Part shown: positions 1-64,000 of the stretch, one piece after another | How positions within the stretch are numbered: position 1 is the first letter of the stretch | Layout of the letters: each line of letters starts with the position of its first letter | Source: Bacteroidales bacterium | GTDB taxonomy: Bacteria > Bacteroidota > Bacteroidia > Bacteroidales > ML635J-15 | Assembly: GCA_003249955.1 (NCBI GenBank) | Contig: QKHS01000054.1 | Span: 43,510-107,509, forward strand | Reading direction: 5' to 3' | Length of the DNA: 64,000 nt | Position numbers and translations under genes: made by a program | The notes under the pieces: generated by a model | What the model saw: the letters and a program-made list of their open reading frames with translations, nothing else | Databases searched by the model: none | What the model was told of the DNA's origin: nothing

Positions 1-2
1 TC

Positions 3-1745
3 CGGGTTTTCAGACAGACAGAAGCATTCCCTGCAGTTGACGGCTGGCTAAGAGGCGATGTCCACTATCACGGAATGTTTACACAAAATGACGCTGAAGT
101 AGGTCTGCCTCTTGATGCGACTAAAATAATGGCAAAGTCCTGTGGCCTGGATTGGATAACGGTAACAGATCATTCCTGCGATTTTGACAACTATGGGAGT
201 GATGTTTACTCTAACTGGGAATTTCTCGGGAATATTATAGAAGATATTAATTCAGAAGACGATTCTTTCACGTTTATCCGCGGCCTTGAAATGACAGTTA
301 AAAATTCTGCAGACGATCATGTTCATGCACTGGTTTATCCTGCGGCAGCAGCCCCGCAGTCAATGCCCTATTTTGGTGATGGCAACGGCGACACTTCTGC
401 GACAGGTGTAAATGTGGACATGTTATCCGATTCGTTAGTACTTCATAACGCGTTTGCTTATTCGGCACACCCGTTTTCGCAGGGCGACGAGCTTTCATTT
501 GCAGTTGACGGATCTGTTTGGAATGTAGGAGATGATGATTTTCCCGAAAACGAAATGCCTCATGAATATTTCGGAACAGTAATCTGCAACGACATAAGTA
601 CAGAATCAGACATTTTTTCAGATGAAGAAAACAAACTTCTGAAAGATAATATTATCGGCGGACAAATCTGGAATCTGTATAGTAATCTTAAAACAACAGA
701 AGAACAGGACGATCCGTGGGACGTTATGTACTCCGGCGATCACGGGTTCGGACTTTTTCCTGAGGATGATAATCTTAACACTACCAATCGTTTAATGCAG
801 AATTTTGAAGTTACAGAGTTTGTCTGGAAGAAAGGCCTGCAAATTAAGAACGAAAATAGCCAGACTGAAAACTGGAAATATTTTATTTCTGCCGGCAGTG
901 ATGCTCATGGTTCATTTAATTATTCCACAACCGACTTTTTTATGGGAGTTTCCGGTTTTGTTTCCGATAATGCAATCGGGAAATTGTCTTCGCTGGCATA
1001 TTGTCCACAGGGAGCCGGGAATAACGGCGAAAATGTACTTACAGCACTTGAAAACGGTAATTTGATTCTTTCGTCAGGGCCGGTAATTGCATTTGAAATA
1101 GATACAGACACAGAAAATACAACACCGGAGATTATAATAGGGAATGATGCCGTTTTAGACTTTAGCCAGTGTGCAAACACAAGGTTATCTGTTTTTACCG
1201 CCACATCAGAAGAATACGGAGACGTTCTTGAGAAAAAGATTATCGTAAAAACGGCAACGGATGATTTTATTTTCGACCTTCCGGCAGATGCAAATAACTG
1301 GCAAACAGATCTGATTCCGTTTTTGCAGAACATATTTTCAGGTCAGGAGATGTTTCTTGACCAGTGGGTTCTTATACGTGCCGAAATGCAGACATATAAA
1401 ACATATTCAGAACCCGGAATATACAGGGCAGATTCTGTAAATTTCTATTCTTATACAAATCCGGTATGGCTGAAAATAAATTCGCCTGACCATTCTCCTG
1501 TTTTTGCACAAGACTTCGGATTTAAAGTTTTTCCGAATCCGGCAAATTGTAGTGTGGAAGTTAAATTAAGTTCGCAGGAAGCAAATGGGAAAATTTCTGT
1601 CATAAACTCTGTAGGACAAGTTGCTTTTGAATATAATATTTGCGGAGACACCGGAATAAATATTAATTCTCTGGAGCCCGGAGTTTATTTTGTGAAATTT
1701 GAATCTGCTGAGGTTTCTGTAACGGAGAAATTGATTGTGTATTAA
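3..1745 (+). CDS. PHP-domain metal-dependent phosphoesterase with C-terminal T9SS type-A sorting domain. The 5' end is cut by the window edge.
   Basis: The frame is open from nt 3, with no stop upstream of the track Met at 75. The upstream residues read ...GDVHYHGMF, a PHP HxH motif. Further His/Asp clusters occur at ITVTDHS, AHPF and SAGSDAHGS. The last ~80 aa (FPNPANCSVEVKL...GVYFVKFES...KLIVY) fit the Por_Secre_tail pattern. Confidence 0.75.
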   Translation, partial: RVFRQTEAFPAVDGWLRGDVHYHGMFTQNDAEVGLPLDATKIMAKSCGLDWITVTDHSCDFDNYGSDVYSNWEFLGNIIEDINSEDDSFTFIRGLEMTVKNSADDHVHALVYPAAAAPQSMPYFGDGNGDTSATGVNVDMLSDSLVLHNAFAYSAHPFSQGDELSFAVDGSVWNVGDDDFPENEMPHEYFGTVICNDISTESDIFSDEENKLLKDNIIGGQIWNLYSNLKTTEEQDDPWDVMYSGDHGFGLFPEDDNLNTTNRLMQNFEVTEFVWKKGLQIKNENSQTENWKYFISAGSDAHGSFNYSTTDFFMGVSGFVSDNAIGKLSSLAYCPQGAGNNGENVLTALENGNLILSSGPVIAFEIDTDTENTTPEIIIGNDAVLDFSQCANTRLSVFTATSEEYGDVLEKKIIVKTATDDFIFDLPADANNWQTDLIPFLQNIFSGQEMFLDQWVLIRAEMQTYKTYSEPGIYRADSVNFYSYTNPVWLKINSPDHSPVFAQDFGFKVFPNPANCSVEVKLSSQEANGKISVINSVGQVAFEYNICGDTGININSLEPGVYFVKFESAEVSVTEKLIVY

Positions 1746-1894
1746 TTTTGTGCGGTTTAAAGAGACGAAGAGGTCTTTATCCATAGATTTTTGTACAAGA
1801 CAAAAGTGTTGAATAAAACAAACCTTTGATTTTTAAAATCTTTCCCGGTGTAAGCATAATTTCCTTAATTTTGAATATTCAAATCAATAACGTC

Positions 1895-2498
1895 ATGAAA
1901 AACTCCGATTCTGCAGAAGCATATATTTTAACAACCGGTAAATGGATTGAATCCCTTACAATTTTACGGGAACTTTTCCTTTCTACAGGTATGACAGAGA
2001 CCCTCAAATGGGGTGCACCGGTTTATACACACAAAGGCAGGAATATAGCTTCGATGGCAGCATTTAAAAACTATGTTGCATTGTGGTTTTATCAGGGAGT
2101 TTTATTAAAGGATGACGCAAAAAAACTTGTTAACGCTCAGGAAGGTTACCAAAGCACTACGGCAATGGCGTTTTACGTCTGCAGAAGAAATTCTGAAGGA
2201 AAGAACAGATATTCTCGCTTATATTGCAGAAGCAATTACAAATTCTGAACAGGGAAAAGAAATAAAAGCAGAAAGAAACAAAGCATTGCAAATTCCTGTT
2301 GAGTTGCAAAACAAACTGGATTCGGATTATGAACTTAAATCTGCTTTTGATACTTTTACACCCGGCCGCAGGCGCGAGTTTGCAGAATATATTGCACAGC
2401 CAAAAACAGAAGCAACAAGAATTTCCCGTTTGGAGAAAATTGTTCCTATGATTATGTCAGGTACCGGTCTTAATGATAAATATAAAAACAAGGGATAA
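1895..2498 (+). pseudogene. Frameshifted DUF1801/YdhG-like + YdeI/OmpD-associated family gene
   Basis: Track ORFs 1826..2248 and 2112..2498 are two halves of one protein: ...KNYVALWFYQGVLLKDDAKKLVNAQEG, then a frame change, then KALRQWRFTSAEEILKER...RREFAEYIAQPKTEATRISRLEKI. The break maps to ggt-t-acc near nt 2147. The probable start is the ATG at 1895 (MKNSDSAEAYIL). Confidence 0.7.
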
Positions 2499-2799
2499 CC
2501 GGATTACAGTATAATTTTGCGGATGCTGAATAACCCGTTAACAAACAGGGCATATTTACATGTTTTTTTTATCAATATTATGAGTAAGAAAGTATAAATG
2601 TTTTGAAACTGACTTTTTTGACCGTAGAAATTTTTCTATATTTGGAGGAATTAAAGCTTCGCCGGTCAGTGTTTTTAACTTATTTCAGGTTGTAAAAGAG
2701 TTTTGCTCCGAAAAAAAAATATGTCCGCACAATGCCGGTCGGCAAAAAAATTTATAAATAAAAACGGAATATTTAATCTGTGCAGAAAAAGCATTTCGG

Positions 2800-3897
2800 A
2801 TGATTTGTAAACTAAAGAAAAAAGAAATTGAGGATATCAGACCAACCAATATTTTGCCTCAGACAACATATTGGGCTAAGGTAAAAAGTAAGCAAGGGTT
2901 TAAACCAAACGGATTTGAATTAACCGTATCCAAAGATTTATTATTTAATTCGGCAAATAATCTGGTAAATAACACTGATGATTTATTGGTTCTGATAAGA
3001 TACATTAACCACAATATTTGTTACGCATATGTGCCTTACGGTCCTAAAACAGAGCCATGCTTTGAAAATCAGGGAGTGTTTCTGGAGCAATTATCAGAAG
3101 CAATAAAACCATATCTTCCCCCCGGCTGCATTTTTATCCGTTATGATTTAATGTGGCAAAATCAATGGGCAGTCGAAGACGATTATTTTGATAAATCCGG
3201 CGACTGGAAAGGGCCTCCGGAAAGTCAGATTCAGGAATTCAGGGTAAATTATAAAACTGCGAAATGGAATCTGAAAAAAAGTCCCGGCGACATATTGCCT
3301 AAAAATACTTTCTTTCTGGATTTAACTCTTAAAGAGCAGGATTTGCTTTATAATATGAGGTTTAACACCAGATACAATATAAAACGGGCAATTAATAACG
3401 GCATCAGGGTTAAAGAATATGGCGCCGGGCAAATAGGAGACTGGTATAAGTTGTATCAGGAGACAGCTCTGCGACACAATATGCCATTGCAGAACGAGAA
3501 CTTTTTTGCTACCATGTTAAGAAATCAGGACAGCGCGCAAAACGGGGTTCATATAAAAATGCTAATGGCCGATCTGGAAGGTAAGTTTTTGGCATCTATG
3601 TTTTTAGCCTTGTCGAATAAACGCGGTATTTATTTGTACGGAGCATCATCATCAAACAATAAAATGGCAAGTTATGCACTTCAGTGGGAGTCAATAAAGA
3701 TTGCAAAAAGCTGTGGATGTACAGAATATGATATGTTTGGTTCTGCTCCTAATCTAAGTCATACCCATCCGCTGCACGGCGTTCATGTTTACAAAAAAGG
3801 TTTCGGGGGTAACTTATTCCACAGAATGGGATGCTGGGACTATCCTTATAAGCAAAAAGATTATGAGTTATTTAAATTACAGGAATTGCATAATTAA
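2800..3897 (+). CDS. FemAB-family (peptidoglycan bridge aminoacyltransferase-like) protein
   Basis: 365 aa. Motifs RYNIKRAINNGIRVKEYG, WYKLYQETALRHNMP, LYGASSS...ASYALQWESIKIAKSCGCTEYDMFG and YKKGFGG are typical of the FemAB/GNAT-like family. Confidence 0.6.
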   Translation: MICKLKKKEIEDIRPTNILPQTTYWAKVKSKQGFKPNGFELTVSKDLLFNSANNLVNNTDDLLVLIRYINHNICYAYVPYGPKTEPCFENQGVFLEQLSEAIKPYLPPGCIFIRYDLMWQNQWAVEDDYFDKSGDWKGPPESQIQEFRVNYKTAKWNLKKSPGDILPKNTFFLDLTLKEQDLLYNMRFNTRYNIKRAINNGIRVKEYGAGQIGDWYKLYQETALRHNMPLQNENFFATMLRNQDSAQNGVHIKMLMADLEGKFLASMFLALSNKRGIYLYGASSSNNKMASYALQWESIKIAKSCGCTEYDMFGSAPNLSHTHPLHGVHVYKKGFGGNLFHRMGCWDYPYKQKDYELFKLQELHN

Positions 3898-4094
3898 AAA
3901 CCCCGGGAAAATAATAACTGCATTTTAAGCTTTTATGCGTAATACTGTTTTAGTGTATGGCTTACAGTATTTCGTAATAATCCGAAATTATTGAAATATT
4001 CCCCGATTTATCAGTATTTTCTTATTTTTGTTTGATAGAAAAAGGTATTGGAGACAATATTGGAAGAATAATTAATTAAGCTTAGACCTGAATT

Positions 4095-5360
4095 ATGTCA
4101 GTAAAATTAAAATCATTAAAAGTAGAAAAAACAGTTTCACGGATTCCCGTAATGCTAATGTTTTTCGTGGTGTTTATTTACTCTTGTAACAATCCTGTCA
4201 ACACTGTCAAAAGCGATACCCAGACGGAAATGAACAATAAAGGAGGTATTATATTTAAAGTTAGAGTATCAGTTACAGAATTGATTTTGTCTTTGTCGAA
4301 CAATCCTTCAGACACAACATTTTTAAAAGCACTGAGATCTGTTAATGGAAATGACATTTCAGGAGAGGAATTTATAAAAGCTTTTGCAGAGTCTTTTGAA
4401 AACATCGGGACTTTTGAGAACAAACCGGATTTAGCTTCATTTTTCATAACCTACTCAAATCAGAACAAAATTACTGAAGATGCAAATACAGAAGAGGTAA
4501 TAACATATCTGACCCGGGAATATAATTCGGCCGTCGAAAGTGTTTATGCAGTTCTTACAAAAAGATTATCAAATGCAAAGCTTGACTATCCGGAGATAAA
4601 AAAGGATTCGCAGGGAACAGAGATCTTAACTATCAGAATTCCTGAAATAAGCGATGATCGTAGAGTAACTAAATTAATAAGTTCATCAGGGACGTTGGAA
4701 TTTTGGGAAACTTATCGTTCAGAAGATATCTATGGTTTATTAATTAAATCAGACGAATACCTAGGCGAATATTATGCATCAGATAGTTCCGGATATTACA
4801 CTTCTTTGTTAGAAAGACTCAGACCACCGGCTGAAAGTTATCAACTTGATGGCTCCGTTTTGGGATATACAGGAATAAGTGATAAAGAGTCTGTTATGGC
4901 TGACTTGAATCTGCTTTCAAAAAATAAAAAGCTGCCAAAAGATTTGGTATTTGCCTGGTCGGTAAAAGAAGTTGAAGAATACCCGGGATATTATGCATTA
5001 TATGCACTTAAGAGTGATAGAAATGGTGGAGCGGTTCTAAGTGGAAATTTTCTGACTGATGCGAAATCTTCAATGAACCAGAATCATGGTTCGTATGAAT
5101 TACTTTTGGAGATGACAGATGAAGCTGCTCAATTATGGTCGCGGATTACCAGAGAGAATATTTCAAAAGCAATTGCAATTGTTTACGATGGCTCAGTATA
5201 TTCAGCACCAATCGTAAATGATCAGATTAATGGTGGGAAATCTACAATTTCCGGTAATTTTACTGTTGAAGAAGCAGAAGAACTTGCAAATATCTTAAAA
5301 TCAGGAAGTATGCCCCGCGTTGAAATTTTGTCAGTAGAGCTTGTCAAACCTAAGAAATAA
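4095..5360 (+). CDS. Lipoprotein with a SecD periplasmic (P1-head)-like C-terminal domain and no SecD/F membrane domain
   Basis: Signal peptide plus lipobox (FIYSC). The C-terminal AIAIVYDGSVYSAPIVNDQINGGKSTISGNFTVEEAEELANILKSGSMP resembles the conserved SecD periplasmic segment. Confidence 0.55.
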   Translation: MSVKLKSLKVEKTVSRIPVMLMFFVVFIYSCNNPVNTVKSDTQTEMNNKGGIIFKVRVSVTELILSLSNNPSDTTFLKALRSVNGNDISGEEFIKAFAESFENIGTFENKPDLASFFITYSNQNKITEDANTEEVITYLTREYNSAVESVYAVLTKRLSNAKLDYPEIKKDSQGTEILTIRIPEISDDRRVTKLISSSGTLEFWETYRSEDIYGLLIKSDEYLGEYYASDSSGYYTSLLERLRPPAESYQLDGSVLGYTGISDKESVMADLNLLSKNKKLPKDLVFAWSVKEVEEYPGYYALYALKSDRNGGAVLSGNFLTDAKSSMNQNHGSYELLLEMTDEAAQLWSRITRENISKAIAIVYDGSVYSAPIVNDQINGGKSTISGNFTVEEAEELANILKSGSMPRVEILSVELVKPKK

Positions 5361-5436
5361 ACCACTAAAGATAGAAAGATTTGAGAAAGTTACTCCGATA
5401 ACAGCAACTATTGCTATAAATGTTAATTTTGAAAAG

Positions 5437-6246
5437 ATGATACTACAACAAACATACAGTTTTATTCAATCAGAACGGGAATTTAATTTAAATGAATTAT
5501 TGATTCAGAAAGTAGTCTTCGGACTTCGTCTCACTGCCGTTCAGCTTTCCGATGGAAGTTGCGGAACAGCAAGCACTGTAGATGAAGAAAACCCGCATAC
5601 AAATAAAAAAGACCGTGACTTTGGCGGTTTCTCACCTTCAAAATACAGCGGCAGATCGGTGGCAGAACTATTTTCAACAGAAAAAAAATCCGGCTTGATT
5701 GATACTTTGAAAATCGCAGTTCTTAATGCAATTTCATCACGAATGATTGAGACTGCCGGATACAGAATTATCAAAGACAAAGACCCTGTTGATCTTATTG
5801 ACCTCAATTCGGGCAGAAAAATTACCCTTGTCGGAGCATTTAACTCATATATTGAAAAAATTTCTGTAACAAACTCAATTCTCAGAGTTTTGGAACTGGA
5901 TGAAAATGCATTACCGGAACAATATAAAAGATACTATGTGGCAGCAGAAAAATATTCTGAGATTATTCCCGATTCCGAAATAGTAATAATAACAGGCCTT
6001 ACTTTGGTAAACAATACAATTGACGGTTTGCTCGAAGCTGTAAAACCGGGAACAACTGTAATTGTTACAGGCCCTTCTGCTAATATTGTTCCCGATGTTT
6101 TATTTCAGAATAAGGTAAATATAATCGGAGCTACAAAAGTTTACGATTCCGAAATGCTGTTTAAGCTGGTTTCCGAGGCCGCTGCCGGTTATCATCTTTT
6201 TAAATATTGTGCCGGTAAAATCTGTATTCTCAATGAACAGGAATAA
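5437..6246 (+). CDS. DUF364/DUF4213 Rossmann-like (putative metal-chelation) domain protein
   Basis: ITLVGAFNSY..., EIVIITGLTLVNNTIDGLLEAV and GTTVIVTGPSANIVPDVLFQNKVNIIGATKV match the DUF364 pattern. I prefer the ATG at 5437 over the track's TTG at 5341, which overlaps the upstream gene. Confidence 0.6.
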   Translation: MILQQTYSFIQSEREFNLNELLIQKVVFGLRLTAVQLSDGSCGTASTVDEENPHTNKKDRDFGGFSPSKYSGRSVAELFSTEKKSGLIDTLKIAVLNAISSRMIETAGYRIIKDKDPVDLIDLNSGRKITLVGAFNSYIEKISVTNSILRVLELDENALPEQYKRYYVAAEKYSEIIPDSEIVIITGLTLVNNTIDGLLEAVKPGTTVIVTGPSANIVPDVLFQNKVNIIGATKVYDSEMLFKLVSEAAAGYHLFKYCAGKICILNEQE

Positions 6247-7924
6247 ACTCAGCGATAAATGGATTAAAGCCTCTGTTGCAGGAACAATCTGGGCAGCATC
6301 TGAAATTGTTTTCGGCAGTTTTTTACATAACCTGCGCGTACCTTTTTGTGGCAATATTCTTACTGCAATCGGACTGATAATACTTATTTCTATAGCTTAC
6401 CTGTGGAAAGATAAGGGTATTTTCTGGCGTGCCGGAATTATATGCGCCTTAATGAAAACAATGTCACCTTCGGCAGTGATTTTTGGGCCAATGATAGCAA
6501 TTTTTACCGAAGCCGTTTTGCTCGAATTATCGGTTATGGTTTTCGGACGTACATATTTGGGGTTTATTACCGGCTCTGTTATGGCAATGTCGTGGAATCT
6601 TGTTCAGAAAATTCTCAGTTATATCATTTTCTACGGTTTCGATATTCTCGAAATTTATAAAGGATTAGTAAAAATTGCAGAAAAACAAATAAATTATCAT
6701 TTCGACCTGCTTTGGACTCCGGTTCTTATTCTTCTTGCTGCTTATGCCCTGTTTGGAATTTTTGCCGGAATTACCGGAATAAGAGTCGGGAAAAAGATAC
6801 TCGCAAAATCAGAAACAGAAGAAAAATATACAAATAAAACCCAAATCGCCAGTCCCAAACCAGTTGATATTAAACATTCCTTAGTTTGGTTCTTTTTCAA
6901 TCTTACTGCAATGATTGGCGGCCTGTTATTGTTGAAATTTTCGGCATGGTTTATCTGGACTCCCTTTATTGTCACGGTTGCAACAATATGGGTTATCAGA
7001 TACCGTCGGGCTTTGAAAAAAATTTCCAATCCTAAGTTCTGGATTGTTTTTGTTCTGATAACAATAATTACTGTTTTTGTGTTTTCAAAACTAAAATCAG
7101 ATGGCGATTATCTGGTAAACGGAATTTTAACCGGTGTTGAGATGAACCTGAGAGCCGTATTGATGATTTTGGGTTTTTCTGTTCTGGCTGTTGAACTTTA
7201 CAATCCTAAAATCAGAAATTTTTTCATGAAAAGCACTTTCAGACAATTGCCTGTAGCTCTGGAATTGTCTTTTGAGAGCCTGCCTGTTTTTGTCTCGGCA
7301 ATTCCCGATTTTAAGACAGCATTACGAAATCCGGTAAAAGTGTTTTATTCCGTAATTTTAAATGCCGACAGCAGGTTGCACCAAATAAAATCAGGCATAA
7401 AAGATAAGCCGGAAGTTTATATTCTAAGTGGTAAAATATCTGACGGGAAAACAATATTTGCCGGAAGTGTTGCCCGCATATTTAAAGAGAAGTCTGCCAG
7501 TGTTGGAGGTATTATTTCCGAAAAAGTTTTCGAAAATGACAAACTTATTGGTTATGATGTAGTTGATATTAAAACCGGGAAAAGAGAGAAATTACTCAGA
7601 ACAATGGACTGTGATGACTCCTCAAAAATAGGTAAATATTCAATTTGTGAAGACGGATTTGAGTTTGGAAGAAGCATATTAAACAATGCATTACAGGAAA
7701 GCAGTACTGTAATTATTGATGAAGCCGGTAAACTCGAACTTGAAGGTAAAGGCTGGGATAATATTCTGCAAAAAATTAATAGTTACCGGGAAACAACTTT
7801 CATAATTACAGCCAGAGATATAAATGTAAAAGATATTACAGAGAAATTTAACCTGCATAACCCGGTAATTATTAATGTTAAGGAAAATAGTCCGGAAATA
7901 TTTGTTTTTGAAAAATGTCAATGA
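6233..7924 (+). CDS. Fusion of a polytopic membrane domain (~350 aa) with a C-terminal THEP1/DUF2478-like P-loop NTPase
   Basis: Multiple hydrophobic helices in the N-terminal two thirds. The C-terminus has Walker A (YILSGKISDGKT) and Walker B (VIIDEAGKLELEGKGW). The ATG at 6233 overlaps the DUF364 stop by 14 nt. Confidence 0.55.
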   Translation: MNRNKLSDKWIKASVAGTIWAASEIVFGSFLHNLRVPFCGNILTAIGLIILISIAYLWKDKGIFWRAGIICALMKTMSPSAVIFGPMIAIFTEAVLLELSVMVFGRTYLGFITGSVMAMSWNLVQKILSYIIFYGFDILEIYKGLVKIAEKQINYHFDLLWTPVLILLAAYALFGIFAGITGIRVGKKILAKSETEEKYTNKTQIASPKPVDIKHSLVWFFFNLTAMIGGLLLLKFSAWFIWTPFIVTVATIWVIRYRRALKKISNPKFWIVFVLITIITVFVFSKLKSDGDYLVNGILTGVEMNLRAVLMILGFSVLAVELYNPKIRNFFMKSTFRQLPVALELSFESLPVFVSAIPDFKTALRNPVKVFYSVILNADSRLHQIKSGIKDKPEVYILSGKISDGKTIFAGSVARIFKEKSASVGGIISEKVFENDKLIGYDVVDIKTGKREKLLRTMDCDDSSKIGKYSICEDGFEFGRSILNNALQESSTVIIDEAGKLELEGKGWDNILQKINSYRETTFIITARDINVKDITEKFNLHNPVIINVKENSPEIFVFEKCQ

Positions 7925-7973
7925 ATTGATATTATAGGATAAAAAAGCATCAGCGTGATGATATAAAATTAAT

Positions 7974-8002
7974 AAAAAATGTCAATACGTTGACATTTTT
8001 TT
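7974..8002. terminator. AT-rich perfect hairpin with flanking A/T tracts (bidirectional-terminator-like)
   Basis: aaaaaatgtcaa-tacg-ttgacattttttt. The arms are 12 nt and perfectly complementary, the hairpin ends in a T7 run, and it lies 50 nt after the stop at 7924. Confidence 0.55.
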
Positions 8003-8013
8003 AAAATATTTTG

Positions 8014-8021
8014 TATCTTTG
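8014..8021 (+). promoter_or_regulatory. Bacteroidota -7 box (TAnnTTTG)
   Basis: tatctttg lies 13 nt upstream of the ATG at 8034. Confidence 0.45.
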
Positions 8022-8033
8022 TAAAAAAAAACA

Positions 8034-9227
8034 ATGGAAACTCTTAAGCAAAAGTTTTATGAAAAATACGCTGCCACATCAGGTGATGGGATAAGAAATT
8101 TTGCAAATACTATTGATTGGTCAGACAGATTAATCGGGATAAAAGGCAGCAGAGGTGTTGGTAAAACCACGATGCTTTTGCAATACATTAAGTTAAATTT
8201 TCCGGCAGATGATACTGTTTTGTATGTCAGCCTAGATGATTTCTATTTTCTGGAAGAAAGACTTTACGATCTTGCTGCTGAATTTTACAGAAAAGGAGGT
8301 AAGTTTTTGGTTTTGGATGAAGTGCATCGTTATCCTGCATGGGCGGGTGAAATAAAAAATATTTATGATGATTTTCCCGGTTTAAAGGTCGTGTTTACAG
8401 GGTCATCGCTTTTGCATCTGCGTCAGGCAAAGTCAGATTTAAGCCGCAGGGCTGTTATGTACGAAATGCCGGGATTATCTTTTCGGGAGTTTGTAAATTT
8501 TGATACCGGCAATAAGTTTGAATCATATTCTCTTGATAATATTTTGAATAATCATGTAAAAATTGCAATGGAATTAATCGGAAAGATAAGGCCGCTGGCA
8601 TATTTCGATAAATATCTGGATCATGGTTATTACCCGTTTTACCTTGAAAATCCCCAATCTTTTCACAATAAGCTTAGTGAGGTTATTTCTACCGTTATCG
8701 AAATTGATATCCCGCAATTTGAAAATATACAGTCATCAAATCTTATTTATCTGAAAAGACTTTTAAAAATAATAAGCAGTTCCGTACCATTTAAGCCAAA
8801 CATGAATGCTTTGAGCGAAAGAACCGGCATCAGTCTTAACACTATGAAAAATTACCTGAAGAATCTGAATGATGCAAACCTTATTTCAATGCTTTATACG
8901 CCGGAAAAAGGCTTAGGTAATTTAGGAAAACCAGAAAAAATATTCCTCGAAAATTCAAATCTCATGTTTAATCTTTCCGGCGAAAACACAAACTCCGGTA
9001 ATATACGGGAAACATTTTTCTTAAATCAGGTTAAATCAAAGCATAGTGTTAATGCTTCATCATTTACTGATTTTCTTGTTGGTGAAAAATATAATTTTGA
9101 GGTAGGAGGGAAGAATAAATCTAAAAAACAAATTGCAGAAAATACAAATTCATGGGTAGTAAAGGATGGGATAGAAATAGGGTCTTCAAACATTATCCCT
9201 CTTTGGTTATTCGGATTTTTGTATTAA
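8034..9227 (+). CDS. AAA+ ATPase (AAA_14) with a DUF4143-type PD-(D/E)xK-like C-terminus; paralog 1
   Basis: Walker A IKGSRGVGKTT and Walker B LVLDEVHRYP. The C-terminus reads TDFLVGEKYNFEVGGKNK (D...E.K). It is collinear with 20065..21258 and both proteins are 397 aa. Confidence 0.75.
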   Translation: METLKQKFYEKYAATSGDGIRNFANTIDWSDRLIGIKGSRGVGKTTMLLQYIKLNFPADDTVLYVSLDDFYFLEERLYDLAAEFYRKGGKFLVLDEVHRYPAWAGEIKNIYDDFPGLKVVFTGSSLLHLRQAKSDLSRRAVMYEMPGLSFREFVNFDTGNKFESYSLDNILNNHVKIAMELIGKIRPLAYFDKYLDHGYYPFYLENPQSFHNKLSEVISTVIEIDIPQFENIQSSNLIYLKRLLKIISSSVPFKPNMNALSERTGISLNTMKNYLKNLNDANLISMLYTPEKGLGNLGKPEKIFLENSNLMFNLSGENTNSGNIRETFFLNQVKSKHSVNASSFTDFLVGEKYNFEVGGKNKSKKQIAENTNSWVVKDGIEIGSSNIIPLWLFGFLY

Positions 9228-9271
9228 AACTATCGGTCTGATTTTTGCTGCAATCCGCGAAAATTAATCTT

Positions 9272-9631
9272 ATGAAGAAATTTGCTTTTCTGCTTTCCAT
9301 ATTTTTGTTTTTTGTGATTATTTCCGATGCGCAAAATTCTAAAACTGTTACTTTTAAACTAAAAATTACAAATCATCTTCCTGTAGGCTGGGGCGATAAA
9401 TATGAAGCTGTAATTCTGGATGTAGTTGAAGGAAGCCGCCTGCAGTTTGGAGACACAATTGTTTTTGGCAAAATGGATTTTTCAGGTAAAGACTATTTTA
9501 CAACCGGAGATATAAGAACTGTCTGTTTTAAGAATACGCATGAAAAAAATAAGTACCCATATTTGCCTGCAGGCTCTTTAACAGTAAGCATACTGAATGA
9601 AATATGGGAAATAGTAAGTATAAAGAAGTGA
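9272..9631 (+). CDS. Small secreted hypothetical protein
   Basis: The ATG at 9272 gives the signal peptide MKKFAFLLSIFLFFVIISDAQ. No motif recognised. Confidence 0.45.
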   Translation: MKKFAFLLSIFLFFVIISDAQNSKTVTFKLKITNHLPVGWGDKYEAVILDVVEGSRLQFGDTIVFGKMDFSGKDYFTTGDIRTVCFKNTHEKNKYPYLPAGSLTVSILNEIWEIVSIKK

Positions 9632-9697
9632 TCACAATTTTTATCAGGATTAATACGTTTTAAAGGCATATATTATTCTCATTTAAACACATTTGTT

Positions 9698-10192
9698 ATG
9701 ACTCATCTGAAATCTTTGTTTTTCATTTTAGTGATGATTTTATCAGGTTATGGTGTTTTTGCACAAAATAAGGCCGATCTTACAGTTACAAAAATTGAGC
9801 AACCGGTATGGACTGATACAGACAGTACCATGATTGTGGTAGAAGTGAAGAATATTGGTAGTGCCGTGTCAGAACCGGGAAATCTTAAAATATGGGATTT
9901 GGATATAAGTGTTAAGGAAGCAAAAAAGATAGGTGTAAGCAGGCGTGATCTTTGGATATTTGAGGAAAACAACGAGTATTCAGAAGATGGTAGCTTTGAT
10001 TACGATGAAAATTGGGAGAAAAATATAGAAATCCCATCTCTTAAAAGTAATGAAACATATCGGGTAGCTATTTATTTACAACATTGGGTCTATGATCCCA
10101 ACTGTGAAATAGGAACTTTCATTGACAGCGGGGATGTTGTTAAAGAATCGGATGAAGAAAACAATAAATTGTATTTTTACGAAGGCGGGTAA
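9698..10192 (+). CDS. Secreted protein with a CARDB-like beta-sandwich
   Basis: Signal peptide, then LTVTKIEQPVW...MIVVEVKNIGSAVSEPGNLKIW and ...ESDEENNKLYF, which resembles CARDB. Confidence 0.45.
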   Translation: MTHLKSLFFILVMILSGYGVFAQNKADLTVTKIEQPVWTDTDSTMIVVEVKNIGSAVSEPGNLKIWDLDISVKEAKKIGVSRRDLWIFEENNEYSEDGSFDYDENWEKNIEIPSLKSNETYRVAIYLQHWVYDPNCEIGTFIDSGDVVKESDEENNKLYFYEGG

Positions 10193-10197
10193 TTTTA

Positions 10198-10205
10198 TAT
10201 CTTTG
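10198..10205 (+). promoter_or_regulatory. Bacteroidota -7 box (TAnnTTTG)
   Basis: tatctttg lies 22 nt upstream of the ATG at 10228. Confidence 0.45.
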
Positions 10206-10227
10206 TTTCAAACAATTCTGATCACAG

Positions 10228-10731
10228 ATGAAACAAATCATAGCCCGGCTGATACAGCAATTATCATTGCAGCCACATCCTGAAGGAGGATACTTTAAAG
10301 AGACTTACCGCAGCGGAGAAGAAATTCCCGAATCGTGTCTTGATACAAAATATATCGGGAAACGCAACTGTTCCACCTGTATTTATTTTATGCTTACATC
10401 CGGTACATTTTCGGCCTTCCACAGAATAAATCAGGACGAAATCTGGCATTTCTATCAGGGCTCTACTGTTAAGTTGTACATGATAAGCCCGTCGGGAGAA
10501 CTTTCAGCAGTTTTAATCGGCAGCGATATCCTGAATGGCGAAGTCCCGCAGTTTATTGTCCCTGCAGGTTATTGGTTTGCGGCAAAAGTAACAGAAGAAG
10601 ATTCATATTCGCTGGTAGGCTGTACTGTTTCGCCGGGATTTGATTTCAGGGATTTTGAGCTGGCGGAAAGAGATAGTTTGTGCAATATGTTCCCGGAGCA
10701 TGATGGTGTTATACGGGATTTTACAAGATAA
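10228..10731 (+). CDS. Cupin-superfamily DUF985 protein
   Basis: LQPHPEGGYFKETYRS near the N-terminus and ...GCTVSPGFDFRDFEL are the hallmark DUF985 pattern. Confidence 0.8.
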   Translation: MKQIIARLIQQLSLQPHPEGGYFKETYRSGEEIPESCLDTKYIGKRNCSTCIYFMLTSGTFSAFHRINQDEIWHFYQGSTVKLYMISPSGELSAVLIGSDILNGEVPQFIVPAGYWFAAKVTEEDSYSLVGCTVSPGFDFRDFELAERDSLCNMFPEHDGVIRDFTR

Positions 10732-10740
10732 AGATTTTTT

Positions 10741-10950
10741 GAAGCCGGAAGCCGGAAGTTGGAAGACCGGAGACGGAAGTTGGCTGACGCATGTTTGTTT
10801 TTAGCAGAGGCGATAGTTAGGGGGGCTTTCTTTAAATTTTTTAAATTCAGGATATTTCAATAAGTGAAAGGAAGAATGTTCAATATCCAACATTCAACAC
10901 TCAATAAAGACGGAAGTCGGAAGATGGCTGGAGCGTGTTTGTTTTTAACC
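10741..10950. repeat. GGAAG-rich dispersed intergenic element (two partial copies)
   Basis: gaagccggaagccggaagttggaagaccggagacggaagttggctgacgcatgtttgttttta and ...aggaagaatgttcaatatccaaca...aataaagacggaagtcggaagatggctggagcgtgtttgttttta. An inverted copy lies at 33061-33140. Confidence 0.8.
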
Positions 10951-10980
10951 GAACATATATTTTTCTTTTCGGAAATTTTC

Positions 10981-11742
10981 TTATCCTCTTACAAAAACCC
11001 ATTTCTCTTTATCAGATAAATCCTGTCTATACTCATATCCGTTATTTCTGAACATTTTCAAATCTTCCTGATTTGTAATCCTGTTTTTAATAATAAAATT
11101 TGTCATTGCTCCGCGTGCATTTTTCGCGTACATAACCACAACTTTGTAACTTCCTTTGTTGAAATCCTTAAAAACCGGAGTAATAAGCTTTGCTTTAAGT
11201 TTACTCTGGTTTACAGACTTAAAGTATTCGTCCGAAGCCAGATTTACCACGAAATCATTTACGGATAAATCTTCATTTAATTTTGCGGTTATTTTATCTC
11301 CCCAAAACTGGTATAGATTTGAAAATTTCTCAATTTTAAGTTTCGTTGCTATTTCCAAACGATGAGGCTGAATGATGTCCAGTGGACGCAGAACCCCGTA
11401 CATTCCCGAAAGAATCCGGAGGTGTGCTTGTGCAAATTCAAAATCATCATCATTCATTCCGGCGGCATTAAGGCCACGAAAAGCTTCGCCGGTATAAGTA
11501 AGTATTGCCTGTTTAGCCTGCACATCTGCCGGATGCCTGTGCAGAGCCTGATACCTGTCAAAACTTAATTCTGCAAGTGCAGGGCTTATGCGCATAAGTT
11601 CTGCAAGATCGCTTGCGGAAAATGTGCTTAGTTTTTTTATAAGTTTTTCGCTTTCAGTCGCGAATTCCGGTTCTGAAATCATATCTGTTATTGCCGGTGA
11701 TTCAAAATTAAGCGTCTTTGCCGGCGATAGGAGTATAAGCAT
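10981..11742 (-). CDS. yaaA: Peroxide stress protein YaaA (UPF0246)
   Basis: MLILLSPAKTLNFE start, 253 aa, with typical YaaA conservation throughout. Confidence 0.85.
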   Translation of the reverse strand: MLILLSPAKTLNFESPAITDMISEPEFATESEKLIKKLSTFSASDLAELMRISPALAELSFDRYQALHRHPADVQAKQAILTYTGEAFRGLNAAGMNDDDFEFAQAHLRILSGMYGVLRPLDIIQPHRLEIATKLKIEKFSNLYQFWGDKITAKLNEDLSVNDFVVNLASDEYFKSVNQSKLKAKLITPVFKDFNKGSYKVVVMYAKNARGAMTNFIIKNRITNQEDLKMFRNNGYEYRQDLSDKEKWVFVRG

Positions 11743-11800
11743 AGTTTAAAATTTACAGGCGTAAAAATAAATAATCATATGGACCTGCCTAAGAATTACT

Positions 11801-12283
11801 TTAGTTATTCTTAACCACTATCAAATCACCTGTTATACAGGATGTAACTTTTATTAAATCGTCAGGTGTTATTTTTAACTGTAACCCACGTATTCCGGCA
11901 CTTATAAAAATATAATCATACAGAATACAGCTTTCGTCAATAAATTCAGGGTAGTTCTTTTTCATACCGATAGGAGAACAACCTCCGCGTATATAGTCTG
12001 TAAGCTGAAAAATTTCTTTTACCGGAACCATTGCTGCATTTTTATTGCCCGATATCTGTGCTGCTTTTTTCAGATCCAGCTCTTCGGCTCCCGGAATTAT
12101 ACACACGAAAACACCGGTTTTGTCTCCGCGTAATACAAGCGTTTTAAAAACCTGATCTATGTTTTGATTCAGTTTTTCTGCAACAGCAACAGCACTCAGG
12201 TCCGACTCATCAACTTCGTAGTCAAAGAGTTCATAATTTATCCCTTGTCTGTCAAGTATCCGTGCTGCATTGGTTTTGGTCAT
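11801..12283 (-). CDS. ybaK: Cys-tRNA(Pro)/Cys-tRNA(Cys) deacylase YbaK
   Basis: MTKTNAARILDRQGINYEL..., KTLVLRGDKTG and GGCSPIG, 160 aa. Overlaps nudC by 4 nt. Confidence 0.85.
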   Translation of the reverse strand: MTKTNAARILDRQGINYELFDYEVDESDLSAVAVAEKLNQNIDQVFKTLVLRGDKTGVFVCIIPGAEELDLKKAAQISGNKNAAMVPVKEIFQLTDYIRGGCSPIGMKKNYPEFIDESCILYDYIFISAGIRGLQLKITPDDLIKVTSCITGDLIVVKNN

Positions 12284-13113
12284 AGTTCCCCTTTTTCAAA
12301 TTTTTCAATCATCTCGCCGGCAATGCTTATGTTTAACGGGTGTTCAGGAAGGTTTCCCCTGCTGAACCATGCAGCTTCTGTAATTTCTTTACCATCTGTT
12401 ACAATTGGTCGGGTATCATCGGCTTCGGCTGTAAAACCAATCATCATTGATCCGGAAAGTGGCCATGGCTGACTTTTGTAATAACGTATATTCTTAACAT
12501 CCAGTCCGATTTCTTCTTTAACTTCACGTATTACAGTCTCTTCCAGCGTTTCACCTACATCAACAAAACCGGCAATTAACGAATGCCATGTTCCCGGAAA
12601 ACCGGAATTGCGGGCAAGTAGTATTTTATCATTGCAGGTTATTGCAACTATTATTGCCGGTGAAATCTTTGGATAAACAATTGTAGTGCATACCGGACAA
12701 ACCAAAGCTCTTTCATCCGATTTATGTCGTGTTTTTGCCCCGCATTTTCCGCAGAATCTGTTTTGTGAGTACCAGTTCATCAGATGAAAACCAGCAATGC
12801 TTATCCATGCTGTTTCCTGCTGCGTCATAGTGCGGAAAAAACTTATATCCTGATAGCTAAAACCCGGTTTGTTCGCTTCAGGCTTATCCCATATCAGAAA
12901 ACATGCTGTATCGTCAAGTGTAAACAAAAATGTTTTTTCAGTTTTGTCTGTAATTTCGGAGAAATCTTTTTTTCGTGGCATCTCAAACACATTGCCATAG
13001 TCTTTTAACAACAGCGAATTCCCGTTAAAATAAAGGACAAAATCATTTTCTGCTATATCCCTGCCAGCCATGTAGTGGTTATCGAAGCGGTGAGGGAAAA
13101 TTTCCTGTATCAT
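12280..13113 (-). CDS. nudC: NAD+ diphosphatase (NADH pyrophosphatase) NudC
   Basis: Zinc ribbon FCGKCGAKT...CPVC followed by the Nudix box GFVDVGETLEETVIREVKEEIGL. Confidence 0.85.
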   Translation of the reverse strand: MIQEIFPHRFDNHYMAGRDIAENDFVLYFNGNSLLLKDYGNVFEMPRKKDFSEITDKTEKTFLFTLDDTACFLIWDKPEANKPGFSYQDISFFRTMTQQETAWISIAGFHLMNWYSQNRFCGKCGAKTRHKSDERALVCPVCTTIVYPKISPAIIVAITCNDKILLARNSGFPGTWHSLIAGFVDVGETLEETVIREVKEEIGLDVKNIRYYKSQPWPLSGSMMIGFTAEADDTRPIVTDGKEITEAAWFSRGNLPEHPLNISIAGEMIEKFEKGEL

Positions 13114-13393
13114 ATTGCTGCAGTTTTTTATGCGAAGATATAGAGAATTTTGTGTAAAGAAAGTCTTTAGCTGAAAATATGTGGTTTCGATTTGTCCGGC
13201 ACAGGGGAATAGTAAATGTAAAAATTGCAGAACAGGATAATTGGCAGATACTTATCATGATTTGACGGTTGTTTACTTATAAAAATGAAAACAATAATAA
13301 TGGTAAACCTGTTATATAAATTAAATCCGGTAATTGACGAACAAGTAAACTTTGTTGCTGCCACAGTTTATAATAAACTTAAACATTAAATCC

Positions 13394-13957
13394 ATGGAAA
13401 ACAAAAAAGAATTATCATCTGAAGAACGCGGAGAATTGTTAAAAACACTGAAAACCCGTTTCGATAAAAACATGAACCGTCATAAAGGCCTTGAATGGGA
13501 TAAATTACAGGCAAAGCTGGAGGCAAATTCTGAAAAACTGTGGTCTTTGAACGAAATGGAAAAAACAGGCGGAGAACCCGATGTTATTGGTTTTGACGAT
13601 AAAACCGGGGAGTACATTTTTTATGATTGCTCGGCAGAAACTCCCAAAGGTCGCAGAAGTATCTGCTATGACCGTGAGGCTCTGGAATCGAGAAAAGAGT
13701 TTAAACCGGCAAATAACGCTGTTGGCATGGCTGCTGATATGGGAATTGAACTTTTATCAGAAGAACAATACCGTGATTTACAGAAACTTGGAAATTTCGA
13801 CATTAAAACATCAAGCTGGATAAAAACTCCTTCCGAAATCAGGAAACTTGGCGGAGCAATCTTTTGTGATCGCAGGTACGATCATGTATTTGTGTATCAT
13901 AACGGAGCAGAATCTTATTATGGAGTAAGAGGATTCCGTGGCTCGCTTAGGGTTTAG
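13394..13957 (+). CDS. DUF4256 domain protein
   Basis: LKTRFDKNMNRHKGLEWDKLQAKLEAN, EKTGGEPDVIG and RRYDHVFVYHNGAESYYGVRGFRGSLRV match this family as I remember it. I use the ATG at 13394 rather than the track's start at 13352. Confidence 0.75.
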   Translation: MENKKELSSEERGELLKTLKTRFDKNMNRHKGLEWDKLQAKLEANSEKLWSLNEMEKTGGEPDVIGFDDKTGEYIFYDCSAETPKGRRSICYDREALESRKEFKPANNAVGMAADMGIELLSEEQYRDLQKLGNFDIKTSSWIKTPSEIRKLGGAIFCDRRYDHVFVYHNGAESYYGVRGFRGSLRV

Positions 13958-14116
13958 GGGTTTTAACATATCCCTGAATAATTAAAATCCGTTGCAGGTA
14001 TCAAAACTTTAAATTAAATTTGAGCCGGAACCTAAAGTGATTATTTTCAGGAAAATCACTTAGCAATTCCCTGTTTGGTAAAAAAACAGCAAAGATTTAA
14101 TAACTAAAATAATTAT

Positions 14117-14635
14117 ATGAAACAGTCTGTAAATATAATTTATGCAATAATAACTGCGGTAATTGCATTCGTTTTCATCATGCTGGAAATACAACCTGCG
14201 GTTTCCTTAATGTATGTTTTTTCGGCTCCGGGTGCAGAAAATACATATTATGTTGCACCGGTTTTACTTATTCTCTGGCTGATGTTTTTATCTCCGCTTT
14301 TTATTTATCACATAGTTGCCAAAGCGTTGCGAAACAAGAATTCTGAAACAATTGCAGCCGACAGGACAGGGATTTTCGTATCCCGCGAAAAAGCATTTCA
14401 AAGCGCTATGGTCGGAATACCTGTTTTTATAGATGGCAAAAAAGCCGGAATTATTGATAACGGTAAAACAAGATTTTTCGATATGCCGTCAGGAATGCAT
14501 ACGGTACATGCTGGCAGAGGGAGACAGACTTCGGAAAAGCTGCAGATTAATATCACTGAAAAACAACAACTTCAGTTTAAAATGGAAATAATGGTTTTAG
14601 GATTTCATTTTAAATACGATTTGAAACAGGTTTAA
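14117..14635 (+). CDS. Membrane protein, unknown function
   Basis: Two or three N-terminal hydrophobic helices followed by a soluble ~90-aa tail. No motif recognised. Confidence 0.45.
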   Translation: MKQSVNIIYAIITAVIAFVFIMLEIQPAVSLMYVFSAPGAENTYYVAPVLLILWLMFLSPLFIYHIVAKALRNKNSETIAADRTGIFVSREKAFQSAMVGIPVFIDGKKAGIIDNGKTRFFDMPSGMHTVHAGRGRQTSEKLQINITEKQQLQFKMEIMVLGFHFKYDLKQV

Positions 14636-14684
14636 CAAAAACCGGAATAATATTCCATTGACTCTTATTAATTTGTGCAAATTA

Positions 14685-14762
14685 CCGGACTACAGATTAC
14701 TGATTACTGACACCCTGATAGCCGACCCACCGATTACAGATTACATCCTCACAGATTACCGG
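14685..14762. repeat. GATTAC(A)-periodic intergenic element
   Basis: ccggactacagattactgattactga...ccgattacagattacatcctcacagattaccgg. A related hairpin lies at 60866-60893. Confidence 0.7.
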
Positions 14763-14915
14763 TTATGGTTCAGACATAATCCCTGAATAATTACCTGATT
14801 TTTTACAAATGAAGATATCTGGCTTTAACCGTTAATGGTTTCTGGCTTTTGGATAATGACAGTTTTGCAGGATAAACAATTTTTACTATTTTTATCTCAT
14901 CAATAACAACAGCAA

Positions 14916-15743
14916 ATGAAATTAAAACTTTTAATTTTCCTTATAATTCCGGTAATTGCATTTAGCCAGACAATTAATATAATGACTTACAATATCCGTT
15001 ACGATAATCCTGCTGACGGAGATAATGCATGGAACATACGAAAAGAAAGTCTGGCCGGTCAGGTTCAAAAGTACAACCCGGCAATATTAGGAATTCAGGA
15101 AGGCTTGTATAGTCAGGTTTTGTATCTCGATTCGTGTCTTACAAATTATACTTATGTTGGCGTTGGCAGAGAAGACGGTAAAACAAGAGGCGAATATTCG
15201 GCAATATTTTATGATACAACCAGATTTATAGTTCTGGAATCTTCAACATTCTGGCTGTCAAAAACACCCGGCAAGGTTTCAGTAGGCTGGGATGCTGCTC
15301 TGGAAAGGATTTGCACATATGCGCTTTTACAGTCAAGAGAATCGGGAAAAAAGATATGGGTATTCAATACACACTTCGATCATATCGGAACAAAGGCAAG
15401 AAAAAATTCTGCCAGACTTATACTTCAGAAAATAAAAACACTTGCAGACTCAGATATCCCTGTTGTACTTACCGGTGATTTTAACTCAGTACCCGGGTCA
15501 AAACCAGTTAAAATTATTTGCGGGCAGTTAGAGGATTCATATGCGAAACATGTCGAGAAAAATACCGGCCCGGACGGAACTTTTAACGGCTTTAATAAAG
15601 ACTTGCCCGTTGATGAGAAAATAGATTTTGTTTTTGTAAAAAATGTGCAGGTACTCTCATGTCAACACATAAACGAGATGAGAGGTGACGGGTTTTTTAT
15701 TTCGGATCATTTGCCGGTATTGGTTAGTATAAAGATGTTTTAG
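14916..15743 (+). CDS. Secreted endonuclease/exonuclease/phosphatase (EEP) family protein
   Basis: MTYNIRYDN, GIQEG, NTHFDH, TGDFNS and SDHLPV are the canonical EEP motifs. Confidence 0.8.
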   Translation: MKLKLLIFLIIPVIAFSQTINIMTYNIRYDNPADGDNAWNIRKESLAGQVQKYNPAILGIQEGLYSQVLYLDSCLTNYTYVGVGREDGKTRGEYSAIFYDTTRFIVLESSTFWLSKTPGKVSVGWDAALERICTYALLQSRESGKKIWVFNTHFDHIGTKARKNSARLILQKIKTLADSDIPVVLTGDFNSVPGSKPVKIICGQLEDSYAKHVEKNTGPDGTFNGFNKDLPVDEKIDFVFVKNVQVLSCQHINEMRGDGFFISDHLPVLVSIKMF

Positions 15744-15746
15744 CCT

Positions 15747-17153
15747 ATGAGATTATCAGAAAAACAAAAATCGGTTAATATTATTTCTGCTTTTATACTG
15801 GTAGGGCTGGTTGCTGCGGCAATAAGGCTATATATCAATTTTTCAACTTATTTAATCCCCGGAACTAACGGAGCATATTATTTGTTACAGGTAAGACATA
15901 TTTTACAGTACGGGACGCTCAGCTTTAAAGATATGCCGTTTCTTTTTTATCTCGATGCAGCAATTATTAAAGTAATTTCGGTATTTACAGGCGGAGTAAC
16001 CGATAACCTGATTGTGAACGTAGTTAAGTTTGTTGACAGCGTCGGATTGCCATTACTTTTAATCCCACTGTTCTACATGTTGAGAAAACATGATTTGAGA
16101 AATTCAGCATTCCTGCAGGTTTCAATTGCTGCTTATTGCGTGTTGTCATTTGCACCAATGGCTTTAATTGCTGAAATTCAGAAAAATGCTTTTGCCATGG
16201 TGTTCTTATTTGCAGGCATAACATCATTAATCAGGTATTTAAAAGAACCGTCAGTGCGAAAGGCAATACGGCCATTATTATGGTTTGGGTTAACGGCAAT
16301 TACACATTTCGGAACATTTTCATTTTTAATGTGTTTTGTTCTGGTTCTGATTTTGGTCTTATACAGAAAAAAAGCAATTGTTCCGGCAATTATTATTGCA
16401 ATTACCGGATTATCCCTTATTGCAATATTTGATATAAGCAGATTTTACAGGCTTTTGAATGTCTTCAGTCTGGCGTTTCATACCCCTATGATAATTTACG
16501 GGATATTAAAACCATCAGACATTTTTGTTATCGTATTTTCCTGGACACTTATTATTGCAGGATTTATTTATCTCAGAAAGAACACAGACTTAATGACAAC
16601 AACAGAAAAGGCGATACTGACAGCTTCGTCACTGGTTCTGGCAGTTTGTGCCAATCCTGTGCTGGATGTGGAATTTTTCCTGAGATTGTCGTTATTTACA
16701 GTAATACCTCAGATTCTGATCCTGTATATTATAACTGCCAACCTTAAAAAACATAATGTTATTATCATTTCACTCATTCTTTGCATCAGTACAGTATTTT
16801 CTGTATTCCCTCTTAAGAAACATCTTGGAGTTACATTTATAAACAGGCAGGAGTATGTCGATCTGGAGCATATAAAAGAAATAACAGACCATCAGGATAA
16901 AAGCATAATTCTGGCAAGACACGGACTTGAATGGTGGGTAGCCTGGGTAGTGCAGACAGATGTAGAACACGAAAAAGCTGTTGGTGATAAACTGCCCGAT
17001 GATTATTCAAATATTTATTTTCTTAAACAATTAAGGATGCATTATCCTGACGGCCCTGCAAAAGAAGGCCACTTTCACGAAAAGGTAATTCCGGATAACA
17101 CCAAAATTGTTTACGAATCAGAATATTTCGTTTTGTACGAGCTAATTGACTGA
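15747..17153 (+). CDS. Polytopic membrane protein (about 10 or more TM helices) with a soluble C-terminal domain; tandem paralog 1
   Basis: NGAYYLLQVRHILQYGTLSFKDMPFLFYLDAAI... aligns collinearly with 17281..18696. Confidence 0.6.
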   Translation: MRLSEKQKSVNIISAFILVGLVAAAIRLYINFSTYLIPGTNGAYYLLQVRHILQYGTLSFKDMPFLFYLDAAIIKVISVFTGGVTDNLIVNVVKFVDSVGLPLLLIPLFYMLRKHDLRNSAFLQVSIAAYCVLSFAPMALIAEIQKNAFAMVFLFAGITSLIRYLKEPSVRKAIRPLLWFGLTAITHFGTFSFLMCFVLVLILVLYRKKAIVPAIIIAITGLSLIAIFDISRFYRLLNVFSLAFHTPMIIYGILKPSDIFVIVFSWTLIIAGFIYLRKNTDLMTTTEKAILTASSLVLAVCANPVLDVEFFLRLSLFTVIPQILILYIITANLKKHNVIIISLILCISTVFSVFPLKKHLGVTFINRQEYVDLEHIKEITDHQDKSIILARHGLEWWVAWVVQTDVEHEKAVGDKLPDDYSNIYFLKQLRMHYPDGPAKEGHFHEKVIPDNTKIVYESEYFVLYELID

Positions 17154-17280
17154 AATCTGTTTACCTAATATTCCCCCGTTGAGTAAAACACCTGTTTTAC
17201 AGGATTTTTACAAGCTTTTCCTGAAAGTTTTTGATTGCCACATTAATATTTGATTTCTTTGTGACTTAAGATTGATATTA

Positions 17281-18696
17281 ATGAAGCTTCAGCCGAAATA
17301 CAAAACAGAAATAATTCCGGTGATTTTTATTGTCTCAGGCATAATTGCTGTTGTTTTGAGGCTGTATTTTAACTTTTCTACCAGTCTGATTCCAGGAATA
17401 AACGGAGCATATTACCCTTTGCAGGTAAGACATATACTACAAACCGGAAAGCTTTCATTCAATGATATGCCTTTTTTGTTTTATCTTGATGCTGCGATAG
17501 TAAAGATTATCTCAGTTTTCGGGTTTGGAATTACTGACAATCTTATTCTTAACGTGGTTAAATTAGTTGACAGTGTCAGTTTGCCATTTCTCCTTATTCC
17601 TCTTTATTCCATATTTAAAAATTTTAAAGCCGAATCTCCTCTTGCATATCAGATTTCACTTATTGCTTATTCCGTATTGTCATTTGCTCCGCTCATTCTG
17701 GTATCTGATACTCAAAAAAATGCTTTGGCTGTTGTCTTTGTTTTTGCCGCTATAGCAGCAACAATTAAGTTTGTGAAAAACCCGGGCTTTAAAACGCTTA
17801 TATGGCCATTAATCTGGGTTACCCTCACAGCTCTTACTCATTTCGGGACATTCTCTTTTTTAATGTTCTTTATGCTGATTATGATATTAGTCGTTTACAG
17901 GAAAAAAGCACTTGTGCCGGCTTTAATTATTGTGGCAGCAGGAACAGGAATTATTGCGGTATTTGATGTGTCGAGATTTTTCAGGTTAATGTCTGTTGTT
18001 TCTGTTGCATTTGAAAGACCATTGTTACTTTCGGGAAAATTTCCGCCACACGATTTTATAATTATTTTATTGTCGTTTCTGACAGGAATCTTCGGGCTTG
18101 TGTATTTAATTAAAAACTCAAAACATATTCCGGCAGCAGAAACCGGAATAATTGCCGCATCTGCTGTTAGCCTTTTTGTTCTGGCAAATCCCTTACTCGA
18201 CGGGCAGTATTACATGCGGTTGACCTTGTTTTTATTTATTCCGCAAATACTTATACTGTTGTTTACAGCAAAGAGTATAAAAAGAGTTCCGCTTATTCTC
18301 ATTTCAGTTATCATGTTTTTGATTATTGTATTATCAGTTTCTGTAAGTTTTGTACATAGGCGGAATCCGGTAATTAACGAGTCTGAATATAACGACTTGC
18401 TTAAAATCAAGGAAGTTACAGATAACGATATTACCAACATAGTAGTTACCGGGCATGGCCTTGAATGGTGGACAGCATGGATTCTCAGGACAGAAATCTC
18501 TCAGGATAAAGCCTATAATGCAGATTTTTATAAGGATTATGAAAGTGTTTATTTTCTTATTCAGATAAAACACGAGAATAAAGGCCCGGCAGGACCTCCC
18601 GGACCTCCGCAATTTGACGAAACACGTTTACCTCAACAAAATACAGAACCTGTTTACATATCTCAATACTTTAAATTATATAAATTTTCTCATTAA
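17281..18696 (+). CDS. Polytopic membrane protein; tandem paralog 2
   Basis: NGAYYPLQVRHILQTGKLSFNDMPFLFYLDAAI... The C-terminal domain contains GPAGPPGPPQF. I use the ATG at 17281; the track's start at 17272 is a TTG. Confidence 0.6.
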   Translation: MKLQPKYKTEIIPVIFIVSGIIAVVLRLYFNFSTSLIPGINGAYYPLQVRHILQTGKLSFNDMPFLFYLDAAIVKIISVFGFGITDNLILNVVKLVDSVSLPFLLIPLYSIFKNFKAESPLAYQISLIAYSVLSFAPLILVSDTQKNALAVVFVFAAIAATIKFVKNPGFKTLIWPLIWVTLTALTHFGTFSFLMFFMLIMILVVYRKKALVPALIIVAAGTGIIAVFDVSRFFRLMSVVSVAFERPLLLSGKFPPHDFIIILLSFLTGIFGLVYLIKNSKHIPAAETGIIAASAVSLFVLANPLLDGQYYMRLTLFLFIPQILILLFTAKSIKRVPLILISVIMFLIIVLSVSVSFVHRRNPVINESEYNDLLKIKEVTDNDITNIVVTGHGLEWWTAWILRTEISQDKAYNADFYKDYESVYFLIQIKHENKGPAGPPGPPQFDETRLPQQNTEPVYISQYFKLYKFSH

Positions 18697-18796
18697 TTTG
18701 TGCATTTCTCTGTAATAAAATCTGAAAAAGTTGCTTGATAAAATAAAAAAATAGTTGTTAATTGCATAATTATCAGTTAACCTAAAAAACATTATC

Positions 18797-19876
18797 ATGA
18801 GCAAAACTTTTAGAGAAAGTCTGAATGTTGTTTTCAGAACAGCAATGTTTATAGTCTGCTTTTTTATTACACTTACAGGTTTTTCCCGGACTTGTTCAAA
18901 CGAAGCCTCTTCAGGAAGATTAAAAGGACTTGACAAGGTCAAAGGCTTTGGTATTATGTATCGTCTTCCGGGAATCTGGAGCGGGCCTGTCATCTCAAAT
19001 ACTTCGGCCGGTAATTTCAATAACTGGTTTGTTGATCTGCGTCCGGTTTCACCAAATCAGATTTCGCAGTTTTCACTTTTAGATGAGAAAACTGTAAATA
19101 ATTTCAGCATTTTTGTTGTAAAATATAATGGAGAAAAAAGAATTGCACTACGCACCGAAGGCTGTTTTGCTAATTCATGCTGCATTACTTATGAGTTGTT
19201 GGATTCTGTAAATGAGTCGGTCGGATATTACCGGTTCAGCGATTTTAAAGGAGGAATCAGCCGTGCTTATACAGAGTTCCGGTTTGGTGACGGACAAATG
19301 ACAATGGAAGTTTACACAAGCAGGTTTAATAAAGAAAAAGAAGTAAAACTCCATACGCGTTGGGAGGCAAAATTGCAGGATAAAGATGCCGCCGCAGATG
19401 CCGTTGTAAAATTCCGGTACCCGGCATATAAAAAAGCAAAAGATTTTACCGGGGCATTTACCGGAATGCCGGAAAGCATTTTCTTTACATTTGAAAATGA
19501 CCCCTATAAATCGGAAGATCAACCATATTGCGGAAGTATAGAAGTTACTGTCTCAAGCTCTCCTGAGATACAACTTAAATCAGAAGATGAGATAGAGATA
19601 TTACTTACTACAGAACCTCTCTTTGACGGGATAAAATACAAAAAAGAAAATCTCGTATTTGCATCAAAATCTGTTTATCTTAAAGGCGATACTAAAAATT
19701 TTACAATAAAAAATGTCCATCCGGGCAAATATTATATTTATGTTTTTGTTGATAGTGACGGAGATAAACTACATTTATCCGGTGAGTATATGTGCTCAGA
19801 AACTAATTATTTGCTGGAAGTTCCTGCAAATGGCAAAGCAGATTATAAAGCATTGATAGATTTTGTTATTCCTTAG
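18797..19876 (+). CDS. Hypothetical exported protein
   Basis: 359-aa ORF with an N-terminal hydrophobic segment. No motif recognised. Confidence 0.45.
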   Translation: MSKTFRESLNVVFRTAMFIVCFFITLTGFSRTCSNEASSGRLKGLDKVKGFGIMYRLPGIWSGPVISNTSAGNFNNWFVDLRPVSPNQISQFSLLDEKTVNNFSIFVVKYNGEKRIALRTEGCFANSCCITYELLDSVNESVGYYRFSDFKGGISRAYTEFRFGDGQMTMEVYTSRFNKEKEVKLHTRWEAKLQDKDAAADAVVKFRYPAYKKAKDFTGAFTGMPESIFFTFENDPYKSEDQPYCGSIEVTVSSSPEIQLKSEDEIEILLTTEPLFDGIKYKKENLVFASKSVYLKGDTKNFTIKNVHPGKYYIYVFVDSDGDKLHLSGEYMCSETNYLLEVPANGKADYKALIDFVIP

Positions 19877-19908
19877 TCAAAAAATCTCAAAAGCTATGAT
19901 TAAAAGCT

Positions 19909-19950
19909 ATTATTAATAATTGCTTAATGTATTAAGCAATTATTAATAAT
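19909..19950. repeat. Perfect 20-bp inverted repeat with a 2-nt loop
   Basis: attattaataattgcttaat-gt-attaagcaattattaataat, located between the stop at 19876 and the promoter of the second AAA ATPase gene. Confidence 0.85.
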
Positions 19951-20041
19951 AATGCTTATTATGAAAAGCAAAATAACATTATAATAATTACTATAATACA
20001 CAAAATGGTAATATAATGTTGTGTGTATTAAACAAAATGAT

Positions 20042-20049
20042 TATATTTG
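20042..20049 (+). promoter_or_regulatory. Bacteroidota -7 box (TAnnTTTG)
   Basis: tatatttg lies 16 nt upstream of the ATG at 20065. The tttgtaaaaa context matches that upstream of 8034. Confidence 0.45.
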
Positions 20050-20064
20050 TAAAAAGAAATCATT

Positions 20065-21258
20065 ATGGAATCTGTTTTAGAAAAGTCGGCTGATAAAATT
20101 AAATCTGTTCAAACTGCATTTGTACGTGGTAATATTGATACGATTGATTGGGAACCAAGACTTCTTGGAATAAAAGGATCTAGAGGTGTCGGAAAAACGA
20201 CATTGTTATTGCAGTATTTAAAGAAAAATTTTAAAAATGATGATTCAGCGGTTTACATAACTCTTGATAATTTGTGGTTTTCGCGAAATCGCCTTGAAGA
20301 TTTTATTGATAAGTTTGTAAAAATGGGAGGAAAGCACCTCTTTATTGATGAAATCCATAAATATCCTGAGTGGGCGCAGATTCTTAAAAACTCCTATGAT
20401 GATTATCCTGAATTAAAAATTGTTTTTACAGGCTCCTCAATGCTGGAGATATTAAATTCCCGTGCCGACTTAAGCCGTAGAGCGGTAGTTTATACTATGC
20501 AGGGGCTTTCTTTTCGTGAATTTCTAAATTTGCATTTAAATTTAAATATTCCGGTTTATTCTCTCGATGATATTTTAAATAATCACCGGCAAATATCAGA
20601 TGAAATACTTAATCTTACCAAACCTTTAAAGTATTTTGAAACTTATTTGAAAACCGGTTACTATCCATTTTATAAGGAATTGCCGACTCATTATTTTTAT
20701 AAGATTGAGGAAGTGATAAACATGATACTTGAAATAGAACTTCCCCTTATGCGGAATCTCGAAATTTCCTATGTGTCAAAACTAAAACAGGTTTTGCAAA
20801 TTATTGCAGAGTCTGTTCCGTTTATTCCAAATGTTTCAAAGCTTAGCGAAAGGATTGGAATAAACCGTAATACATTTTTAAATTATCTGTATTATCTTGC
20901 AGAAGCAAAACTTACTTTAAATGTTTACAAAAATGTCTCCGGCATTACAAAACTGCAAAAGCCTGACAAAATGTATCTTGAAAATACAAATATGATTTAT
21001 GCTCTGGCACCTAAAATGGCGAATGAAGGAAATTTAAGAGAGACTTTTTTTGTTAATCAGCTTGCATATAAAAACAAACTTGAATACACAGATAAGGGAG
21101 ATTTTAGGGTCAATGATATTTTTACATTTGAAGTCGGCGGTAAATCGAAAACAGATCAGCAAATTAAAAATGTGAGCAATTCCTTTATTGTTGCCGATAA
21201 TCTGGAATTTGGATTTGCAAATAAAATACCTTTGTGGCAGTTTGGATTAATGTATTAA
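20065..21258 (+). CDS. AAA+ ATPase (AAA_14) with a DUF4143-type PD-(D/E)xK-like C-terminus; paralog 2
   Basis: IKGSRGVGKTT, LFIDEIHKYP and GDFRVNDIFTFEVGGKSK. 397 aa with a gap-free alignment to 8034..9227. Confidence 0.75.
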   Translation: MESVLEKSADKIKSVQTAFVRGNIDTIDWEPRLLGIKGSRGVGKTTLLLQYLKKNFKNDDSAVYITLDNLWFSRNRLEDFIDKFVKMGGKHLFIDEIHKYPEWAQILKNSYDDYPELKIVFTGSSMLEILNSRADLSRRAVVYTMQGLSFREFLNLHLNLNIPVYSLDDILNNHRQISDEILNLTKPLKYFETYLKTGYYPFYKELPTHYFYKIEEVINMILEIELPLMRNLEISYVSKLKQVLQIIAESVPFIPNVSKLSERIGINRNTFLNYLYYLAEAKLTLNVYKNVSGITKLQKPDKMYLENTNMIYALAPKMANEGNLRETFFVNQLAYKNKLEYTDKGDFRVNDIFTFEVGGKSKTDQQIKNVSNSFIVADNLEFGFANKIPLWQFGLMY

Positions 21259-21284
21259 TTTAAAAAACGTAATTGTTCAGGCTT

Positions 21285-21512
21285 ATGCAAATTGATTTTT
21301 TTCGGTCTTCCTGCAATGTTTTGTTTTATCCCGAAGATTTGGACACATTGTGTATAACTCAATCTAAAATCAGAGAAACCTGTATTCCTCATTACACAAA
21401 TCTACGCGGGAAACCAATTACAAATAAATTTATTACAGAATCAGGTTTTACCATCGATACTGTTATTGTTGATGGTAAGTATTGGCGTATTTTTGTAATT
21501 AGTAAAAATTAG
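21285..21512 (+). CDS. Small hypothetical protein (weak call)
   Basis: Only the ORF itself and its tight packing support this call; it ends 3 nt before the next start. No motif recognised. Confidence 0.25.
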   Translation: MQIDFFRSSCNVLFYPEDLDTLCITQSKIRETCIPHYTNLRGKPITNKFITESGFTIDTVIVDGKYWRIFVISKN

Positions 21513-21515
21513 GTG

Positions 21516-22160
21516 ATGTACAAAGCAGTAATATTTGATATGGACGGAGTTCTGATAAATTCAGAGCCATTGTGGAAGATAGCGGAAAAACATGTGTTTT
21601 CTTCTCTTGGAGTAAAAGTAAGTGACGATTTGGTGCATATTACCTCAGCACTTACAGCTCAGGAAGTTTGTGAATTTTGGTACAGCCGCTATCCGTGGGA
21701 AGGAAAAACTTTTAAGGAAGTTGAAGACGATGTTGTTAACATGGTGATTAAACTTATAGGAGAGAATGATACCAGATTGCCCGGAGTCACAGAAATACTA
21801 AGACTGTTTAAAGAGAAGGATTTTAAAATCGGCCTGGCTTCAAACTCTTCACACAATCTTATTGAGGTTATTCTGGAAAAACTTGAAATAAGATCATATT
21901 TCGATGTGATTTCATCTGCAGATGATGTTGAGAAAGGAAAACCCAATCCTGCAGTATATCTTTATGCAGCAGAGAAACTTGGTGTAAATCCGTCGGGATG
22001 CCTGGTTTTTGAAGATTCAATTGTAGGAATTACTGCTGCAAAAAATGCAGGAATGAAAGTTATTGCTGTCCCGGCAAAAGAGGACTTTGATAAACCGGAA
22101 TTTGAAACGGCAGATTATAAAATAAGATCGCTAAAAGAATTTGACTTAACACTCAGTTAA
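21516..22160 (+). CDS. HAD-IA family sugar-phosphate phosphatase (beta-PGM-like fold)
   Basis: AVIFDMDGVLINSEPLW (DxD), LASNS, KGKPNPAVY and VFEDSIVGITAAKNAGM. Confidence 0.75.
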   Translation: MYKAVIFDMDGVLINSEPLWKIAEKHVFSSLGVKVSDDLVHITSALTAQEVCEFWYSRYPWEGKTFKEVEDDVVNMVIKLIGENDTRLPGVTEILRLFKEKDFKIGLASNSSHNLIEVILEKLEIRSYFDVISSADDVEKGKPNPAVYLYAAEKLGVNPSGCLVFEDSIVGITAAKNAGMKVIAVPAKEDFDKPEFETADYKIRSLKEFDLTLS

Positions 22161-22194
22161 TACTATAAATTTATTTTTGACGTTTAAAAAAGCT

Positions 22195-22815
22195 ATGAAA
22201 AATAATATTTTTATAATACTGATTTTAGGAGCAGTACTTTACTCTTGTAAAGATCATCCGGTAGAGATTGCCAGATTTGAACTTGGTGAAGCCGAGCAAA
22301 ATCTTGTGCCTTATCATTCAGGTCAGCAAATTGATTTTATCCATTCCAACGGCTATGAATTTACTTTTAACGTAACGCAAGAAAGTCTGGAATGGTTTAA
22401 ACATTTTGATTTTTGTGAATGGGGCTGCCGCAATCAGGAATATTTCTCGTATCAGGTAAAAACTGTTATTATGGAATCAGACTATCCGGTTCTTAGTTTA
22501 AGATTTTGCGTAGGTGGTGATGCCTGGCAGGAATACTATGATAATGTTCTGAATTTTGACATAAACCAACGTCATTTTATTAGTATGCCATACAATTCGC
22601 AGGCAGAATTTATATGCGACACTTTAACCGGCATTGTTGTTTATGATACTGTGTTGATAGGAACTACAGAATACTACAATGTTTATGAAAAAGCATTTGA
22701 CAGCAGTTTTTTTATTGATTCAACCAATATGGCTCCAAAATCTATACTTTATAATTCTCAGGGTTTATTACAAATTAAAATGAGCAACGATGAAACATAT
22801 TCAGTTAAGAATTAA
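22195..22815 (+). CDS. Lipoprotein, unknown function
   Basis: MKNNIFIILILGAVLYSCKD lipobox. Confidence 0.5.
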   Translation: MKNNIFIILILGAVLYSCKDHPVEIARFELGEAEQNLVPYHSGQQIDFIHSNGYEFTFNVTQESLEWFKHFDFCEWGCRNQEYFSYQVKTVIMESDYPVLSLRFCVGGDAWQEYYDNVLNFDINQRHFISMPYNSQAEFICDTLTGIVVYDTVLIGTTEYYNVYEKAFDSSFFIDSTNMAPKSILYNSQGLLQIKMSNDETYSVKN

Positions 22816-23395
22816 TATTCTTGTATTTTCTTTTGTGGCTTCAGTTTTGATTTTTTCGTCATGTGGCGACTACCTTGAAGGTACATATAAGATTAGCGGA
22901 GAAGCTTTAAAATACAAAACAGACACTACTGTTTTCTCGTTTCAGATGATTGATAGTTACGGAATTACAGAGGAGTTTTATATGGATACACATACCTGGT
23001 ACGTGACACATGATTATTTTAGCGAGTGGGGAGAAAAGGCCTTTTACGAAACATTCGGGATTGCTTATGGCTCTGTAGTAAATGATTATTTTTTTATGTT
23101 TGTTATGCGGGCTCAGGAAACCTCAACAGAGCTTGAAGTAGAATGGAATCAGAAAGACTTAATGAGCTATGATTTTGGAACCCGGGTGATGGAATTTGAG
23201 CCGGGAGGGATGAATATTTCTTTTTACGATACTTTACAGGTAAGGGGAGTTACTTATCATGACATAATTGAAATAGATTATTCTGCATCCCGTAACGAAA
23301 TAGATAAAAACACCCCTGTAAAAACATGGATTGCCGGGAAGGAAGGATTAATAAAATTTGAAAGAAAAGACGGCGTAGTGTCGGAAAGATTATAA
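22790..23395 (+). CDS. Lipoprotein, unknown function
   Basis: LIFSSCGD lipobox. Overlaps the upstream gene by 26 nt. Confidence 0.5.
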   Translation: MKHIQLRINILVFSFVASVLIFSSCGDYLEGTYKISGEALKYKTDTTVFSFQMIDSYGITEEFYMDTHTWYVTHDYFSEWGEKAFYETFGIAYGSVVNDYFFMFVMRAQETSTELEVEWNQKDLMSYDFGTRVMEFEPGGMNISFYDTLQVRGVTYHDIIEIDYSASRNEIDKNTPVKTWIAGKEGLIKFERKDGVVSERL

Positions 23396-23431
23396 AATCT
23401 TAACCGGATAATTATTTGTTGCCGGAATTTT

Positions 23432-23439
23432 TAACTTTG
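23432..23439 (+). promoter_or_regulatory. Bacteroidota -7 box (TAnnTTTG)
   Basis: taactttg lies 29 nt upstream of the TTG start at 23468. Confidence 0.35.
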
Positions 23440-23467
23440 CAAAGTATTAAATAATTATCCGGTAATT

Positions 23468-25663
23468 TTGACAGAAATACTTCTTATAACGCCGCCATTT
23501 ACCCAGCTAAATACTCCGTACCCTGCAACGGCTTATCTTAAGGGATTTCTTAACTATAAGAATGTTAATTCAGTTCAGGCCGATCTGGGGCTTGAGGTTA
23601 TTCTGGACTTATTTTCAAAAACCGGCTTACAAAAAGCATTTGATTTTGCTTTTAACAGTAAAAGCATTTCTGATAAAAATTCAAAAAAAATTTACAATAA
23701 CAAAGAAAGGTATTTGAGAGTTATTGAAGATCTTGTAAGCTTTTTGCAGGGCAATCGAATGTCTATTACAGATAAAATCTGCAGCAGAAGATATTTACCC
23801 GAAGCTTCCAGATTTAATCAGCTTGAGGATATGAGCCTGGCATTCGACGAAACAGATTCTGCCGGATTTGCAAAGTATATGGCAACTCTGTGTCTGGAAG
23901 ACTTGTCTGACTTTATAGTCAATTGTGTCGATTCCGATTTCGGATTCAGCAGATATGCCGAAAAAATCGGGCGGAGTGCAAACTCATTTGATGACCTTAG
24001 TGACCGGCTTTCCGGTACAAAATCATATATTGATGAAATCAGCCTGAGAATACTGAACGAAAAAATTAATTCTGAAAAACCGGAAATTATATGCTTTTCC
24101 GTTCCCTTTCCGGGTAATTTATATTCGGCATTTCGTTGTGCACAAATGATAAAATCAAAATATCCCGGAATAAAAACCATAATGGGTGGAGGATTTCCTA
24201 ATACAGAATTGCGTTCGGTTTCAGATTCGCGGGTTTTTGATTATTTCGATTTTATTTGTCTTGACGACGGAGAACTTCCGTTGGAACTTATATATAATCA
24301 TTTGAAAAACCCATGCCCGCCGGATTCTGTAAAGTTAAAGCGCACATTTCTGAGAGAAAACGGCAGTGTCTTTTACAATAATCTTTCTGAAAAATCAGAT
24401 TATCCGTTAACGGAAACAGGTTGTCCCGACTACTCAGGCTTGCTGCCTGACAAATATATTTCGGTTACAGAAACAGCAAACCCCATGCATAGTTTGTGGA
24501 GCGACGGCAGGTGGAATAAGCTGACAATGGCTCATGGCTGTTATTGGGGTAAATGCAGTTTTTGTGACACTTCTTTAAGTTATATAAAACATTATAAGCC
24601 CGTTCCGGCAAAAATGCTGGCCGACAGAATGGAAATTCTGATAAGCCAAACTGGAGAAACAGGATTTCACTTTGTAGATGAGGCAGCTCCGCCAAATTTA
24701 ATGCGCGATCTTGCAATTGAAATAATTAAAAGAAAATTACAGGTAACATGGTGGACAAACGTGCGTTTTGAAAAAAACTTTAGTTTCAGCCTCTGTCAGT
24801 TATTGAGAAGATCCGGCTGCATAGCAGTGGCCGGCGGACTCGAAGTCGCATCTGACAGGCTACTTGAACGTATAAACAAAGGAGTTACTGTAGAACAGGT
24901 TGCACAGGTAACATCAAATTTTACCGATGCCGGAATCATGGTTCATGCATATCTTATGTATGCATTTCCCGGACAAACCGTTCAGGAAACTGTTGACAGT
25001 CTCGAAATGGTGAGACAACTTTTTGAACTGGATTTGATTCAGTCCGGGTTTTGGCATCAGTTTGCACTTACAACCCATAGTGAAGTCGGCAGAAATCCTG
25101 AAAAATACGGTATAGTTACATATAAAAAAGAAATCACATTTGCCGATAATGATGTCGAATTTGTTGACAGTACCGGCATAGATCACAGTAAGTTTAGCTT
25201 TGGGCTTAAAAAATCCCTGTTTAATTTTATGCATGGAACCGGTTTTGATCTTAAGTTGCAGGAATGGTTTAATTTTAAAATCCCCGAAACCACAATAAAA
25301 CCGGATTATATATCGAAATGTGTTGAATCTTCAGACCGGTTTCAGGTTAATCCTAAAGCCTGGATAGTCTGGATAGGAGATATGCCGGATGTTGAATATC
25401 AAAGCAGGATAAAACGCGGAAAGGTTTTGCAAACAGTAAAAATGTCATTTAGCAATGAGTTTGAAGATTTTGCAATTTCTGTCGAAAAAGAAACCGGCGA
25501 ATGGCTTCTGGATTTACTTCATAAAGCCTCTGTATTTATCGAGAAACAAATTTCATATCAAGCTGCCAAAGCTGATTTTGAAAGCAGGTTCTCTGATTTT
25601 GAACTTTTTTGGTTTTCAGGACCGGTAAGTAAGTTGCGCGAAAATGGTTTGCTCTTACTTTAA
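23468..25663 (+). CDS. B12-binding-domain-type radical SAM protein (731 aa)
   Basis: The N-terminal MTEILLITPPF...PYPATAYLKGFL is typical of B12-binding radical SAM enzymes. The cluster motif is MAHGCYWGKCSFCD (nt 24539-24565), followed by GFHFVDEA and GGLEVASDRLL. Confidence 0.75.
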   Translation: MTEILLITPPFTQLNTPYPATAYLKGFLNYKNVNSVQADLGLEVILDLFSKTGLQKAFDFAFNSKSISDKNSKKIYNNKERYLRVIEDLVSFLQGNRMSITDKICSRRYLPEASRFNQLEDMSLAFDETDSAGFAKYMATLCLEDLSDFIVNCVDSDFGFSRYAEKIGRSANSFDDLSDRLSGTKSYIDEISLRILNEKINSEKPEIICFSVPFPGNLYSAFRCAQMIKSKYPGIKTIMGGGFPNTELRSVSDSRVFDYFDFICLDDGELPLELIYNHLKNPCPPDSVKLKRTFLRENGSVFYNNLSEKSDYPLTETGCPDYSGLLPDKYISVTETANPMHSLWSDGRWNKLTMAHGCYWGKCSFCDTSLSYIKHYKPVPAKMLADRMEILISQTGETGFHFVDEAAPPNLMRDLAIEIIKRKLQVTWWTNVRFEKNFSFSLCQLLRRSGCIAVAGGLEVASDRLLERINKGVTVEQVAQVTSNFTDAGIMVHAYLMYAFPGQTVQETVDSLEMVRQLFELDLIQSGFWHQFALTTHSEVGRNPEKYGIVTYKKEITFADNDVEFVDSTGIDHSKFSFGLKKSLFNFMHGTGFDLKLQEWFNFKIPETTIKPDYISKCVESSDRFQVNPKAWIVWIGDMPDVEYQSRIKRGKVLQTVKMSFSNEFEDFAISVEKETGEWLLDLLHKASVFIEKQISYQAAKADFESRFSDFELFWFSGPVSKLRENGLLLL

Positions 25664-25974
25664 TGTTACTCACGGACAAGCTTTTTGGGTTAGCTCTTAA
25701 AAGTTCCGGTGCTTAGTAATTATTAGCCACAAAAGCACAAAAAAAGACAAATCCCTTTAGTGTCTTAGTGGCAACAAAAATAGAATAGCATAATATTGAT
25801 AAAAAAGTAGCCACGAAAGCACGAAAGCACGAAAAAAAGTAAACCCTTTAGTGTTTTAGTGTCTTAGTGCCTTCGTGGCAAAAAAAAAGAGAGCGAAAAC
25901 TCTGTGGCAATGTAAAAAAATTAGGTCGCTTCAAAAACACGAAGAGGAGGGATAACAAATAATAAATTACAGTG

Positions 25975-26043
25975 CCTTCGGCTACGCTCAGTCACCTGAG
26001 TATCCGTTGACTGAGCGTAGCCCGTTCTGAGCGTAGTCGAAGG
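25975..26043 (+). repeat. Alternative-hairpin element, copy 1 (L-M-R)
   Basis: L is ccttcggctacgctcagtca, M is tgactgagcgtagcc and R is ctgagcgtagtcgaagg. L is complementary to both M and R. Confidence 0.85.
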
Positions 26044-26423
26044 CAACATTAGAAATGAAATTAAGTGGCCACAAAAGCACGAAAGCACAAAAAAAAGGAA
26101 TTAGCCTTTAGTGTTTTAGTGTCTTAGTGGCAACAAAAATAGAATAGCATAATATTGATAAAAAAGTAGCCACGAAATCACGAAATCACGAAAAAAAGTA
26201 AACCCTTTAGTGTTTTAGTGTATTAGTGGCAAAAAATAAAACAGTTAATGGGAATAAAGTTTAATGGCCACAAAAGCACGAAAGCACAAAAAAAGGAATT
26301 AGCCTTTAGTGTTTTAGTGCCTTCGTGGCAAAAAAAAGAGAGCGAAAACTCTGTGGCAATGTAAAAAAATTAGGTCGCTTCAAAAACACGAAGAGGAGGG
26401 ATAACAAATAATAAATTACAGTG

Positions 26424-26494
26424 CCTTTGGTTACGCTCAGTCACCTGAGTATCCGTTGACTGAGCGTAGCCCGTTGATTGAGCGTAGTCGAAGG
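26424..26494 (+). repeat. Alternative-hairpin element, copy 2 (L-M-R)
   Basis: Same architecture as copy 1. The L arm reads cctttggttacgctcagtca, with two C>T changes relative to copy 1. Confidence 0.85.
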
Positions 26495-27339
26495 CAACAT
26501 TAGAAATGAAATTAAGTGGCCACAAAAGCACGAAAGCACAAAAAAAAGGAATTAGCCTTTAGTGTTTTAGTGTCTTAGTGGCAACAAAAAGATAATAGCA
26601 TAATATTGATAAAAAAAGTGGCCACGAAATCACGAAATCACGAAAAAAAAGAATCAGCCTTTAGTGTTTTAGTGTCTTAGTGGCAAAAAATAAAACAGTT
26701 AATGGGAATAAAGTTTAATGGTCACAAAAGCACGAAAGCACAAAAAAGGAATCTCACTTTAGTGTTTTAGTGTTTTGGTGGCAAATAAAAGAGAGCGAAA
26801 ACCAGGTAAATAAAAAAAATTAAATAGCCACGAAAGCACGAAAGCACAAAAAAGGAATCTCACTTTAGTGTTTTAGTGTTTTGGTGGCAAATAAAAGAGA
26901 GCGAAAACCAGGTAAATAAAAAAATTAAATAGCCACGAAAGCACGAAGACACAAAAAAAGGGAAAAACCCTTTAGTGTTTTAGTGTGTTAGTGGTAACAT
27001 AAAAATTGGAATAAGAATAAAAATTTATTAGCCATGAAAGCACGAAGACACAAAAAAAGGGAAAACCCTTTAGTGTTTTAGTGTGTTAGTGGCAACATAA
27101 AATTGGAATAAGAATAAAAAATTTATTAGCCACGAAAGCACGAAGACACAAAAAAAGAAAGCCCACTTAGTGCCTTTGCATCTTGGTGGCAAAAAAAGAA
27201 TCTCCTTGCTTAACTAATACAGATTAAGATATAGTTGTTGATAAATAGTTGAATTTCAACCAATTGGCTTGCAATTAATTGCTAAATTTGTACAAACCGT
27301 ATGAAATCTTCTTATATTAACCATATAAATCTATTAATC

Positions 27340-28674
27340 ATGAAAAGAATTATATTATTATTCCCGGCATTGCTTGTTGTATTTTTATCAATTGCTCAGG
27401 ATTATCAGTTGGTTTTTCATGCACAGGGTATTGCCACGCAAATTGATAGTGTTGAAATTGAAAATATTAACCAGAATAAAAGCCTGACAATTTACGGGCA
27501 GGATATTTTACATTTGTCAGGAACGGTTGGAATTAATAATCCGGAAATTTCAGACAAAGAATTATTTATATATCCGAACCCGGCAACAGAATCAGTTTCA
27601 TTGCAGTTCTGTTCAGAAAAGCAGGAAACAGCAAAACTGGAGCTGTTTGATATGTCAGGGAAACTGATTTTCTCTCAAAGCACGGAAATAAATCAGGGAC
27701 AGAATGCTTTCAGGCTTTCCGGCTTTGGCAACGGGAATTATATTGTCAGTTTGTGTTCCGAAACATTTAGATACACAAAGACTTTTGTGTCTGTGTCAAA
27801 CGGGAACAATCAATTAAGGCTTGAGCAAGAGAATTCATCTTCAGATATTGAAAATCGAAAAAAATATGAAGCTGAATCCAAGTCGGTGATTAGTTGGCAA
27901 TATAATGATGGAGATATCCTGATATTTAAAGCATTTGCTGACGGTAATTCCAGAATTTTAGTGTATTACATTGTTGCGGATGCAGACTTGTATTTTGATT
28001 TTGTGTTGTGTCAGGATATAGATGGGTATAAATATCCTGTTACAAATATAGGGTCAAAAACATTTATGGCAGAGAATCTTCATGCTTCAAGGTATAATAA
28101 TAATTCACCTGTTCCGAATGTTACAGACAATACCGAATGGCTAAATCTTGTCAGCGGAGCCAGATGTTATTATAATAATGATAGCGCGGGCTATTCACAA
28201 ACTTACGGAGCTTTATATAATTTTGAAGCAGTGAATTCCGGAGTATTATGTCCCCACGGCTGGCATGTTGCAACTCAGTCTGACTGGGAGCAATTACTTG
28301 TTTATCTGCAAAACAACGGGTATAATTATGACGGGTCATCTGATCCGGATACTGATCCAGGTACTAATGATAAAACGGCAAAGTCGCTTACAAAAGCTAC
28401 GAACTGGATGTCTTCTACAGAAGTTGGAGCTCCCGGTAATAATGATTTCCCGGCATTCCGTAACAGGACAGGTTTTTTCGGGATAGCAGCGGGTATGCGT
28501 GGTGTGTCCGGCAGCACGACAAATATTAGTATTATCGCTGCCTGGTGGTCTTCCACTTCAACAAATACAAATACTGCAGCCCGTTTGGCTATTCAATACG
28601 ATCTGGCCAATAGTGTAATAAGTTATAGTGCAGATAAAAAGTTCGGATTTTCTGTACGCTGTGTTAAGGATTAG
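27340..28674 (+). CDS. FISUMP (Fibrobacter succinogenes major paralogous domain) protein with an internal T9SS-CTD-like domain
   Basis: C-terminal FMAENL...YGALYNFEAV...LCPHGWHVATQSDWEQL...FGFSVRCVKD. Residues ~87-165 (nt 27559-27795) read FIYPNPATESVSLQF...GNYIVSL...TKTFVSV. The probable start is MKRIILLF at 27340. Confidence 0.75.
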   Translation: MKRIILLFPALLVVFLSIAQDYQLVFHAQGIATQIDSVEIENINQNKSLTIYGQDILHLSGTVGINNPEISDKELFIYPNPATESVSLQFCSEKQETAKLELFDMSGKLIFSQSTEINQGQNAFRLSGFGNGNYIVSLCSETFRYTKTFVSVSNGNNQLRLEQENSSSDIENRKKYEAESKSVISWQYNDGDILIFKAFADGNSRILVYYIVADADLYFDFVLCQDIDGYKYPVTNIGSKTFMAENLHASRYNNNSPVPNVTDNTEWLNLVSGARCYYNNDSAGYSQTYGALYNFEAVNSGVLCPHGWHVATQSDWEQLLVYLQNNGYNYDGSSDPDTDPGTNDKTAKSLTKATNWMSSTEVGAPGNNDFPAFRNRTGFFGIAAGMRGVSGSTTNISIIAAWWSSTSTNTNTAARLAIQYDLANSVISYSADKKFGFSVRCVKD

Positions 28675-28725
28675 CTATGATGTTGATTATATTTTAGTTA
28701 GTTTTGCCGTCGTAAAGATTAAATT

Positions 28726-29688
28726 ATGCTACCCGAAAAAAGGCAACATCCTGAGATAAAAACACAATTGCATCCGCGGAATAAACACCGCCGGCGTTAT
28801 GACTTAAACCTTCTTGCAAAGACAAATCCTGAATTGGAAAAATTTATTAAGGTAAACAAGTTTGGCGACCAGTCTATAGATTTTTTTGACCCGAAAGCCG
28901 TAAAAACTCTGAATCAATCTTTGTTGAAGCATTATTATGATGTTGATTTCTGGGATGTGCCCGAAGGTTATTTGTGTCCGCCGGTTCCGGGCAGAGCAGA
29001 TTATTTGCATTATGCGGCTGACTTGTTAGGCTCATGTAATTTCAATAAAATACCTACAGGAGATAAAATAACCTGTCTTGATCTTGGTGTTGGCGCCAGT
29101 TGTGTTTATCCGCTTATCGGAACCAATGAATACAGGTGGCAGTTTATAGGATCGGATATTGACGAAAAAGCAATTGCTTCGGCACAGGAAATAATTGATA
29201 AAAACATGATTCCTGCAAATGAAATACAATTGCGGTTGCAAAAAAATAAATATGAAGCATTCAAGGGTATTTTATTGCCTGACGAATACGTAGATATTTC
29301 GGTTTGCAATCCTCCGTTTCATGCATCAGAAGAAGAGGCGGCAGCAGCAAGCCAGAGAAAACTCAACAACCTGAAAAAAACAAAAGTCAGAAATCCTGTC
29401 CGTAACTTTGGCGGAGTAAACAATGAACTTTGGTGCATAGGCGGGGAATTTAAGTTTGTGAAAAATATGATTCACGAAAGTTTCTGGTTTGGCTCACAGT
29501 GCATGTGGTTTACAAGTCTTATCTCCAAAGAAGAAAATGTAGATTTGCTTAAAGATGAGCTTGCCAGAGTAAAAGCCAAAGATATTCGTGTTATTGATAT
29601 GGGCCAGGGGAATAAAATAAGCAGAATTCTGGTCTGGACTTTTTTGACAAATGAAGAACAGAAGTTTTGGGTGAAGAAAAAGTGGTAG
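28726..29688 (+). CDS. rlmF: 23S rRNA (adenine1618-N6)-methyltransferase RlmF
   Basis: HPRNKHRRRYDL, LDLGVGASCVYPLIG and VCNPPFH (NPPF motif). Confidence 0.85.
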   Translation: MLPEKRQHPEIKTQLHPRNKHRRRYDLNLLAKTNPELEKFIKVNKFGDQSIDFFDPKAVKTLNQSLLKHYYDVDFWDVPEGYLCPPVPGRADYLHYAADLLGSCNFNKIPTGDKITCLDLGVGASCVYPLIGTNEYRWQFIGSDIDEKAIASAQEIIDKNMIPANEIQLRLQKNKYEAFKGILLPDEYVDISVCNPPFHASEEEAAAASQRKLNNLKKTKVRNPVRNFGGVNNELWCIGGEFKFVKNMIHESFWFGSQCMWFTSLISKEENVDLLKDELARVKAKDIRVIDMGQGNKISRILVWTFLTNEEQKFWVKKKW

Positions 29689-29915
29689 TCTGAAGCTGTA
29701 GAATGCAAGATGTCATTCGCTGCGCTGGAAAACGTGACCTGTCATGAGTTCGCTTCGGCGAACGTCATTGGGCTAAAGCCGAAAAACGTTGCGCTGGAAA
29801 ATGAGAACTGTCGATAAATTGACATTCAATCGTCTGTAAGACATCGTCGAATAGAACATGGAAATTATCTAAAGCTGAAATAAGTTACAGGAAGTCTTGA
29901 ATGTGATTTTATTTC

Positions 29916-30815
29916 CTAGATTTCAACTCTTACTCCGAAATTCCCTTTGTAAATACCGTAAGTTTTGGTTCCCAACTCAGGAATATAGTCTATTGCAATA
30001 CCGGGTTGTAATTCCATAATCAGGTGCATTTTATTCCAGAATTCATTTTTTCTGGCAATACGGAAATCTATTCCAAGCGGGATATATGCGAATGTAGAAA
30101 TGTTGGTTTTATTTACATGAATTTCGTCATAAGATTCGTAATTTTCTTCGTTGTAGCTGGAATACGAGTGGTAATAACTGCTATTGGGGAAAACATAATT
30201 TACAGACATAGAACTGTAATAAGATAATATGCTTTCTGCCCGGAGTGAAGTCATTGCAGAAATTCCAATACCTCCGTATAGCGACCATCTTGCCTGTGGC
30301 TGGGTTCGGAAAACTAAATTTGCATTTATTCCTATTTGCTCAAACATATAATTCATTTGATATGATTGAGAACTAACGGAATCCATAAAAATTGTGTAAT
30401 CACTGTTCGGAGAACTAAGAGTGTCGAACCTGATGTTTTCGGATTTGCTATAATAAGCGTTTAGTGTTGAACCACTCCGGAATGTAACCCCAAGATTTAG
30501 TTTAGGATTTGCATTGTAGTCCTGTTTTTCGGCATTGTAAAACTGTAATCCCAGATTTATTGTAAACACATTGTCATTTGACGACATGTTGAAGTAGGAT
30601 GAAGATTGTGTAAAATCCGTAAAATCGTTTTTTAACATTTCCGAGCCGGGCGCAAGCTTTGTGAAATCATTTATATCTGCATAATTACTATAGTCTCCGT
30701 TTATCCCGTTGTAAATTCCTAAATCTGAAATCCTGATTTTTGAAATTTTTTCATTTTGTCCGAAAATAGTTGCAGATATTAATAAACATACAACTAAAAG
30801 CATTGTGTTTTTCAT
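29916..30815 (-). CDS. Outer-membrane beta-barrel protein, unknown function
   Basis: Signal peptide, alternating aromatic/polar beta-strand pattern, and a C-terminal ...GNFGVRVEI. Confidence 0.5.
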   Translation of the reverse strand: MKNTMLLVVCLLISATIFGQNEKISKIRISDLGIYNGINGDYSNYADINDFTKLAPGSEMLKNDFTDFTQSSSYFNMSSNDNVFTINLGLQFYNAEKQDYNANPKLNLGVTFRSGSTLNAYYSKSENIRFDTLSSPNSDYTIFMDSVSSQSYQMNYMFEQIGINANLVFRTQPQARWSLYGGIGISAMTSLRAESILSYYSSMSVNYVFPNSSYYHSYSSYNEENYESYDEIHVNKTNISTFAYIPLGIDFRIARKNEFWNKMHLIMELQPGIAIDYIPELGTKTYGIYKGNFGVRVEI

Positions 30816-30961
30816 AATTATTAAGCTTAGTTATTATAACGGTATTTTTTTGTCAATATTTTATTTTAGCAGGAATTAGTAAAATCAAAAATAGTAAATT
30901 TGTAATTGTAAAAACTACTTTAGTTTTACTTTCATAGCAAATTAATAAAACAATCTGTATT

Positions 30962-31405
30962 ATGGAAATTGATAAGACAACAGAATTAAGAGCATCAGTC
31001 AAGCTTGTAAATGACAGGTTAAAATTTTCAGGAGAAGTTTTAAATAACAACCCGGTTGAAATTGATTATATTTCTCCTTTGGGTGATAATGATGGTTATA
31101 CATCTCTTGAATTATTGCTTTTAAGTTTATCTTCCTGTGTCGGGAGTGCAGTTTTAACTTTTTTACGAAGAATGCAAAAGGAAATATCCGGTTGTGAAGT
31201 TAATGCACGCGGGATAAGAAACACCAGTCATCCTACCGGGTTTAAAACTATTTATATAGATTTTGTCATAAATTCCTCAGATGTTACCATGGATGATTTT
31301 GACAAGGTTCTTAAACTGGCCGAAGATTCATATTGTCCGGTTTGGGCAATGCTTAAAGGTAATGTCGAAATTATTACCGGTTGCAATATTGTTAAACATA
31401 AATAA
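30962..31405 (+). CDS. OsmC/Ohr-family protein
   Basis: 147 aa with LELLLLSLSSCVGSAV and the ...DSYCPVWAMLKG cysteine pair, typical of OsmC. Confidence 0.65.
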   Translation: MEIDKTTELRASVKLVNDRLKFSGEVLNNNPVEIDYISPLGDNDGYTSLELLLLSLSSCVGSAVLTFLRRMQKEISGCEVNARGIRNTSHPTGFKTIYIDFVINSSDVTMDDFDKVLKLAEDSYCPVWAMLKGNVEIITGCNIVKHK

Positions 31406-31417
31406 AACCATAAAACC

Positions 31418-31735
31418 ATGCAAAACATTTTAATAGCTCTGGCAATTGGCATATCTGCCGGAATAATAGATGTTGTTCCTATGATTATTCAAAAACTTGA
31501 CCGTACAGCAAATATCTCTGCATTTGTGCATTGGGTAGTGCTTGGCCTGATAATCCCTTTTGTACATTGGGATATTGACCCGTGGTTAAAAGGCCTTATT
31601 ATTGGTGAACTGGTATCTCTGCCTGTTATGATTATTGTATTTGCTCAGGATAAGAAATCTGTGATTCCTATGAGTATTATGTCTGCAGTTTTAGGTGTGG
31701 CTGTTGCAGTTGCAGGTGCTCATTTTATAGGATAG
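31418..31735 (+). CDS. Small membrane protein (3-4 TM helices)
   Basis: Hydrophobic throughout. No motif recognised. Confidence 0.45.
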   Translation: MQNILIALAIGISAGIIDVVPMIIQKLDRTANISAFVHWVVLGLIIPFVHWDIDPWLKGLIIGELVSLPVMIIVFAQDKKSVIPMSIMSAVLGVAVAVAGAHFIG

Positions 31736-31755
31736 AATTAAAAAAACAAAAAAAA

Positions 31756-31819
31756 CGAAGGTGACTTCGGCTACGCTCAGTCACCTGATAATAGTTGACA
31801 GAGCATAGCCCAAGGCAAC
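31756..31819 (+). repeat. Alternative-hairpin element, copy 3 (L-M only, R deleted)
   Basis: cgaaggtgacttcggctacgctcagtca-cctgataatagt-tgacagagcatagcc-caaggcaac. Confidence 0.8.
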
Positions 31820-31871
31820 AATAAAACAAAAAACAAATAACAATAGAAGTATAGCAGGTAAATTGTAAATT

Positions 31872-32282
31872 ATGAAGACAGAAGAGACATTAAAACCTGA
31901 GTTGATTGCTCCCTGTGGAATAAACTGCGGTATTTGTCTGGCTTATTTGCGTAAAAAGAACAAATGCGGCGGATGTAATGGTCCGGATGACCAAAAACCA
32001 AATTATTGCAGAACCTGTGTAATGAAAAACTGCGAATTACTTGCAAAAACAGATTCCGGACTTTGTATTGATTGCGAAAAATTTCCGTGTCAGAGATTAA
32101 AGAGGCTTGATAAGCGCTATTCTACCGGATATAATGTTACCAATATTGGAAACCTCAGACACATTAAAGAGAAAGGAATGTCAGATTTTCTGGAAACACA
32201 GAGAGAGCGTTACCGTTGTGCAAAATGTGGCGGAGTAATTTGTGTTCACAGGAATTTTTGTCTCGAATGCGGCAAAGAATAA
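31872..32282 (+). CDS. DUF3795 cysteine-rich protein
   Basis: LIAPCGINCGICLAYLRKKNKCGGC...YCRTCVMKNC...CIDCEKFPC pattern. Confidence 0.7.
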   Translation: MKTEETLKPELIAPCGINCGICLAYLRKKNKCGGCNGPDDQKPNYCRTCVMKNCELLAKTDSGLCIDCEKFPCQRLKRLDKRYSTGYNVTNIGNLRHIKEKGMSDFLETQRERYRCAKCGGVICVHRNFCLECGKE

Positions 32283-32373
32283 ATGTTTGGCAGCCGACAG
32301 AAAAAATAATTCAGATCGCGATTTCTTTTCTAATTTTGGCACATAAAATTTTCAGTTTATAAATTTGAATTTT

Positions 32374-33000
32374 ATGAAACAATTGTTTGTGTTAATTTTA
32401 ATTTTTGCATCAGCAGTATGTGTAAATGCTCAGACCGAAATAAGTGTTTATGGCGGACTTATGGATTATCCCGGTTTGTCTCTGGAGCAAAAGTTTCAGA
32501 ATAAACTGAGTGTTGATCTTAGTTGTTCCTACCGGTACAGACAAGGAGATATTCTTTTTGCCGATGCGCCGAATGCCGACATTTCTACAAATATTATGAC
32601 AACTTTGGGAGTGAAGAAATACAATACCGGGGATAATGGTAAAGACAAATTTTTTTACGGAGGATATTTAAGATACTGGCAAACAGGCTGGCGTGTTAAG
32701 AGCATTGATAATCTGACTCCAGACCAAATGCAATATGCAGATTCTGTAGCACTCACAACATCAAACAAAACCCATAAGATTTCTGTTGGCGGACTTGTCG
32801 GATATAAGTTTTATCTCGGAGAGAAGTTTACAATTACACTGACAGGCGGATTGGGATTTTCGCCCAAACAAACTTACTGGCGCGAAATAGATGAATACAA
32901 CCGTCCAACACAAACATACTTATACGGTGGCAATGAAATTATAGGTTATTTTAATCTTTTGAGCGGAATAGGAAGACTAAGCGTGGGGTACAGGTTCTAG
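32374..33000 (+). CDS. Outer-membrane beta-barrel protein
   Basis: Signal peptide MKQLFVLILIFASAVCVNAQ, beta-strand periodicity and a C-terminal LSVGYRF. Confidence 0.5.
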   Translation: MKQLFVLILIFASAVCVNAQTEISVYGGLMDYPGLSLEQKFQNKLSVDLSCSYRYRQGDILFADAPNADISTNIMTTLGVKKYNTGDNGKDKFFYGGYLRYWQTGWRVKSIDNLTPDQMQYADSVALTTSNKTHKISVGGLVGYKFYLGEKFTITLTGGLGFSPKQTYWREIDEYNRPTQTYLYGGNEIIGYFNLLSGIGRLSVGYRF

Positions 33001-33060
33001 TATTTTCCTGTCGAAATTTTCTTAATTCAGATATTCCGGAGTATATATTCTGCTAAAACA

Positions 33061-33140
33061 ACCATGCGCCAGACAACTTCCGTCTTCGGTCTTCCAGCTT
33101 TATTAAGTGTTGGATATTGAATATTATTCCTTCCTTCAAA
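33061..33140. repeat. GGAAG-rich dispersed element, inverted copy
   Basis: The reverse complement reads ...aaggaaggaataatattcaatatccaacacttaataaagctggaagaccgaagacggaagttgtctggcgcatggt, matching 10757-10795 and 10865-10945. Confidence 0.8.
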
Positions 33141-33176
33141 CACCATTTTCATTGGTCTGGTTTTTGTCAAAAACAT

Positions 33177-33184
33177 TATCTTTG
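33177..33184 (+). promoter_or_regulatory. Bacteroidota -7 box (TAnnTTTG)
   Basis: tatctttg lies 21 nt upstream of the ATG at 33205. Confidence 0.45.
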
Positions 33185-33204
33185 CAACTCTAAAACCTTG
33201 AAGA

Positions 33205-34632
33205 ATGAAAAAGTATTTATTTATTGTTTTTGTTTTATCGCTTTCGTTTTCAGCTTTTTCGCAGGAAGTCTGTCTTACATCTCTCGAAAAAGAGGTTATG
33301 GATTTGCTGAATCAGAAACGTGCCGAAAACGGACTTCCAAAAGTTGAAATTTCTAAAGTCTTAATGCTGACTGCCAATAAAAATGTTGAAGAAGTTGTTA
33401 CTCAGAGTTATCTTAATTTTAAGCCTGACAAGTTCGGAGATTATGCTTACAGGTCTGAGCAAATAAGGTACAGCAGTTCGGCATCAACAGCACAGGCAAT
33501 TGTAAGGTCGTTAACAACCCCAGGTACTTACACAAAATATCACAGCATAATTCTGAACAGCGACGAATACTCGTCTGCCAAATGGCTGAGTGCCGGGATC
33601 TGCATAAGAAAAAATAACATAATCATTATTTTCGGGGAAAAACCGGAAGAAGCAACAGATTATGATATTTGTGACAATGAAGCTTTCTTTGGCAGCGTTG
33701 AAGTTCCTCAATTCCCGACCTTCTATGCATATGTACCCGAAGACGCGATTGTTAAAATCAAGGCACTTACTTATCAGGGCGAGACGCTTGACTATGATAT
33801 AAACACCCTGTCTTCGTTTGTTGATAAAGGAACATATCTTAATATTCCGCTGGACGAAGCTTCTGTAGCAACATTTACCATTTGTATCAGGCCTCAGTCA
33901 GGGTCAATAGTGCCTACAGAACCCCTATGTTTTACAATTGGCAGCGGAGAAAAAGGAATTGTAGAAAAAACAATATCTTTCAAAGGAAATTCGGTTGCTG
34001 AAATTGAAGCTTTTATAAGGTCGGGGCATGATGTGAATTTTGTTGCAGATGACGACCCTAACAGTTATTCAATGCTGGAACGTGCCGTTGTCCGGAATAA
34101 TTTTGAAGCTGTAGAATATTTGCTTAAAAACGGAGCAGATATCAACTATGCATCTTCCGATGGTGAAACAGCAGTATGGTTTTGCAAAAGCTCAGAAATG
34201 TTTGATTTTTTGAAGAAATATAAACCGGATTACAGCAGAACTTCTATAGATAAAACAACTTTGCTTCATGCTTATTCCCAGGCCGGCCTGCTTGATCCGG
34301 TAAAATATTGTCTGGAAGTTGCCGGGCTTGATATTAACGGGAAAGATCGTAACGGCGGGACACCCCTTTTATGGGCGGTTCAGTCTGATAAATATGATGT
34401 TGCAGAATACCTGCTCGGAAAAGGAGCCGGGCAGGAAATGGGCTGGCTGGTTTATCCAATTCATGATGCAGTTGATTATTCTGATCTTAAAATGGTGAAA
34501 TTGCTTGTAAAATACGGTGCGGATGTAAATGCAAAAGACAGTAACGGAAATACACCTTTATATCATGCAAAAGTTCAGGCAGACAGGAATGAGGAGATAA
34601 TAAATTACCTTATTGAACAAGGCGGGAAGTAA
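33205..34632 (+). CDS. Secreted protein with C-terminal ankyrin repeats
   Basis: Signal peptide. Ankyrin repeats include NGGTPLLWAVQSDKYDVAEYLLGKGA, PIHDAVDYSDLKMVKLLVKYGADVNAKDSNGNTPLYHA and TLLHAY. The N-terminal region is weakly CAP/SCP-like. Confidence 0.7.
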   Translation: MKKYLFIVFVLSLSFSAFSQEVCLTSLEKEVMDLLNQKRAENGLPKVEISKVLMLTANKNVEEVVTQSYLNFKPDKFGDYAYRSEQIRYSSSASTAQAIVRSLTTPGTYTKYHSIILNSDEYSSAKWLSAGICIRKNNIIIIFGEKPEEATDYDICDNEAFFGSVEVPQFPTFYAYVPEDAIVKIKALTYQGETLDYDINTLSSFVDKGTYLNIPLDEASVATFTICIRPQSGSIVPTEPLCFTIGSGEKGIVEKTISFKGNSVAEIEAFIRSGHDVNFVADDDPNSYSMLERAVVRNNFEAVEYLLKNGADINYASSDGETAVWFCKSSEMFDFLKKYKPDYSRTSIDKTTLLHAYSQAGLLDPVKYCLEVAGLDINGKDRNGGTPLLWAVQSDKYDVAEYLLGKGAGQEMGWLVYPIHDAVDYSDLKMVKLLVKYGADVNAKDSNGNTPLYHAKVQADRNEEIINYLIEQGGK

Positions 34633-34844
34633 CGAAAAACTGTAACAGTATCAGCGGTTACGGATTTGGAAATTAAATAGCCGGACATTTAAACTGTTTT
34701 TGTATTTGTCTGATATACAGTGTTTTACTTGTGTGGCAACAGGATGGTCATAGCCGGAAAGAAATAATGTAAATAGTTTTGACGATAATTACACATCCCG
34801 GATAATTACATTTTTTATCTTTACAAAAAATAAACTCTTCTATC

Positions 34845-35837
34845 ATGAAAAAGATATTTTTATTCTTTATGGTCACAGGAGTTCTGATATTTACAGGTTG
34901 TAAAAAAGAAAATCCTTTGCCCGAAGGTATAGATGTAAGACAGGAAATGCGCGATTTTGTTATTGGCATAAGTGAATATTCAAAGAACATAAAAGAAGAT
35001 TTTATTGTAATTCCCCAAAACGGGCAAGCTTTGATAACAGATAACGGCAATGCGGGAGGAATTGTCAATCAGCAATACATAAACGCTATAGATGCAACCG
35101 GCCGCGAAGATCTGTATTACGGATATTCAGGAGATGATAAAGAAACACCTGCGGAGGACAAACAGTTTATGCTGGATTTATGTCTTTTGTTTGAACAAAA
35201 CAATGTTGAAGTGCTTACAATTGATTATTGCTCAACCATCTCCAAAGTTGATAATTCATATCAGCAAAATGCTGCAAACGGATTTATTTCATTTGCAGCA
35301 GACGAAAGAAATCTTAATAATATTCCGGCATATCCGTCTTTACCATATAATGTAAATACAAATGATATTACAGATATTTCGGAGGCAAAGAATTTTCTGT
35401 ATCTTATAAATCCCGAAAACTACAGTACTAAAAACGGGATGCTTAGTGCAATTGCGGCTACGGATTACGATCTGGTGATTATTGATTTGTATTTTAATGA
35501 AGATGCCCTTACTGCTCAGGATCTGGCTCAGATCAGGACAAAACATAACGGCGGTATCCGTAAAATAGTTGCTTATGTAAGCATAGGAGAAGCCGAGGAT
35601 TATCGTCCGTACTGGAAAGACGAATGGAAAAAAGAACATCCGGTCTGGCTCGAAGCAGAAAATCCCCTGTGGAAAGGCAATTACAAAGTAAGATATTGGG
35701 AGCAGGAGTGGAAAGATATTATCTACGGCAATGAAAATTCATATATCCGTAAAGTCCTCAATGCCGGTTTCGATGGTGTTTATCTCGATATTATTGACGG
35801 ATATGAGTATTTTGAGGAAGAATATGATTTAAAATAA
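34845..35837 (+). CDS. Lipoprotein of the GH114 / TM1410-like putative glycoside hydrolase family
   Basis: Lipobox FTGC. VAYVSIGEAEDYRPYW, YKVRYWEQEWKDII and GFDGVYLDIIDGYEYF resemble the endo-alpha-1,4-polygalactosaminidase-like family. Confidence 0.55.
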   Translation: MKKIFLFFMVTGVLIFTGCKKENPLPEGIDVRQEMRDFVIGISEYSKNIKEDFIVIPQNGQALITDNGNAGGIVNQQYINAIDATGREDLYYGYSGDDKETPAEDKQFMLDLCLLFEQNNVEVLTIDYCSTISKVDNSYQQNAANGFISFAADERNLNNIPAYPSLPYNVNTNDITDISEAKNFLYLINPENYSTKNGMLSAIAATDYDLVIIDLYFNEDALTAQDLAQIRTKHNGGIRKIVAYVSIGEAEDYRPYWKDEWKKEHPVWLEAENPLWKGNYKVRYWEQEWKDIIYGNENSYIRKVLNAGFDGVYLDIIDGYEYFEEEYDLK

Positions 35838-36344
35838 AATTTGCCTCGCTCGCAAGAACTTATAACCCGAGTGCCTGTAATACCATGGACACTGATTTTA
35901 AATCCGTGCCAACGAGGGGGCATGACACATTTTAGTTTCAATTTTAAATATTTTCAAACTAATAACTTCAATTAAAAGAACAATAATTATGACAACAGAA
36001 TTTTCTCAGAAAAAGAGGAGTAAACAATCGAAAGTTCATATTAACCTCGGATAAAATAGTGGTTGAGACAAAGACAATCCGGAAAATTGACAAGTACGAA
36101 GTAAAACTTGATCAGTTAGGATTTAACATCCATTATCAATCTGATAATACTATGCATGGGAAAATATTTTTAGCGATTTGTTTGGTTTTGGTATTAGGTT
36201 CTGGAATTGGTATAATTGCTACTTCCGGTCAAGATAACCGAAAGTGAATAGAAGTTTCGAAAATTATTTATAAATTTGAAAAATTTTAATAACCAGGCTC
36301 AAACAAAACATGGCTGCAGGAGTTAAGAATCAAATAAAATATAT

Positions 36345-36752
36345 ATGAAAAATAAAGTTTTCTTTTTATCCATCTTATTTTTTGCAATTATTTACGGGAC
36401 AAGTTGTGAAAATGACAATAGTGACCACACAACCGACTTAACTGTTGAAAATTTGCAAGGGCTGTGGAAAGCAAAAGACAATGATCATGATGTTAAATCG
36501 TTATACATTAATTCTGACCACGAATTATTTATAATCCAAGATTTTTATGATCGTCAAAGTCAAACAGACTATTTTTATTATCTGGATACAACTAGCAATA
36601 TTTATATACGTCCTGATAATGATTATTTTGACACATTACCATATTTTGCTTGTCCGATTAAGTTTGTTAATGCTGACAGAATAAGAATTGGAAATTTGCA
36701 TAATTGCCTTGGAGAAGAAGGTATTGAAGATATTACTTTTGTAAGAGATTAA
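36345..36752 (+). CDS. Small lipoprotein, unknown function
   Basis: MKNKVFFLSILFFAIIYGTSC lipobox. Confidence 0.45.
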   Translation: MKNKVFFLSILFFAIIYGTSCENDNSDHTTDLTVENLQGLWKAKDNDHDVKSLYINSDHELFIIQDFYDRQSQTDYFYYLDTTSNIYIRPDNDYFDTLPYFACPIKFVNADRIRIGNLHNCLGEEGIEDITFVRD

Positions 36753-36830
36753 TCCAGGCGAGCTAAAGGATTTGCATTTCGCATAACCCCATTTTCGCAA
36801 TTATCATCAAATGCCACGTTCAAAAATCTT

Positions 36831-36838
36831 TATCTTTG
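36831..36838 (+). promoter_or_regulatory. Bacteroidota -7 box (TAnnTTTG)
   Basis: tatctttg lies 20 nt upstream of the ATG at 36858. Confidence 0.45.
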
Positions 36839-36857
36839 CCGGGTTAAATAATTAGCT

Positions 36858-37802
36858 ATGAGGGAGCAGAATCCGCAAATACAGATTGAGTATAAGAACC
36901 GCATAAATAAAACTTTCGATTATATCGAAAAAAATATCTCAAAACAGTTTAGCCTGGAAGAACTTGCCGATGTCGCTAATTTCTCCAAATATCATTTTCA
37001 CCGTATATTTTTTGGTATGGTAAGAGAGACGCCGTTCCAGTTTATTAACCGAATACGTCTGGAAAAAGCTACAATGATGATGTGTGCAAATCCCCGTGAC
37101 AGTATTTCAGATATAGCTTTTAAGCTTGGTTTTACAGATATTTCGATATTTTCCAGAAATTTTAAAGCTTATTTTGGTAAGTCTGCGAGCGAGTACCGTA
37201 AGGAAAAACTTAAAAAAAGCAATTTAAGTCAAGAGGATAGCAAAAGCAGTCAACCCGAAAATAAGTCCCTCATGTACTTTTGTGAGAGTACAAATTCTTT
37301 AAAATGGAGGACAAATATGAAATTAAACAAAAGTGTGGAAGTCAAAGAACTTCAGGAAATGAACGTGGCTTACGTGCGTCACATCGGGCCATATCAGGGA
37401 AACGACAAGCTTTTTCAGCAATTGTGGAATAAATTGTTTGCATGGGCAGGGCCACGCGGGCTGATAGGAGGCCCTGATTTTAAATCTCTGATTATTTATC
37501 ATGATGATCCGAATCTTTGCGAGGGCGACAAACTAAGAACCAGCGTATGTATAACTGTGCCCGAAAAGACTGCCGTTGATGGTGAAATCGGTAAAATGAA
37601 AGTTGAAGGCGGAAAGTATGTAATTGCACGCTTCGAAGTCGGCTCGGAAGAGTTCGGACTGGCGTGGGACTGGGTTTATGCACAGTGGTTGCCCGAAAGC
37701 GGATACCAGCCCGATGATAAACCTTGTTTCGAAATGTACCCCGAAGAACCCAAAGACGGTAAGTTTACAGTTGACATTTGTGTGGGGATAAAACCATTGT
37801 AA
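36858..37802 (+). CDS. AraC-family transcriptional regulator with a GyrI-like effector domain
   Basis: The HTH region is LEELADVANFSKYHFHRIFFGM...ISDIAFKLGFTDISIFSRNFKAYFG. The C-terminal VAYVRHIGPY...CFEMYPE is a GyrI-like fold. Confidence 0.8.
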   Translation: MREQNPQIQIEYKNRINKTFDYIEKNISKQFSLEELADVANFSKYHFHRIFFGMVRETPFQFINRIRLEKATMMMCANPRDSISDIAFKLGFTDISIFSRNFKAYFGKSASEYRKEKLKKSNLSQEDSKSSQPENKSLMYFCESTNSLKWRTNMKLNKSVEVKELQEMNVAYVRHIGPYQGNDKLFQQLWNKLFAWAGPRGLIGGPDFKSLIIYHDDPNLCEGDKLRTSVCITVPEKTAVDGEIGKMKVEGGKYVIARFEVGSEEFGLAWDWVYAQWLPESGYQPDDKPCFEMYPEEPKDGKFTVDICVGIKPL

Positions 37803-37895
37803 TAATAAGGCCGGATTAATTCCGCTTATTATTAATTAACCCGGACAGCTTTTTGTTCGGGTTATTTTTTTAATTTTGAAATAAAAACCAAATAT

Positions 37896-38483
37896 ATGTC
37901 GAAATATTCTCAGATACATTTTCCAAAACCTGCTGATTTTCGCAAATGGCTGGAAGAAAACCACGACAAAAGCAACGGAATTAATGTGGTTTTTTACAAG
38001 AAACACACGGGAAAGCAAACTATGGTTTATGCCGAAGCTCTGGACGAAGCATTATGTTTTGGCTGGATAGACAGCACTGTAAGAAGAATTGACGATGAAA
38101 AATATTGTCAGACATTCACTCCCAGAACCAATATTTCAAACTGGTCGGAGGTTAACAAACTTAAAGTTTTAAAACTTATTGAGCAGGGAAAGATGATGGA
38201 ACCGGGATTAAATAAAATAGATGTTTTTGTTAAAACCGGAAAGCTGGACTGGAAACATGAGCAAATAAGAAAAGGGCCGGAACCCATGCCGGAAATCCCC
38301 GGTTTACTGGACAAAGCTTTACGTGAAGATCCTGCTGCACTCGAAAACTTTGAAAAACTTGCCCCCTCACATAAAAAAACATACCTGAGATGGATTCTCG
38401 CGGCAAAAAGAGAAGAAACCATGCTGGCCAGAGTGTTAAAAACTGTCGAAATGTTAAAACGCAACGAAAAACCGGGAATTTAA
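37896..38483 (+). CDS. YdeI/OmpD-associated family protein
   Basis: FRKWLEENHDKSNG, ALCFGWIDS, NWSEVNKLKV and HKKTYLRWILAAKREETMLARV. Confidence 0.75.
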   Translation: MSKYSQIHFPKPADFRKWLEENHDKSNGINVVFYKKHTGKQTMVYAEALDEALCFGWIDSTVRRIDDEKYCQTFTPRTNISNWSEVNKLKVLKLIEQGKMMEPGLNKIDVFVKTGKLDWKHEQIRKGPEPMPEIPGLLDKALREDPAALENFEKLAPSHKKTYLRWILAAKREETMLARVLKTVEMLKRNEKPGI

Positions 38484-38743
38484 GGTAATAAATGTTTGGC
38501 TGTATGATTGAAGACGCGCTAAGCTCTCAACCCGTCTTCGTTCTTCATACCCATTAATTATTTGTTCCAAAAGCTTGCGAAGTATAAAATATTCTGTAAT
38601 TTAGCAGAGAAATAAACCATGCTAAAGGTGGAGATATGCATTGTTTGAGGTGTAATATGGTTTTTGGTGTGGGGGTAAGGAGTTGTGTATAATTAGGGCA
38701 GACTGCAGCAACAGTACAAAATTGATTTTTAAAAATATAAAAT

Positions 38744-39880
38744 ATGATGAAATTAGAAGATTCACATATCGAATCATTAAAAGCTGAAACAGAGGAATCA
38801 TACTCTAATGATGACTTATATAATATTGGCTCATATGGAGCTGATTTGTCGTTTCGTGAATTAATATCGATGTATGAGGAAGATGAATTATTGAAACCGG
38901 AATTGCAAAGACATTATGTTTGGGAAAAGCCTGAAGCAAGTCGATTTATTGACTCTTTACTTTTGGGATTACCTGTTCCAAGTATTTTTCTTGCCAATAC
39001 AAAAGATGAAAAGAAATTAATAATAGACGGTTACCAAAGAATAATGACCGTTTTTGATTTTGTTAAAGGGATTTGGTCAAAGGATAGAAAAGTTTTTAAA
39101 CTATCTAATACAGAAAAGATTAATGAACGTTGGAGAGGAAAAGCTTTTTCTGAACTAAGCGACACTGAACAAAGAAAAATCAGAAGTACAACAATACATG
39201 CTATAATCTTTGAACAAAAATCTCCAAAAGATGATGATACAAGCTTGTTTCAAGTATTTGAGAGAATCAATACTAGCGGTAGAACATTAATGCCTCAAGA
39301 AATTAGAAATTGTGTTTACCAAGGTGATTTTAACACATCCCTTTTCAAATTAAATAAAAATTCAGATTGGAGAATATTGTTTGGTGCTAGTGAAGAAGAT
39401 TCAAGAATGAGAGATTTAGAGTTCATTCTTAGATTTTTAGCAATGGACACTGAATATATTAGAACTAAAGCAAAAGGGAAAATTCAGTTGAAAAAATATT
39501 TAAATGAATTTATGGGCGCAGATAATTCTCAAAAAGCCCAAATACTGCAAGAAAGGGAGAATACATTTATAAATGTCATGGGATTTATTCATAAAAATAT
39601 TGGGGAAAATGCATTTTATAATATTCAAAAGGATGACCCAAACAAAATTAGAAAACGCTTTTACCCCACAATATTTGATGCTTTAACTGTTGCAGTGGCT
39701 ATCGGACTTAGAAAAAAAGGGAACTCATTAAATAAATATGACTTGGAATCAAAAAGAATACAATTGTTACAGGATGAAAAATTTAGAACTTATTCGACAG
39801 AAGGTACTACGGAAATAGAACATATTCACGGTAGAATTAATTTATCACTAAAATATTTATTTAATATTGATAATGAATAA
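38744..39880 (+). CDS. DUF262 (ParB/GmrSD-N-terminal-like) domain protein
   Basis: LQRHYVWEKPEASRFIDSLLLGLPVPSIFL and IIDGYQRIMT (a DGQQR-type motif). I saw no DUF1524/HNH signature in the C-terminal half. Confidence 0.8.
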   Translation: MMKLEDSHIESLKAETEESYSNDDLYNIGSYGADLSFRELISMYEEDELLKPELQRHYVWEKPEASRFIDSLLLGLPVPSIFLANTKDEKKLIIDGYQRIMTVFDFVKGIWSKDRKVFKLSNTEKINERWRGKAFSELSDTEQRKIRSTTIHAIIFEQKSPKDDDTSLFQVFERINTSGRTLMPQEIRNCVYQGDFNTSLFKLNKNSDWRILFGASEEDSRMRDLEFILRFLAMDTEYIRTKAKGKIQLKKYLNEFMGADNSQKAQILQERENTFINVMGFIHKNIGENAFYNIQKDDPNKIRKRFYPTIFDALTVAVAIGLRKKGNSLNKYDLESKRIQLLQDEKFRTYSTEGTTEIEHIHGRINLSLKYLFNIDNE

Positions 39881-40376
39881 TTCAAGTGCAAGAGAAGTTA
39901 TTGATGGTTGCAACACCGAACTTGAGAAAATTCATCATATTATTCAAGGAATGGGTCCAACAAGCCATCCTGTGCCATATTTGACAAAATATGCAATTAT
40001 AAAAGCATGTGGTACAATAGAATATTGTTTCAAAACTATACTATCAGATACTTGTGCCAATATACAATCTCCTCAGATTAGGAATTTCATTGATAATACT
40101 TTTAGGAATAGTTCCATGAATCCAAACAGGGATAATATTTCTAAAGCATTAAAGCAATTCGATGAAGAATGGAATACTAGATTTAAAAATAAAATAAATG
40201 AGTTGGAATATAAAGAACAGATTCTAGATTCATTAAAATCATTGAACGATGCAAGAAATGCCTTTGCTCATGGAGGAAATCCATCTTCTTCATTTGATAA
40301 CATTTGTAATTATTTCAAAGACTCTTTAAAAATTATAGAAATCATTGATGAAATTGTAAATAATGGAAATGAATAA
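39873..40376 (+). CDS. HEPN-domain protein (MAE_28990/MAE_18760-like)
   Basis: LNDARNAFAHGG is the Rx4H HEPN motif, set in a predicted all-helical ~167-aa protein. The ATG at 39873 overlaps the DUF262 stop (39878-39880). Confidence 0.65.
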   Translation: MNNSSAREVIDGCNTELEKIHHIIQGMGPTSHPVPYLTKYAIIKACGTIEYCFKTILSDTCANIQSPQIRNFIDNTFRNSSMNPNRDNISKALKQFDEEWNTRFKNKINELEYKEQILDSLKSLNDARNAFAHGGNPSSSFDNICNYFKDSLKIIEIIDEIVNNGNE

Positions 40377-40546
40377 AAACACACAACGAAAAGTATGTAC
40401 AAAATAATCGTAGTATTAGTAATTTCAACTGTTGTAGCTCGTTTCAAAATCTTAACGGTTTGATAAGTTTGATGTACTCAATCGCTTCTTTGCATATACT
40501 TTTTGTTGTGTGTAATTAAAAAAATAAAATCTACAAAATTGACCTC

Positions 40547-41986
40547 GTGAATCACTTTAAAACAGAGAGAAAAGCCATATACGATACTGCTGGAATATTT
40601 ACGAAGTTTGGATGGATATTTCGCGAACAGCCAATTGTCGATATTGGAATTGATGCATTGGTCGAAACTCCAATTGATGAAAATGGTAAGATTAAAATAT
40701 TCGGTCTCCAAATAAAAGGAGGAGAGGCTAACTTTCAAAAAAAGGAAATATTTATAACATTTTATTTTTCAGAAAGACATTATTTGTATTGGAATGCAAT
40801 CTGTGAGAATTACCCTTTGTTTATTGTCCTTCAAGACCCCTCAAACGACAGAATATATTGGCAATATTATTCTTTTGAAAAAATCGCAAAAACACCTAAG
40901 AATTATAAGATAAATATTCCATACAGCAATATATTAGACATAAATTCAAAAGAAGAAATATTAGATATTATTAATGGAAATTATTCTTTGGGTTTTTTAG
41001 ATCATATTCTTGAATCGGATTTCGATTTACTTCAGAATCAGAATCACAAAATGAATATTTCATACAAATTAAACACCGAAAACAAAGGTGAAATTCAAAT
41101 ATGTTTACAATATAAAAAACAAAAGGCATCTCTGGATTTGGATTACATACCAAAGAAAAATCATTGGAGCATTGAAAAATCATTTTTGACATGGGAGAAT
41201 GTATATTACTATTCACTAGTAAATTTTGAAAAATATATTATCAATCAATTTGAATCAAAAAACAGACGATCGCTTAAAAAATTAGTAACTGAACTTAATT
41301 TCATTGTTCAAGGAAAAATTGAAAATATTGCAGAGTTTATTTTTGATTTTAGCAATAAAGGAAGTAAAGTCCCTAAATATGCTGAGTTTATCCAAGCTTT
41401 TGAACAACATAGCAAACTCAACAAGACTCATTATGAGGCATGTGCTTTTGACTTTAGTATTCATTTTAAAACAAGCAAGGGAACTTATGAAGTAAGTACA
41501 TATGAAAGTCTTTCTGAATGCTTGAACTATTATTTTCAAAATGGCAGTTATGACGAAATATATACTGAAACAAACGAGAATATATGGAAAGAGATTTATA
41601 TAGACCAAGGTATAGAAAAATCTAAGTTTATCCCGGTAATGCAAAATGAATGGGAACATTACTGGACAAGATTATATGATAAAATAAGAAAAGAAATTGG
41701 AAGGACAGAACATCTGAATGACAAAAAAGAAGAATCTTGGAAGAGGTTTATATTATTTGTTAATTTGTTTAATGATGCCGATAACGCAATTGAGCTGGCT
41801 TTTGATTTTGATGATATGGTTTTATATCCAATGGCAGTTATAACAATGTTGAGAATTTTCGATTTAGAAACCTGTTTCGACGAATATTGTGAATACGAAT
41901 TTTATGAAATAAACAATTGGGAAAGTATTGATATTTATAATAATATGGATTCATCCTTATTTTATATCAGATCCCTTGAATTTTAA
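40547..41986 (+). CDS. DUF4365 (PD-(D/E)xK restriction-endonuclease-like) N-terminal domain fused to a ~340-aa unassigned C-terminal region
   Basis: ERKAIYDTAGIFTKFGWIFREQPIVDIGIDALVE...IFGLQIKGG matches the DUF4365 D-GID...E..QxK pattern. GTG start. Confidence 0.65.
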   Translation: MNHFKTERKAIYDTAGIFTKFGWIFREQPIVDIGIDALVETPIDENGKIKIFGLQIKGGEANFQKKEIFITFYFSERHYLYWNAICENYPLFIVLQDPSNDRIYWQYYSFEKIAKTPKNYKINIPYSNILDINSKEEILDIINGNYSLGFLDHILESDFDLLQNQNHKMNISYKLNTENKGEIQICLQYKKQKASLDLDYIPKKNHWSIEKSFLTWENVYYYSLVNFEKYIINQFESKNRRSLKKLVTELNFIVQGKIENIAEFIFDFSNKGSKVPKYAEFIQAFEQHSKLNKTHYEACAFDFSIHFKTSKGTYEVSTYESLSECLNYYFQNGSYDEIYTETNENIWKEIYIDQGIEKSKFIPVMQNEWEHYWTRLYDKIRKEIGRTEHLNDKKEESWKRFILFVNLFNDADNAIELAFDFDDMVLYPMAVITMLRIFDLETCFDEYCEYEFYEINNWESIDIYNNMDSSLFYIRSLEF

Positions 41987-42542
41987 AAATTACATACAAC
42001 ATTTTGTAAATTGCATTGTGCTGTCCGGTGCAGGTTGTCGCCTCGGATTCTCGCATGATTGTCTTTCATCCTACGTACGGACAATAATTTACAACGGTAA
42101 CTTACAATTTACCGTTGTGTGTAAGGAGAAAAAGGATATGTTGCTAATTGTTTTGATATAGTTCTGCTAATTACATTGTTAAAGAAAATACTTATATTTG
42201 CCTGAAAATCAATATTGTTTCCCAATATTTTGCTAAATACTTTTTACAAAAATGTTAATAATTTTTAAATTTAACGATTGAAAAACAGGTTATACAAAAT
42301 TCGGATATTCAGGAAGGTCTAAAAGAAAAACATATGACTTCAATAGCCGGATATATTCAGGCTTTAAAAGAAAAAAGATTATAGATAGTGAAAGAGATAA
42401 TGTTAGAAGATATCATATTGTTTTTACTAATAACTTTTAATCAGATCTGTAATAAAAAAACTTTAAGAAGAAGGATTTATTCCAATGAAAACTAATTATT
42501 AAAAAAGTACGACACCTACAAATAACACCTAAAATATCAGTC

Positions 42543-42959
42543 ATGGACAAAAGTATATTTGAAGAAAAATCAATAGAGCCGACAGCAGAAATGCTTAATA
42601 ATGCATTAAAGGGAAATGCGGTTTTGTGGGAAAAAATATGTGATTTTGTTGTAATGCAATACCCGGCAGCGACAAAGGAATGGAATTACTCAGGTGTTAA
42701 ATACGGGTGGAGTTTTAGAATAAAGGACAAAAAAAGAGCAATAATTTATCTTTTGCCCAGAGACGGATTTTTTAAAGCCGCCTTTGTTTTCGGGCAAAAA
42801 GCTTATGCTCATATTCAGGGCTCGGAAATTTCGGAAGACATAAGGAGGGAATTGTCCGAAGCAAGAGTATATGCCGAAGGAAGAGGAATAAGGATAGATG
42901 TAAGTGAGGCAAATATGGATGATGTGATGAGTCTTGTAAAAATTAAATTAATGTTTTAG
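42543..42959 (+). CDS. DUF3788 domain protein
   Basis: WNYSGVKYGWSFRIKDKKRAIIYLLPRDGFFKAAFVFG. Confidence 0.7.
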   Translation: MDKSIFEEKSIEPTAEMLNNALKGNAVLWEKICDFVVMQYPAATKEWNYSGVKYGWSFRIKDKKRAIIYLLPRDGFFKAAFVFGQKAYAHIQGSEISEDIRRELSEARVYAEGRGIRIDVSEANMDDVMSLVKIKLMF

Positions 42960-42964
42960 GAATA

Positions 42965-43768
42965 GTGAAACAAAAACTACTGTTTGTATTTCTGCTGTTT
43001 TCGTATTGTCTCGTTGCTCAAAACAGACAATCACCCGATCAGTTTTCATTTGACATCCCTGATTCAGTTGGCAAAAATGCAGTTGAACTTGCAAAAATAA
43101 TTCGTTCAGGTTATCCTGATGATGATGGATTTGTAAGGGCTCTTTATGTTTGGATAAGTACTAATCTTAGTTATGATTCTCAGTTGGTCGATTCGCTGAA
43201 AGATGAAAATCTGGTTGAATATGCATTAAAAACAAAAACAGGAAAATGTAAAAATTTTTCGGCAATATTGACAAGCATGTGTAATGTTGCCGGAATAGAG
43301 GCATATTCGGTATTGGGTTATATAAAAACAAATGACAGGGTACAAACGAATCAGGATCATGCATGGAATATTATAAAAATTGACGGCAGTTATTATCTTT
43401 TTGACCCAACTTTCGATGCGTTAAAAAAGACTTTTGATCCGATAACCGGAACATATATTTTCAAATGGTATAAAAAAGAAGGCAATGACTTTATCTCATC
43501 CCACATGCCCTATGACCCTATGATGCAATTACTGGATTATCCGCTAAGGCACAAAGATTTTTTCAGGGGGAAACAGTCAGGTAAAAATTATTTTGATTAT
43601 AAACAATCCCTGGAAGATTACCGGAATCTCAGCGGGGAAGAACAACTTGTTATCATGCTTAAACGCGCGGAAGAATTCGGAATAAACATAAGAGAACTGA
43701 ATTTCCTTTACGGCCGGCTCAAACATTTTGTAAACGCGATGCAGACAGAAAAACAGGCTGAATTTTAA
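42965..43768 (+). CDS. Secreted transglutaminase-like cysteine protease-fold protein
   Basis: GKCKNFSAILTSMCNVAGIEA (Cys), DHAWNIIKIDGSYYLFDPT (His, Asp). GTG start followed by a signal peptide. Confidence 0.7.
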   Translation: MKQKLLFVFLLFSYCLVAQNRQSPDQFSFDIPDSVGKNAVELAKIIRSGYPDDDGFVRALYVWISTNLSYDSQLVDSLKDENLVEYALKTKTGKCKNFSAILTSMCNVAGIEAYSVLGYIKTNDRVQTNQDHAWNIIKIDGSYYLFDPTFDALKKTFDPITGTYIFKWYKKEGNDFISSHMPYDPMMQLLDYPLRHKDFFRGKQSGKNYFDYKQSLEDYRNLSGEEQLVIMLKRAEEFGINIRELNFLYGRLKHFVNAMQTEKQAEF

Positions 43769-43876
43769 TTTTATCCTGTGTTCAAATCAATTTTTTTTAT
43801 AATTTGCATAATATGTGTTGCATGTTGGCGTCATGTGTGTATTTTATGTAATTTTGTAGTAAACAACCATTGGCCC

Positions 43877-44545
43877 ATGAAAAACATAATTCTGCTCATA
43901 TTCTGTGCTTTTATAAGTTTTATTCTGCCTGCTCAGGGTCTGTATTACGGAGTTACCGGAGGAATGACATCTTCCTGTATAATCGAAAAATCATCAGTTT
44001 CAGAACCTGTAAAAAAGAGTATGAAATATGGTTTTCAGGTTGGTGTTGCAGGTGAATTTGAGTTGTTGAGTACTGTTTTTATAAGTTCTTCGCTTACATT
44101 TATTACAAAAGGAGACAAGTACAAAGACCGTTTTGCCGTTTCAAAAGCCAGTTTCGGATGTTTTGAATTGCCGGTTTATATAGGCTATAAAGTACCTTTG
44201 GGTAATGTGTATTTTAGTGGCAATATAGGCCCTTACGGCAGTATAGCAATAGTCGGACGCAGAACATTTATTCAGGAACCGGATGTCGAAATTCCTTTTG
44301 AATGGAACTTTGAAGAAACCGGACACGAACAGTATGTGGATAATTCGACGGAATTTTTCGGAGAACAATGGAATTCATATAAGAGATTTGATACCGGTAT
44401 AAGTTTCGGACTGCGTGCCGGATATAAAAATTATAATCTTCAGGCTACATACTCGCGTAGTTTTACAGATGTCCGGCCGAATGAAACCATCAAGGCAACA
44501 AGCTCGGTTTTAAGCGTTTCATTCATTTATTATGTAATGTACTAA
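43877..44545 (+). CDS. Outer-membrane beta-barrel (OMP_b-brl-type) protein
   Basis: The ATG at 43877 gives the signal peptide MKNIILLIFCAFISFILPAQ. Contains YYGVTGGMT...GFQVGVAGEF and beta-strand periodicity. Confidence 0.6.
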   Translation: MKNIILLIFCAFISFILPAQGLYYGVTGGMTSSCIIEKSSVSEPVKKSMKYGFQVGVAGEFELLSTVFISSSLTFITKGDKYKDRFAVSKASFGCFELPVYIGYKVPLGNVYFSGNIGPYGSIAIVGRRTFIQEPDVEIPFEWNFEETGHEQYVDNSTEFFGEQWNSYKRFDTGISFGLRAGYKNYNLQATYSRSFTDVRPNETIKATSSVLSVSFIYYVMY

Positions 44546-44556
44546 CCCGGAAAAAT

Positions 44557-47500
44557 ATGAAAACGACATATAAAAAAGAATATTCATTTCCCGGCTTTAA
44601 ACATCTTTCAGTTGCAGGTTTTATTCTGTTTCTGCTTTTGTCATTTAAGGCATATTCCCAGAATTATTTTATGAATTTTTACCCGGGATCTGATACAATA
44701 AATATAGAAACAGTAATAGTCAGAAACCTATCTTCGGGAACAACAGTTTCTGTGACTGCAACAGATGTGCTGAATATAATTTCACCTGCCGATATAAGAT
44801 ATTTAGCCTCAACAGGAAGCAAATTTGAGATTTTCCCGAATCCGGCAAATGAGAGTTTCTTTATTCAGTTTGAATCTCCCGGGTCCGGGCAGTTAAGTGT
44901 CTCTGTTTGTGATGTAAGCGGGAAAATGATTTTAAATAATTCTCTTTATGCAGAAAGAGGGTTTCATAAAATAATGATTGACGGAGCCATGCAAGGTTTG
45001 TATTTTGTGCATGTCAGGGCAGAATCATATATGTATTCCGGTAAAATTGCAGGAACTGCCGGCCACAATTCTGATCTCTCCATGGAACTTGTTCAGACAA
45101 TTCAGGTTGCAGAGAATTACAATATAAGTGAGAAATCAAAATCCGTTTACGAAATTCCTTATAACTTTGGCGATGTGCTTTTATGTGAAGCCACATCCGA
45201 CAGAGGGAACAAAACGGTTAAAACTCTTGTAATATCTGATCAGAATATGTATGCCGACGGAGAAAATCTGAGCATGGCTTTTAATTTTTATCCGTGTAAA
45301 GATTTTGAGCAATACGAATATCCTGTTGTCGAAATAAGCGATATGGTGTGGATGGCACAGAATTTAAATACCGAATATTTTGACAATGAAACCCATATTA
45401 AAATGATTCCCGGCGGGAATACATGGTCGCAGCTTTCAACAGTTGCATATTGCGATTATAATAACAATCCTGCCGAATTTGGCCAATACGGGAAACTTTA
45501 TAACTGGCATGCGGTAAATTACAGCGGCGGACTGTGTCCTTACGGCTGGCATGTTGCAACAGACGAAGAATGGCTTAAGCTGGAATTATTCTTAGGCTTA
45601 AGTGCAGATGTTGCAGATAACACAGGATGGCACGGCAGCTTTGAAGGATGTTATATAAAAGAATCCGGCACCGAACACTGGGCTACGGACCCGGACGAAG
45701 AAACGAATTCAACAGGTTTTACAGCTTTACCGGCAGGAATAAGAACCTTAACAGGAGAATTTGCGCATAGAACAAAGTATGCTGCATGGTGGACAGCCAC
45801 TCAAAGTACAGAACAAAATGCGTGGTGCCGTGCATTAAGAGCAGATTCATGCGATATTTACCGCGAGGACGGTAAAAAAGTGCTGGGACTTTCTGTAAGA
45901 TGTGTTTACAACGAAATAACAGATACCGTGTTACCGGTAGCAGACCTTCCTGTTTTAACAACAGATGCCGTTACAGAAATTCTGATGAATTCGGCTATAA
46001 GCGGAGGAAATATTTCTGATGACGGAGGAGCAGAAATTACTGCCCGCGGGATAGTCTGGAGTACCGATCCAAATCCTGATATTCTGGTAAATGAAGGAAT
46101 TACATACGATGGCTCAGGGGCAGGCTCTTTTGTAAGCATACCAGATGGTTTAACACAAAACACAGTTTATTATGTAAGAGCATATGCAACAAATCGTGCA
46201 GGAACAACCTACGGGCAGAAAGAAATATTTACCACTTTGCCTGCATTTTTCACTGCCGGTCCTGGACTTACAGATATTGACGGAAATACATATTCAACTG
46301 TAATAATAAACGGCATGGAATTTATGGGAGAAAATCTCCGTACTTCGCATTATAACGACGGAGTCCCTGTTTTAAAAATTACAGATGCGACAACATGGTC
46401 AGCAATAAATTCGGGAGCTTATTGCTGGTACGAAGATGATTCTGCATCAAATGAAAATCTGTATGGTAAACTCTATAACTTTAATGCTGTCTCAAATCCG
46501 GCACTTTGCCCTTCCGGCTGGCATGTCCCTTCTGATTACGAGTGGAAGCAGACAGAAATGTTTTTAGGTATGGATACTGTTGCTGCTGATGATTCCGGCT
46601 GGAGAGGAACAAATGAAGGAGGAATGCTGAAAGAGCCTGGTTTTGCACATTGGCTAAGTCCCAATGCTGCCGCTACAAACCAAAGCGGGCTTAATGCTTT
46701 ACCGGCAGGATACAGAGGTGCTGACGGTTATTTTCAGGATTCGGAAAGTGCTGCTTATTTCTGGACAATGACATCGCTGGCAGTAACATCTGCAGCATGG
46801 TTAAGGTCTGTAAGTTCTACCGAAACAGGAATTCTCAGAAGCAACGGAGAACTTACAAAAGGAGCATCTGTGCGTTGTATCAGGAGTATTGTTACACTAC
46901 CTGTAGTTTCAACATCACCGGTAACAAACATATCGGTAAGTTCGGCAGAGACGGGGGGCTATATTTCCGATAATGGCTGGTCGGAGATAACTGCACGCGG
47001 AGTGGTGTGGAATATAACAGGAAATCCGGCTATAGGTGTTGACGATGGTTTTACTGATAACGGAGGCGGTTCCGGCAGCTTTTCGTCTTATATTAGCGGA
47101 TTAAGTCCGGCAACAGTGTATTATGTAAGAGCCTATGCTGTAAACTCTGCAGGAATATCTTACGGCGAAGAAATTGTGTTTAATACATTGATAGCCTTTT
47201 TTGAACAGGGACCGGGTATGACTGATTATGACGGGAAACTTTATAAAACCATAGTAGCCGGAAACAGAGAGTGGATGGCAGAAAACCTCAGCACGTCAAA
47301 ATACAATGGCGGTAATCCCATAACAAAAGCAGAATCTTCGTCAGACTGGGTTACTAATCAGGGCGGTGCATATTGCTGGTATAACAATGATTCTGTTGCA
47401 TTTGACAGCATATATGGCAAATTGTATAACTACAATGCTGCACGAAACGAAACCCTTTGTCCCCAGGGCTGGATGCTTCCTTATGATTGGGAATGGCAGG

Positions 47501-48144
47501 ACTTTGAGAGTTTATTGGGAATTGATGCTGCAGATTTACAGTTAACAGGTTGGCGCGGTACAATTGAAGGCGGAAGGCTTAAAGCTCCCGGAACGACATA
47601 CTGGATTGCTCCCAATACCGGAGCTACTAACGAATATGGACTGGAATACCTGCCCGGAGGACTTAGATTGGCTGACGGAAGTTTTGCTGAAACCGGTATT
47701 TCCTGTAACCTCTGGATGTTTGATACTTACGACGGATCACCATATTTTGGTTATTCACGTCATCTGAGAAATGATCTTGGCAAGATTGGCCGGAATATCT
47801 CGGATACATTACAAGGCTTTAGCGTACGTTGTGTTAAAACGCCTTATCTGCCTACAATAGTTACGTTACCGGTCAGTGATATTTCGGCAGGTTCGGCGAA
47901 ATCAGGCGGCAAAATTCTTATTCAGGGAGCCAGTTCTGTTTATGTAAGCGGACTGGTTTGGTCAGAGTATCCGTATCCTGACATGCAGATAAACAGCGGA
48001 ATTACAAGCGATGGTCAGCTTGAAGGAGAATTTAACAGTATAATGACAGGCCTTGTGCCGGGAACAGTTTATTATGTGCGTGCTTATGCCACAAATGCTG
48101 ACGGGACAGCTTACGGCAATCAGATTGAATTTACAGCGGAATAA
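44557..48144 (+). CDS. Large surface protein: N-terminal T9SS-CTD-like domain followed by three [FISUMP domain + Ig-like domain] modules
   Basis: FEIFPNPANESFFIQF...GLYFVHV at residues ~89-166 (nt 44821-45054). FISUMP modules occur three times (W/FMAENL...YGKLYN...LCPxGWHVP/A...VRCV). The module VYYVRAYA(T/V)N..G..YG also occurs three times. Confidence 0.8.
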   Translation: MKTTYKKEYSFPGFKHLSVAGFILFLLLSFKAYSQNYFMNFYPGSDTINIETVIVRNLSSGTTVSVTATDVLNIISPADIRYLASTGSKFEIFPNPANESFFIQFESPGSGQLSVSVCDVSGKMILNNSLYAERGFHKIMIDGAMQGLYFVHVRAESYMYSGKIAGTAGHNSDLSMELVQTIQVAENYNISEKSKSVYEIPYNFGDVLLCEATSDRGNKTVKTLVISDQNMYADGENLSMAFNFYPCKDFEQYEYPVVEISDMVWMAQNLNTEYFDNETHIKMIPGGNTWSQLSTVAYCDYNNNPAEFGQYGKLYNWHAVNYSGGLCPYGWHVATDEEWLKLELFLGLSADVADNTGWHGSFEGCYIKESGTEHWATDPDEETNSTGFTALPAGIRTLTGEFAHRTKYAAWWTATQSTEQNAWCRALRADSCDIYREDGKKVLGLSVRCVYNEITDTVLPVADLPVLTTDAVTEILMNSAISGGNISDDGGAEITARGIVWSTDPNPDILVNEGITYDGSGAGSFVSIPDGLTQNTVYYVRAYATNRAGTTYGQKEIFTTLPAFFTAGPGLTDIDGNTYSTVIINGMEFMGENLRTSHYNDGVPVLKITDATTWSAINSGAYCWYEDDSASNENLYGKLYNFNAVSNPALCPSGWHVPSDYEWKQTEMFLGMDTVAADDSGWRGTNEGGMLKEPGFAHWLSPNAAATNQSGLNALPAGYRGADGYFQDSESAAYFWTMTSLAVTSAAWLRSVSSTETGILRSNGELTKGASVRCIRSIVTLPVVSTSPVTNISVSSAETGGYISDNGWSEITARGVVWNITGNPAIGVDDGFTDNGGGSGSFSSYISGLSPATVYYVRAYAVNSAGISYGEEIVFNTLIAFFEQGPGMTDYDGKLYKTIVAGNREWMAENLSTSKYNGGNPITKAESSSDWVTNQGGAYCWYNNDSVAFDSIYGKLYNYNAARNETLCPQGWMLPYDWEWQDFESLLGIDAADLQLTGWRGTIEGGRLKAPGTTYWIAPNTGATNEYGLEYLPGGLRLADGSFAETGISCNLWMFDTYDGSPYFGYSRHLRNDLGKIGRNISDTLQGFSVRCVKTPYLPTIVTLPVSDISAGSAKSGGKILIQGASSVYVSGLVWSEYPYPDMQINSGITSDGQLEGEFNSIMTGLVPGTVYYVRAYATNADGTAYGNQIEFTAE

Positions 48145-48246
48145 ATCAACAATAAAAGTGTTAATCTGTTTATATCACATAACGTAAATCATGAATCCAG
48201 TCGGATTAAATTTTGAGTTACGGTAAATAATTAAAATGTTTTTATT

Positions 48247-48462
48247 ATGAAAAAGAATATGGGATCGCTTGATAAAATTATCAGGATACTGATTGCAGCA
48301 GTATTGGTTATTTTATACTTCACCGATGTTGTAACAGGAACTCCGGGTATTGTATTACTTGTCGTTTCGGGAGTCTTTGTTTTAACAAGTTTAATAAGCT
48401 TTTGCCCTTTATACCTGCCGTTCGGATTAAGTACAAGATGCGAAAAAAAGGTCGAAAAATAA
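48247..48462 (+). CDS. DUF2892 (YgaP-like) small membrane protein
   Basis: MGSLDKIIRILIAAVL...FCPLYLPFGLST. Confidence 0.7.
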   Translation: MKKNMGSLDKIIRILIAAVLVILYFTDVVTGTPGIVLLVVSGVFVLTSLISFCPLYLPFGLSTRCEKKVEK

Positions 48463-48512
48463 CTGATTTTATAGCATAAGTGTTGTTAATTAGTTATTTT
48501 TGCTAAAAAAAC

Positions 48513-48962
48513 ATGGTTAACAACAAATTAGACAAAACATTCGGGCCGGTAGGCTCATTTGCTGGAATTATTATTCTCTTATTCGGTATTTATGCCTGTT
48601 TTTATTCATGGGTTGGAATAACAACAATTGTTGTAGGTGTCTTTTTGGCATTTACAAATACCGGAACCTTGATTGATTTTGAAAACAGAAGATTAAAGTT
48701 TGCTTCAAACCTGTTTGGTTTTATTCCCGTGGGACATTGGACTGAAATTAAACCGGGAATGAAACTTATTGTGCGTAATGTTTCAAAAACATATACAGCA
48801 AACAGTGCCAGCAACCGGCAAACCAGCCAGAAGCAGAGTGATATTAGAATTGTGTTGTTAAATGACAGTGGAGCCGAGGTTATGGCTGTGAAAAAATTCG
48901 GGACGAAAGAGGCAGCAGAGAAGGAATTACCGGAATTGACAGAAAAACTTAAACTTGTTTAG
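48513..48962 (+). CDS. Membrane protein, unknown function
   Basis: Two N-terminal TM helices. No motif recognised. Confidence 0.4.
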   Translation: MVNNKLDKTFGPVGSFAGIIILLFGIYACFYSWVGITTIVVGVFLAFTNTGTLIDFENRRLKFASNLFGFIPVGHWTEIKPGMKLIVRNVSKTYTANSASNRQTSQKQSDIRIVLLNDSGAEVMAVKKFGTKEAAEKELPELTEKLKLV

Positions 48963-48963
48963 A

Positions 48964-49143
48964 ATGAGTGATTTGGAATCAAAAATCGGTATTAATTTTA
49001 ATGCGGTAAAGTGTCCGGTATGTGGAGAAAAACAACCGGCAATACGAAAACCAAAAGGCCTGTACGAAATTTTATGGGGAGGCTATACCTGTAAAAATTG
49101 CGGATGTAAAATGGATAAATTCGGAAAAGCGAGAGGCAAATAA
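48964..49143 (+). CDS. 59-aa zinc-ribbon protein (intact copy of a triplicated unit)
   Basis: CPVCGEKQ...CKNCGC is a CxxC...CxxC arrangement. The start lies 1 nt after the upstream stop. Confidence 0.5.
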   Translation: MSDLESKIGINFNAVKCPVCGEKQPAIRKPKGLYEILWGGYTCKNCGCKMDKFGKARGK

Positions 49144-49209
49144 GGACGCTGATGCAATAAAATGCAGTAATATACCTGCAAATCTGTTCTAATCCCGGAG
49201 GAATTTAAT

Positions 49210-49362
49210 ATCAATTTTGAGGCTGTAAAGTGTCCGTTTTGTGGCTAAAACTAACCGGCAATACGAAAACCAAAAGGCCCGTACGAAATTTTATTGGGTT
49301 GCTATACCTGTAAAAATTGCGGATGCAAAATGGATAAATTCGGAAAAGCAAGAGGCAAATAA
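49210..49362 (+). pseudogene. Degenerate copy 2 of the zinc-ribbon minigene
   Basis: Near-identical to 48991-49143 but lacks a start codon and carries in-frame stops (gtggctaaaactaacc). Confidence 0.7.
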
Positions 49363-49488
49363 GGCCGCTAATCCGATGAAATACCGTAATATGCCTGCAA
49401 ATCTGTTCTAATCCCAGAGTGATTTAATATCAACTTAAAAGCCCGTAATATACATTCAAATCTGTTCTAATCCCGGAGGGATTTAATA

Positions 49489-49638
49489 TCAATTTTGAGG
49501 CTGTAAAGTGTCCGTTTTGTGGCGAAAACAACCGGCAATACGAAAACCCAAAGGCCTGTACGAAATTTTATGGGGAGGCTATACCTGTAAAAATTGCGGA
49601 TGCAAAACGGATAAATTTGGAAAAGCAAGAGGCAAATA
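49489..49638 (+). pseudogene. Degenerate copy 3 of the zinc-ribbon minigene
   Basis: Near-identical to 48991-49143, with no start codon and a net -1 frameshift (gtggcgaaaacaacc / aaaacccaaagg). Confidence 0.7.
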
Positions 49639-49963
49639 GGGATGTTGATCCAATTAAATGCCGTAATATACCTGTAAAGCTGTCTTAATCCCGGAGTGAT
49701 TTTATATCAACTGAAAAGTCGTAATATACATTCAAATCTGTCCTAATCCCGGAGGGATTTAATATCAATAACCGCGGGTGAAACCCGTGGTTATAACAAC
49801 AACCAACCCCATACTGGCTTTGGCGCTGAATTTGTTCCAGCCTTTGGCTGACAAATTCTGTGACAAAGCTTTTGTAAATCCAGTTATACTGAACCCTAAT
49901 AGAATTTTATTAAAAAAAGAGTTTTGATTAAAATGAATATTTTAAGTATCAAATAAAATCTGT

Positions 49964-49971
49964 TATCTTTG
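49964..49971 (+). promoter_or_regulatory. Bacteroidota -7 box (TAnnTTTG)
   Basis: tatctttg lies 63 nt upstream of the ATG at 50034. Confidence 0.35.
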
Positions 49972-50033
49972 ATTTGTTCCTTAAGACAGATAAAATATAT
50001 TCCGGTAATATAATTCTTATAATCAGTACTCAA

Positions 50034-50825
50034 ATGAATAAAGATAAAATACATAAACTTGTAGAAAAAGGATCTCATGGTTCGAAGATAAATCTTTTGT
50101 TTGATTATGCTATTATGGTACTTATTGTACTGAATGTAATAGCAATGGTTTTGGAAACTATTCAGGATATAAATCAACTGTTGGGGAGTTTTTTTAAAAT
50201 TTTTGAGATAGTTTCAGTTATAATTTTCTCTATCGAATATATTACTAGGATTTACATTTCAGATTTAACACATCCATCAAACAGCAGATTTAAATCAGCT
50301 ATAAAATTTATATTCTCGGTTTATGGAATAATTGATTTACTTGCGATAATTCCTTTTTATATCCCTTTCCTTATAAAAATAGATCTCAGGTTTTTGAGAA
50401 TGCTAAGACTGATGAGATTTATGAGAATCTTTAAGATAAACAGATATAGCAATTCTCTTAATTTGATATGGGCCGTTATTAAAGAAAAAAAATCAGAATT
50501 GCTTATAACAGGATTTGTAACATTTCTGGTTTTGTTTATTGCCTCATTTTTAATGTACTATATCGAAGGAAGTGCACAACCGGATAAGTTTCCAAATATT
50601 ATAGCAAGTTTTTGGTGGGCTATTTCTACTTTGACAACTGTTGGTTATGGAGATATTGTTCCGGTAACGAGTTTTGGAAAATTTGTCAGTGGATTGATAG
50701 CTTTTCTCGGGATAGGACTTGTTGCTTTGCCCACAGGCTTGATAAGTGCCGGATTTGTAGGAAAAATCGGTAAAAAGGATAAATGTGTAAAATGTCCGCA
50801 TTGCGGAAAAAATATTGATTTGTAA
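50034..50825 (+). CDS. Voltage-gated-type (6TM) potassium channel
   Basis: S4-like LRFLRMLRLMRFMRIFKINR and the selectivity filter TLTTVGYGD. The C-terminal tail is KCVKCPHCGKNIDL. I use the ATG at 50034. Confidence 0.8.
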   Translation: MNKDKIHKLVEKGSHGSKINLLFDYAIMVLIVLNVIAMVLETIQDINQLLGSFFKIFEIVSVIIFSIEYITRIYISDLTHPSNSRFKSAIKFIFSVYGIIDLLAIIPFYIPFLIKIDLRFLRMLRLMRFMRIFKINRYSNSLNLIWAVIKEKKSELLITGFVTFLVLFIASFLMYYIEGSAQPDKFPNIIASFWWAISTLTTVGYGDIVPVTSFGKFVSGLIAFLGIGLVALPTGLISAGFVGKIGKKDKCVKCPHCGKNIDL

Positions 50826-51006
50826 AATCATATGCAGGCCATGGAAAACACATATTTATTATTTAATTTTTGCAACAGATTTCTTTGTCACGAACCGAAG
50901 CGCAACTGAGCAAATATCATTTTGCTAAAAATATTGACTCCTAAACTAAGTATGTGTTTGCCATGTGGACATGACATTTTTATTGAATAATATAATTTAA
51001 ATACAT

Positions 51007-51014
51007 TATCTTTG
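51007..51014 (+). promoter_or_regulatory. Bacteroidota -7 box (TAnnTTTG)
   Basis: tatctttg lies immediately upstream of the riboswitch P1 stem. Confidence 0.45.
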
Positions 51015-51021
51015 AGCCGAA

Positions 51022-51139
51022 TTTTCTTCGGGGCAGAGTGTAATTCTCTACCGGCGGTAAAAGTCCGCGACTCCTTTACGAAGGATTGATACGGTGAAAT
51101 TCCGGAACCGACAGTTAAAGTCTGGATGAGAGAAGAAAA
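51022..51139 (+). promoter_or_regulatory. FMN riboswitch (RFN element)
   Basis: ttttcttcggggcagagtgtaattctctaccggcggtaaaagtccgcga...ggtgaaattccggaaccgacagttaaagtctggatgagagaagaaaa matches the RFN consensus blocks and closes P1 (ttttcttc/gagaagaaaa). A downstream hairpin, aatcttt...aaagatt plus tgtttt, could be the expression platform. Confidence 0.9.
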
Positions 51140-51219
51140 GTGAATTTAATCTTTACGATTTCCGAAAGATTATGTTTTGCCCTGAAGGATTATTGTATAA
51201 TTTTAAATGTAAGGGTAAA

Positions 51220-51858
51220 ATGGCAACAATTAATGATTTTGGCGCAGACTACAAAGAGCGTATCGGGAATGCAATCAGTAAACTTCAGAACGGTAAAGGA
51301 ATTTTACTTGTTGATGACGAAAACCGTGAAAATGAGGGAGATATAATTTATCCGGCAAATACAATGACAGTAAAAGATATGGCATTAATGATCCGCGAAT
51401 GCAGCGGAATAGTGTGTTTATGTCTTACTCCGGAAAAAAGCGAAAAGATGGAACTGCATCAGATGGTGAAATCCAATACCAGTAAAAACCAGACAGCCTT
51501 TACAATTTCAATCGAAGCCAAAGACGGGGTTACAACAGGTGTTTCAGCAAAAGACAGAATTCACACCATAAAAACGGCTGTTTCAGAAAATGCGAAACCT
51601 GAAGACCTTGCTCATCCCGGCCATGTATTTCCTTTGGTAGCAAAACAAGGCGGAGTCTTTGAAAGAAGAGGACACACCGAAGGGAGTATCGATCTGGTCA
51701 GATTAGCCGGGTTGGGAGATTCTGCAGTTTTGTGCGAATTAACAAATGAAGACGGGACAATGGCAAGATTACCGGAGATAATAGATTTTGCAAAAAAACA
51801 TGATATGAGCGTTGTGAGTATTGAAGATATTTTTCAATACCGTAAACAGGCATTATAA
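51220..51858 (+). CDS. ribB: 3,4-dihydroxy-2-butanone 4-phosphate synthase
   Basis: [31 protein letters not shown] and [12 protein letters not shown] use the ATG at 51220 (MATINDF); the track's start at 51172 lies in the leader. Confidence 0.9.
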
Positions 51859-51889
51859 AAACAATAAAATAATATTGGTAAAAAAAGCA

Positions 51890-52804
51890 GCCACGAAAGC
51901 ACGAAATTACGAAAAAAGAAAAATCCTTTTAGTGTCTTAGTGTTTTAGTGGCGATAAAGATAAAACTGTTATTGGAAATAAAGTTTAATAGCCACGAAAG
52001 CACGAAATCACAAAAAAAAGTAAACCCTTTAGTGTTTTGGTGTCTTAGTGGCAAAAAAAAGAGAATAGCAAAATATTGACAAAAAAAGTAGCCACAAAAG
52101 CACGAAAGCACAAAAAAAAGAAAAACTCATTTAGTGTCTTAGTGTTTTAGTGGCGATAAAGATAAAACTGTTATTGGAAATAAAGTTTAATAGCCACAAA
52201 AGCACGAAGGCACGAAAAAAAGAAAAAACCTTTTAGTGTCTTAGTGTTTTAGTGGCGATAAAGATAAAACTGTTAATGGAAATAAAGTTTAATAGCCACG
52301 AAAGCACGAAATCACAAAAAAAAAGTAAACTCACTTAGTGTCTTGGTGTTTTAGTGGCAATAAAGAACTTAGTAAAATTAATTAGGCACGAAAGCACAAC
52401 CACGAAGTGCTCAGCATAGCTAAAAGCACAAAAAAAGAATCCCATTTAGTGTTTTAGTGTCTTAGTGGCAGCAAAAAGAGAATATATAATATTGATAAAA
52501 AAAGTAGCCACGAAAGCACGAAGTCACGAAAAAAGAAAAATCCTTATCACGAAAAAAAGTAAACCCTTTAGTGTTTTGGTGTCTTAGTGGCAAAAAAAAG
52601 AGAATAACATAATATTGATAAAAAAAGTAGCCACAAAAGCACGAAAGCACGAAAAAAAGAAAAACTCATTTAGTGTCTTGGTGTTTTAGTGGCAATAAAG
52701 AACTTAGTAAAATTAATTAGCCACGAAAGCACAACCACGAAGTGCTCAGCGTAGCTAAAAGCACAAAAAAAGAATCCCATTTAGTGTTTTAGTGTCTTAG
52801 TGGC
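51890..52804. repeat. Tandem array B: 9 hairpin units of the same family and orientation as array A
   Basis: Units start at 51890, 51991, 52091, 52193, 52295, 52385, 52507, 52630 and 52720. Units 52385 and 52720 carry the insertion aaccacgaagtgctcagc(a/g)tagctaaaagcac. Confidence 0.9.
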
Positions 52805-52858
52805 AAAAAAGATGGTAATGATAAAGAATGTGATATATATTATCTGAGTTTGCCGGTT

Positions 52859-55800
52859 TTATTTTATTAAAGTAAAGTATCCCGCCTTTGTGTATGTATT
52901 GCCGTACAAATCGGTGAATGTAACTACCCATGAATATTCGCCCGGATTGCATTCCATCTCGTTGTACCGTCCGTTCCAGCCTTCTTCGTAGTCTTCACTG
53001 TCAAATACTCTTTCTCCCCATCTGCTGTATATCTGCAGGTTATAAGTTTCCGGGTCAAAATTCGCGATAATAACCTTAAATTCTTCGTTAAGGTCATCAT
53101 AATTGGGTGTAAATGCAGTAGGGGCGTATATGGTCAGTTCGCTGTTTACTTTTATATCCACATAAGCGGTATCGTAGCATCCGTAAAGTGAAGTGGTGTT
53201 TAAAATTACCCGGTAAACTCCCGGCATTGTGAATGTGTGCGCGGGATTTTCTTCTGTTCCCATACTGCCGTCACCAAAGTCCCAGTGATACCAGAAACCG
53301 CCTTCGCTGTAGTTGGTAAAATAAACAATAGGGAATGATGAACTTACACTTGTTGAACTGGAGTTAAAGTTTGCATCCGGAACAGGGAATGCGGTTATCC
53401 CTATTGTTGTATCATTTTTGCAGCCGTTTACAGATGTTACTTCCAGGTAAACATGGTAGCTCCTGGGATTGTAGAATGTGTGTAACGGGTTTTTGTCAAA
53501 TGACAGATTTTCAAAATCACCGTCGTCAAAATTCCATACATAGCGTTGACCCAAGTCAGGGCTTATTTCGTTAAACTGTACAGTTAAAGGCACACAGCCG
53601 CTGTATTTGTCGGCAACAACGTCAACCGGAGGAAGCGGGTAAGCTTCTACAGGAACTGCAACCATAACACTGTCAAAGTGACATGCATCCCAGACAGAGA
53701 AATAAAATACAGTATCCGTGTAAATATCAAGCTCAACCGGAATTGTCATTACCGAGTCGTTTACAATAACAGTATTTCCGGTTATTCCTCCTCCTGAAAA
53801 GTTAACATCAAATGCAAGTCTGGTATCAGGACAAACTGAGTATGTGTCTGCCGATACTTCGAGCGATAACGGATCGTTAACATAAACGGTTACATCTATA
53901 TCTTCGCTTATACAATTTGCCAGGTCAACAATATGTGCAGAATAAACCGTAGTTTCTTCCGGGCTGACCAAAGTTGTCATTCCGTTATCATCATTGCTCC
54001 AGAGTATTGTATATGGCGGAACACTTCCTGAAATTATACCCACACCGATTTCGGCAGTCATGCCGTAACAAATTACAGGATTGTCCATAGGCTGAATATA
54101 GAACGGATCAGGTTGTGTCACCTCATACTCCATTTCGTAATGACATCCGCTTTGGTCTGTGGCTGTTACAGAATATGAACCGGCTGTTACACCTATAAGA
54201 TTTTGCTGCCAGCTTCCTGTATTCCAGACAAACTCATATGGCGGTCGTCCTCCTGCTATATTAACATAAATATTTCCGTTGTCCCCGCCGTTACATGTTA
54301 CCTGGGTACCGCTTATCATTCCGCTTAAAGGAGCCGTCGGTTGGAGAATCTGAATGGTGTCAGCCGTGATACAATTATTTGAATCGGTTATGGTAACCAT
54401 ATAAATTCCAGGTGTAAGATTGTAAATGTCTTCGCTTATTTCACCGTTACTCCAGTTAAAATAATAAGGAATGGTTCCTCCGTTCACATTAAGGTCAGCA
54501 ACCCCGTTAGTTTCTCCGAAACATCTGATATCTGTTCCTGTAATTTCTCCGTGTAACGGGAACTGTGGCTGGGTTATCTGCGCATAAGCAAATGATGAGC
54601 ATCCGTTGGCATCTGTTACCGTAACGATATAAGTTCCGTAGAAAATATCTGTAAGGCTCTGGTCTGAATCACCGTTGTTCCATTCGTAGTCGAACGGGAA
54701 AGTACCACCTGTAATGTTAAGAATTACCTGTCCGGTATTTTGCCCGTAACAGGCAACATTTACAGGATTTACAACTGTTATAAGTTCATCAGGTTCTGTA
54801 ATAACATAAGTGTCGGAGATTGTACAGTTGTTAAAATCAGTAACGGTTATTATATACGAACCAGCAGGAATGTTGTAAAGATCAGGAACCATCATACTGT
54901 TTGACCAGAGGTATTGATAAGGAGTTGTTCCTCCCGAAACAGATGTTGTGATTTGTCCGCTGTTTTCTCCGTGACATGATACGTTTTGAAGAGTTGAGCT
55001 TACGGAAAATACAGGGGGTTCGTTTATTGTAAATGAGTCGGAGCCGAAACATCCGTGGTCGTCAGTGATTGTAAATCCGTAAAGGCCGGGAGCAAGGCCG
55101 GTAGGTGAAAATCCGCTTATGCCTGAAGGGTCCCAGGCTATTGTGTAAGGACTGGTTCCTCCGTTGGCAGAAACTGTTGCCTGTCCGTCATCAAACCCAA
55201 AACAGGAAATATCCTGAACATTTGAAATGTGTGTATTGAGGGATGGCGGCACATCTACAGAAGCTGTCGTACTGGCAGTACAACCCAGCGATTCTGTAAC
55301 CGTAACCGAGTAATTACCCGGACCAAGGTCTGATATTGTTTGCGTTGTCTCAACAGGTGTTGTACTCCATGCAAAAACATATGGGGTTGTTCCACCTACA
55401 GGATTGGCCGTTACAGAACCATCAGCGGTTCCGTTACAACTAATATCCTGAGTTGTTGCATTGACTGAAATATTTACAAAGTCAATATGGCAACTCTCAC
55501 TTACGGAGCATCCGATGAGGTCGGTTATTGTTACCGAATAATCTCCTGTTGAAGAGAAAGTATAGCTTGAACTGGTGCTGTTATCCTGCCAGTGATAAGT
55601 TACATCGGGAATGTTTAAGTTTACTGTATAAGGTGCTCCGTTACAAACAACAGAATCCGGCAAATCTGTAATAGGAGGTAAAGAACTGTTTACCGGAACT
55701 ACCAGTTGCAGGGACTCTTCCACACAGCTACCGTCTCTCATAAAACTCATTGTTACAGTGTATTCACCTGAATTCGGGAAGGTGTGGTTAAGTGCAGGAT

Positions 55801-57241
55801 TTCCGGCATAAGTAGGAGATCCGTCGCCAAAATCCCAGACAATATTGGAAATGTTTGTGGAGTTTGTCTGAAAATCAACTGTGGTTTGTGAGCATATTAA
55901 AGTGTCGTTAAATTCGTCAAATGCAGTGGGATCTCCGTCAATAACAATGTCAAAACTAACATTCAGAGGTTGAATGTTCGCTCCGGCAAGATAACCGTAT
56001 GATTCAACATTACCGAAACCGTAAACAGTTGCAAGAACACCTTCGTCTGAAGTTAATACATGAGTTCCCTGAGTAAGAGTCTTTCTGACATAAGAATAAG
56101 CTGTATTGCCCGGCACAGTAGCCCATCCGGTAAGTGCTGCTCCATCGAGTTGAGCTGCAGATGTAAACGGGGTTTCTGTTACAATGTTGGTATAAAACTG
56201 ATTAATTGCTGTTGTGTTAAACGCCTGAAATACAATGTAATCCAGAGTTTGTTCCACCGGCGACAGCATAATCATAAACGGGTCGGATGTAACTCCGTCA
56301 CAACTTGTTCCTTCGCTGTATTGAGCAACGGAAATAGGATTATTACCTTCAATAAACGAAGCAGGGGTGAGGGTTGTTTCATAAAACTGACCGGCATTAA
56401 GGTTTATAGCAGCTCCGCCGTTAATATTTACAGTTGTGCCGTCTTCGCTTGCTATTATCCTGTAAGTGTCGCCGACTCTGGTCATTAAAGGAACCGTAAT
56501 ATACTGTTTTCCCCATGCCTTTATAGGAATCATCTGCTCGTACAGGTGGTCGCAATATGTACAGCTAAGCGGAACATTTGCACATTTGTTTCCTGCAAAA
56601 ACCGCGAAATTGTTACAGTTTCCGCTGTCGGTGGCTGTTACTGAAGATCCTGTTAAATCTCCTGAGCTTTGTACCATATAAACTTCCCCCTGATTTAGCG
56701 TTATCGTGAACGGGACATTGGCAGCAACTCCTCCTGTAACGGCTGCTTTGGGAACTATTTCTATAGACGTATTGTTTGAAATCCCGACTACAACAAACAT
56801 AGAAGGCAGACTGCTGAAAGGAGAGTAACAGTTAACCAGATATGAGTCTCCCAGGGCTCCTGTTTGCATAACCAGAGTAGCATCTGATGAGGCATCTCTC
56901 TGGTTTGCTGCATAAACGGCAACCGGAGTTGATGATACAACTTTTACAGCTTTGTTCAATACGGTATTGCCTATATCAATTGCGGCATTTTGTGCAGCAG
57001 GAACTTCAACAAATACAGAGCCGTTTGCCGGAATTGAAAAATTCTGGGACCATCCTGTGCCTGGCATACTGGCAGTGCCTGTTGCCCCGACATCGGAAGT
57101 TATGTAAAGCTGTGTGTTTTCAGGATCGTCAAAGTTTTGCATGTAAGATAACCAGAATTCCGTACCGGTGGTGCTTATCTGGGAATAAAGCACAGTATTG
57201 CACAAAAATGCAAAGAGAACGTAGATGTATATTTTCTTCAT
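52859..57241 (-). CDS. 1460-aa cell-surface protein: IgGFc-binding-N-like domain, PKD domains, about 9 SprB-type repeats, and a T9SS type-B (gliding-motility CHU_C) sorting domain
   Basis: N-terminal TGTEFWLSYMQNF. Repeated C.G..(D/N)G.......GGT.PY...W modules. FGDGS PKD signatures. The C-terminus reads IYAPTAFTPNYDDLNEEFKV...YSRWGERVF...GWNGRYN... Confidence 0.85.
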   Translation of the reverse strand: MKKIYIYVLFAFLCNTVLYSQISTTGTEFWLSYMQNFDDPENTQLYITSDVGATGTASMPGTGWSQNFSIPANGSVFVEVPAAQNAAIDIGNTVLNKAVKVVSSTPVAVYAANQRDASSDATLVMQTGALGDSYLVNCYSPFSSLPSMFVVVGISNNTSIEIVPKAAVTGGVAANVPFTITLNQGEVYMVQSSGDLTGSSVTATDSGNCNNFAVFAGNKCANVPLSCTYCDHLYEQMIPIKAWGKQYITVPLMTRVGDTYRIIASEDGTTVNINGGAAINLNAGQFYETTLTPASFIEGNNPISVAQYSEGTSCDGVTSDPFMIMLSPVEQTLDYIVFQAFNTTAINQFYTNIVTETPFTSAAQLDGAALTGWATVPGNTAYSYVRKTLTQGTHVLTSDEGVLATVYGFGNVESYGYLAGANIQPLNVSFDIVIDGDPTAFDEFNDTLICSQTTVDFQTNSTNISNIVWDFGDGSPTYAGNPALNHTFPNSGEYTVTMSFMRDGSCVEESLQLVVPVNSSLPPITDLPDSVVCNGAPYTVNLNIPDVTYHWQDNSTSSSYTFSSTGDYSVTITDLIGCSVSESCHIDFVNISVNATTQDISCNGTADGSVTANPVGGTTPYVFAWSTTPVETTQTISDLGPGNYSVTVTESLGCTASTTASVDVPPSLNTHISNVQDISCFGFDDGQATVSANGGTSPYTIAWDPSGISGFSPTGLAPGLYGFTITDDHGCFGSDSFTINEPPVFSVSSTLQNVSCHGENSGQITTSVSGGTTPYQYLWSNSMMVPDLYNIPAGSYIITVTDFNNCTISDTYVITEPDELITVVNPVNVACYGQNTGQVILNITGGTFPFDYEWNNGDSDQSLTDIFYGTYIVTVTDANGCSSFAYAQITQPQFPLHGEITGTDIRCFGETNGVADLNVNGGTIPYYFNWSNGEISEDIYNLTPGIYMVTITDSNNCITADTIQILQPTAPLSGMISGTQVTCNGGDNGNIYVNIAGGRPPYEFVWNTGSWQQNLIGVTAGSYSVTATDQSGCHYEMEYEVTQPDPFYIQPMDNPVICYGMTAEIGVGIISGSVPPYTILWSNDDNGMTTLVSPEETTVYSAHIVDLANCISEDIDVTVYVNDPLSLEVSADTYSVCPDTRLAFDVNFSGGGITGNTVIVNDSVMTIPVELDIYTDTVFYFSVWDACHFDSVMVAVPVEAYPLPPVDVVADKYSGCVPLTVQFNEISPDLGQRYVWNFDDGDFENLSFDKNPLHTFYNPRSYHVYLEVTSVNGCKNDTTIGITAFPVPDANFNSSSTSVSSSFPIVYFTNYSEGGFWYHWDFGDGSMGTEENPAHTFTMPGVYRVILNTTSLYGCYDTAYVDIKVNSELTIYAPTAFTPNYDDLNEEFKVIIANFDPETYNLQIYSRWGERVFDSEDYEEGWNGRYNEMECNPGEYSWVVTFTDLYGNTYTKAGYFTLIK

Positions 57242-57698
57242 AATCAGCAGACAACGATTATTTCAAACAAATTTACTATTTTTTTTAAAAACAAAGGTGT
57301 TTTTATAAATTATTAGCAGCTTTGCCGGGTAAATTGCTAATCATGTAAAAATATTAATGGCTTTATCCCGGCTTTTTTAACTAATATTCTCTATCATGAC
57401 GCAGAAATACATTAATGGTTTGCTGTAAAAGGAAAGTTTTTTGAGATATATGTTAATCCTGGAAATATTGTGTTTTTACCGGATCGTACCGGTAAGAAAA
57501 TGCTATGTTCTGTTTTTTTTGCTCATTAAATTAAACTATATTGAATTACGATTAATTTAATTGCAGGCAGTTTTATGTATATCTTAACCGGTATCAATTA
57601 TCTGCACCGGAACAGGGTTAAAAAAAACTCAGAAATTTCTTTTATGGTAATTTAAAATACTTATATTTACGCACTTAATTTTCGTAAAACCCTGAGAA

Positions 57699-60600
57699 AT
57701 GATTGCAAATTTTGATGCTGTAATATTCGACCTTGACGGAGTTATCACTGATACTGCTTCGGTTCATTGTGTTGCGTGGAAACAGACTTTTGACGGAGTT
57801 CTCAAATTCCACAGCAAGAGCAATAATGTTGAGTATGTTCCTTTCGATATTGAAAAGGATTATCTTGCATATGTTGACGGAAAACCACGTTATGACGGAG
57901 TTCAGTCATTTTTTGAATCAAGGGGAATAGATTTTCCTTACGGCGAAGCAACTGACGACGGTAATCAGTTTACTATCTGCGGAATAGGAAACCGTAAAAA
58001 TGAATATTTTAACGAACTTTTGCGTGAAAAGGGAGCTCATGTTTTTGAATCCACAGTTGACTTTATTAAAATTCTTATTGAAAATGATATAAAAGTTGGT
58101 GTGGCTTCTTCGAGTAAAAACTGTATGCCGATTCTTAAAAAGGCAGGTATAGACAATTTATTCCAGGTATGTATAGACGGACTTGTTTCGGAAGAGAAAA
58201 AGCTTAAGGGTAAACCATCTCCTGATATTTTTACCACTGCATGTGATATTCTTGATGTTCAGTATCACCGGGCTGTTGTTGTTGAAGATGCCGTTAGTGG
58301 GGTTGCAGCAGGTAAAGCAGGCAATTTCGGTCTTGTAATCGGGATAGCACGGCACGACAACCATGCAGAATTAAAACTGAACGGGGCGGATATAGTGGTG
58401 TCTGATATGGAAGATATTAATCCGGAAACTGTTTCTACATGGTTTGAAGTTGGAATAATAGAAGACTCATGGTGCCTGAAATATTCTGATTTTAATCCTG
58501 AAAATGAAAAAAGCAGAGAGTCGCTTATGACTGTCGGAAACGGTTTTTTTGCTTCGCGTGGCTGTTTCTGCGAAGAAAAAGCTTCTGACGTTCATTATCC
58601 CGGGACTTATATGACCGGAGTATATAATAAACTGGCCTCTGAAATTCAGGGCAAAACTGTATATAACGAAGATCTTGTAAATTGTCCTAACTGGCTTTTT
58701 ACAACTTTCAGGGTTGATGACGACAAATGGCTGGATTCAACAACTTGCAGAATTATTGATATTGAAAGAACACTGGATTTTAAAAAAGGCCTTTTGTCGG
58801 GTTGGGCACTTGTTGAAGATTATAAGGGACGTCAGACAATGATTGAGTCTGTACGTTGCATCAGCATGGCAGACAAAAATCTGGCAGGACTCGAATACAG
58901 TGTTACTCCTGTAAACTATTCCGGTAAAATAACTGTTAAAACCGGGCTGGATGCAGATATAATTAACAGAGGTGTTGATCGTTACAGAGATTTGAATCAG
59001 AAACACCTTACAAAAGCCAGAACTTCTTTTAACGAAAATATAATTAAGCTTGATGTAGCAACAACTCAGTCAGATATTAATATTTCCGTAGCTGCGGTTG
59101 TTAATGCCAATCTTCAGGAGGCCGTAAAGAATATTATTGAAAAAGATTCTGCAATTGAAATTGAGTTTTCATGCAATGTTGAAGAAAATCAGGAATTTGT
59201 AATATATAAAAATGTTGTTTACTCAAACTCAACTGATAAATCAGAATTTGATGCAGAGAAAAAACTAAGGGAAAACAATCATTTCAGCAATCTTGTTGCA
59301 GCTTCCGTTGCAGAATGGACTAAGTTGTGGAATAAAGCAGATATAGAAATTGAAGGGGACAGATTAGCCCAAAAGCTTACCAGATTACATATTTATCACC
59401 TGCTGGTATCGGCATCACCTTACACTGCTGAATTTGATGTAAGCATAGGAGCAAGGGGCTTACACGGAGAAGCATACCGCGGACATATTTTCTGGGATGA
59501 GCTTTATATTTTCCCGTTTTATAATATTCACTTTCCGGAGATTACGAGATCTATGCTGATGTACCGTTACAACAGGCTTGATGCTGCCAGAAAGTATGCA
59601 GCCGAAAACGGTTTTAAAGGAGCTATGTTTCCATGGCAAAGCGGAAGTTCAGGAGAGGAGGAAACTCAGGAAATACATCTTAATCCCGAGTCAGGCAAAT
59701 GGGGCCCCGACTACAGCCGTAATCAGCGACATGTTTCGCTGGCTGTTGCCCTTAATATAATCAGGTATTATCAGGCCACAGATGACAGGGATTTCTTACA
59801 GGATTTCGGTTTTGAAATTTTAACCGAAATTTGTCGCTTCTTCGTTTCGGCATGTAAGTATTCGGCAAGAGATTTTCGCTATCACACCGAAAATATGATG
59901 GGGCCTGATGAATTTCACGAAAAATCACCGGGACAGGGCGAAAAAGGCGGACTTCGCGATAATGCCTACACCAATATAATGCTTGCCTGGTTGTTGCGTC
60001 AGACAATGAATATTTATTTTAAACAAAATCTTCTTATTCAGAATTCCAAAGTAGTTCCTGATAACAAAGAAATTGCAAAATGGAACGAGATAAGCGAAAA
60101 TCTGGCAATAACAATAAATGAAGATGGAATAATCGAACAATTCGACGGATATTTCGGGCTTAAGGAACTTGACTGGGTTGCTTATAAAAAGAAATATGGT
60201 AACATTTACCGTCTCGACAGAATTTTAAAAGCAGAAGGCCTTAATCCAGACGATTACAAACTGTCGAAGCAAGCTGATACGCTAATGGCTTTTTATAACC
60301 TTTCTGATAAAGAAATAAATGAAACTATTGCCGGACTTGGTTATGAACTGCAAAGTGATTATAAAACAAAGAATTTCTATTATTACGTAAGCCGCACTTC
60401 ACACGGGAGCAGCCTTAGCCGGGTTGTTCACGCGTATCTTGCTTACAAATGGGATCTTAAAGATATTGCAGATAATATTTTCCGTGAAGCACTCGTAAGT
60501 GATTACAGTGACATTCAGGGAGGAACAACTGCCGAAGGCATTCATGCCGGTGTTATGGCAGCAACGGTTATGCATATTCTTAACACTTATGCCGGAATAG

Positions 60601-60809
60601 ATTTTCGTGATAAAGTGCTGAGCATCTCTCCTGATATGCCTGCATGCTGGCATCGTTGCAGGTTTAACTTCAATTTCCGTAACATTCATTATAAAATGAT
60701 TATTAATCACGACTCATTTAATCTTAAAACAGATAATGATGTTGGCCTGAGAATTTTTAATTCTCCCTGCGTTATAGAAAAAGATGAGTGGTGGAATATA
60801 GACGGGTAA
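57699..60809 (+). CDS. Fusion protein: beta-phosphoglucomutase-like HAD domain + glycoside hydrolase family 65 (maltose/kojibiose/trehalose-type phosphorylase)
   Basis: The N-terminus has AVIFDLDGVITDT, KGKPSPDIF and VVVEDAVSGVAAGKAGN. The GH65 core has GARGLHGEAYRGHIFWD, MFPWQSGSSGEE and MMGPDEFHE...DNAYTNIM (catalytic Glu context). Confidence 0.85.
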   Translation: MIANFDAVIFDLDGVITDTASVHCVAWKQTFDGVLKFHSKSNNVEYVPFDIEKDYLAYVDGKPRYDGVQSFFESRGIDFPYGEATDDGNQFTICGIGNRKNEYFNELLREKGAHVFESTVDFIKILIENDIKVGVASSSKNCMPILKKAGIDNLFQVCIDGLVSEEKKLKGKPSPDIFTTACDILDVQYHRAVVVEDAVSGVAAGKAGNFGLVIGIARHDNHAELKLNGADIVVSDMEDINPETVSTWFEVGIIEDSWCLKYSDFNPENEKSRESLMTVGNGFFASRGCFCEEKASDVHYPGTYMTGVYNKLASEIQGKTVYNEDLVNCPNWLFTTFRVDDDKWLDSTTCRIIDIERTLDFKKGLLSGWALVEDYKGRQTMIESVRCISMADKNLAGLEYSVTPVNYSGKITVKTGLDADIINRGVDRYRDLNQKHLTKARTSFNENIIKLDVATTQSDINISVAAVVNANLQEAVKNIIEKDSAIEIEFSCNVEENQEFVIYKNVVYSNSTDKSEFDAEKKLRENNHFSNLVAASVAEWTKLWNKADIEIEGDRLAQKLTRLHIYHLLVSASPYTAEFDVSIGARGLHGEAYRGHIFWDELYIFPFYNIHFPEITRSMLMYRYNRLDAARKYAAENGFKGAMFPWQSGSSGEEETQEIHLNPESGKWGPDYSRNQRHVSLAVALNIIRYYQATDDRDFLQDFGFEILTEICRFFVSACKYSARDFRYHTENMMGPDEFHEKSPGQGEKGGLRDNAYTNIMLAWLLRQTMNIYFKQNLLIQNSKVVPDNKEIAKWNEISENLAITINEDGIIEQFDGYFGLKELDWVAYKKKYGNIYRLDRILKAEGLNPDDYKLSKQADTLMAFYNLSDKEINETIAGLGYELQSDYKTKNFYYYVSRTSHGSSLSRVVHAYLAYKWDLKDIADNIFREALVSDYSDIQGGTTAEGIHAGVMAATVMHILNTYAGIDFRDKVLSISPDMPACWHRCRFNFNFRNIHYKMIINHDSFNLKTDNDVGLRIFNSPCVIEKDEWWNIDG

Positions 60810-60865
60810 TAAGAAAACCATAATTAAGATAATATCCGTTACTGTACGGCTAAATCATATCTTAT

Positions 60866-60893
60866 TTACAGATTTTGATTCTGTAATCTGTAA
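60866..60893. terminator. GATTAC-family hairpin downstream of the GH65 gene
   Basis: ttacagatt-ttgattctgt-aatctgtaa, a 9-bp perfect stem 57 nt after the stop at 60809. There is no strong T-run, so a terminator function is uncertain. Confidence 0.3.
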
Positions 60894-61428
60894 TCCGTTT
60901 TCCCGGAATAAAAATGATTTCATAAAAATTCCCGCTCCATCAGATGAAGCAGGAACTGAAAAAAAACTACTTAAATATTAAACTATTTACTACACTTAGT
61001 TTAATAAATCTTTCGCGGAATTTATTAAAATGCCGCCTGTCAAATATCTATATTCACTTTAAAGCCATTTTAAATTTAAAATAACTTTAGAGAAATTACA
61101 TAAATTTTTTACTTCTTCAATGTCGGTATATAACAATAAAACGCAGAGAATTTAAAGACAAATTCACTGATAAAATTATTATATTATTCAACAATACAAC
61201 AGCAAGTCAAATATCGTAATTTTTTTTGAAACAACAGCAAATTCTATCAGTTTTTTATATTGTAAAACCTAAAATAATACAACATATTAAATCACTGTAT
61301 TTAAAACCCGGAAATAAAATACCAAGGAGTATATTTTTTGATTAAAAGTAATTTTTATCCGATAGTAAGATATTTTTATTGGTAAGAATTGGGAAAATTG
61401 CTTTAAATTTAGTATATTCGCTTTTTAA

Positions 61429-62079
61429 ATGTTATGTATTATGTTGGGTGATGTTTTATTAATTACGGAAAAACACAGGAATGCGGCTTCTGTTATTGAA
61501 GACGAAATACTGAAGATAGGGAAGGATAAAATTGTTGTATGCATTTCCGGGGAGTCCGGTTCGGGGAAGTCTGAACTTTCGCATTGTATAGGGAAGGATC
61601 TGGTTAAAATACATAAGATTCCGGCAAAAATTCTTCACTCGGACAATTATTATAAAGTTCACCCACATATAAGGAATCAATGGAGAGTAGAAAACGGAAT
61701 AGATAAAGTAGGGCTTGGGGAACTTGACTGGGAAACATTGAACCGCAATGTTGACGATTTTCTGAACAGCCGCATTTCCAAAATGCCATGTATAGATTTG
61801 GTTCCCGACGATATTGATGAACTTATTACCGATTTCTCGAAGATTAAAGTGCTGATTGTTGACGGGTTATACGCTGTAAATGCCGAAAAATCGGATCTTA
61901 ATATTTATATAGACCTTACATACCATGAGACAAAAAAAGCTCAGGCCAGTCGCGGAAAAGAAAATTCTGATGAACTAAGATGGAAAATACTTGAACAGGA
62001 ACATCAGGCTGTGTTGTCGCTAAGGTCAAAAACAGACATATTTGTAAACAAAGACTATTCTGTAACATGTGTAAAATAA
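61429..62079 (+). CDS. Uridine kinase/phosphoribulokinase (PRK)-family P-loop kinase
   Basis: The P-loop is ISGESGSGKS, followed by HSDNYYK and VLIVDGLYA. The start is uncertain (61429 or 61441). Confidence 0.6.
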   Translation: MLCIMLGDVLLITEKHRNAASVIEDEILKIGKDKIVVCISGESGSGKSELSHCIGKDLVKIHKIPAKILHSDNYYKVHPHIRNQWRVENGIDKVGLGELDWETLNRNVDDFLNSRISKMPCIDLVPDDIDELITDFSKIKVLIVDGLYAVNAEKSDLNIYIDLTYHETKKAQASRGKENSDELRWKILEQEHQAVLSLRSKTDIFVNKDYSVTCVK

Positions 62080-64000
62080 AGCACTGGTTAATACTAACTC
62101 TGCTGGTTGCAGTTTTATCAGGATGTCAGGATAAAAGCAGTATAAGCTTTAATCCTGAATCGGACCCTGTTACAGGTATAGCTTCGGTAGTAATTCTTAA
62201 ACCGGATACAAATATGGTTTATCTGGAAGATTATATTACAGATTTTTCGGCAATAGATTCGGTTTATTACGAAGATAAAAACTATGTTTTTGACCGTGAT
62301 GCTAAAACACTTGAAATTTTAACTCCTTTTCAGGAGATATCGCCATTATCACAGATTTTAATAAGTTGCGGATCAGACCTTTATACTATAGTTTGCAGAA
62401 AAAGTCCGAAACTTAAAACGGATGTATTATTTAAACCAGTTGCCGGGAAAAATTATTCCTCAGTAAGCATAGCAGGAGATTTTAACGGATGGAGCCCCGG
62501 AAAAGACACTCTTATACAGGAAGGAAACAATTGGAAGATTTCTCTCAATCTTGATCAGGGTTTATACCAGTATCAGATAGTTGCAGACGGAGTATGGATG
62601 AACAATCCTTCTGCCGGCGATACCGTTTCAAACGGGATAGGAGGGTATAACACATTATTGAATGCCGCTGCCAACATTGATGCAGATAAGCTTAGTCTTG
62701 AGACATTAAGTTTTGACGATAATTCTATTGTAATAGGAGCATCAGAAGTTCCGGACAGAATGTTTATACTATGGCAAAACCAGATATTGCCAATTGATCT
62801 TAAAAACTTTAAATCAAACGCGTACAAATTTGATATTCCTGAAGAAGCTGCCGCTTATAAACGTAGCTATATCAGGGTTTATGCCTGTAAATCCGGTTAT
62901 GTTGCAAACGATCTGCTGATACCTCTCAACGACGGAAAAGTGTTGTATAATACTTCAGATATAACACGTGAAGATAAGTTCTCCAACATAATGTATTTTG
63001 TGCTTGCGGATCGCTTTTTTGACGGGAACAAAAATAATAATTTTAAAATAAACGATTCCCGTGTGGCGGATAAAGCCAATTATCAGGGAGGTGACCTGTA
63101 CGGGGTTTTGCAGAAGTTGCAGGAAGGTTATTTTGAAAAACTGGGAATTACCTGTTTGTGGATATCACCTGTTTTCAGAAACCCGGATGAGGCATATCAG
63201 GAATTTCCGGAGCCCAAACGGTATTATTCAGGTTATCACGGTTACTGGCCCGTTTCTTCCACGGAAATTGATTACAGGCTTGGCAACGACAGTGTGTTTA
63301 AGGCTTTGGTAAACAAAGCACACGATAAGAACATGAATGTAATTCTTGATTTTGTTGCAAATCATGTTCATGAAAAACATCCTTTGTATCAGGCACATAA
63401 AGATTGGGCGACTCCGCTTATGCTTCCTGACGGAAGACAAAATATCAGGCTATGGGATGAATGTCGTCTTACAACCTGGTTCGATACTTTTTTACCTTCA
63501 TGGGATTTTGAAAATCCTGAGGTTTCGGATACGGTCTCTCAATATGCAATATACTGGCTTGCCAGATTCGGCATAGACGGATTCAGGCACGATGCAACCA
63601 AACATATCCCCGAGGCTTTCTGGAGATTGCTTACAAAAAAGATAAAAACAGATTTCCCCGGCAAAAGTATTTATCAGATAGGAGAAACCTTTGGTAACAG
63701 GGAATTAATAGCCGGATATGTAGGTTCCGGGATGATGGACGGGCAGTTCGATTTTAATCTGTATTTTGATGCCCGTAATAGTTTTGCAGGATCAGACAGC
63801 GAAATGAAAAATACGGCACTTTCGCTTATGACTTCACTTGGTTATTACGGAAGTTTCCATCTTATGGGAAACATTACAGGTAATCACGATTTAATCAGAT
63901 TTATAAGTTTTGCAGACGGATCTGTTCTTCCCGGAGAAGATGATAAAGAAGCCGGTTGGAAAAGAGATATCGAAGTTGAGAATTTGTCATCATATAAAAA
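62067..64000 (+). CDS. Lipoprotein alpha-amylase family (GH13) enzyme with an N-terminal CBM48/E-set-like domain. The 3' end runs off the window.
   Basis: This ORF is absent from the ORF track because no stop codon lies inside the window. My own translation from the ATG at 62067 gives MCKIKHWLILTLLVAVLSGCQD (lipobox), SIAGDFNGWSP, and GH13 regions I-IV: DFVANH, GFRHDATKH, QIGETFG and GNHD. The start overlaps the upstream stop by 13 nt. Confidence 0.85.
   Translation, partial: MCKIKHWLILTLLVAVLSGCQDKSSISFNPESDPVTGIASVVILKPDTNMVYLEDYITDFSAIDSVYYEDKNYVFDRDAKTLEILTPFQEISPLSQILISCGSDLYTIVCRKSPKLKTDVLFKPVAGKNYSSVSIAGDFNGWSPGKDTLIQEGNNWKISLNLDQGLYQYQIVADGVWMNNPSAGDTVSNGIGGYNTLLNAAANIDADKLSLETLSFDDNSIVIGASEVPDRMFILWQNQILPIDLKNFKSNAYKFDIPEEAAAYKRSYIRVYACKSGYVANDLLIPLNDGKVLYNTSDITREDKFSNIMYFVLADRFFDGNKNNNFKINDSRVADKANYQGGDLYGVLQKLQEGYFEKLGITCLWISPVFRNPDEAYQEFPEPKRYYSGYHGYWPVSSTEIDYRLGNDSVFKALVNKAHDKNMNVILDFVANHVHEKHPLYQAHKDWATPLMLPDGRQNIRLWDECRLTTWFDTFLPSWDFENPEVSDTVSQYAIYWLARFGIDGFRHDATKHIPEAFWRLLTKKIKTDFPGKSIYQIGETFGNRELIAGYVGSGMMDGQFDFNLYFDARNSFAGSDSEMKNTALSLMTSLGYYGSFHLMGNITGNHDLIRFISFADGSVLPGEDDKEAGWKRDIEVENLSSYK

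Follow-up and report, generated by a model that had tools for sequence, protein, structure and literature searches.

What are the hairpins that fill 1.5 kb between two genes of a Bacteroidales contig? The window analysed here, a stretch of 64 kb, had been read from its sequence alone, and the first-pass annotation described 12 imperfect hairpin units for which it considered three options, a REP/BIME-like element, a protein-binding array and a structured-RNA array. Among these the REP/BIME-like option is the closest in behaviour. Our analysis adds a feature that lay beyond the view of that annotation: the hairpin arms correspond to the two ends of an element whose complete form contains a gene for a GxxExxY nuclease.

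Two arrays of hairpins with octamer arms

The 12 units were located as described, in a single shared orientation and 47-70 nt in length (Table 1), and all ORFs between 25680 and 27300 fall short of 60 aa, the only ones listed being three of 40-55 aa on the minus strand. Nine further units, again in one orientation, make up a second array in the window. The arms consist of 8-nt repeats (CAC-N-AAA-N) and are closed by GCCAC and GTGGC. The pattern CAC-N5-CAC-N5-CAC occurs 16 times in the window and its complement 20 times, in every case within the two arrays; the remaining 60 kb contains neither, against 0.04 and 0.22 in shuffles. Pairing between the arms is seen in 83.8% of cells, and stem positions 6 and 14 are unpaired (G.A, A.A or G.G) in 15/15 and 14/15 distinct units, respectively. 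Further details of the earlier description were borne out. A fully complementary arm variant is present in the outer right octamer of units 2 and 5, the three variants of the terminal clamp stand at 26721 (GTCAC), 26991-26995 (GTGGT) and 27031 (GCCAT), and A-runs lie beside the units on the plus strand.

Spacers between units measure 25-44 nt and fall into five recurring classes. Arrays 1 and 2 have common spacer types, with 84-87% identity over two-unit blocks. Growth by segmental duplication, which had been proposed from four pairs of matching segments, was recovered for all four (97.3, 94.0, 97.2 and 96.0% identity), with TRF periods of 449, 106 and 98-99.

Table 1. Positions of the hairpin units and associated features in the window.
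Feature	Position	Strand	Remarks
Array 1: 12 units, spacers and two 188-nt inserts	25726..27190	+	Between radical SAM gene (stop 25663) and Fib_succ_major gene (start 27301)
Unit 1, 47 nt, shortened copy, inner octamers degenerate	25726..25772	+	Present also in independent assembly L001
Unit 2, 70 nt, octamers 3 left / 4 right, outer right one fully complementary (GTGCCTTCGTGGC)	25810..25879	+	
188-nt insert, copy 1	25880..26067	+	Perfect 15-bp hairpin at 25980-26022; SD-like CACGAAGAGGAGG
Unit 3, 64 nt, loop AAAAAAAAGGAATTAGCC	26068..26131	+	
Unit 4, 62 nt, left octamers CACGAAAT	26169..26230	+	
Unit 5, 63 nt, complementary outer right octamer (CCTTCGTGGC)	26267..26329	+	
188-nt insert, copy 2	26330..26518	+	97% identity to copy 1; hairpin 26429-26471
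Unit 6, 64 nt, same sequence as unit 3	26519..26582	+	
Unit 7, 64 nt, loop GAATCAGC, matching GGAATCAGC codons near 3' end of L277 GxxExxY ORF	26621..26684	+	
Unit 8, 62 nt, clamp variant GTCAC	26721..26782	+	
Unit 9, 62 nt, most stable fold (-27.5 kcal/mol)	26827..26888	+	
Unit 10, 64 nt, clamp variant GTGGT (26991-26995)	26932..26995	+	
Unit 11, 63 nt, clamp variant GCCAT	27031..27093	+	
Unit 12, 62 nt, right arm degenerate, z just -1.45	27129..27190	+	
Array 2: nine units	51890..52804	+	Between ribB (stop 51858) and convergent SprB/CHU_C gene (52859-57241, minus); spacer types A and B as in array 1
Unit 13	51890..51952	+	
Unit 14	51991..52052	+	
Unit 15	52091..52154	+	
Unit 16	52193..52256	+	
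Unit 17	52295..52358	+	
Unit 18, 85 nt, left clamp GGCAC, 21-nt extra module (CCACGAAGTGCTCAGCATAGC) within left arm	52385..52469	+	
Unit 19, 85 nt, duplicated inner part	52507..52591	+	
Unit 20	52630..52693	+	
Unit 21, 85 nt, extra module as in unit 18	52720..52804	+	

The counts of 12 and nine units are those of the assembly, the independent short-read assembly L001 being identical to the window over 19850-25785 and ending 13 nt past unit 1. That end, together with the many metagenome matches that lie at contig ends (below), could suggest that the array is an artefact of assembly. However, L001 comes from another sample and reproduces the junction and unit 1 exactly, the two arrays occupy separate loci and have diverged units in an ordered higher-order structure, and other genomes contain arrays too (L028, for instance, has six units), so that we find an artefact hardly credible. 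A syntenic relative (L121, 77% amino acid identity) has no array at that site, and no arms were found in 53 kb of relatives' contigs. Array 1 is lineage-specific.

Folding and transcription signals

We folded the 12 units of array 1 on both strands, as the first-pass annotation had recommended, and all lay below their shuffles, the mean z being -4.4 for the plus and -3.4 for the minus strand. The expected preference for the plus strand was small, however, with that strand the more stable in 7/12 units and the minus strand in 5/12. The G.U wobbles, which had been taken as a sign of a plus-sense RNA, do not bear that reading. Covariation in the window stems scores 0.058, against 0.059 in shuffles; at the variable positions of 50 external copies pairing is 0.44-0.68 where 0.50-0.61 is expected, which gives no indication of compensatory changes; and in other genomes G.U and A.C number 23 and 21 under naive ORF calls, with no sense bias. 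At high-GC loci with GC3-filtered ORFs, 7/10 are antisense, a number of loci too small to interpret.

Rfam at gathering score returned the FMN riboswitch as its sole match in the window and nothing overlapping hairpins or full elements at 27 other loci, and over the array it offered nothing plausible at E<=10. Promoter-like sites are not above chance. The suggestion that the units are terminator-like for leftward transcription was not borne out by a consensus scan for intrinsic terminators, in which the apical mini-stems of units 10 and 11 were flagged on the two strands alike but not one unit in full; downstream of the units on the plus strand there are A-runs and no U-tract.

The 1.5-kb array is not a structured-RNA array. 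The case for plus-sense structured RNAs selected for their fold, either as an array of sRNAs or sponges or as a cis-regulatory 3'UTR element, would draw on folding well under that of shuffles, on the slightly greater stability of the plus strand through G.U pairs and on the co-orientation of the units with their upstream genes. It is opposed by the Rfam result, by the covariation scores within and outside the window, by the five units that are more stable on the minus strand, by the even G.U and A.C counts in other genomes, by the promoter scan and by the syntenic relative that does without the array, and we regard it as very improbable.

A dispersed element with the same arm core in several phyla

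A search with the left-arm pattern gave at least 117 genome loci among the matches listed, 50 of which have a complementary right arm within 110 nt, and the right-arm pattern was matched in at least 120 metagenome contigs, with many of the matches at contig ends. The exact 25-mer taken from a window right arm had no match in metagenomes. Hosts include Bacteroidota, Balneolales, Acidobacteriota (64-69% GC) and Planctomycetota, with Neolewinella antarctica and Tangfeifania diversioriginum as cultured representatives, and by way of loci with GxxExxY genes the hairpin was also found in contigs labelled Desulfobacterota or Nitrospinota. The hairpin is a dispersed intergenic element, with the same arm core in at least four phyla. 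Most copies have no ORF of any kind. Two Balneolaceae have a conserved copy between sdhA and sdhB. The spacing of the arms ranges from 8 to more than 400 nt, and loops may hold other modules, such as GC-rich hairpins (L033, L145, L149), or be long (L008, L063).

No conserved neighbour gene emerged from an all-against-all BLAST of the ORFs from the 117 listed loci, which returned just ABC ATPases, SDRs and similar proteins. Long-range partner arms around an IS were sought and none found, the spans of 1-2 kb being separate hairpins that flank housekeeping genes. Viral contigs gave one arm match and no GxxExxY relative, and plasmids gave three weak matches.

The complete element carries a GxxExxY gene

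In complete copies, two arms bracket a single gene of about 130 aa that belongs to the GxxExxY family (TIGR04256; Pfam PDDEXK_3, PF13366), with a PD-(D/E)XK nuclease fold. The whole element is only about 450 nt long and lies in sense orientation in short intergenic spacers, often between a stop codon and the start codon that follows; full elements were found at L163, L229, L243, L272 and L277. Its left arm has the form GCCAC-(CAC-N-AAA/AAG-N)x2-4 and passes at its inner end into an A-run and a Shine-Dalgarno-like AAGGA, so that the ribosome-binding site, at a fixed distance of 6-12 nt from the ATG, comes from the arm itself; the right arm consists of inverted octamers and ends in GTGGC. At L163 and L208 the ORF between the arms matches TIGR04256 with E=6.9e-39; its ATG follows 12 nt after the end of the left arm, and the right arm begins 8 nt past its stop. 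L229 has the same arm-gene-arm layout.

The association was also recovered in the opposite direction. Arms or flanking hairpins are present at 6/6 loci fetched by protein identity alone (L243, L253/L255, L262, L272, L277 and L278), which represent subfamilies 62-100% identical to two seed proteins and not a random sample of PF13366. An HMM built from the right arms of the window alone matches the arms that follow GxxExxY genes at L229 (E=8e-5), L163 (1e-4) and L243 (5e-4), the last being one of the loci fetched by protein. Arms of the CACAGAGG type adjoin divergent GxxExxY genes at L005 and L241; at L005 the gene is 1.3 kb from the hairpins and has its own arms of this type. The type of arm varies with the GxxExxY protein subfamily.

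There is no GxxExxY gene in the 64-kb window, nor in about 320 kb of hairpin-bearing Acidobacteriota loci. We found no consistent direct repeats beside copies that would mark a target-site duplication, and none for a full element, for which no clean pair of occupied and empty sites was found either. Neither did we find a published description of the element. Searching the literature with arm sequence strings returned no paper, the REP literature and its supplements contained none of the arm sequences, and in the literature on GxxExxY, PDDEXK_3 and IVS we found no link of the protein to inverted repeats.

The GxxExxY nuclease looks active, in that D74, E84 and K86 are invariant or nearly so across 44 homologues and the AlphaFold2 model (pLDDT 92.7) has its best PDB fold matches in Cas4 SSO0001 and lambda exonuclease, weak matches at E of about 0.02 and TM of 0.56. 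One seed protein has more than 6,700 close homologues; PADLOC and PHROGs gave no match to the protein, and the PDB gave none by sequence. To our knowledge, GxxExxY proteins have no known cleavage activity or target. Steczkiewicz et al. (2012; PMC3424549) list the function of PDDEXK_3 as unknown and describe multiple transfers between divisions, which speaks for horizontal spread.

From the full element to the bare hairpin

Full elements and bare hairpins are the ends of a deletion series, with copies that retain N- and C-terminal coding remnants in between. L011, L175 and the second copy in L253 are deletion derivatives. In L011, N-terminal residues are joined in frame to GIKRFVL* between the arms; at about ten metagenome loci only '...GIKRIIL*' remnants are left before the right arm; and L253 differs from L255 by one extra tandem copy without a gene. 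Once the ORF of the L277 element is taken out, units of the window can be aligned with it over their full length, the A-run/AGG region and GAATCAGC included; the loop remnants (GGAATTAGC and GAATCAGC) are 8-12 nt long and occur in copies related by duplication.

The arms of the window units are those of the proposed GxxExxY palindromic element, with GCCAC ... GTGGC clamps and 2-4 inverted CAC-N5 octamers per arm, and no unit has a gene between them. Since the window has no GxxExxY ORF, we class the units as gene-less derivatives and not as full members. They are probably gene-less miniature derivatives of a small palindromic selfish element, amplified by segmental duplication.

Alternative origins

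Another way to view the hairpins is as an independent host or selfish element, operon-punctuating palindromes for example, with the GxxExxY genes as cassettes that home into their loops, in which case the window units would never have had a gene. That the majority of copies have no ORF, that Acidobacteriota loci have hairpins without GxxExxY genes and that loops also accommodate other modules would all agree with such an arrangement. It sits poorly, however, with a left arm whose inner end provides the ribosome-binding site at a fixed distance from the ATG, with an arm type that shifts with the protein subfamily, with the graded derivatives whose coding remnants bridge full and bare forms, and with window loops that are collinear with the inner ends of the full element, and we consider it unlikely. 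A host cis-element, whether it offers an array of sites to a conserved DNA- or RNA-binding protein or serves as terminator or mRNA stabiliser, would account for the conservation across phyla of sequence and not of pairing, and for copies at gene ends and between cistrons such as sdhA and sdhB. Yet a duplex binding site would not tolerate the observed range of arm spacing, the stems lack a following U-tract and the terminator scan picked out none of the units in full, the search for a conserved neighbour gave none, the relative does not keep the positions, and arrays of 9-12 copies are not needed for such roles; we consider a host function of this kind very unlikely.

The comparison with REP and BIME elements stands as far as behaviour is concerned, the hairpins being dispersed extragenic imperfect palindromes that are sometimes clustered and have strand-specific mismatches. 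In favour of classical REP or BIME elements moved by a RAYT transposase (TnpA_REP, Y1 HUH), GTAG or GTGG precedes 8/21 window units, and Quentin et al. (2018; PMC6006769) report atypical REP-like structures close to Y1 genes in Bacteroidetes, Planctomycetes and Acidobacteria. However, the feet of the other 13 units include ATAG, TTAG, ATGG and GCAG, and external copies have no consensus foot. A search of the window ORFs of at least 120 aa gave no Y1_Tnp or other transposase Pfam match, and the recurrent neighbours at the 117 listed loci are housekeeping genes. In addition, REPs are species-specific (PMC6006769) whereas the sequence here is common to several phyla, the supplements of the same paper do not contain the arm sequences, and the gene between the arms encodes a PD-(D/E)XK protein and not an HUH enzyme. 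We therefore hold a RAYT-mobilised origin to be very improbable.

Several further identities were rejected. A CRISPR array is ruled out by units of 62-70 nt, by spacers in five recurring classes and by the lack of a cas domain in the window ORFs scanned, and integron attC sites by the absence of RYYYAAC ... GTTRRRY core sites at the hairpin bounds, which end in GCCAC ... GTGGC. Type III toxin-antitoxin RNA repeats do not agree with the downstream genes, which encode a Fib_succ_major/T9SS protein and a convergent SprB-repeat protein and no endoribonuclease toxin. A sigma-54 or ECF promoter, a parS-like site, CsrA or HutP-type repeat binding, a K-turn and MuA-type end sites were dropped for want of support.

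A possible route to the arrays

If the window units do derive from the GxxExxY element, internal deletions would have taken out the gene and left arm-loop-arm hairpins, and these, with their spacers, would have been amplified by tandem and segmental duplication to give the two arrays behind the radical SAM gene and ribB. The GxxExxY nuclease may act on the arms in hairpin or cruciform form, or at empty sites, in the spread or maintenance of the element. Gene-less copies would then either depend on nuclease supplied in trans or be inert relics. Where units are transcribed, they would place stems of 21-29 bp in the 3' part of the upstream mRNA, and a stabilising or RNase III-type processing effect, if any, would be a by-product. 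Both the movement of the element and the target of the nuclease are inferred.

We tentatively extend this to the family as a whole, and suggest as a possibility that the hairpins are the non-autonomous form of unrecognised cross-phylum mobile palindromic elements, propagated by a GxxExxY nuclease that acts on its own hairpin or cruciform arms, much like a REPtron with a different enzyme. Were this so, TIGR04256 / PF13366, whose members number in the thousands and are uncharacterised, would have a first function, and genome-resident palindromes of the REP/RAYT type would gain a second enzyme class. It would also explain a common source of the breaks between contigs in assemblies of environmental Bacteroidota, Acidobacteriota and Desulfobacterota, and account for conserved AT-rich hairpins within operons of Acidobacteriota with 65-69% GC. 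The tie to the 8-nt-periodic GCCAC...GTGGC hairpin makes GxxExxY function directly testable, for which one protein and one 60-nt substrate would suffice. For the window itself, the 1.5 kb is repeat debris and not a structured-RNA gene.

Comparison with known systems

Homing-endonuclease genes and the PD-(D/E)XK Rpn proteins (PDDEXK_2) resemble the GxxExxY element in that a small nuclease gene behaves as a selfish unit in sense orientation between conserved genes. Homing genes, however, are not known to have long inverted-repeat arms or to leave hairpin relics.

The element also resembles the REPtron (REP, BIME or REPIN with RAYT). In both, short imperfect extragenic palindromes are present as numerous single or clustered copies, frequently between cistrons or directly past stop codons; a small gene of nuclease type has these palindromes on either side, as in the arrangement at L278; and bare copies far outnumber the gene. 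The enzyme here, however, has a PD-(D/E)XK fold in place of a Y1 HUH transposase, the GT[AG]G guide tetranucleotide is missing, the gene usually lies inside one hairpin (arm-gene-arm) and not between separate REPs, the arms are made of 8-nt repeats, and the sequence crosses phyla.

The intervening sequences (IVS) of 23S rRNA in Coxiella and Leptospira, with their S23p four-helix-bundle ORF, likewise have terminal inverted repeats, a stem of about 28 bp and a small ORF in the loop that is subject to decay, and are regarded as selfish and horizontally spread; in RNA their stem is a substrate of RNase III (PMC4990558). The present copies have another ORF family and form tandem arrays, and all those seen lie between protein-coding genes and not in helix 25 or 45 of 23S rRNA, on which ground we rejected this identity.

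In their derivation the hairpins resemble MITEs, which are non-autonomous copies formed by internal deletion of a gene-carrying parent, keep its terminal inverted repeats, are intergenic, can nest and break assemblies. The hairpins share their inverted repeats with a gene-carrying parent and show internal deletion. Unlike MITEs from IS elements, they have no detected target-site duplication and no DDE transposase in the parent, which is about 450 nt long and has as its sole gene that of a 130-aa PD-(D/E)XK nuclease.

Two arrays of one hairpin unit

The spacer between the radical SAM stop codon (25663) and the next gene (27301) contains no ORFs other than three of 40-55 aa on the minus strand, and holds what the first-pass annotation had described as 12 hairpin units in a single orientation. 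All 12 are present, each bounded by GCCAC on the left (GTCAC in unit 8) and GTGGC on the right (GTGGT in unit 10), and the four segmental duplications named there are borne out, at 94-97% identity. The arms are built of consecutive 8-nt repeats, the left arm reading GCCAC-GAAAG-CAC-GAAAG-CAC and the right arm GTG-TTTTA-GTG-TCTTA-GTGGC. Triple-CAC and triple-GTG patterns are confined to two sites of the 64-kb window, this array and a second one (arrays 1 and 2); none occurs in the other 60 kb, and shuffles gave 0.04 and 0.22.

Two-unit blocks of the two arrays share 84-87% identity, and the spacers sort into five recurring classes, two of which (types A and B) are common to both arrays. Thus, we infer that units were copied blockwise, together with their spacers, between loci 25 kb apart. 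Array 1 also holds two copies of a 188-nt insert with a hairpin of its own; a related 11-mer is found within array 2 units 18 and 21, and the motif CTGAGCGTAGC is present in one of 279 fetched loci.

Features of the window and of the compared loci (positions are those of the window unless a locus is named)
Feature	Position	Strand	Description
Array 1	25726-27190	+	12 units, 47-70 nt each, single orientation
Array 2	51890-52804	as array 1	nine units, between ribB and convergent SprB/CHU_C gene
188-nt insert	25880-26067; 26330-26518		97% identity
Insert hairpin	25980-26022; 26429-26471		perfect 15 bp, GGCTACGCTCAGTCA / TGACTGAGCGTAGCC; z -4.5
AAA_14 + DUF4143	8034-9227; 20065-21258	same strand	paralogous ATPase genes, 12 kb apart
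Fib_succ_major	27301-28674; 44557-48144		Por_Secre_tail (T9SS sorting) at residues ~90-163
Likely defence islet	38744-41986		three genes, next rows
GmrSD_N	38744-39880		
HEPN RiboL-PSP	39867-40376		
DUF4365	40547-41986		
ORF	48513-48962		beside tandem repeats; no Pfam match
Tandem repeats	48990-49769		two, overlapping, periods 219 and 277 nt, ~two copies each, 88-89% matches
FMN riboswitch RF00050	51020-51141		117 bits; upstream of ribB
ribB	51172-51858		DHBP synthase
L121 spacer	L121 10584-11470		after radical SAM gene; holds 239-aa minus-strand ORF, no Pfam match
sdhA-sdhB hairpin	L088 3069-3122; L090 6909-6962		54 nt
L243			protein-fetched; stop, 14 nt, GCCACTAAGACACAAAGGCACAAAGGaggaatATG ... 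TAAtccTTAGTGTCTTAGTGCCTTTGTGGC, 11 nt, ATG of next gene
L253/L255			protein-fetched GxxExxY locus with arms or flanking hairpins
L262, L272, L277			Bacteroidales-type; protein-fetched, arms or flanking hairpins
L278			labelled Nitrospinota; whole hairpins either side of GxxExxY gene

The consensus of the tandem repeats at 49 kb reads like small Cys-rich, zinc-ribbon-like ORFs, and GC falls to 0.28 at 40-42 kb of the window. Por_Secre_tail is normally a C-terminal domain; in the two Fib_succ_major proteins it lies near the N-terminus, and the same domain order is found in the syntenic relative L121.

A dispersed, cross-phylum family

We searched a set of genomes, one for each species, for the left-arm pattern GCCACRAAAKCACRAARNCAC, of which about 17 matches are expected by chance in 596 Gb (both strands, uniform base composition). 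At least 117 loci matched, and a complementary right arm lay no more than 110 nt away in 50 of them, which is beyond chance. The hairpin unit belongs to a family that is dispersed and crosses phyla; its hosts, in a set of arm-selected loci biased by the search patterns used, include many Bacteroidota orders (including the cultured Neolewinella antarctica and Tangfeifania diversioriginum), Balneolales, Planctomycetota and Acidobacteriota (64-69% GC, several copies per MAG). Copies are intergenic, with the genes on either side mostly in one orientation. In high-GC genomes they frequently lie 3-11 nt past a stop codon and 6-40 nt ahead of the next start. Among the loci listed, the only recurrent neighbours were genes for ABC ATPases, dehydrogenases and similar proteins, and viral contigs and plasmids yielded hardly any of the hairpins.

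Loops range from 8 to more than 200 nt and can house other modules. A G+C-rich hairpin, CCTGCC...GGCAGG or CCCGCCCGCC...GGCGGGCAGG, recurs between arm octamers in L033, L076, L145, L149, L165, L169 and L185, which suggests nested palindromic insertions. One-armed runs of CAC-N5 octamers were seen directly past stop codons, in sense orientation, in L010, L083 and L104, with the inverted partner absent nearby or ~200 nt off. The hairpin filling the sdhA-sdhB spacer is identical in two Balneolaceae genomes (L088 and L090), so some copies are kept across species.

The arms enclose a GxxExxY nuclease gene

Scanning metagenome contigs with the right-arm pattern yielded at least 120 loci, many at contig ends, and in about a dozen the arm lay directly 3' of an ORF ending ...LINFN...GI(K/Q)RII*. 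The layout in L163 is left arm GCCACCAAGGCACTAAGACACGAAGG, 6 nt, ATG, a 130-aa ORF, TGA, 2 nt and right arm TTAGTGTCTTGGTGTCTTAGTGGC, the ORF encoding a GxxExxY protein (TIGR04256, E=6.9e-39; Pfam PF13366, PDDEXK_3); L208 and L229 have the same arm-gene-arm architecture. GxxExxY loci drawn from two related subfamilies were also fetched by protein identity alone. Family arms or flanking hairpins were present in all six distinct loci so obtained, and the gene in each of the six points the same way as the gene upstream of it. A Shine-Dalgarno-like AAGGAGG or AAAGGAA is provided by the left arm, at its inner end. In L005 and L241, divergent GxxExxY genes (35-49% identity) have another arm type, CACAGAGG ... 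CCTCTGTG, which still follows the GCCAC/GTGGC logic.

Across 44 homologues, D74, E84, K86 and the GxxExxY motif vary little or not at all, the three residues being the PD...(D/E)XK triad within LDVLVE..IICELK. The AlphaFold2 model is confident (pLDDT 92.7), and its best PDB fold matches, weak but consistent (E ~0.02, TM 0.56), are Cas4 SSO0001, lambda exonuclease, splicing endonucleases and other PD-(D/E)XK nucleases. Searches of PDB sequences for a solved relative, of PADLOC and of PHROGs gave no match. PDDEXK_3 is listed as a family of unknown function with multiple transfers between bacterial divisions (Steczkiewicz et al. 2012, PMC3424549).

Window units as probable gene-less derivatives

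A profile made from the window right arms only, run against 1.74 Mb, matched arms 3' of GxxExxY genes in L229 (E=8e-5), L163 (1e-4) and the protein-fetched L243 (5e-4). With its ORF deleted, the L277 element aligns end to end with the window units (left arm 18-19/21 positions, right arm 21-22/25), including the A-run and AGG ahead of the L277 ATG, and in unit 7 GAATCAGC corresponds to the GGAATCAGC codons (G-I-S) close to the ORF end. The asymmetry of this alignment fixes the orientation of the units: for the element, plus is the gene-sense strand, and the radical SAM and ribB genes that precede the arrays are encoded on it too. The 64-kb window has no GxxExxY ORF. L121, with the same gene order and a radical SAM protein 77% identical, is without the array at the matching spacer, and arms were absent from 53 kb of relatives' contigs combined. 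The L121 spacer holds an unrelated ORF and then a ~60-nt duplicate of the radical SAM gene 3' end that resembles the footprint of an insertion.

Losses of the gene form a graded series. L011 has kept its arms, with ~20 N-terminal codons fused in frame to GIKRFVL*, and about ten metagenome loci retain just short N- and/or C-terminal coding remnants. L144 is a disrupted or nested copy, and the loops of the hairpins flanking the L278 gene (AAAATTATTCTTTA) resemble that gene's 3' end. Such a series makes bare hairpins the decay end point of gene-carrying elements. Relative to L255, L253 has one additional tandem gene-less copy, with a ...GIKRIIL* remnant and the same 13-nt flank. Duplication of an element in tandem and its later deletion can be observed directly. 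What our comparisons show is an element of ~450 nt, palindromic and with a single nuclease gene, together with its gene-less derivatives and their local amplification by duplication.

Alternative readings

At least one direct test goes against each of four other readings: a structured-RNA array, a host role as binding site or terminator, classical REP/RAYT elements and an artefact of assembly. Consistent with an RNA role, all 12 array 1 units are more stable than shuffles, and the plus strand folds better on average (mean z -4.4 versus -3.4; mean MFE -20.3 versus -17.5 kcal/mol); however, this asymmetry is small, and the minus strand is the more stable in 5 of 12 units. In an alignment of 16 regular units paired cells make up 83.8%, the covariation score shows no excess over shuffles (0.058 versus a mean of 0.059), and positions 6 and 14 of the stem fail to pair in 15/15 and 14/15 distinct units, respectively. 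Pairing at variable stem positions in 50 external copies was 0.44-0.68, against 0.50-0.61 for arms combined across copies, with no sense bias of G.U over A.C. Rfam 15 returned the FMN riboswitch as its sole match in the window and nothing credible for array 1 at E<=10. Selection for a plus-sense structured RNA, one of the options that the first-pass annotation left open, is therefore not upheld, and array 1 is not a structured-RNA array; conservation is seen in the sequences of the arms and in their inversion, not in individual base pairs. Promoter-like sites in the array are at chance level, the terminator scan flagged no whole unit, and window ORFs scanned at 120 aa or longer contain no transposase domain. 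L001, assembled independently from the short reads of another run, matches window 19850-25785 exactly and ends 13 nt past unit 1, where the sequence turns repetitive; the junction is thus real, and the copy number of array 1 is that of the assembly.

The strongest alternative sees the hairpins as an element in their own right, into whose loops GxxExxY genes home. It is made less likely by the ribosome-binding site fixed within the arm, by an arm type that varies along with the protein subfamily, and by the series of deletions.

Possible mechanism

For a palindromic element carrying its own nuclease gene, the nuclease may recognise the arms as a hairpin or cruciform, or at the empty site, and might help the element to be copied or retained; gene-less copies would be either mobilised in trans or inert. 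Features outside this account are the 8-nt periodicity, the constant purine-purine mismatches of the window lineage and the AT-rich arms that persist in GC-rich Acidobacteriota. In a search of largely open-access journals we found no literature on the arm sequences or on a link between GxxExxY and inverted repeats.

Another way to view the arms is at the level of mRNA, where their pairing would draw the flanking stop and start codons together and may reduce the cost of insertion into an operon. The paired arms may also form an RNase III-type substrate, a feature in which they would resemble rRNA intervening sequences (PMC4990558).

Follow-up and report, generated by a model that had tools for sequence, protein, structure and literature searches.

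A tandem hairpin array between ribB and an adhesin-like gene of a Bacteroidales bacterium: a possible cluster of a REP-like extragenic palindrome

In the 64,000-nt stretch of Bacteroidales DNA analysed here (the window, positions 1–64000), ribB and a gene for a large adhesin-like protein converge on an intergenic region occupied by nine hairpin units. The locus raises the question of what these units are and how they came to be multiplied at this place. We tentatively consider the array (array B) to be a cluster produced by tandem amplification of a REP-like extragenic palindrome, whose type is cross-phylum and undescribed as far as checked; our confidence in this reading is a little below even. 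The main features of the locus, and of a second array (array A) in the same window, were as follows.

51020..51141, + strand: FMN riboswitch (117 bits, full length), directly 5′ of ribB
51172..51858, + strand: ribB, DHBP synthase (Pfam DHBP_synthase, E 3e-79), upstream neighbour of array B
51890..52804, + strand: array B, nine hairpin units and recurring spacers in the order U1-s1-U2-s2-U3-s1-U4-s1-U5-s3-U6-s2-U7-s2-U8-s3-U9
52859..57241, − strand: T9SS adhesin-like gene, 1460 aa (IgGFc_binding, SprB repeats, PKD, CHU_C), convergent with ribB
25726..27190, + strand: array A, approximately 13 units of the family and polarity of array B, containing a 449-bp higher-order repeat
25975–26045 and 26425–26495 (nested in array A) and 31757–31818 (alone): second, GC-richer hairpin family

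Anatomy and growth of the array

All nine units of array B were arranged head-to-tail on the + strand. They began 31 nt after the end of ribB, and 54 nt separated the end of the array from the adhesin ORF (stop included, from 52859). The sequence-only reading of this stretch had already described nine + strand units, of the family and orientation of array A, filling the convergent gap; its distances of 32 and 55 nt were one base off at most. Each unit consisted of GCCAC, three left octads (CACGAAAG type), an A-rich loop, three right octads (TTTAGTGT type) and GTGGC. The octad consensus was CACNAARN in the left arm and NYTTNGTG in the right arm, with GCCAC/GTGGC closing the ends, and the right arms of array B terminated in ..TAGTGGC. 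Units in the window measured 62–87 nt, and all 22 of them (arrays A and B) were intergenic. The units and spacers of array B were:

51890..51952, + strand: unit 1, MFE −19.3 kcal/mol, z −4.5
51991..52052, + strand: unit 2, MFE −18.6 kcal/mol, z −3.3
52091..52154, + strand: unit 3, MFE −19.6 kcal/mol, z −4.6
52193..52256, + strand: unit 4, MFE −26.3 kcal/mol, z −6.7
52295..52358, + strand: unit 5, MFE −20.3 kcal/mol, z −4.8
52385..52469, + strand: unit 6, GGCAC start, 32-nt insert in the left arm at 52398–52429
52507..52591, + strand: unit 7, hybrid of the left part of unit 1 and the right part of unit 2, with two loop segments
52630..52693, + strand: unit 8, MFE −22.8 kcal/mol, z −5.6
52720..52804, + strand: unit 9, 32-nt insert at 52733–52764, the unit closest to the adhesin stop
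51953..51990, 52155–52192 and 52257–52294, + strand: spacer type 1 (GATAAAGATAAAACTGTTATTGGAAATAAAGTTTAATA), with a related module in array A
52053..52090, 52470–52506 and 52592–52629, with the pre-array flank 51869–51889, + strand: spacer type 2 (..AATATTGACAAAAAAAGTA)
52359..52384 and 52694–52719, + strand: spacer type 3 (AATAAAGAACTTAGTAAAATTAATTA)

The motif GCCACRAAAGCAC was searched in the window with at most one mismatch and compared with 100 shuffles. It matched 23 times (0.16 expected; none of the 100 shuffles attained 23), exclusively within arrays A and B, with 21 matches in left arms (+) and two in fourth right-arm octads (−). The canonical units of array B folded on the + strand with −18.6 to −26.3 kcal/mol (z −3.3 to −6.7). 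Stems on the − strand were slightly weaker (−15 to −21 kcal/mol), since the G-U and G-A pairs of the + strand there become C-A and C-U.

The better fold of the + strand in the window, achieved via these G-U and G-A pairs, would suit units that are small-RNA genes, or an array processed as repeat RNA, in analogy to NsiR1-type tandem sRNAs or type III antitoxins. The Bacteroidetes −7 box has the consensus TAnnTTTG, and spacer type 2 contains TAATATTG, one mismatch away from it, approximately 12 nt 5′ of the hairpin. We nevertheless regard this explanation as very unlikely: the + strand hairpins are not followed by a U-tract, covariation and an Rfam match were both absent, neither a toxin-like gene nor any other partner lies next to the array, and elsewhere the family occurs as single copies indifferent to strand.

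Array A is located between a radical SAM gene and a Fib_succ_major gene, both on the + strand. Its 449-bp higher-order repeat bears the second, unrelated hairpin element (GGCTACGCTCAGTCACC...TGACTGAGCGTAGCC, also given as GGCTACGCTCAGTCACC...TTGACTGAGCGTAGCC), whose lone copy at 31757–31818 lies just after an ORF stop. As the sequence-only reading had noted, spacer modules are common to both arrays, and units 6 and 9 of array B share an insertion of about 32 nt, the two inserts being identical but for one A/G difference. The insert contains TCAGCGTAGC, a motif related to the second hairpin family. The GC skew was positive in all 8-kb bins of the window and 45 of the 53 ORFs of at least 120 aa were on the + strand, which places both arrays, in one common polarity, on the probable leading strand. 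Two further observations were made in the window. A tandem duplication at 48990–49769 (periods 219 and 277 nt, 88–89% identical) covers small ORFs with a paired-cysteine motif. Two proteins (44557–48144 and 27301–28674) combine Fib_succ_major domains with a Por_Secre_tail match near residues 90–163, a position that is unusual because it is N-proximal and not C-terminal.

Array B has been enlarged via segmental duplication. The segment 52546–52701 is a copy of 52007–52162 (unit 2 onwards, 96% identity), 52628–52810 is a copy of 52293–52475 (94%), and 52486–52545 is a copy of the sequence after the ribB stop together with the left half of unit 1 (93%). The first and last of these copies abut within unit 7, so that the duplicated loop ascribed to this unit by the sequence-only reading is better described as a segmental-duplication junction, although two loop segments are indeed present. 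Tandem repeat analysis with TRF gave periods of 102 (4.7 copies), 202 and 123 nt, and with its head-to-tail copies and higher-order periods the array qualifies as a minisatellite or tandem repeat. The spacers recur as three modules in the order s1, s2, s1, s1, s3, s2, s2, s3, and none is unique. The regular repeat-plus-spacer layout with a period near 100 nt recalls a CRISPR-like array, or a different kind of immune locus that stores spacers, but this reading is effectively refuted by the recurring modules, by repeats of 62–87 nt and by scanned neighbours in which cas-type domains were absent.

Relatives of the host give an indication of age. In a strain with a 99%-identical RibB, the first unit was found at the same place on a 994-bp contig that stops 11 nt into the unit, while a relative with 81% RibB identity lacked the hairpin downstream of ribB; array B is thus young and local. 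The other closest RibB contig (1658 bp) stops approximately 115 nt past ribB, and the best RibB relatives that carry names (Dysgonomonas, Paludibacter, Marinifilaceae, Maribellus) were about 80% identical. Arrays of this kind break short-read assemblies, as the lengths of the two closest RibB contigs illustrate. The tandem cluster that we favour would have arisen in a minisatellite-like manner, with one extragenic palindrome and its flanks repeatedly duplicated locally, presumably by unequal recombination or slippage among units.

Distribution and genomic context of the hairpin family

The first scan for related elements used a loose 16-mer of the left arm only, with one genome per species, and listed 120 loci, approximately 80% of which were chance hits. 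Among these, about 20 loci in metagenome-assembled genomes (MAGs) from at least five phyla contained the complete hairpin including the right arm. Since only the left arm had been searched, this is unbiased proof that the arms go together. The taxon labels, which derive from the MAGs, were Acidobacteriota, Vicinamibacterales, Planctomycetaceae, Bacteroidales, Lewinellaceae, Saprospiraceae, Prolixibacteraceae, WOR-3, Desantisbacteria and Kiritimatiellales. A gapped-pattern search recovered at least 120 metagenome contigs and 34 viral loci, in DNA of 29–70% GC. The genome-wide family proposed in the sequence-only reading is therefore broader than claimed, a cross-phylum hairpin family present in Acidobacteriota, Planctomycetota, Bacteroidota, WOR-3, Desantisbacteria and phages.

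On metagenome contigs a further copy occurred about every 48 kb, and on viral contigs about every 10 kb. Outside the window the element was mostly a dispersed single copy, and dense arrays were observed in the window only; the sole other cluster seen (L232, 10446–10623) comprised three tandem periodic hairpins with short loops, approximately 0.9 kb from a tRNA gene. According to crude ORF calls, 70 copies lay between tandem genes, 16 between divergent and 11 between convergent genes, a distribution more like indiscriminate occupation of intergenic DNA than like the siting of terminators. No neighbouring gene was enriched, with 111 and 82 distinct Pfam families over 81 and 81 neighbours. A regulon or cis-regulator was rejected on this basis, as no Pfam family recurred in the 162 neighbouring genes; these included housekeeping genes such as those for AspRS, NadA, LpxK and TruB. 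A single phage lineage or a phage-encoded partner was likewise rejected, since 143 viral ORFs matched 136 PHROG families, with several portal and head types.

Copies on one contig can have loop sequences in common (e.g., L260), and a composite sub-family of approximately 150 nt, in which the inner flanks are fixed and the outer ones unrelated, was found twice in one contig (L164). Shared loops within a contig and the recurrent composite form point to spread inside genomes. The composite element (L127, L128, L153, L184, L233 and twice in L164) consists of a CCGGATAAACCGG mini-hairpin, a hairpin with a conserved AAACTGTTTG loop, and GAAAATGTTTTGCCAYAAAA; its loop is similar to spacer type 1 in the two arrays of the window. 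In high-GC metagenome hairpins (e.g., L146, L173, L178), TGTACA was often present in the loops, possibly marking a lineage-specific sub-family. A target-site duplication was not found when flanking k-mers of 4–9 nt were compared with re-paired controls. Matches exceeded the controls few-fold at most (k = 5, offset 1: 6 versus 1.15), and four of these six came from the one composite sub-family with shared flanks.

The palindrome that we propose as the founder of array B would accordingly be described as an intergenic imperfect inverted repeat of 60–90 nt with REP-like behaviour, scattered elsewhere as singletons, with about one every 10–50 kb. It may multiply in genomes as a selfish or domesticated palindrome, probably in the form of a single-stranded hairpin. 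Once transcribed, the hairpins would have a generic role only: on the + strand they could act as a barrier to 3′–5′ decay of the ribB mRNA, and on the − strand the four units in which a hairpin is followed by U7 are possible terminators for the adhesin mRNA. The hairpins might plausibly affect where the ribB or adhesin transcripts end at their 3′ side, and arrays may influence the expression of adjacent surface-protein genes.

Such a role could also be the reason for the array, which would then be a transcription insulator, a stack of terminators for the adhesin mRNA (−) combined with decay barriers for the ribB mRNA (+). Read on the − strand, units 1, 3, 7 and 8 (four of nine) are followed by TGC or TAC and then T7 (3-nt gap), with spacer type 2 providing TAC and T7 immediately after the hairpin, and units 6 and 9 are followed by TAATTAATTTT; stems of −15 to −21 kcal/mol precede these tracts, and the convergent gap is filled exactly. 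However, a consensus terminator scan returned 0 sites, and the A-runs that follow the hairpins on the + strand imply that there is no ribB terminator. Array A, with the same polarity, sits between two + strand genes and has no minus-strand gene to serve, and termination does not need nine copies. Across the family, U-tracts were not commoner on the sense side (at least five T in the first 10 nt in 19 of 70 copies, versus 27 of 70 on the antisense side). There was no sense-strand preference in folding energy either (26 sense versus 37 antisense, p 0.09), nor in loop composition or flanks. We therefore consider the insulator improbable, and the idea of termination or stabilisation put forward in the sequence-only reading is weakly supported.

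Arm rule, pairing and constraint

Among 161 distinct hairpins, the only constant parts were the CAC and AAR triplets (GTG and YTT in the opposite arm), and every fourth base was free. In two of the three octads the search pattern itself fixed the triplets, so the independent evidence comes from the third octad and from the first, unbiased scan. In the third octad, which the pattern did not require, NAAG or GAAA continued in 137 of the 161 copies. The element is a chain of 3-bp blocks with free positions between them. The flanks extend the palindrome to T-N-[GCCAC...GTGGC]-N-A and are AT-rich; throughout the family one flank is A-rich and the opposite one T-rich.

The free positions did not behave as paired bases. 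Across the 161 hairpins, the base after CAC formed Watson–Crick pairs at chance level (0.34 and 0.28, versus 0.27 and 0.26 expected), and Watson–Crick pairing of the base after AAR was depleted (0.19–0.23 versus 0.38–0.39 expected). The latter base was a purine in the left arm and a pyrimidine in the right arm, giving G-T or A-C in 51–55%. The AAG:CTT versus AAA:TTT correlation was equally strong for non-partners and partners, and so reflects composition, not pairing. In the window units, the three free positions were unpaired in 49 of 50 cells, with one G-U, and covariation was absent from 18 window units (score 0.042, versus 0.044 when shuffled). A fold is nonetheless predicted, the better strand reaching a median of about −32 kcal/mol. 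A link between mismatch polarity and GC skew was weak (OR 3.2, p 0.06) and was set aside, as composition can explain it.

In a single orthologous phage pair, the hairpin was without substitution, at the free positions as well, and had one 1-nt loop indel, while the flanks were 92.6% identical; hypermutable free positions were rejected on this basis. From this one pair, the hairpin element may be under constraint. Triplets kept over 29–70% GC, together with the unsubstituted hairpin of the phage pair, exceed what would be expected of a neutral selfish repeat, and this suggests that the sequence of the hairpin is read by something.

The main rival to the REP-like palindrome draws on these data; we rate it as unlikely. 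The octads would be iteron-like sites for a conserved sequence-specific protein that recognises the CAC and AAR triplets at 8-nt intervals, whether in double-stranded DNA, in a folded single strand or in RNA. Each arm would offer three converging sites, as in the 7–8-bp repeats coated by ribbon-helix-helix repressors, and arrays would be high-capacity platforms or sponges (approximately 54 octads in array B). Such a reader would better explain why triplets alone are conserved from 29 to 70% GC, with the fourth positions at chance pairing and the other free position depleted in Watson–Crick pairs. It is also consistent with the conservation of the element in the orthologous phage pair, with an AAR:YTT correlation that is not partner-specific, with the lack of covariation in the 18 window units and with a strand-symmetric element free of sense bias. 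On the other side, a candidate protein was not found, no gene co-occurs nearby, the search pattern itself imposed constancy in two of three octads, and approximately 100 sites per genome between unrelated genes match no known regulator. The more specific proposal, in which an undescribed, widely conserved protein recognises CAC/AAR triplets every 8 nt, the intervening bases are deliberately unpaired and the arrays are amplified platforms, is rather doubtful.

Ribbon-helix-helix operators include the omega heptads (WATCACW) and the 8-bp metboxes of MetJ. They are built of short non-palindromic subsites every 7–8 bp, direct and converging, with few bases read in each. Those operators serve few promoters on one replicon, whereas the hairpins occur genome-wide between unrelated genes. 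If an octad reader were true, the hairpins would be a nucleic-acid element shared across phyla and read in ‘octads’, sighted here for the first time, with sites marking the intergenic DNA of Bacteroidota, Acidobacteriota, Planctomycetota and phages. The odd rule itself (three bases kept, one free, 8-nt period) points to a reader molecule that could be fished with a probe.

Comparison with known repeat families

No match for the hairpins was found in Rfam, which returned only the FMN riboswitch, one tRNA and, below threshold, hairpins of eukaryotic miRNAs. BLAST of concatenated hairpins against cultured phages and plasmids gave no match, to which the low-complexity filter may contribute, and nothing matching the family turned up in the literature, searched by sequence and keyword, or in the repeat catalogues checked. 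The sequence-only reading had named a match to a known family as an outcome that would speak against it, and no such match emerged. If truly undescribed, the family adds a widespread class of extragenic palindromes in phyla where REP-type elements are barely charted. Resemblances to the DnaA box, CIRCE, parS, sigma-54 promoters, MuA sites, RSS/CACTA ends and sso CS-6 were weighed and dropped.

Several classes could be compared on their defining features. As in bidirectional intrinsic terminators, the element is a palindrome with one A-rich and one T-rich side, with T7 on the − strand after four units of array B. Terminators, however, are not known to share sequence between phyla, whereas the hairpins do, and the hairpins have weak U-tracts that are not on the sense side, loops of 14–38 nt and a mismatch at every fourth pair. 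The arms could serve as terminal inverted repeats (TIR), but the target-site duplication that, together with them, defines a MITE was not found. Neither a match to a curated covariance model nor compensatory changes placed the family among structured RNAs. The R″ and R′ boxes of integron attC sites (RYYYAAC ... GTTRRRY) differ from the hairpin ends, (T)N-GCCAC ... GTGGC-N(A), and in place of the cassette ORFs that separate attC sites the neighbours include housekeeping genes. The neighbours in the window (ribB and the T9SS adhesin, and for array A radical SAM and Fib_succ_major) do not fit a type III toxin–antitoxin (ToxI-like) system, in which tandem repeats directly precede a gene for the endoribonuclease toxin. 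The minisatellite/MITE BrickBuilt of Porphyromonas gingivalis (PMC4596501) is likewise an intergenic modular tandem repeat of Bacteroidales with a possible influence on transcription, but it has a 23-nt repeat without spacers and leader and tail inverted ends, is confined to one species and is unrelated in sequence.

The ‘atypical secondary structures’ that flank Y1 transposases of subclass 2.6 (Bacteroidetes) and class 3 (Planctomycetes, Acidobacteria) have a taxonomic range strikingly like that of the hairpin family (PMC6006769). There they are characterised by weaker secondary structure, by the lack of GT[AG]G and by about 600 copies in Solibacter. The sequences in its supplementary table, however, are short (24–34 nt) GC-rich hairpins; CACGAA, CACAAAG and TTCGTG do not occur in the text searched, and the CnGA foot given there for class 3 was not seen in our hairpins (PMC6006769). 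A Y1/HUH transposase was absent from the window neighbours and from hairpin-flanked ORFs, and a crude HUH...Y motif scan of approximately 2 Mb of loci was also blank. A RAYT flanked by units was likewise not present in these loci, although one such gene per genome could lie elsewhere.

The closest comparison is with REP elements and BIMEs, known as GTAG- and CGTC-tagged families (PMC3733652). REP are 20–40 nt long, carry a conserved unpaired tetranucleotide foot and have a cognate RAYT, and they are usually species-specific and often alternate in orientation. The hairpins, in contrast, are 62–87 nt long with 8-nt periodic arms, are found in multiple phyla and, in the window, are neither of REP size nor alternating, all units being direct. 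A GTAG/GTGG or CGTC foot was not general in the family (T at flank position −2 in 61% of copies, −1 mixed), and a GTAGCCAC foot was present only in window units preceded by spacer type 2. The REP reading is weakened because foot, REP size and alternation are missing, and because neither a target-site duplication nor, in the loci scanned, a Y1/HUH transposase was found. It is supported because the units are non-random and all direct, and because copies are intergenic, have unrelated neighbours and show signs of spread within genomes. Like REP and BIMEs, the hairpins are multi-copy, extragenic imperfect palindromes between unrelated genes, which occur both as singletons and as tandem clusters that include flanking DNA.
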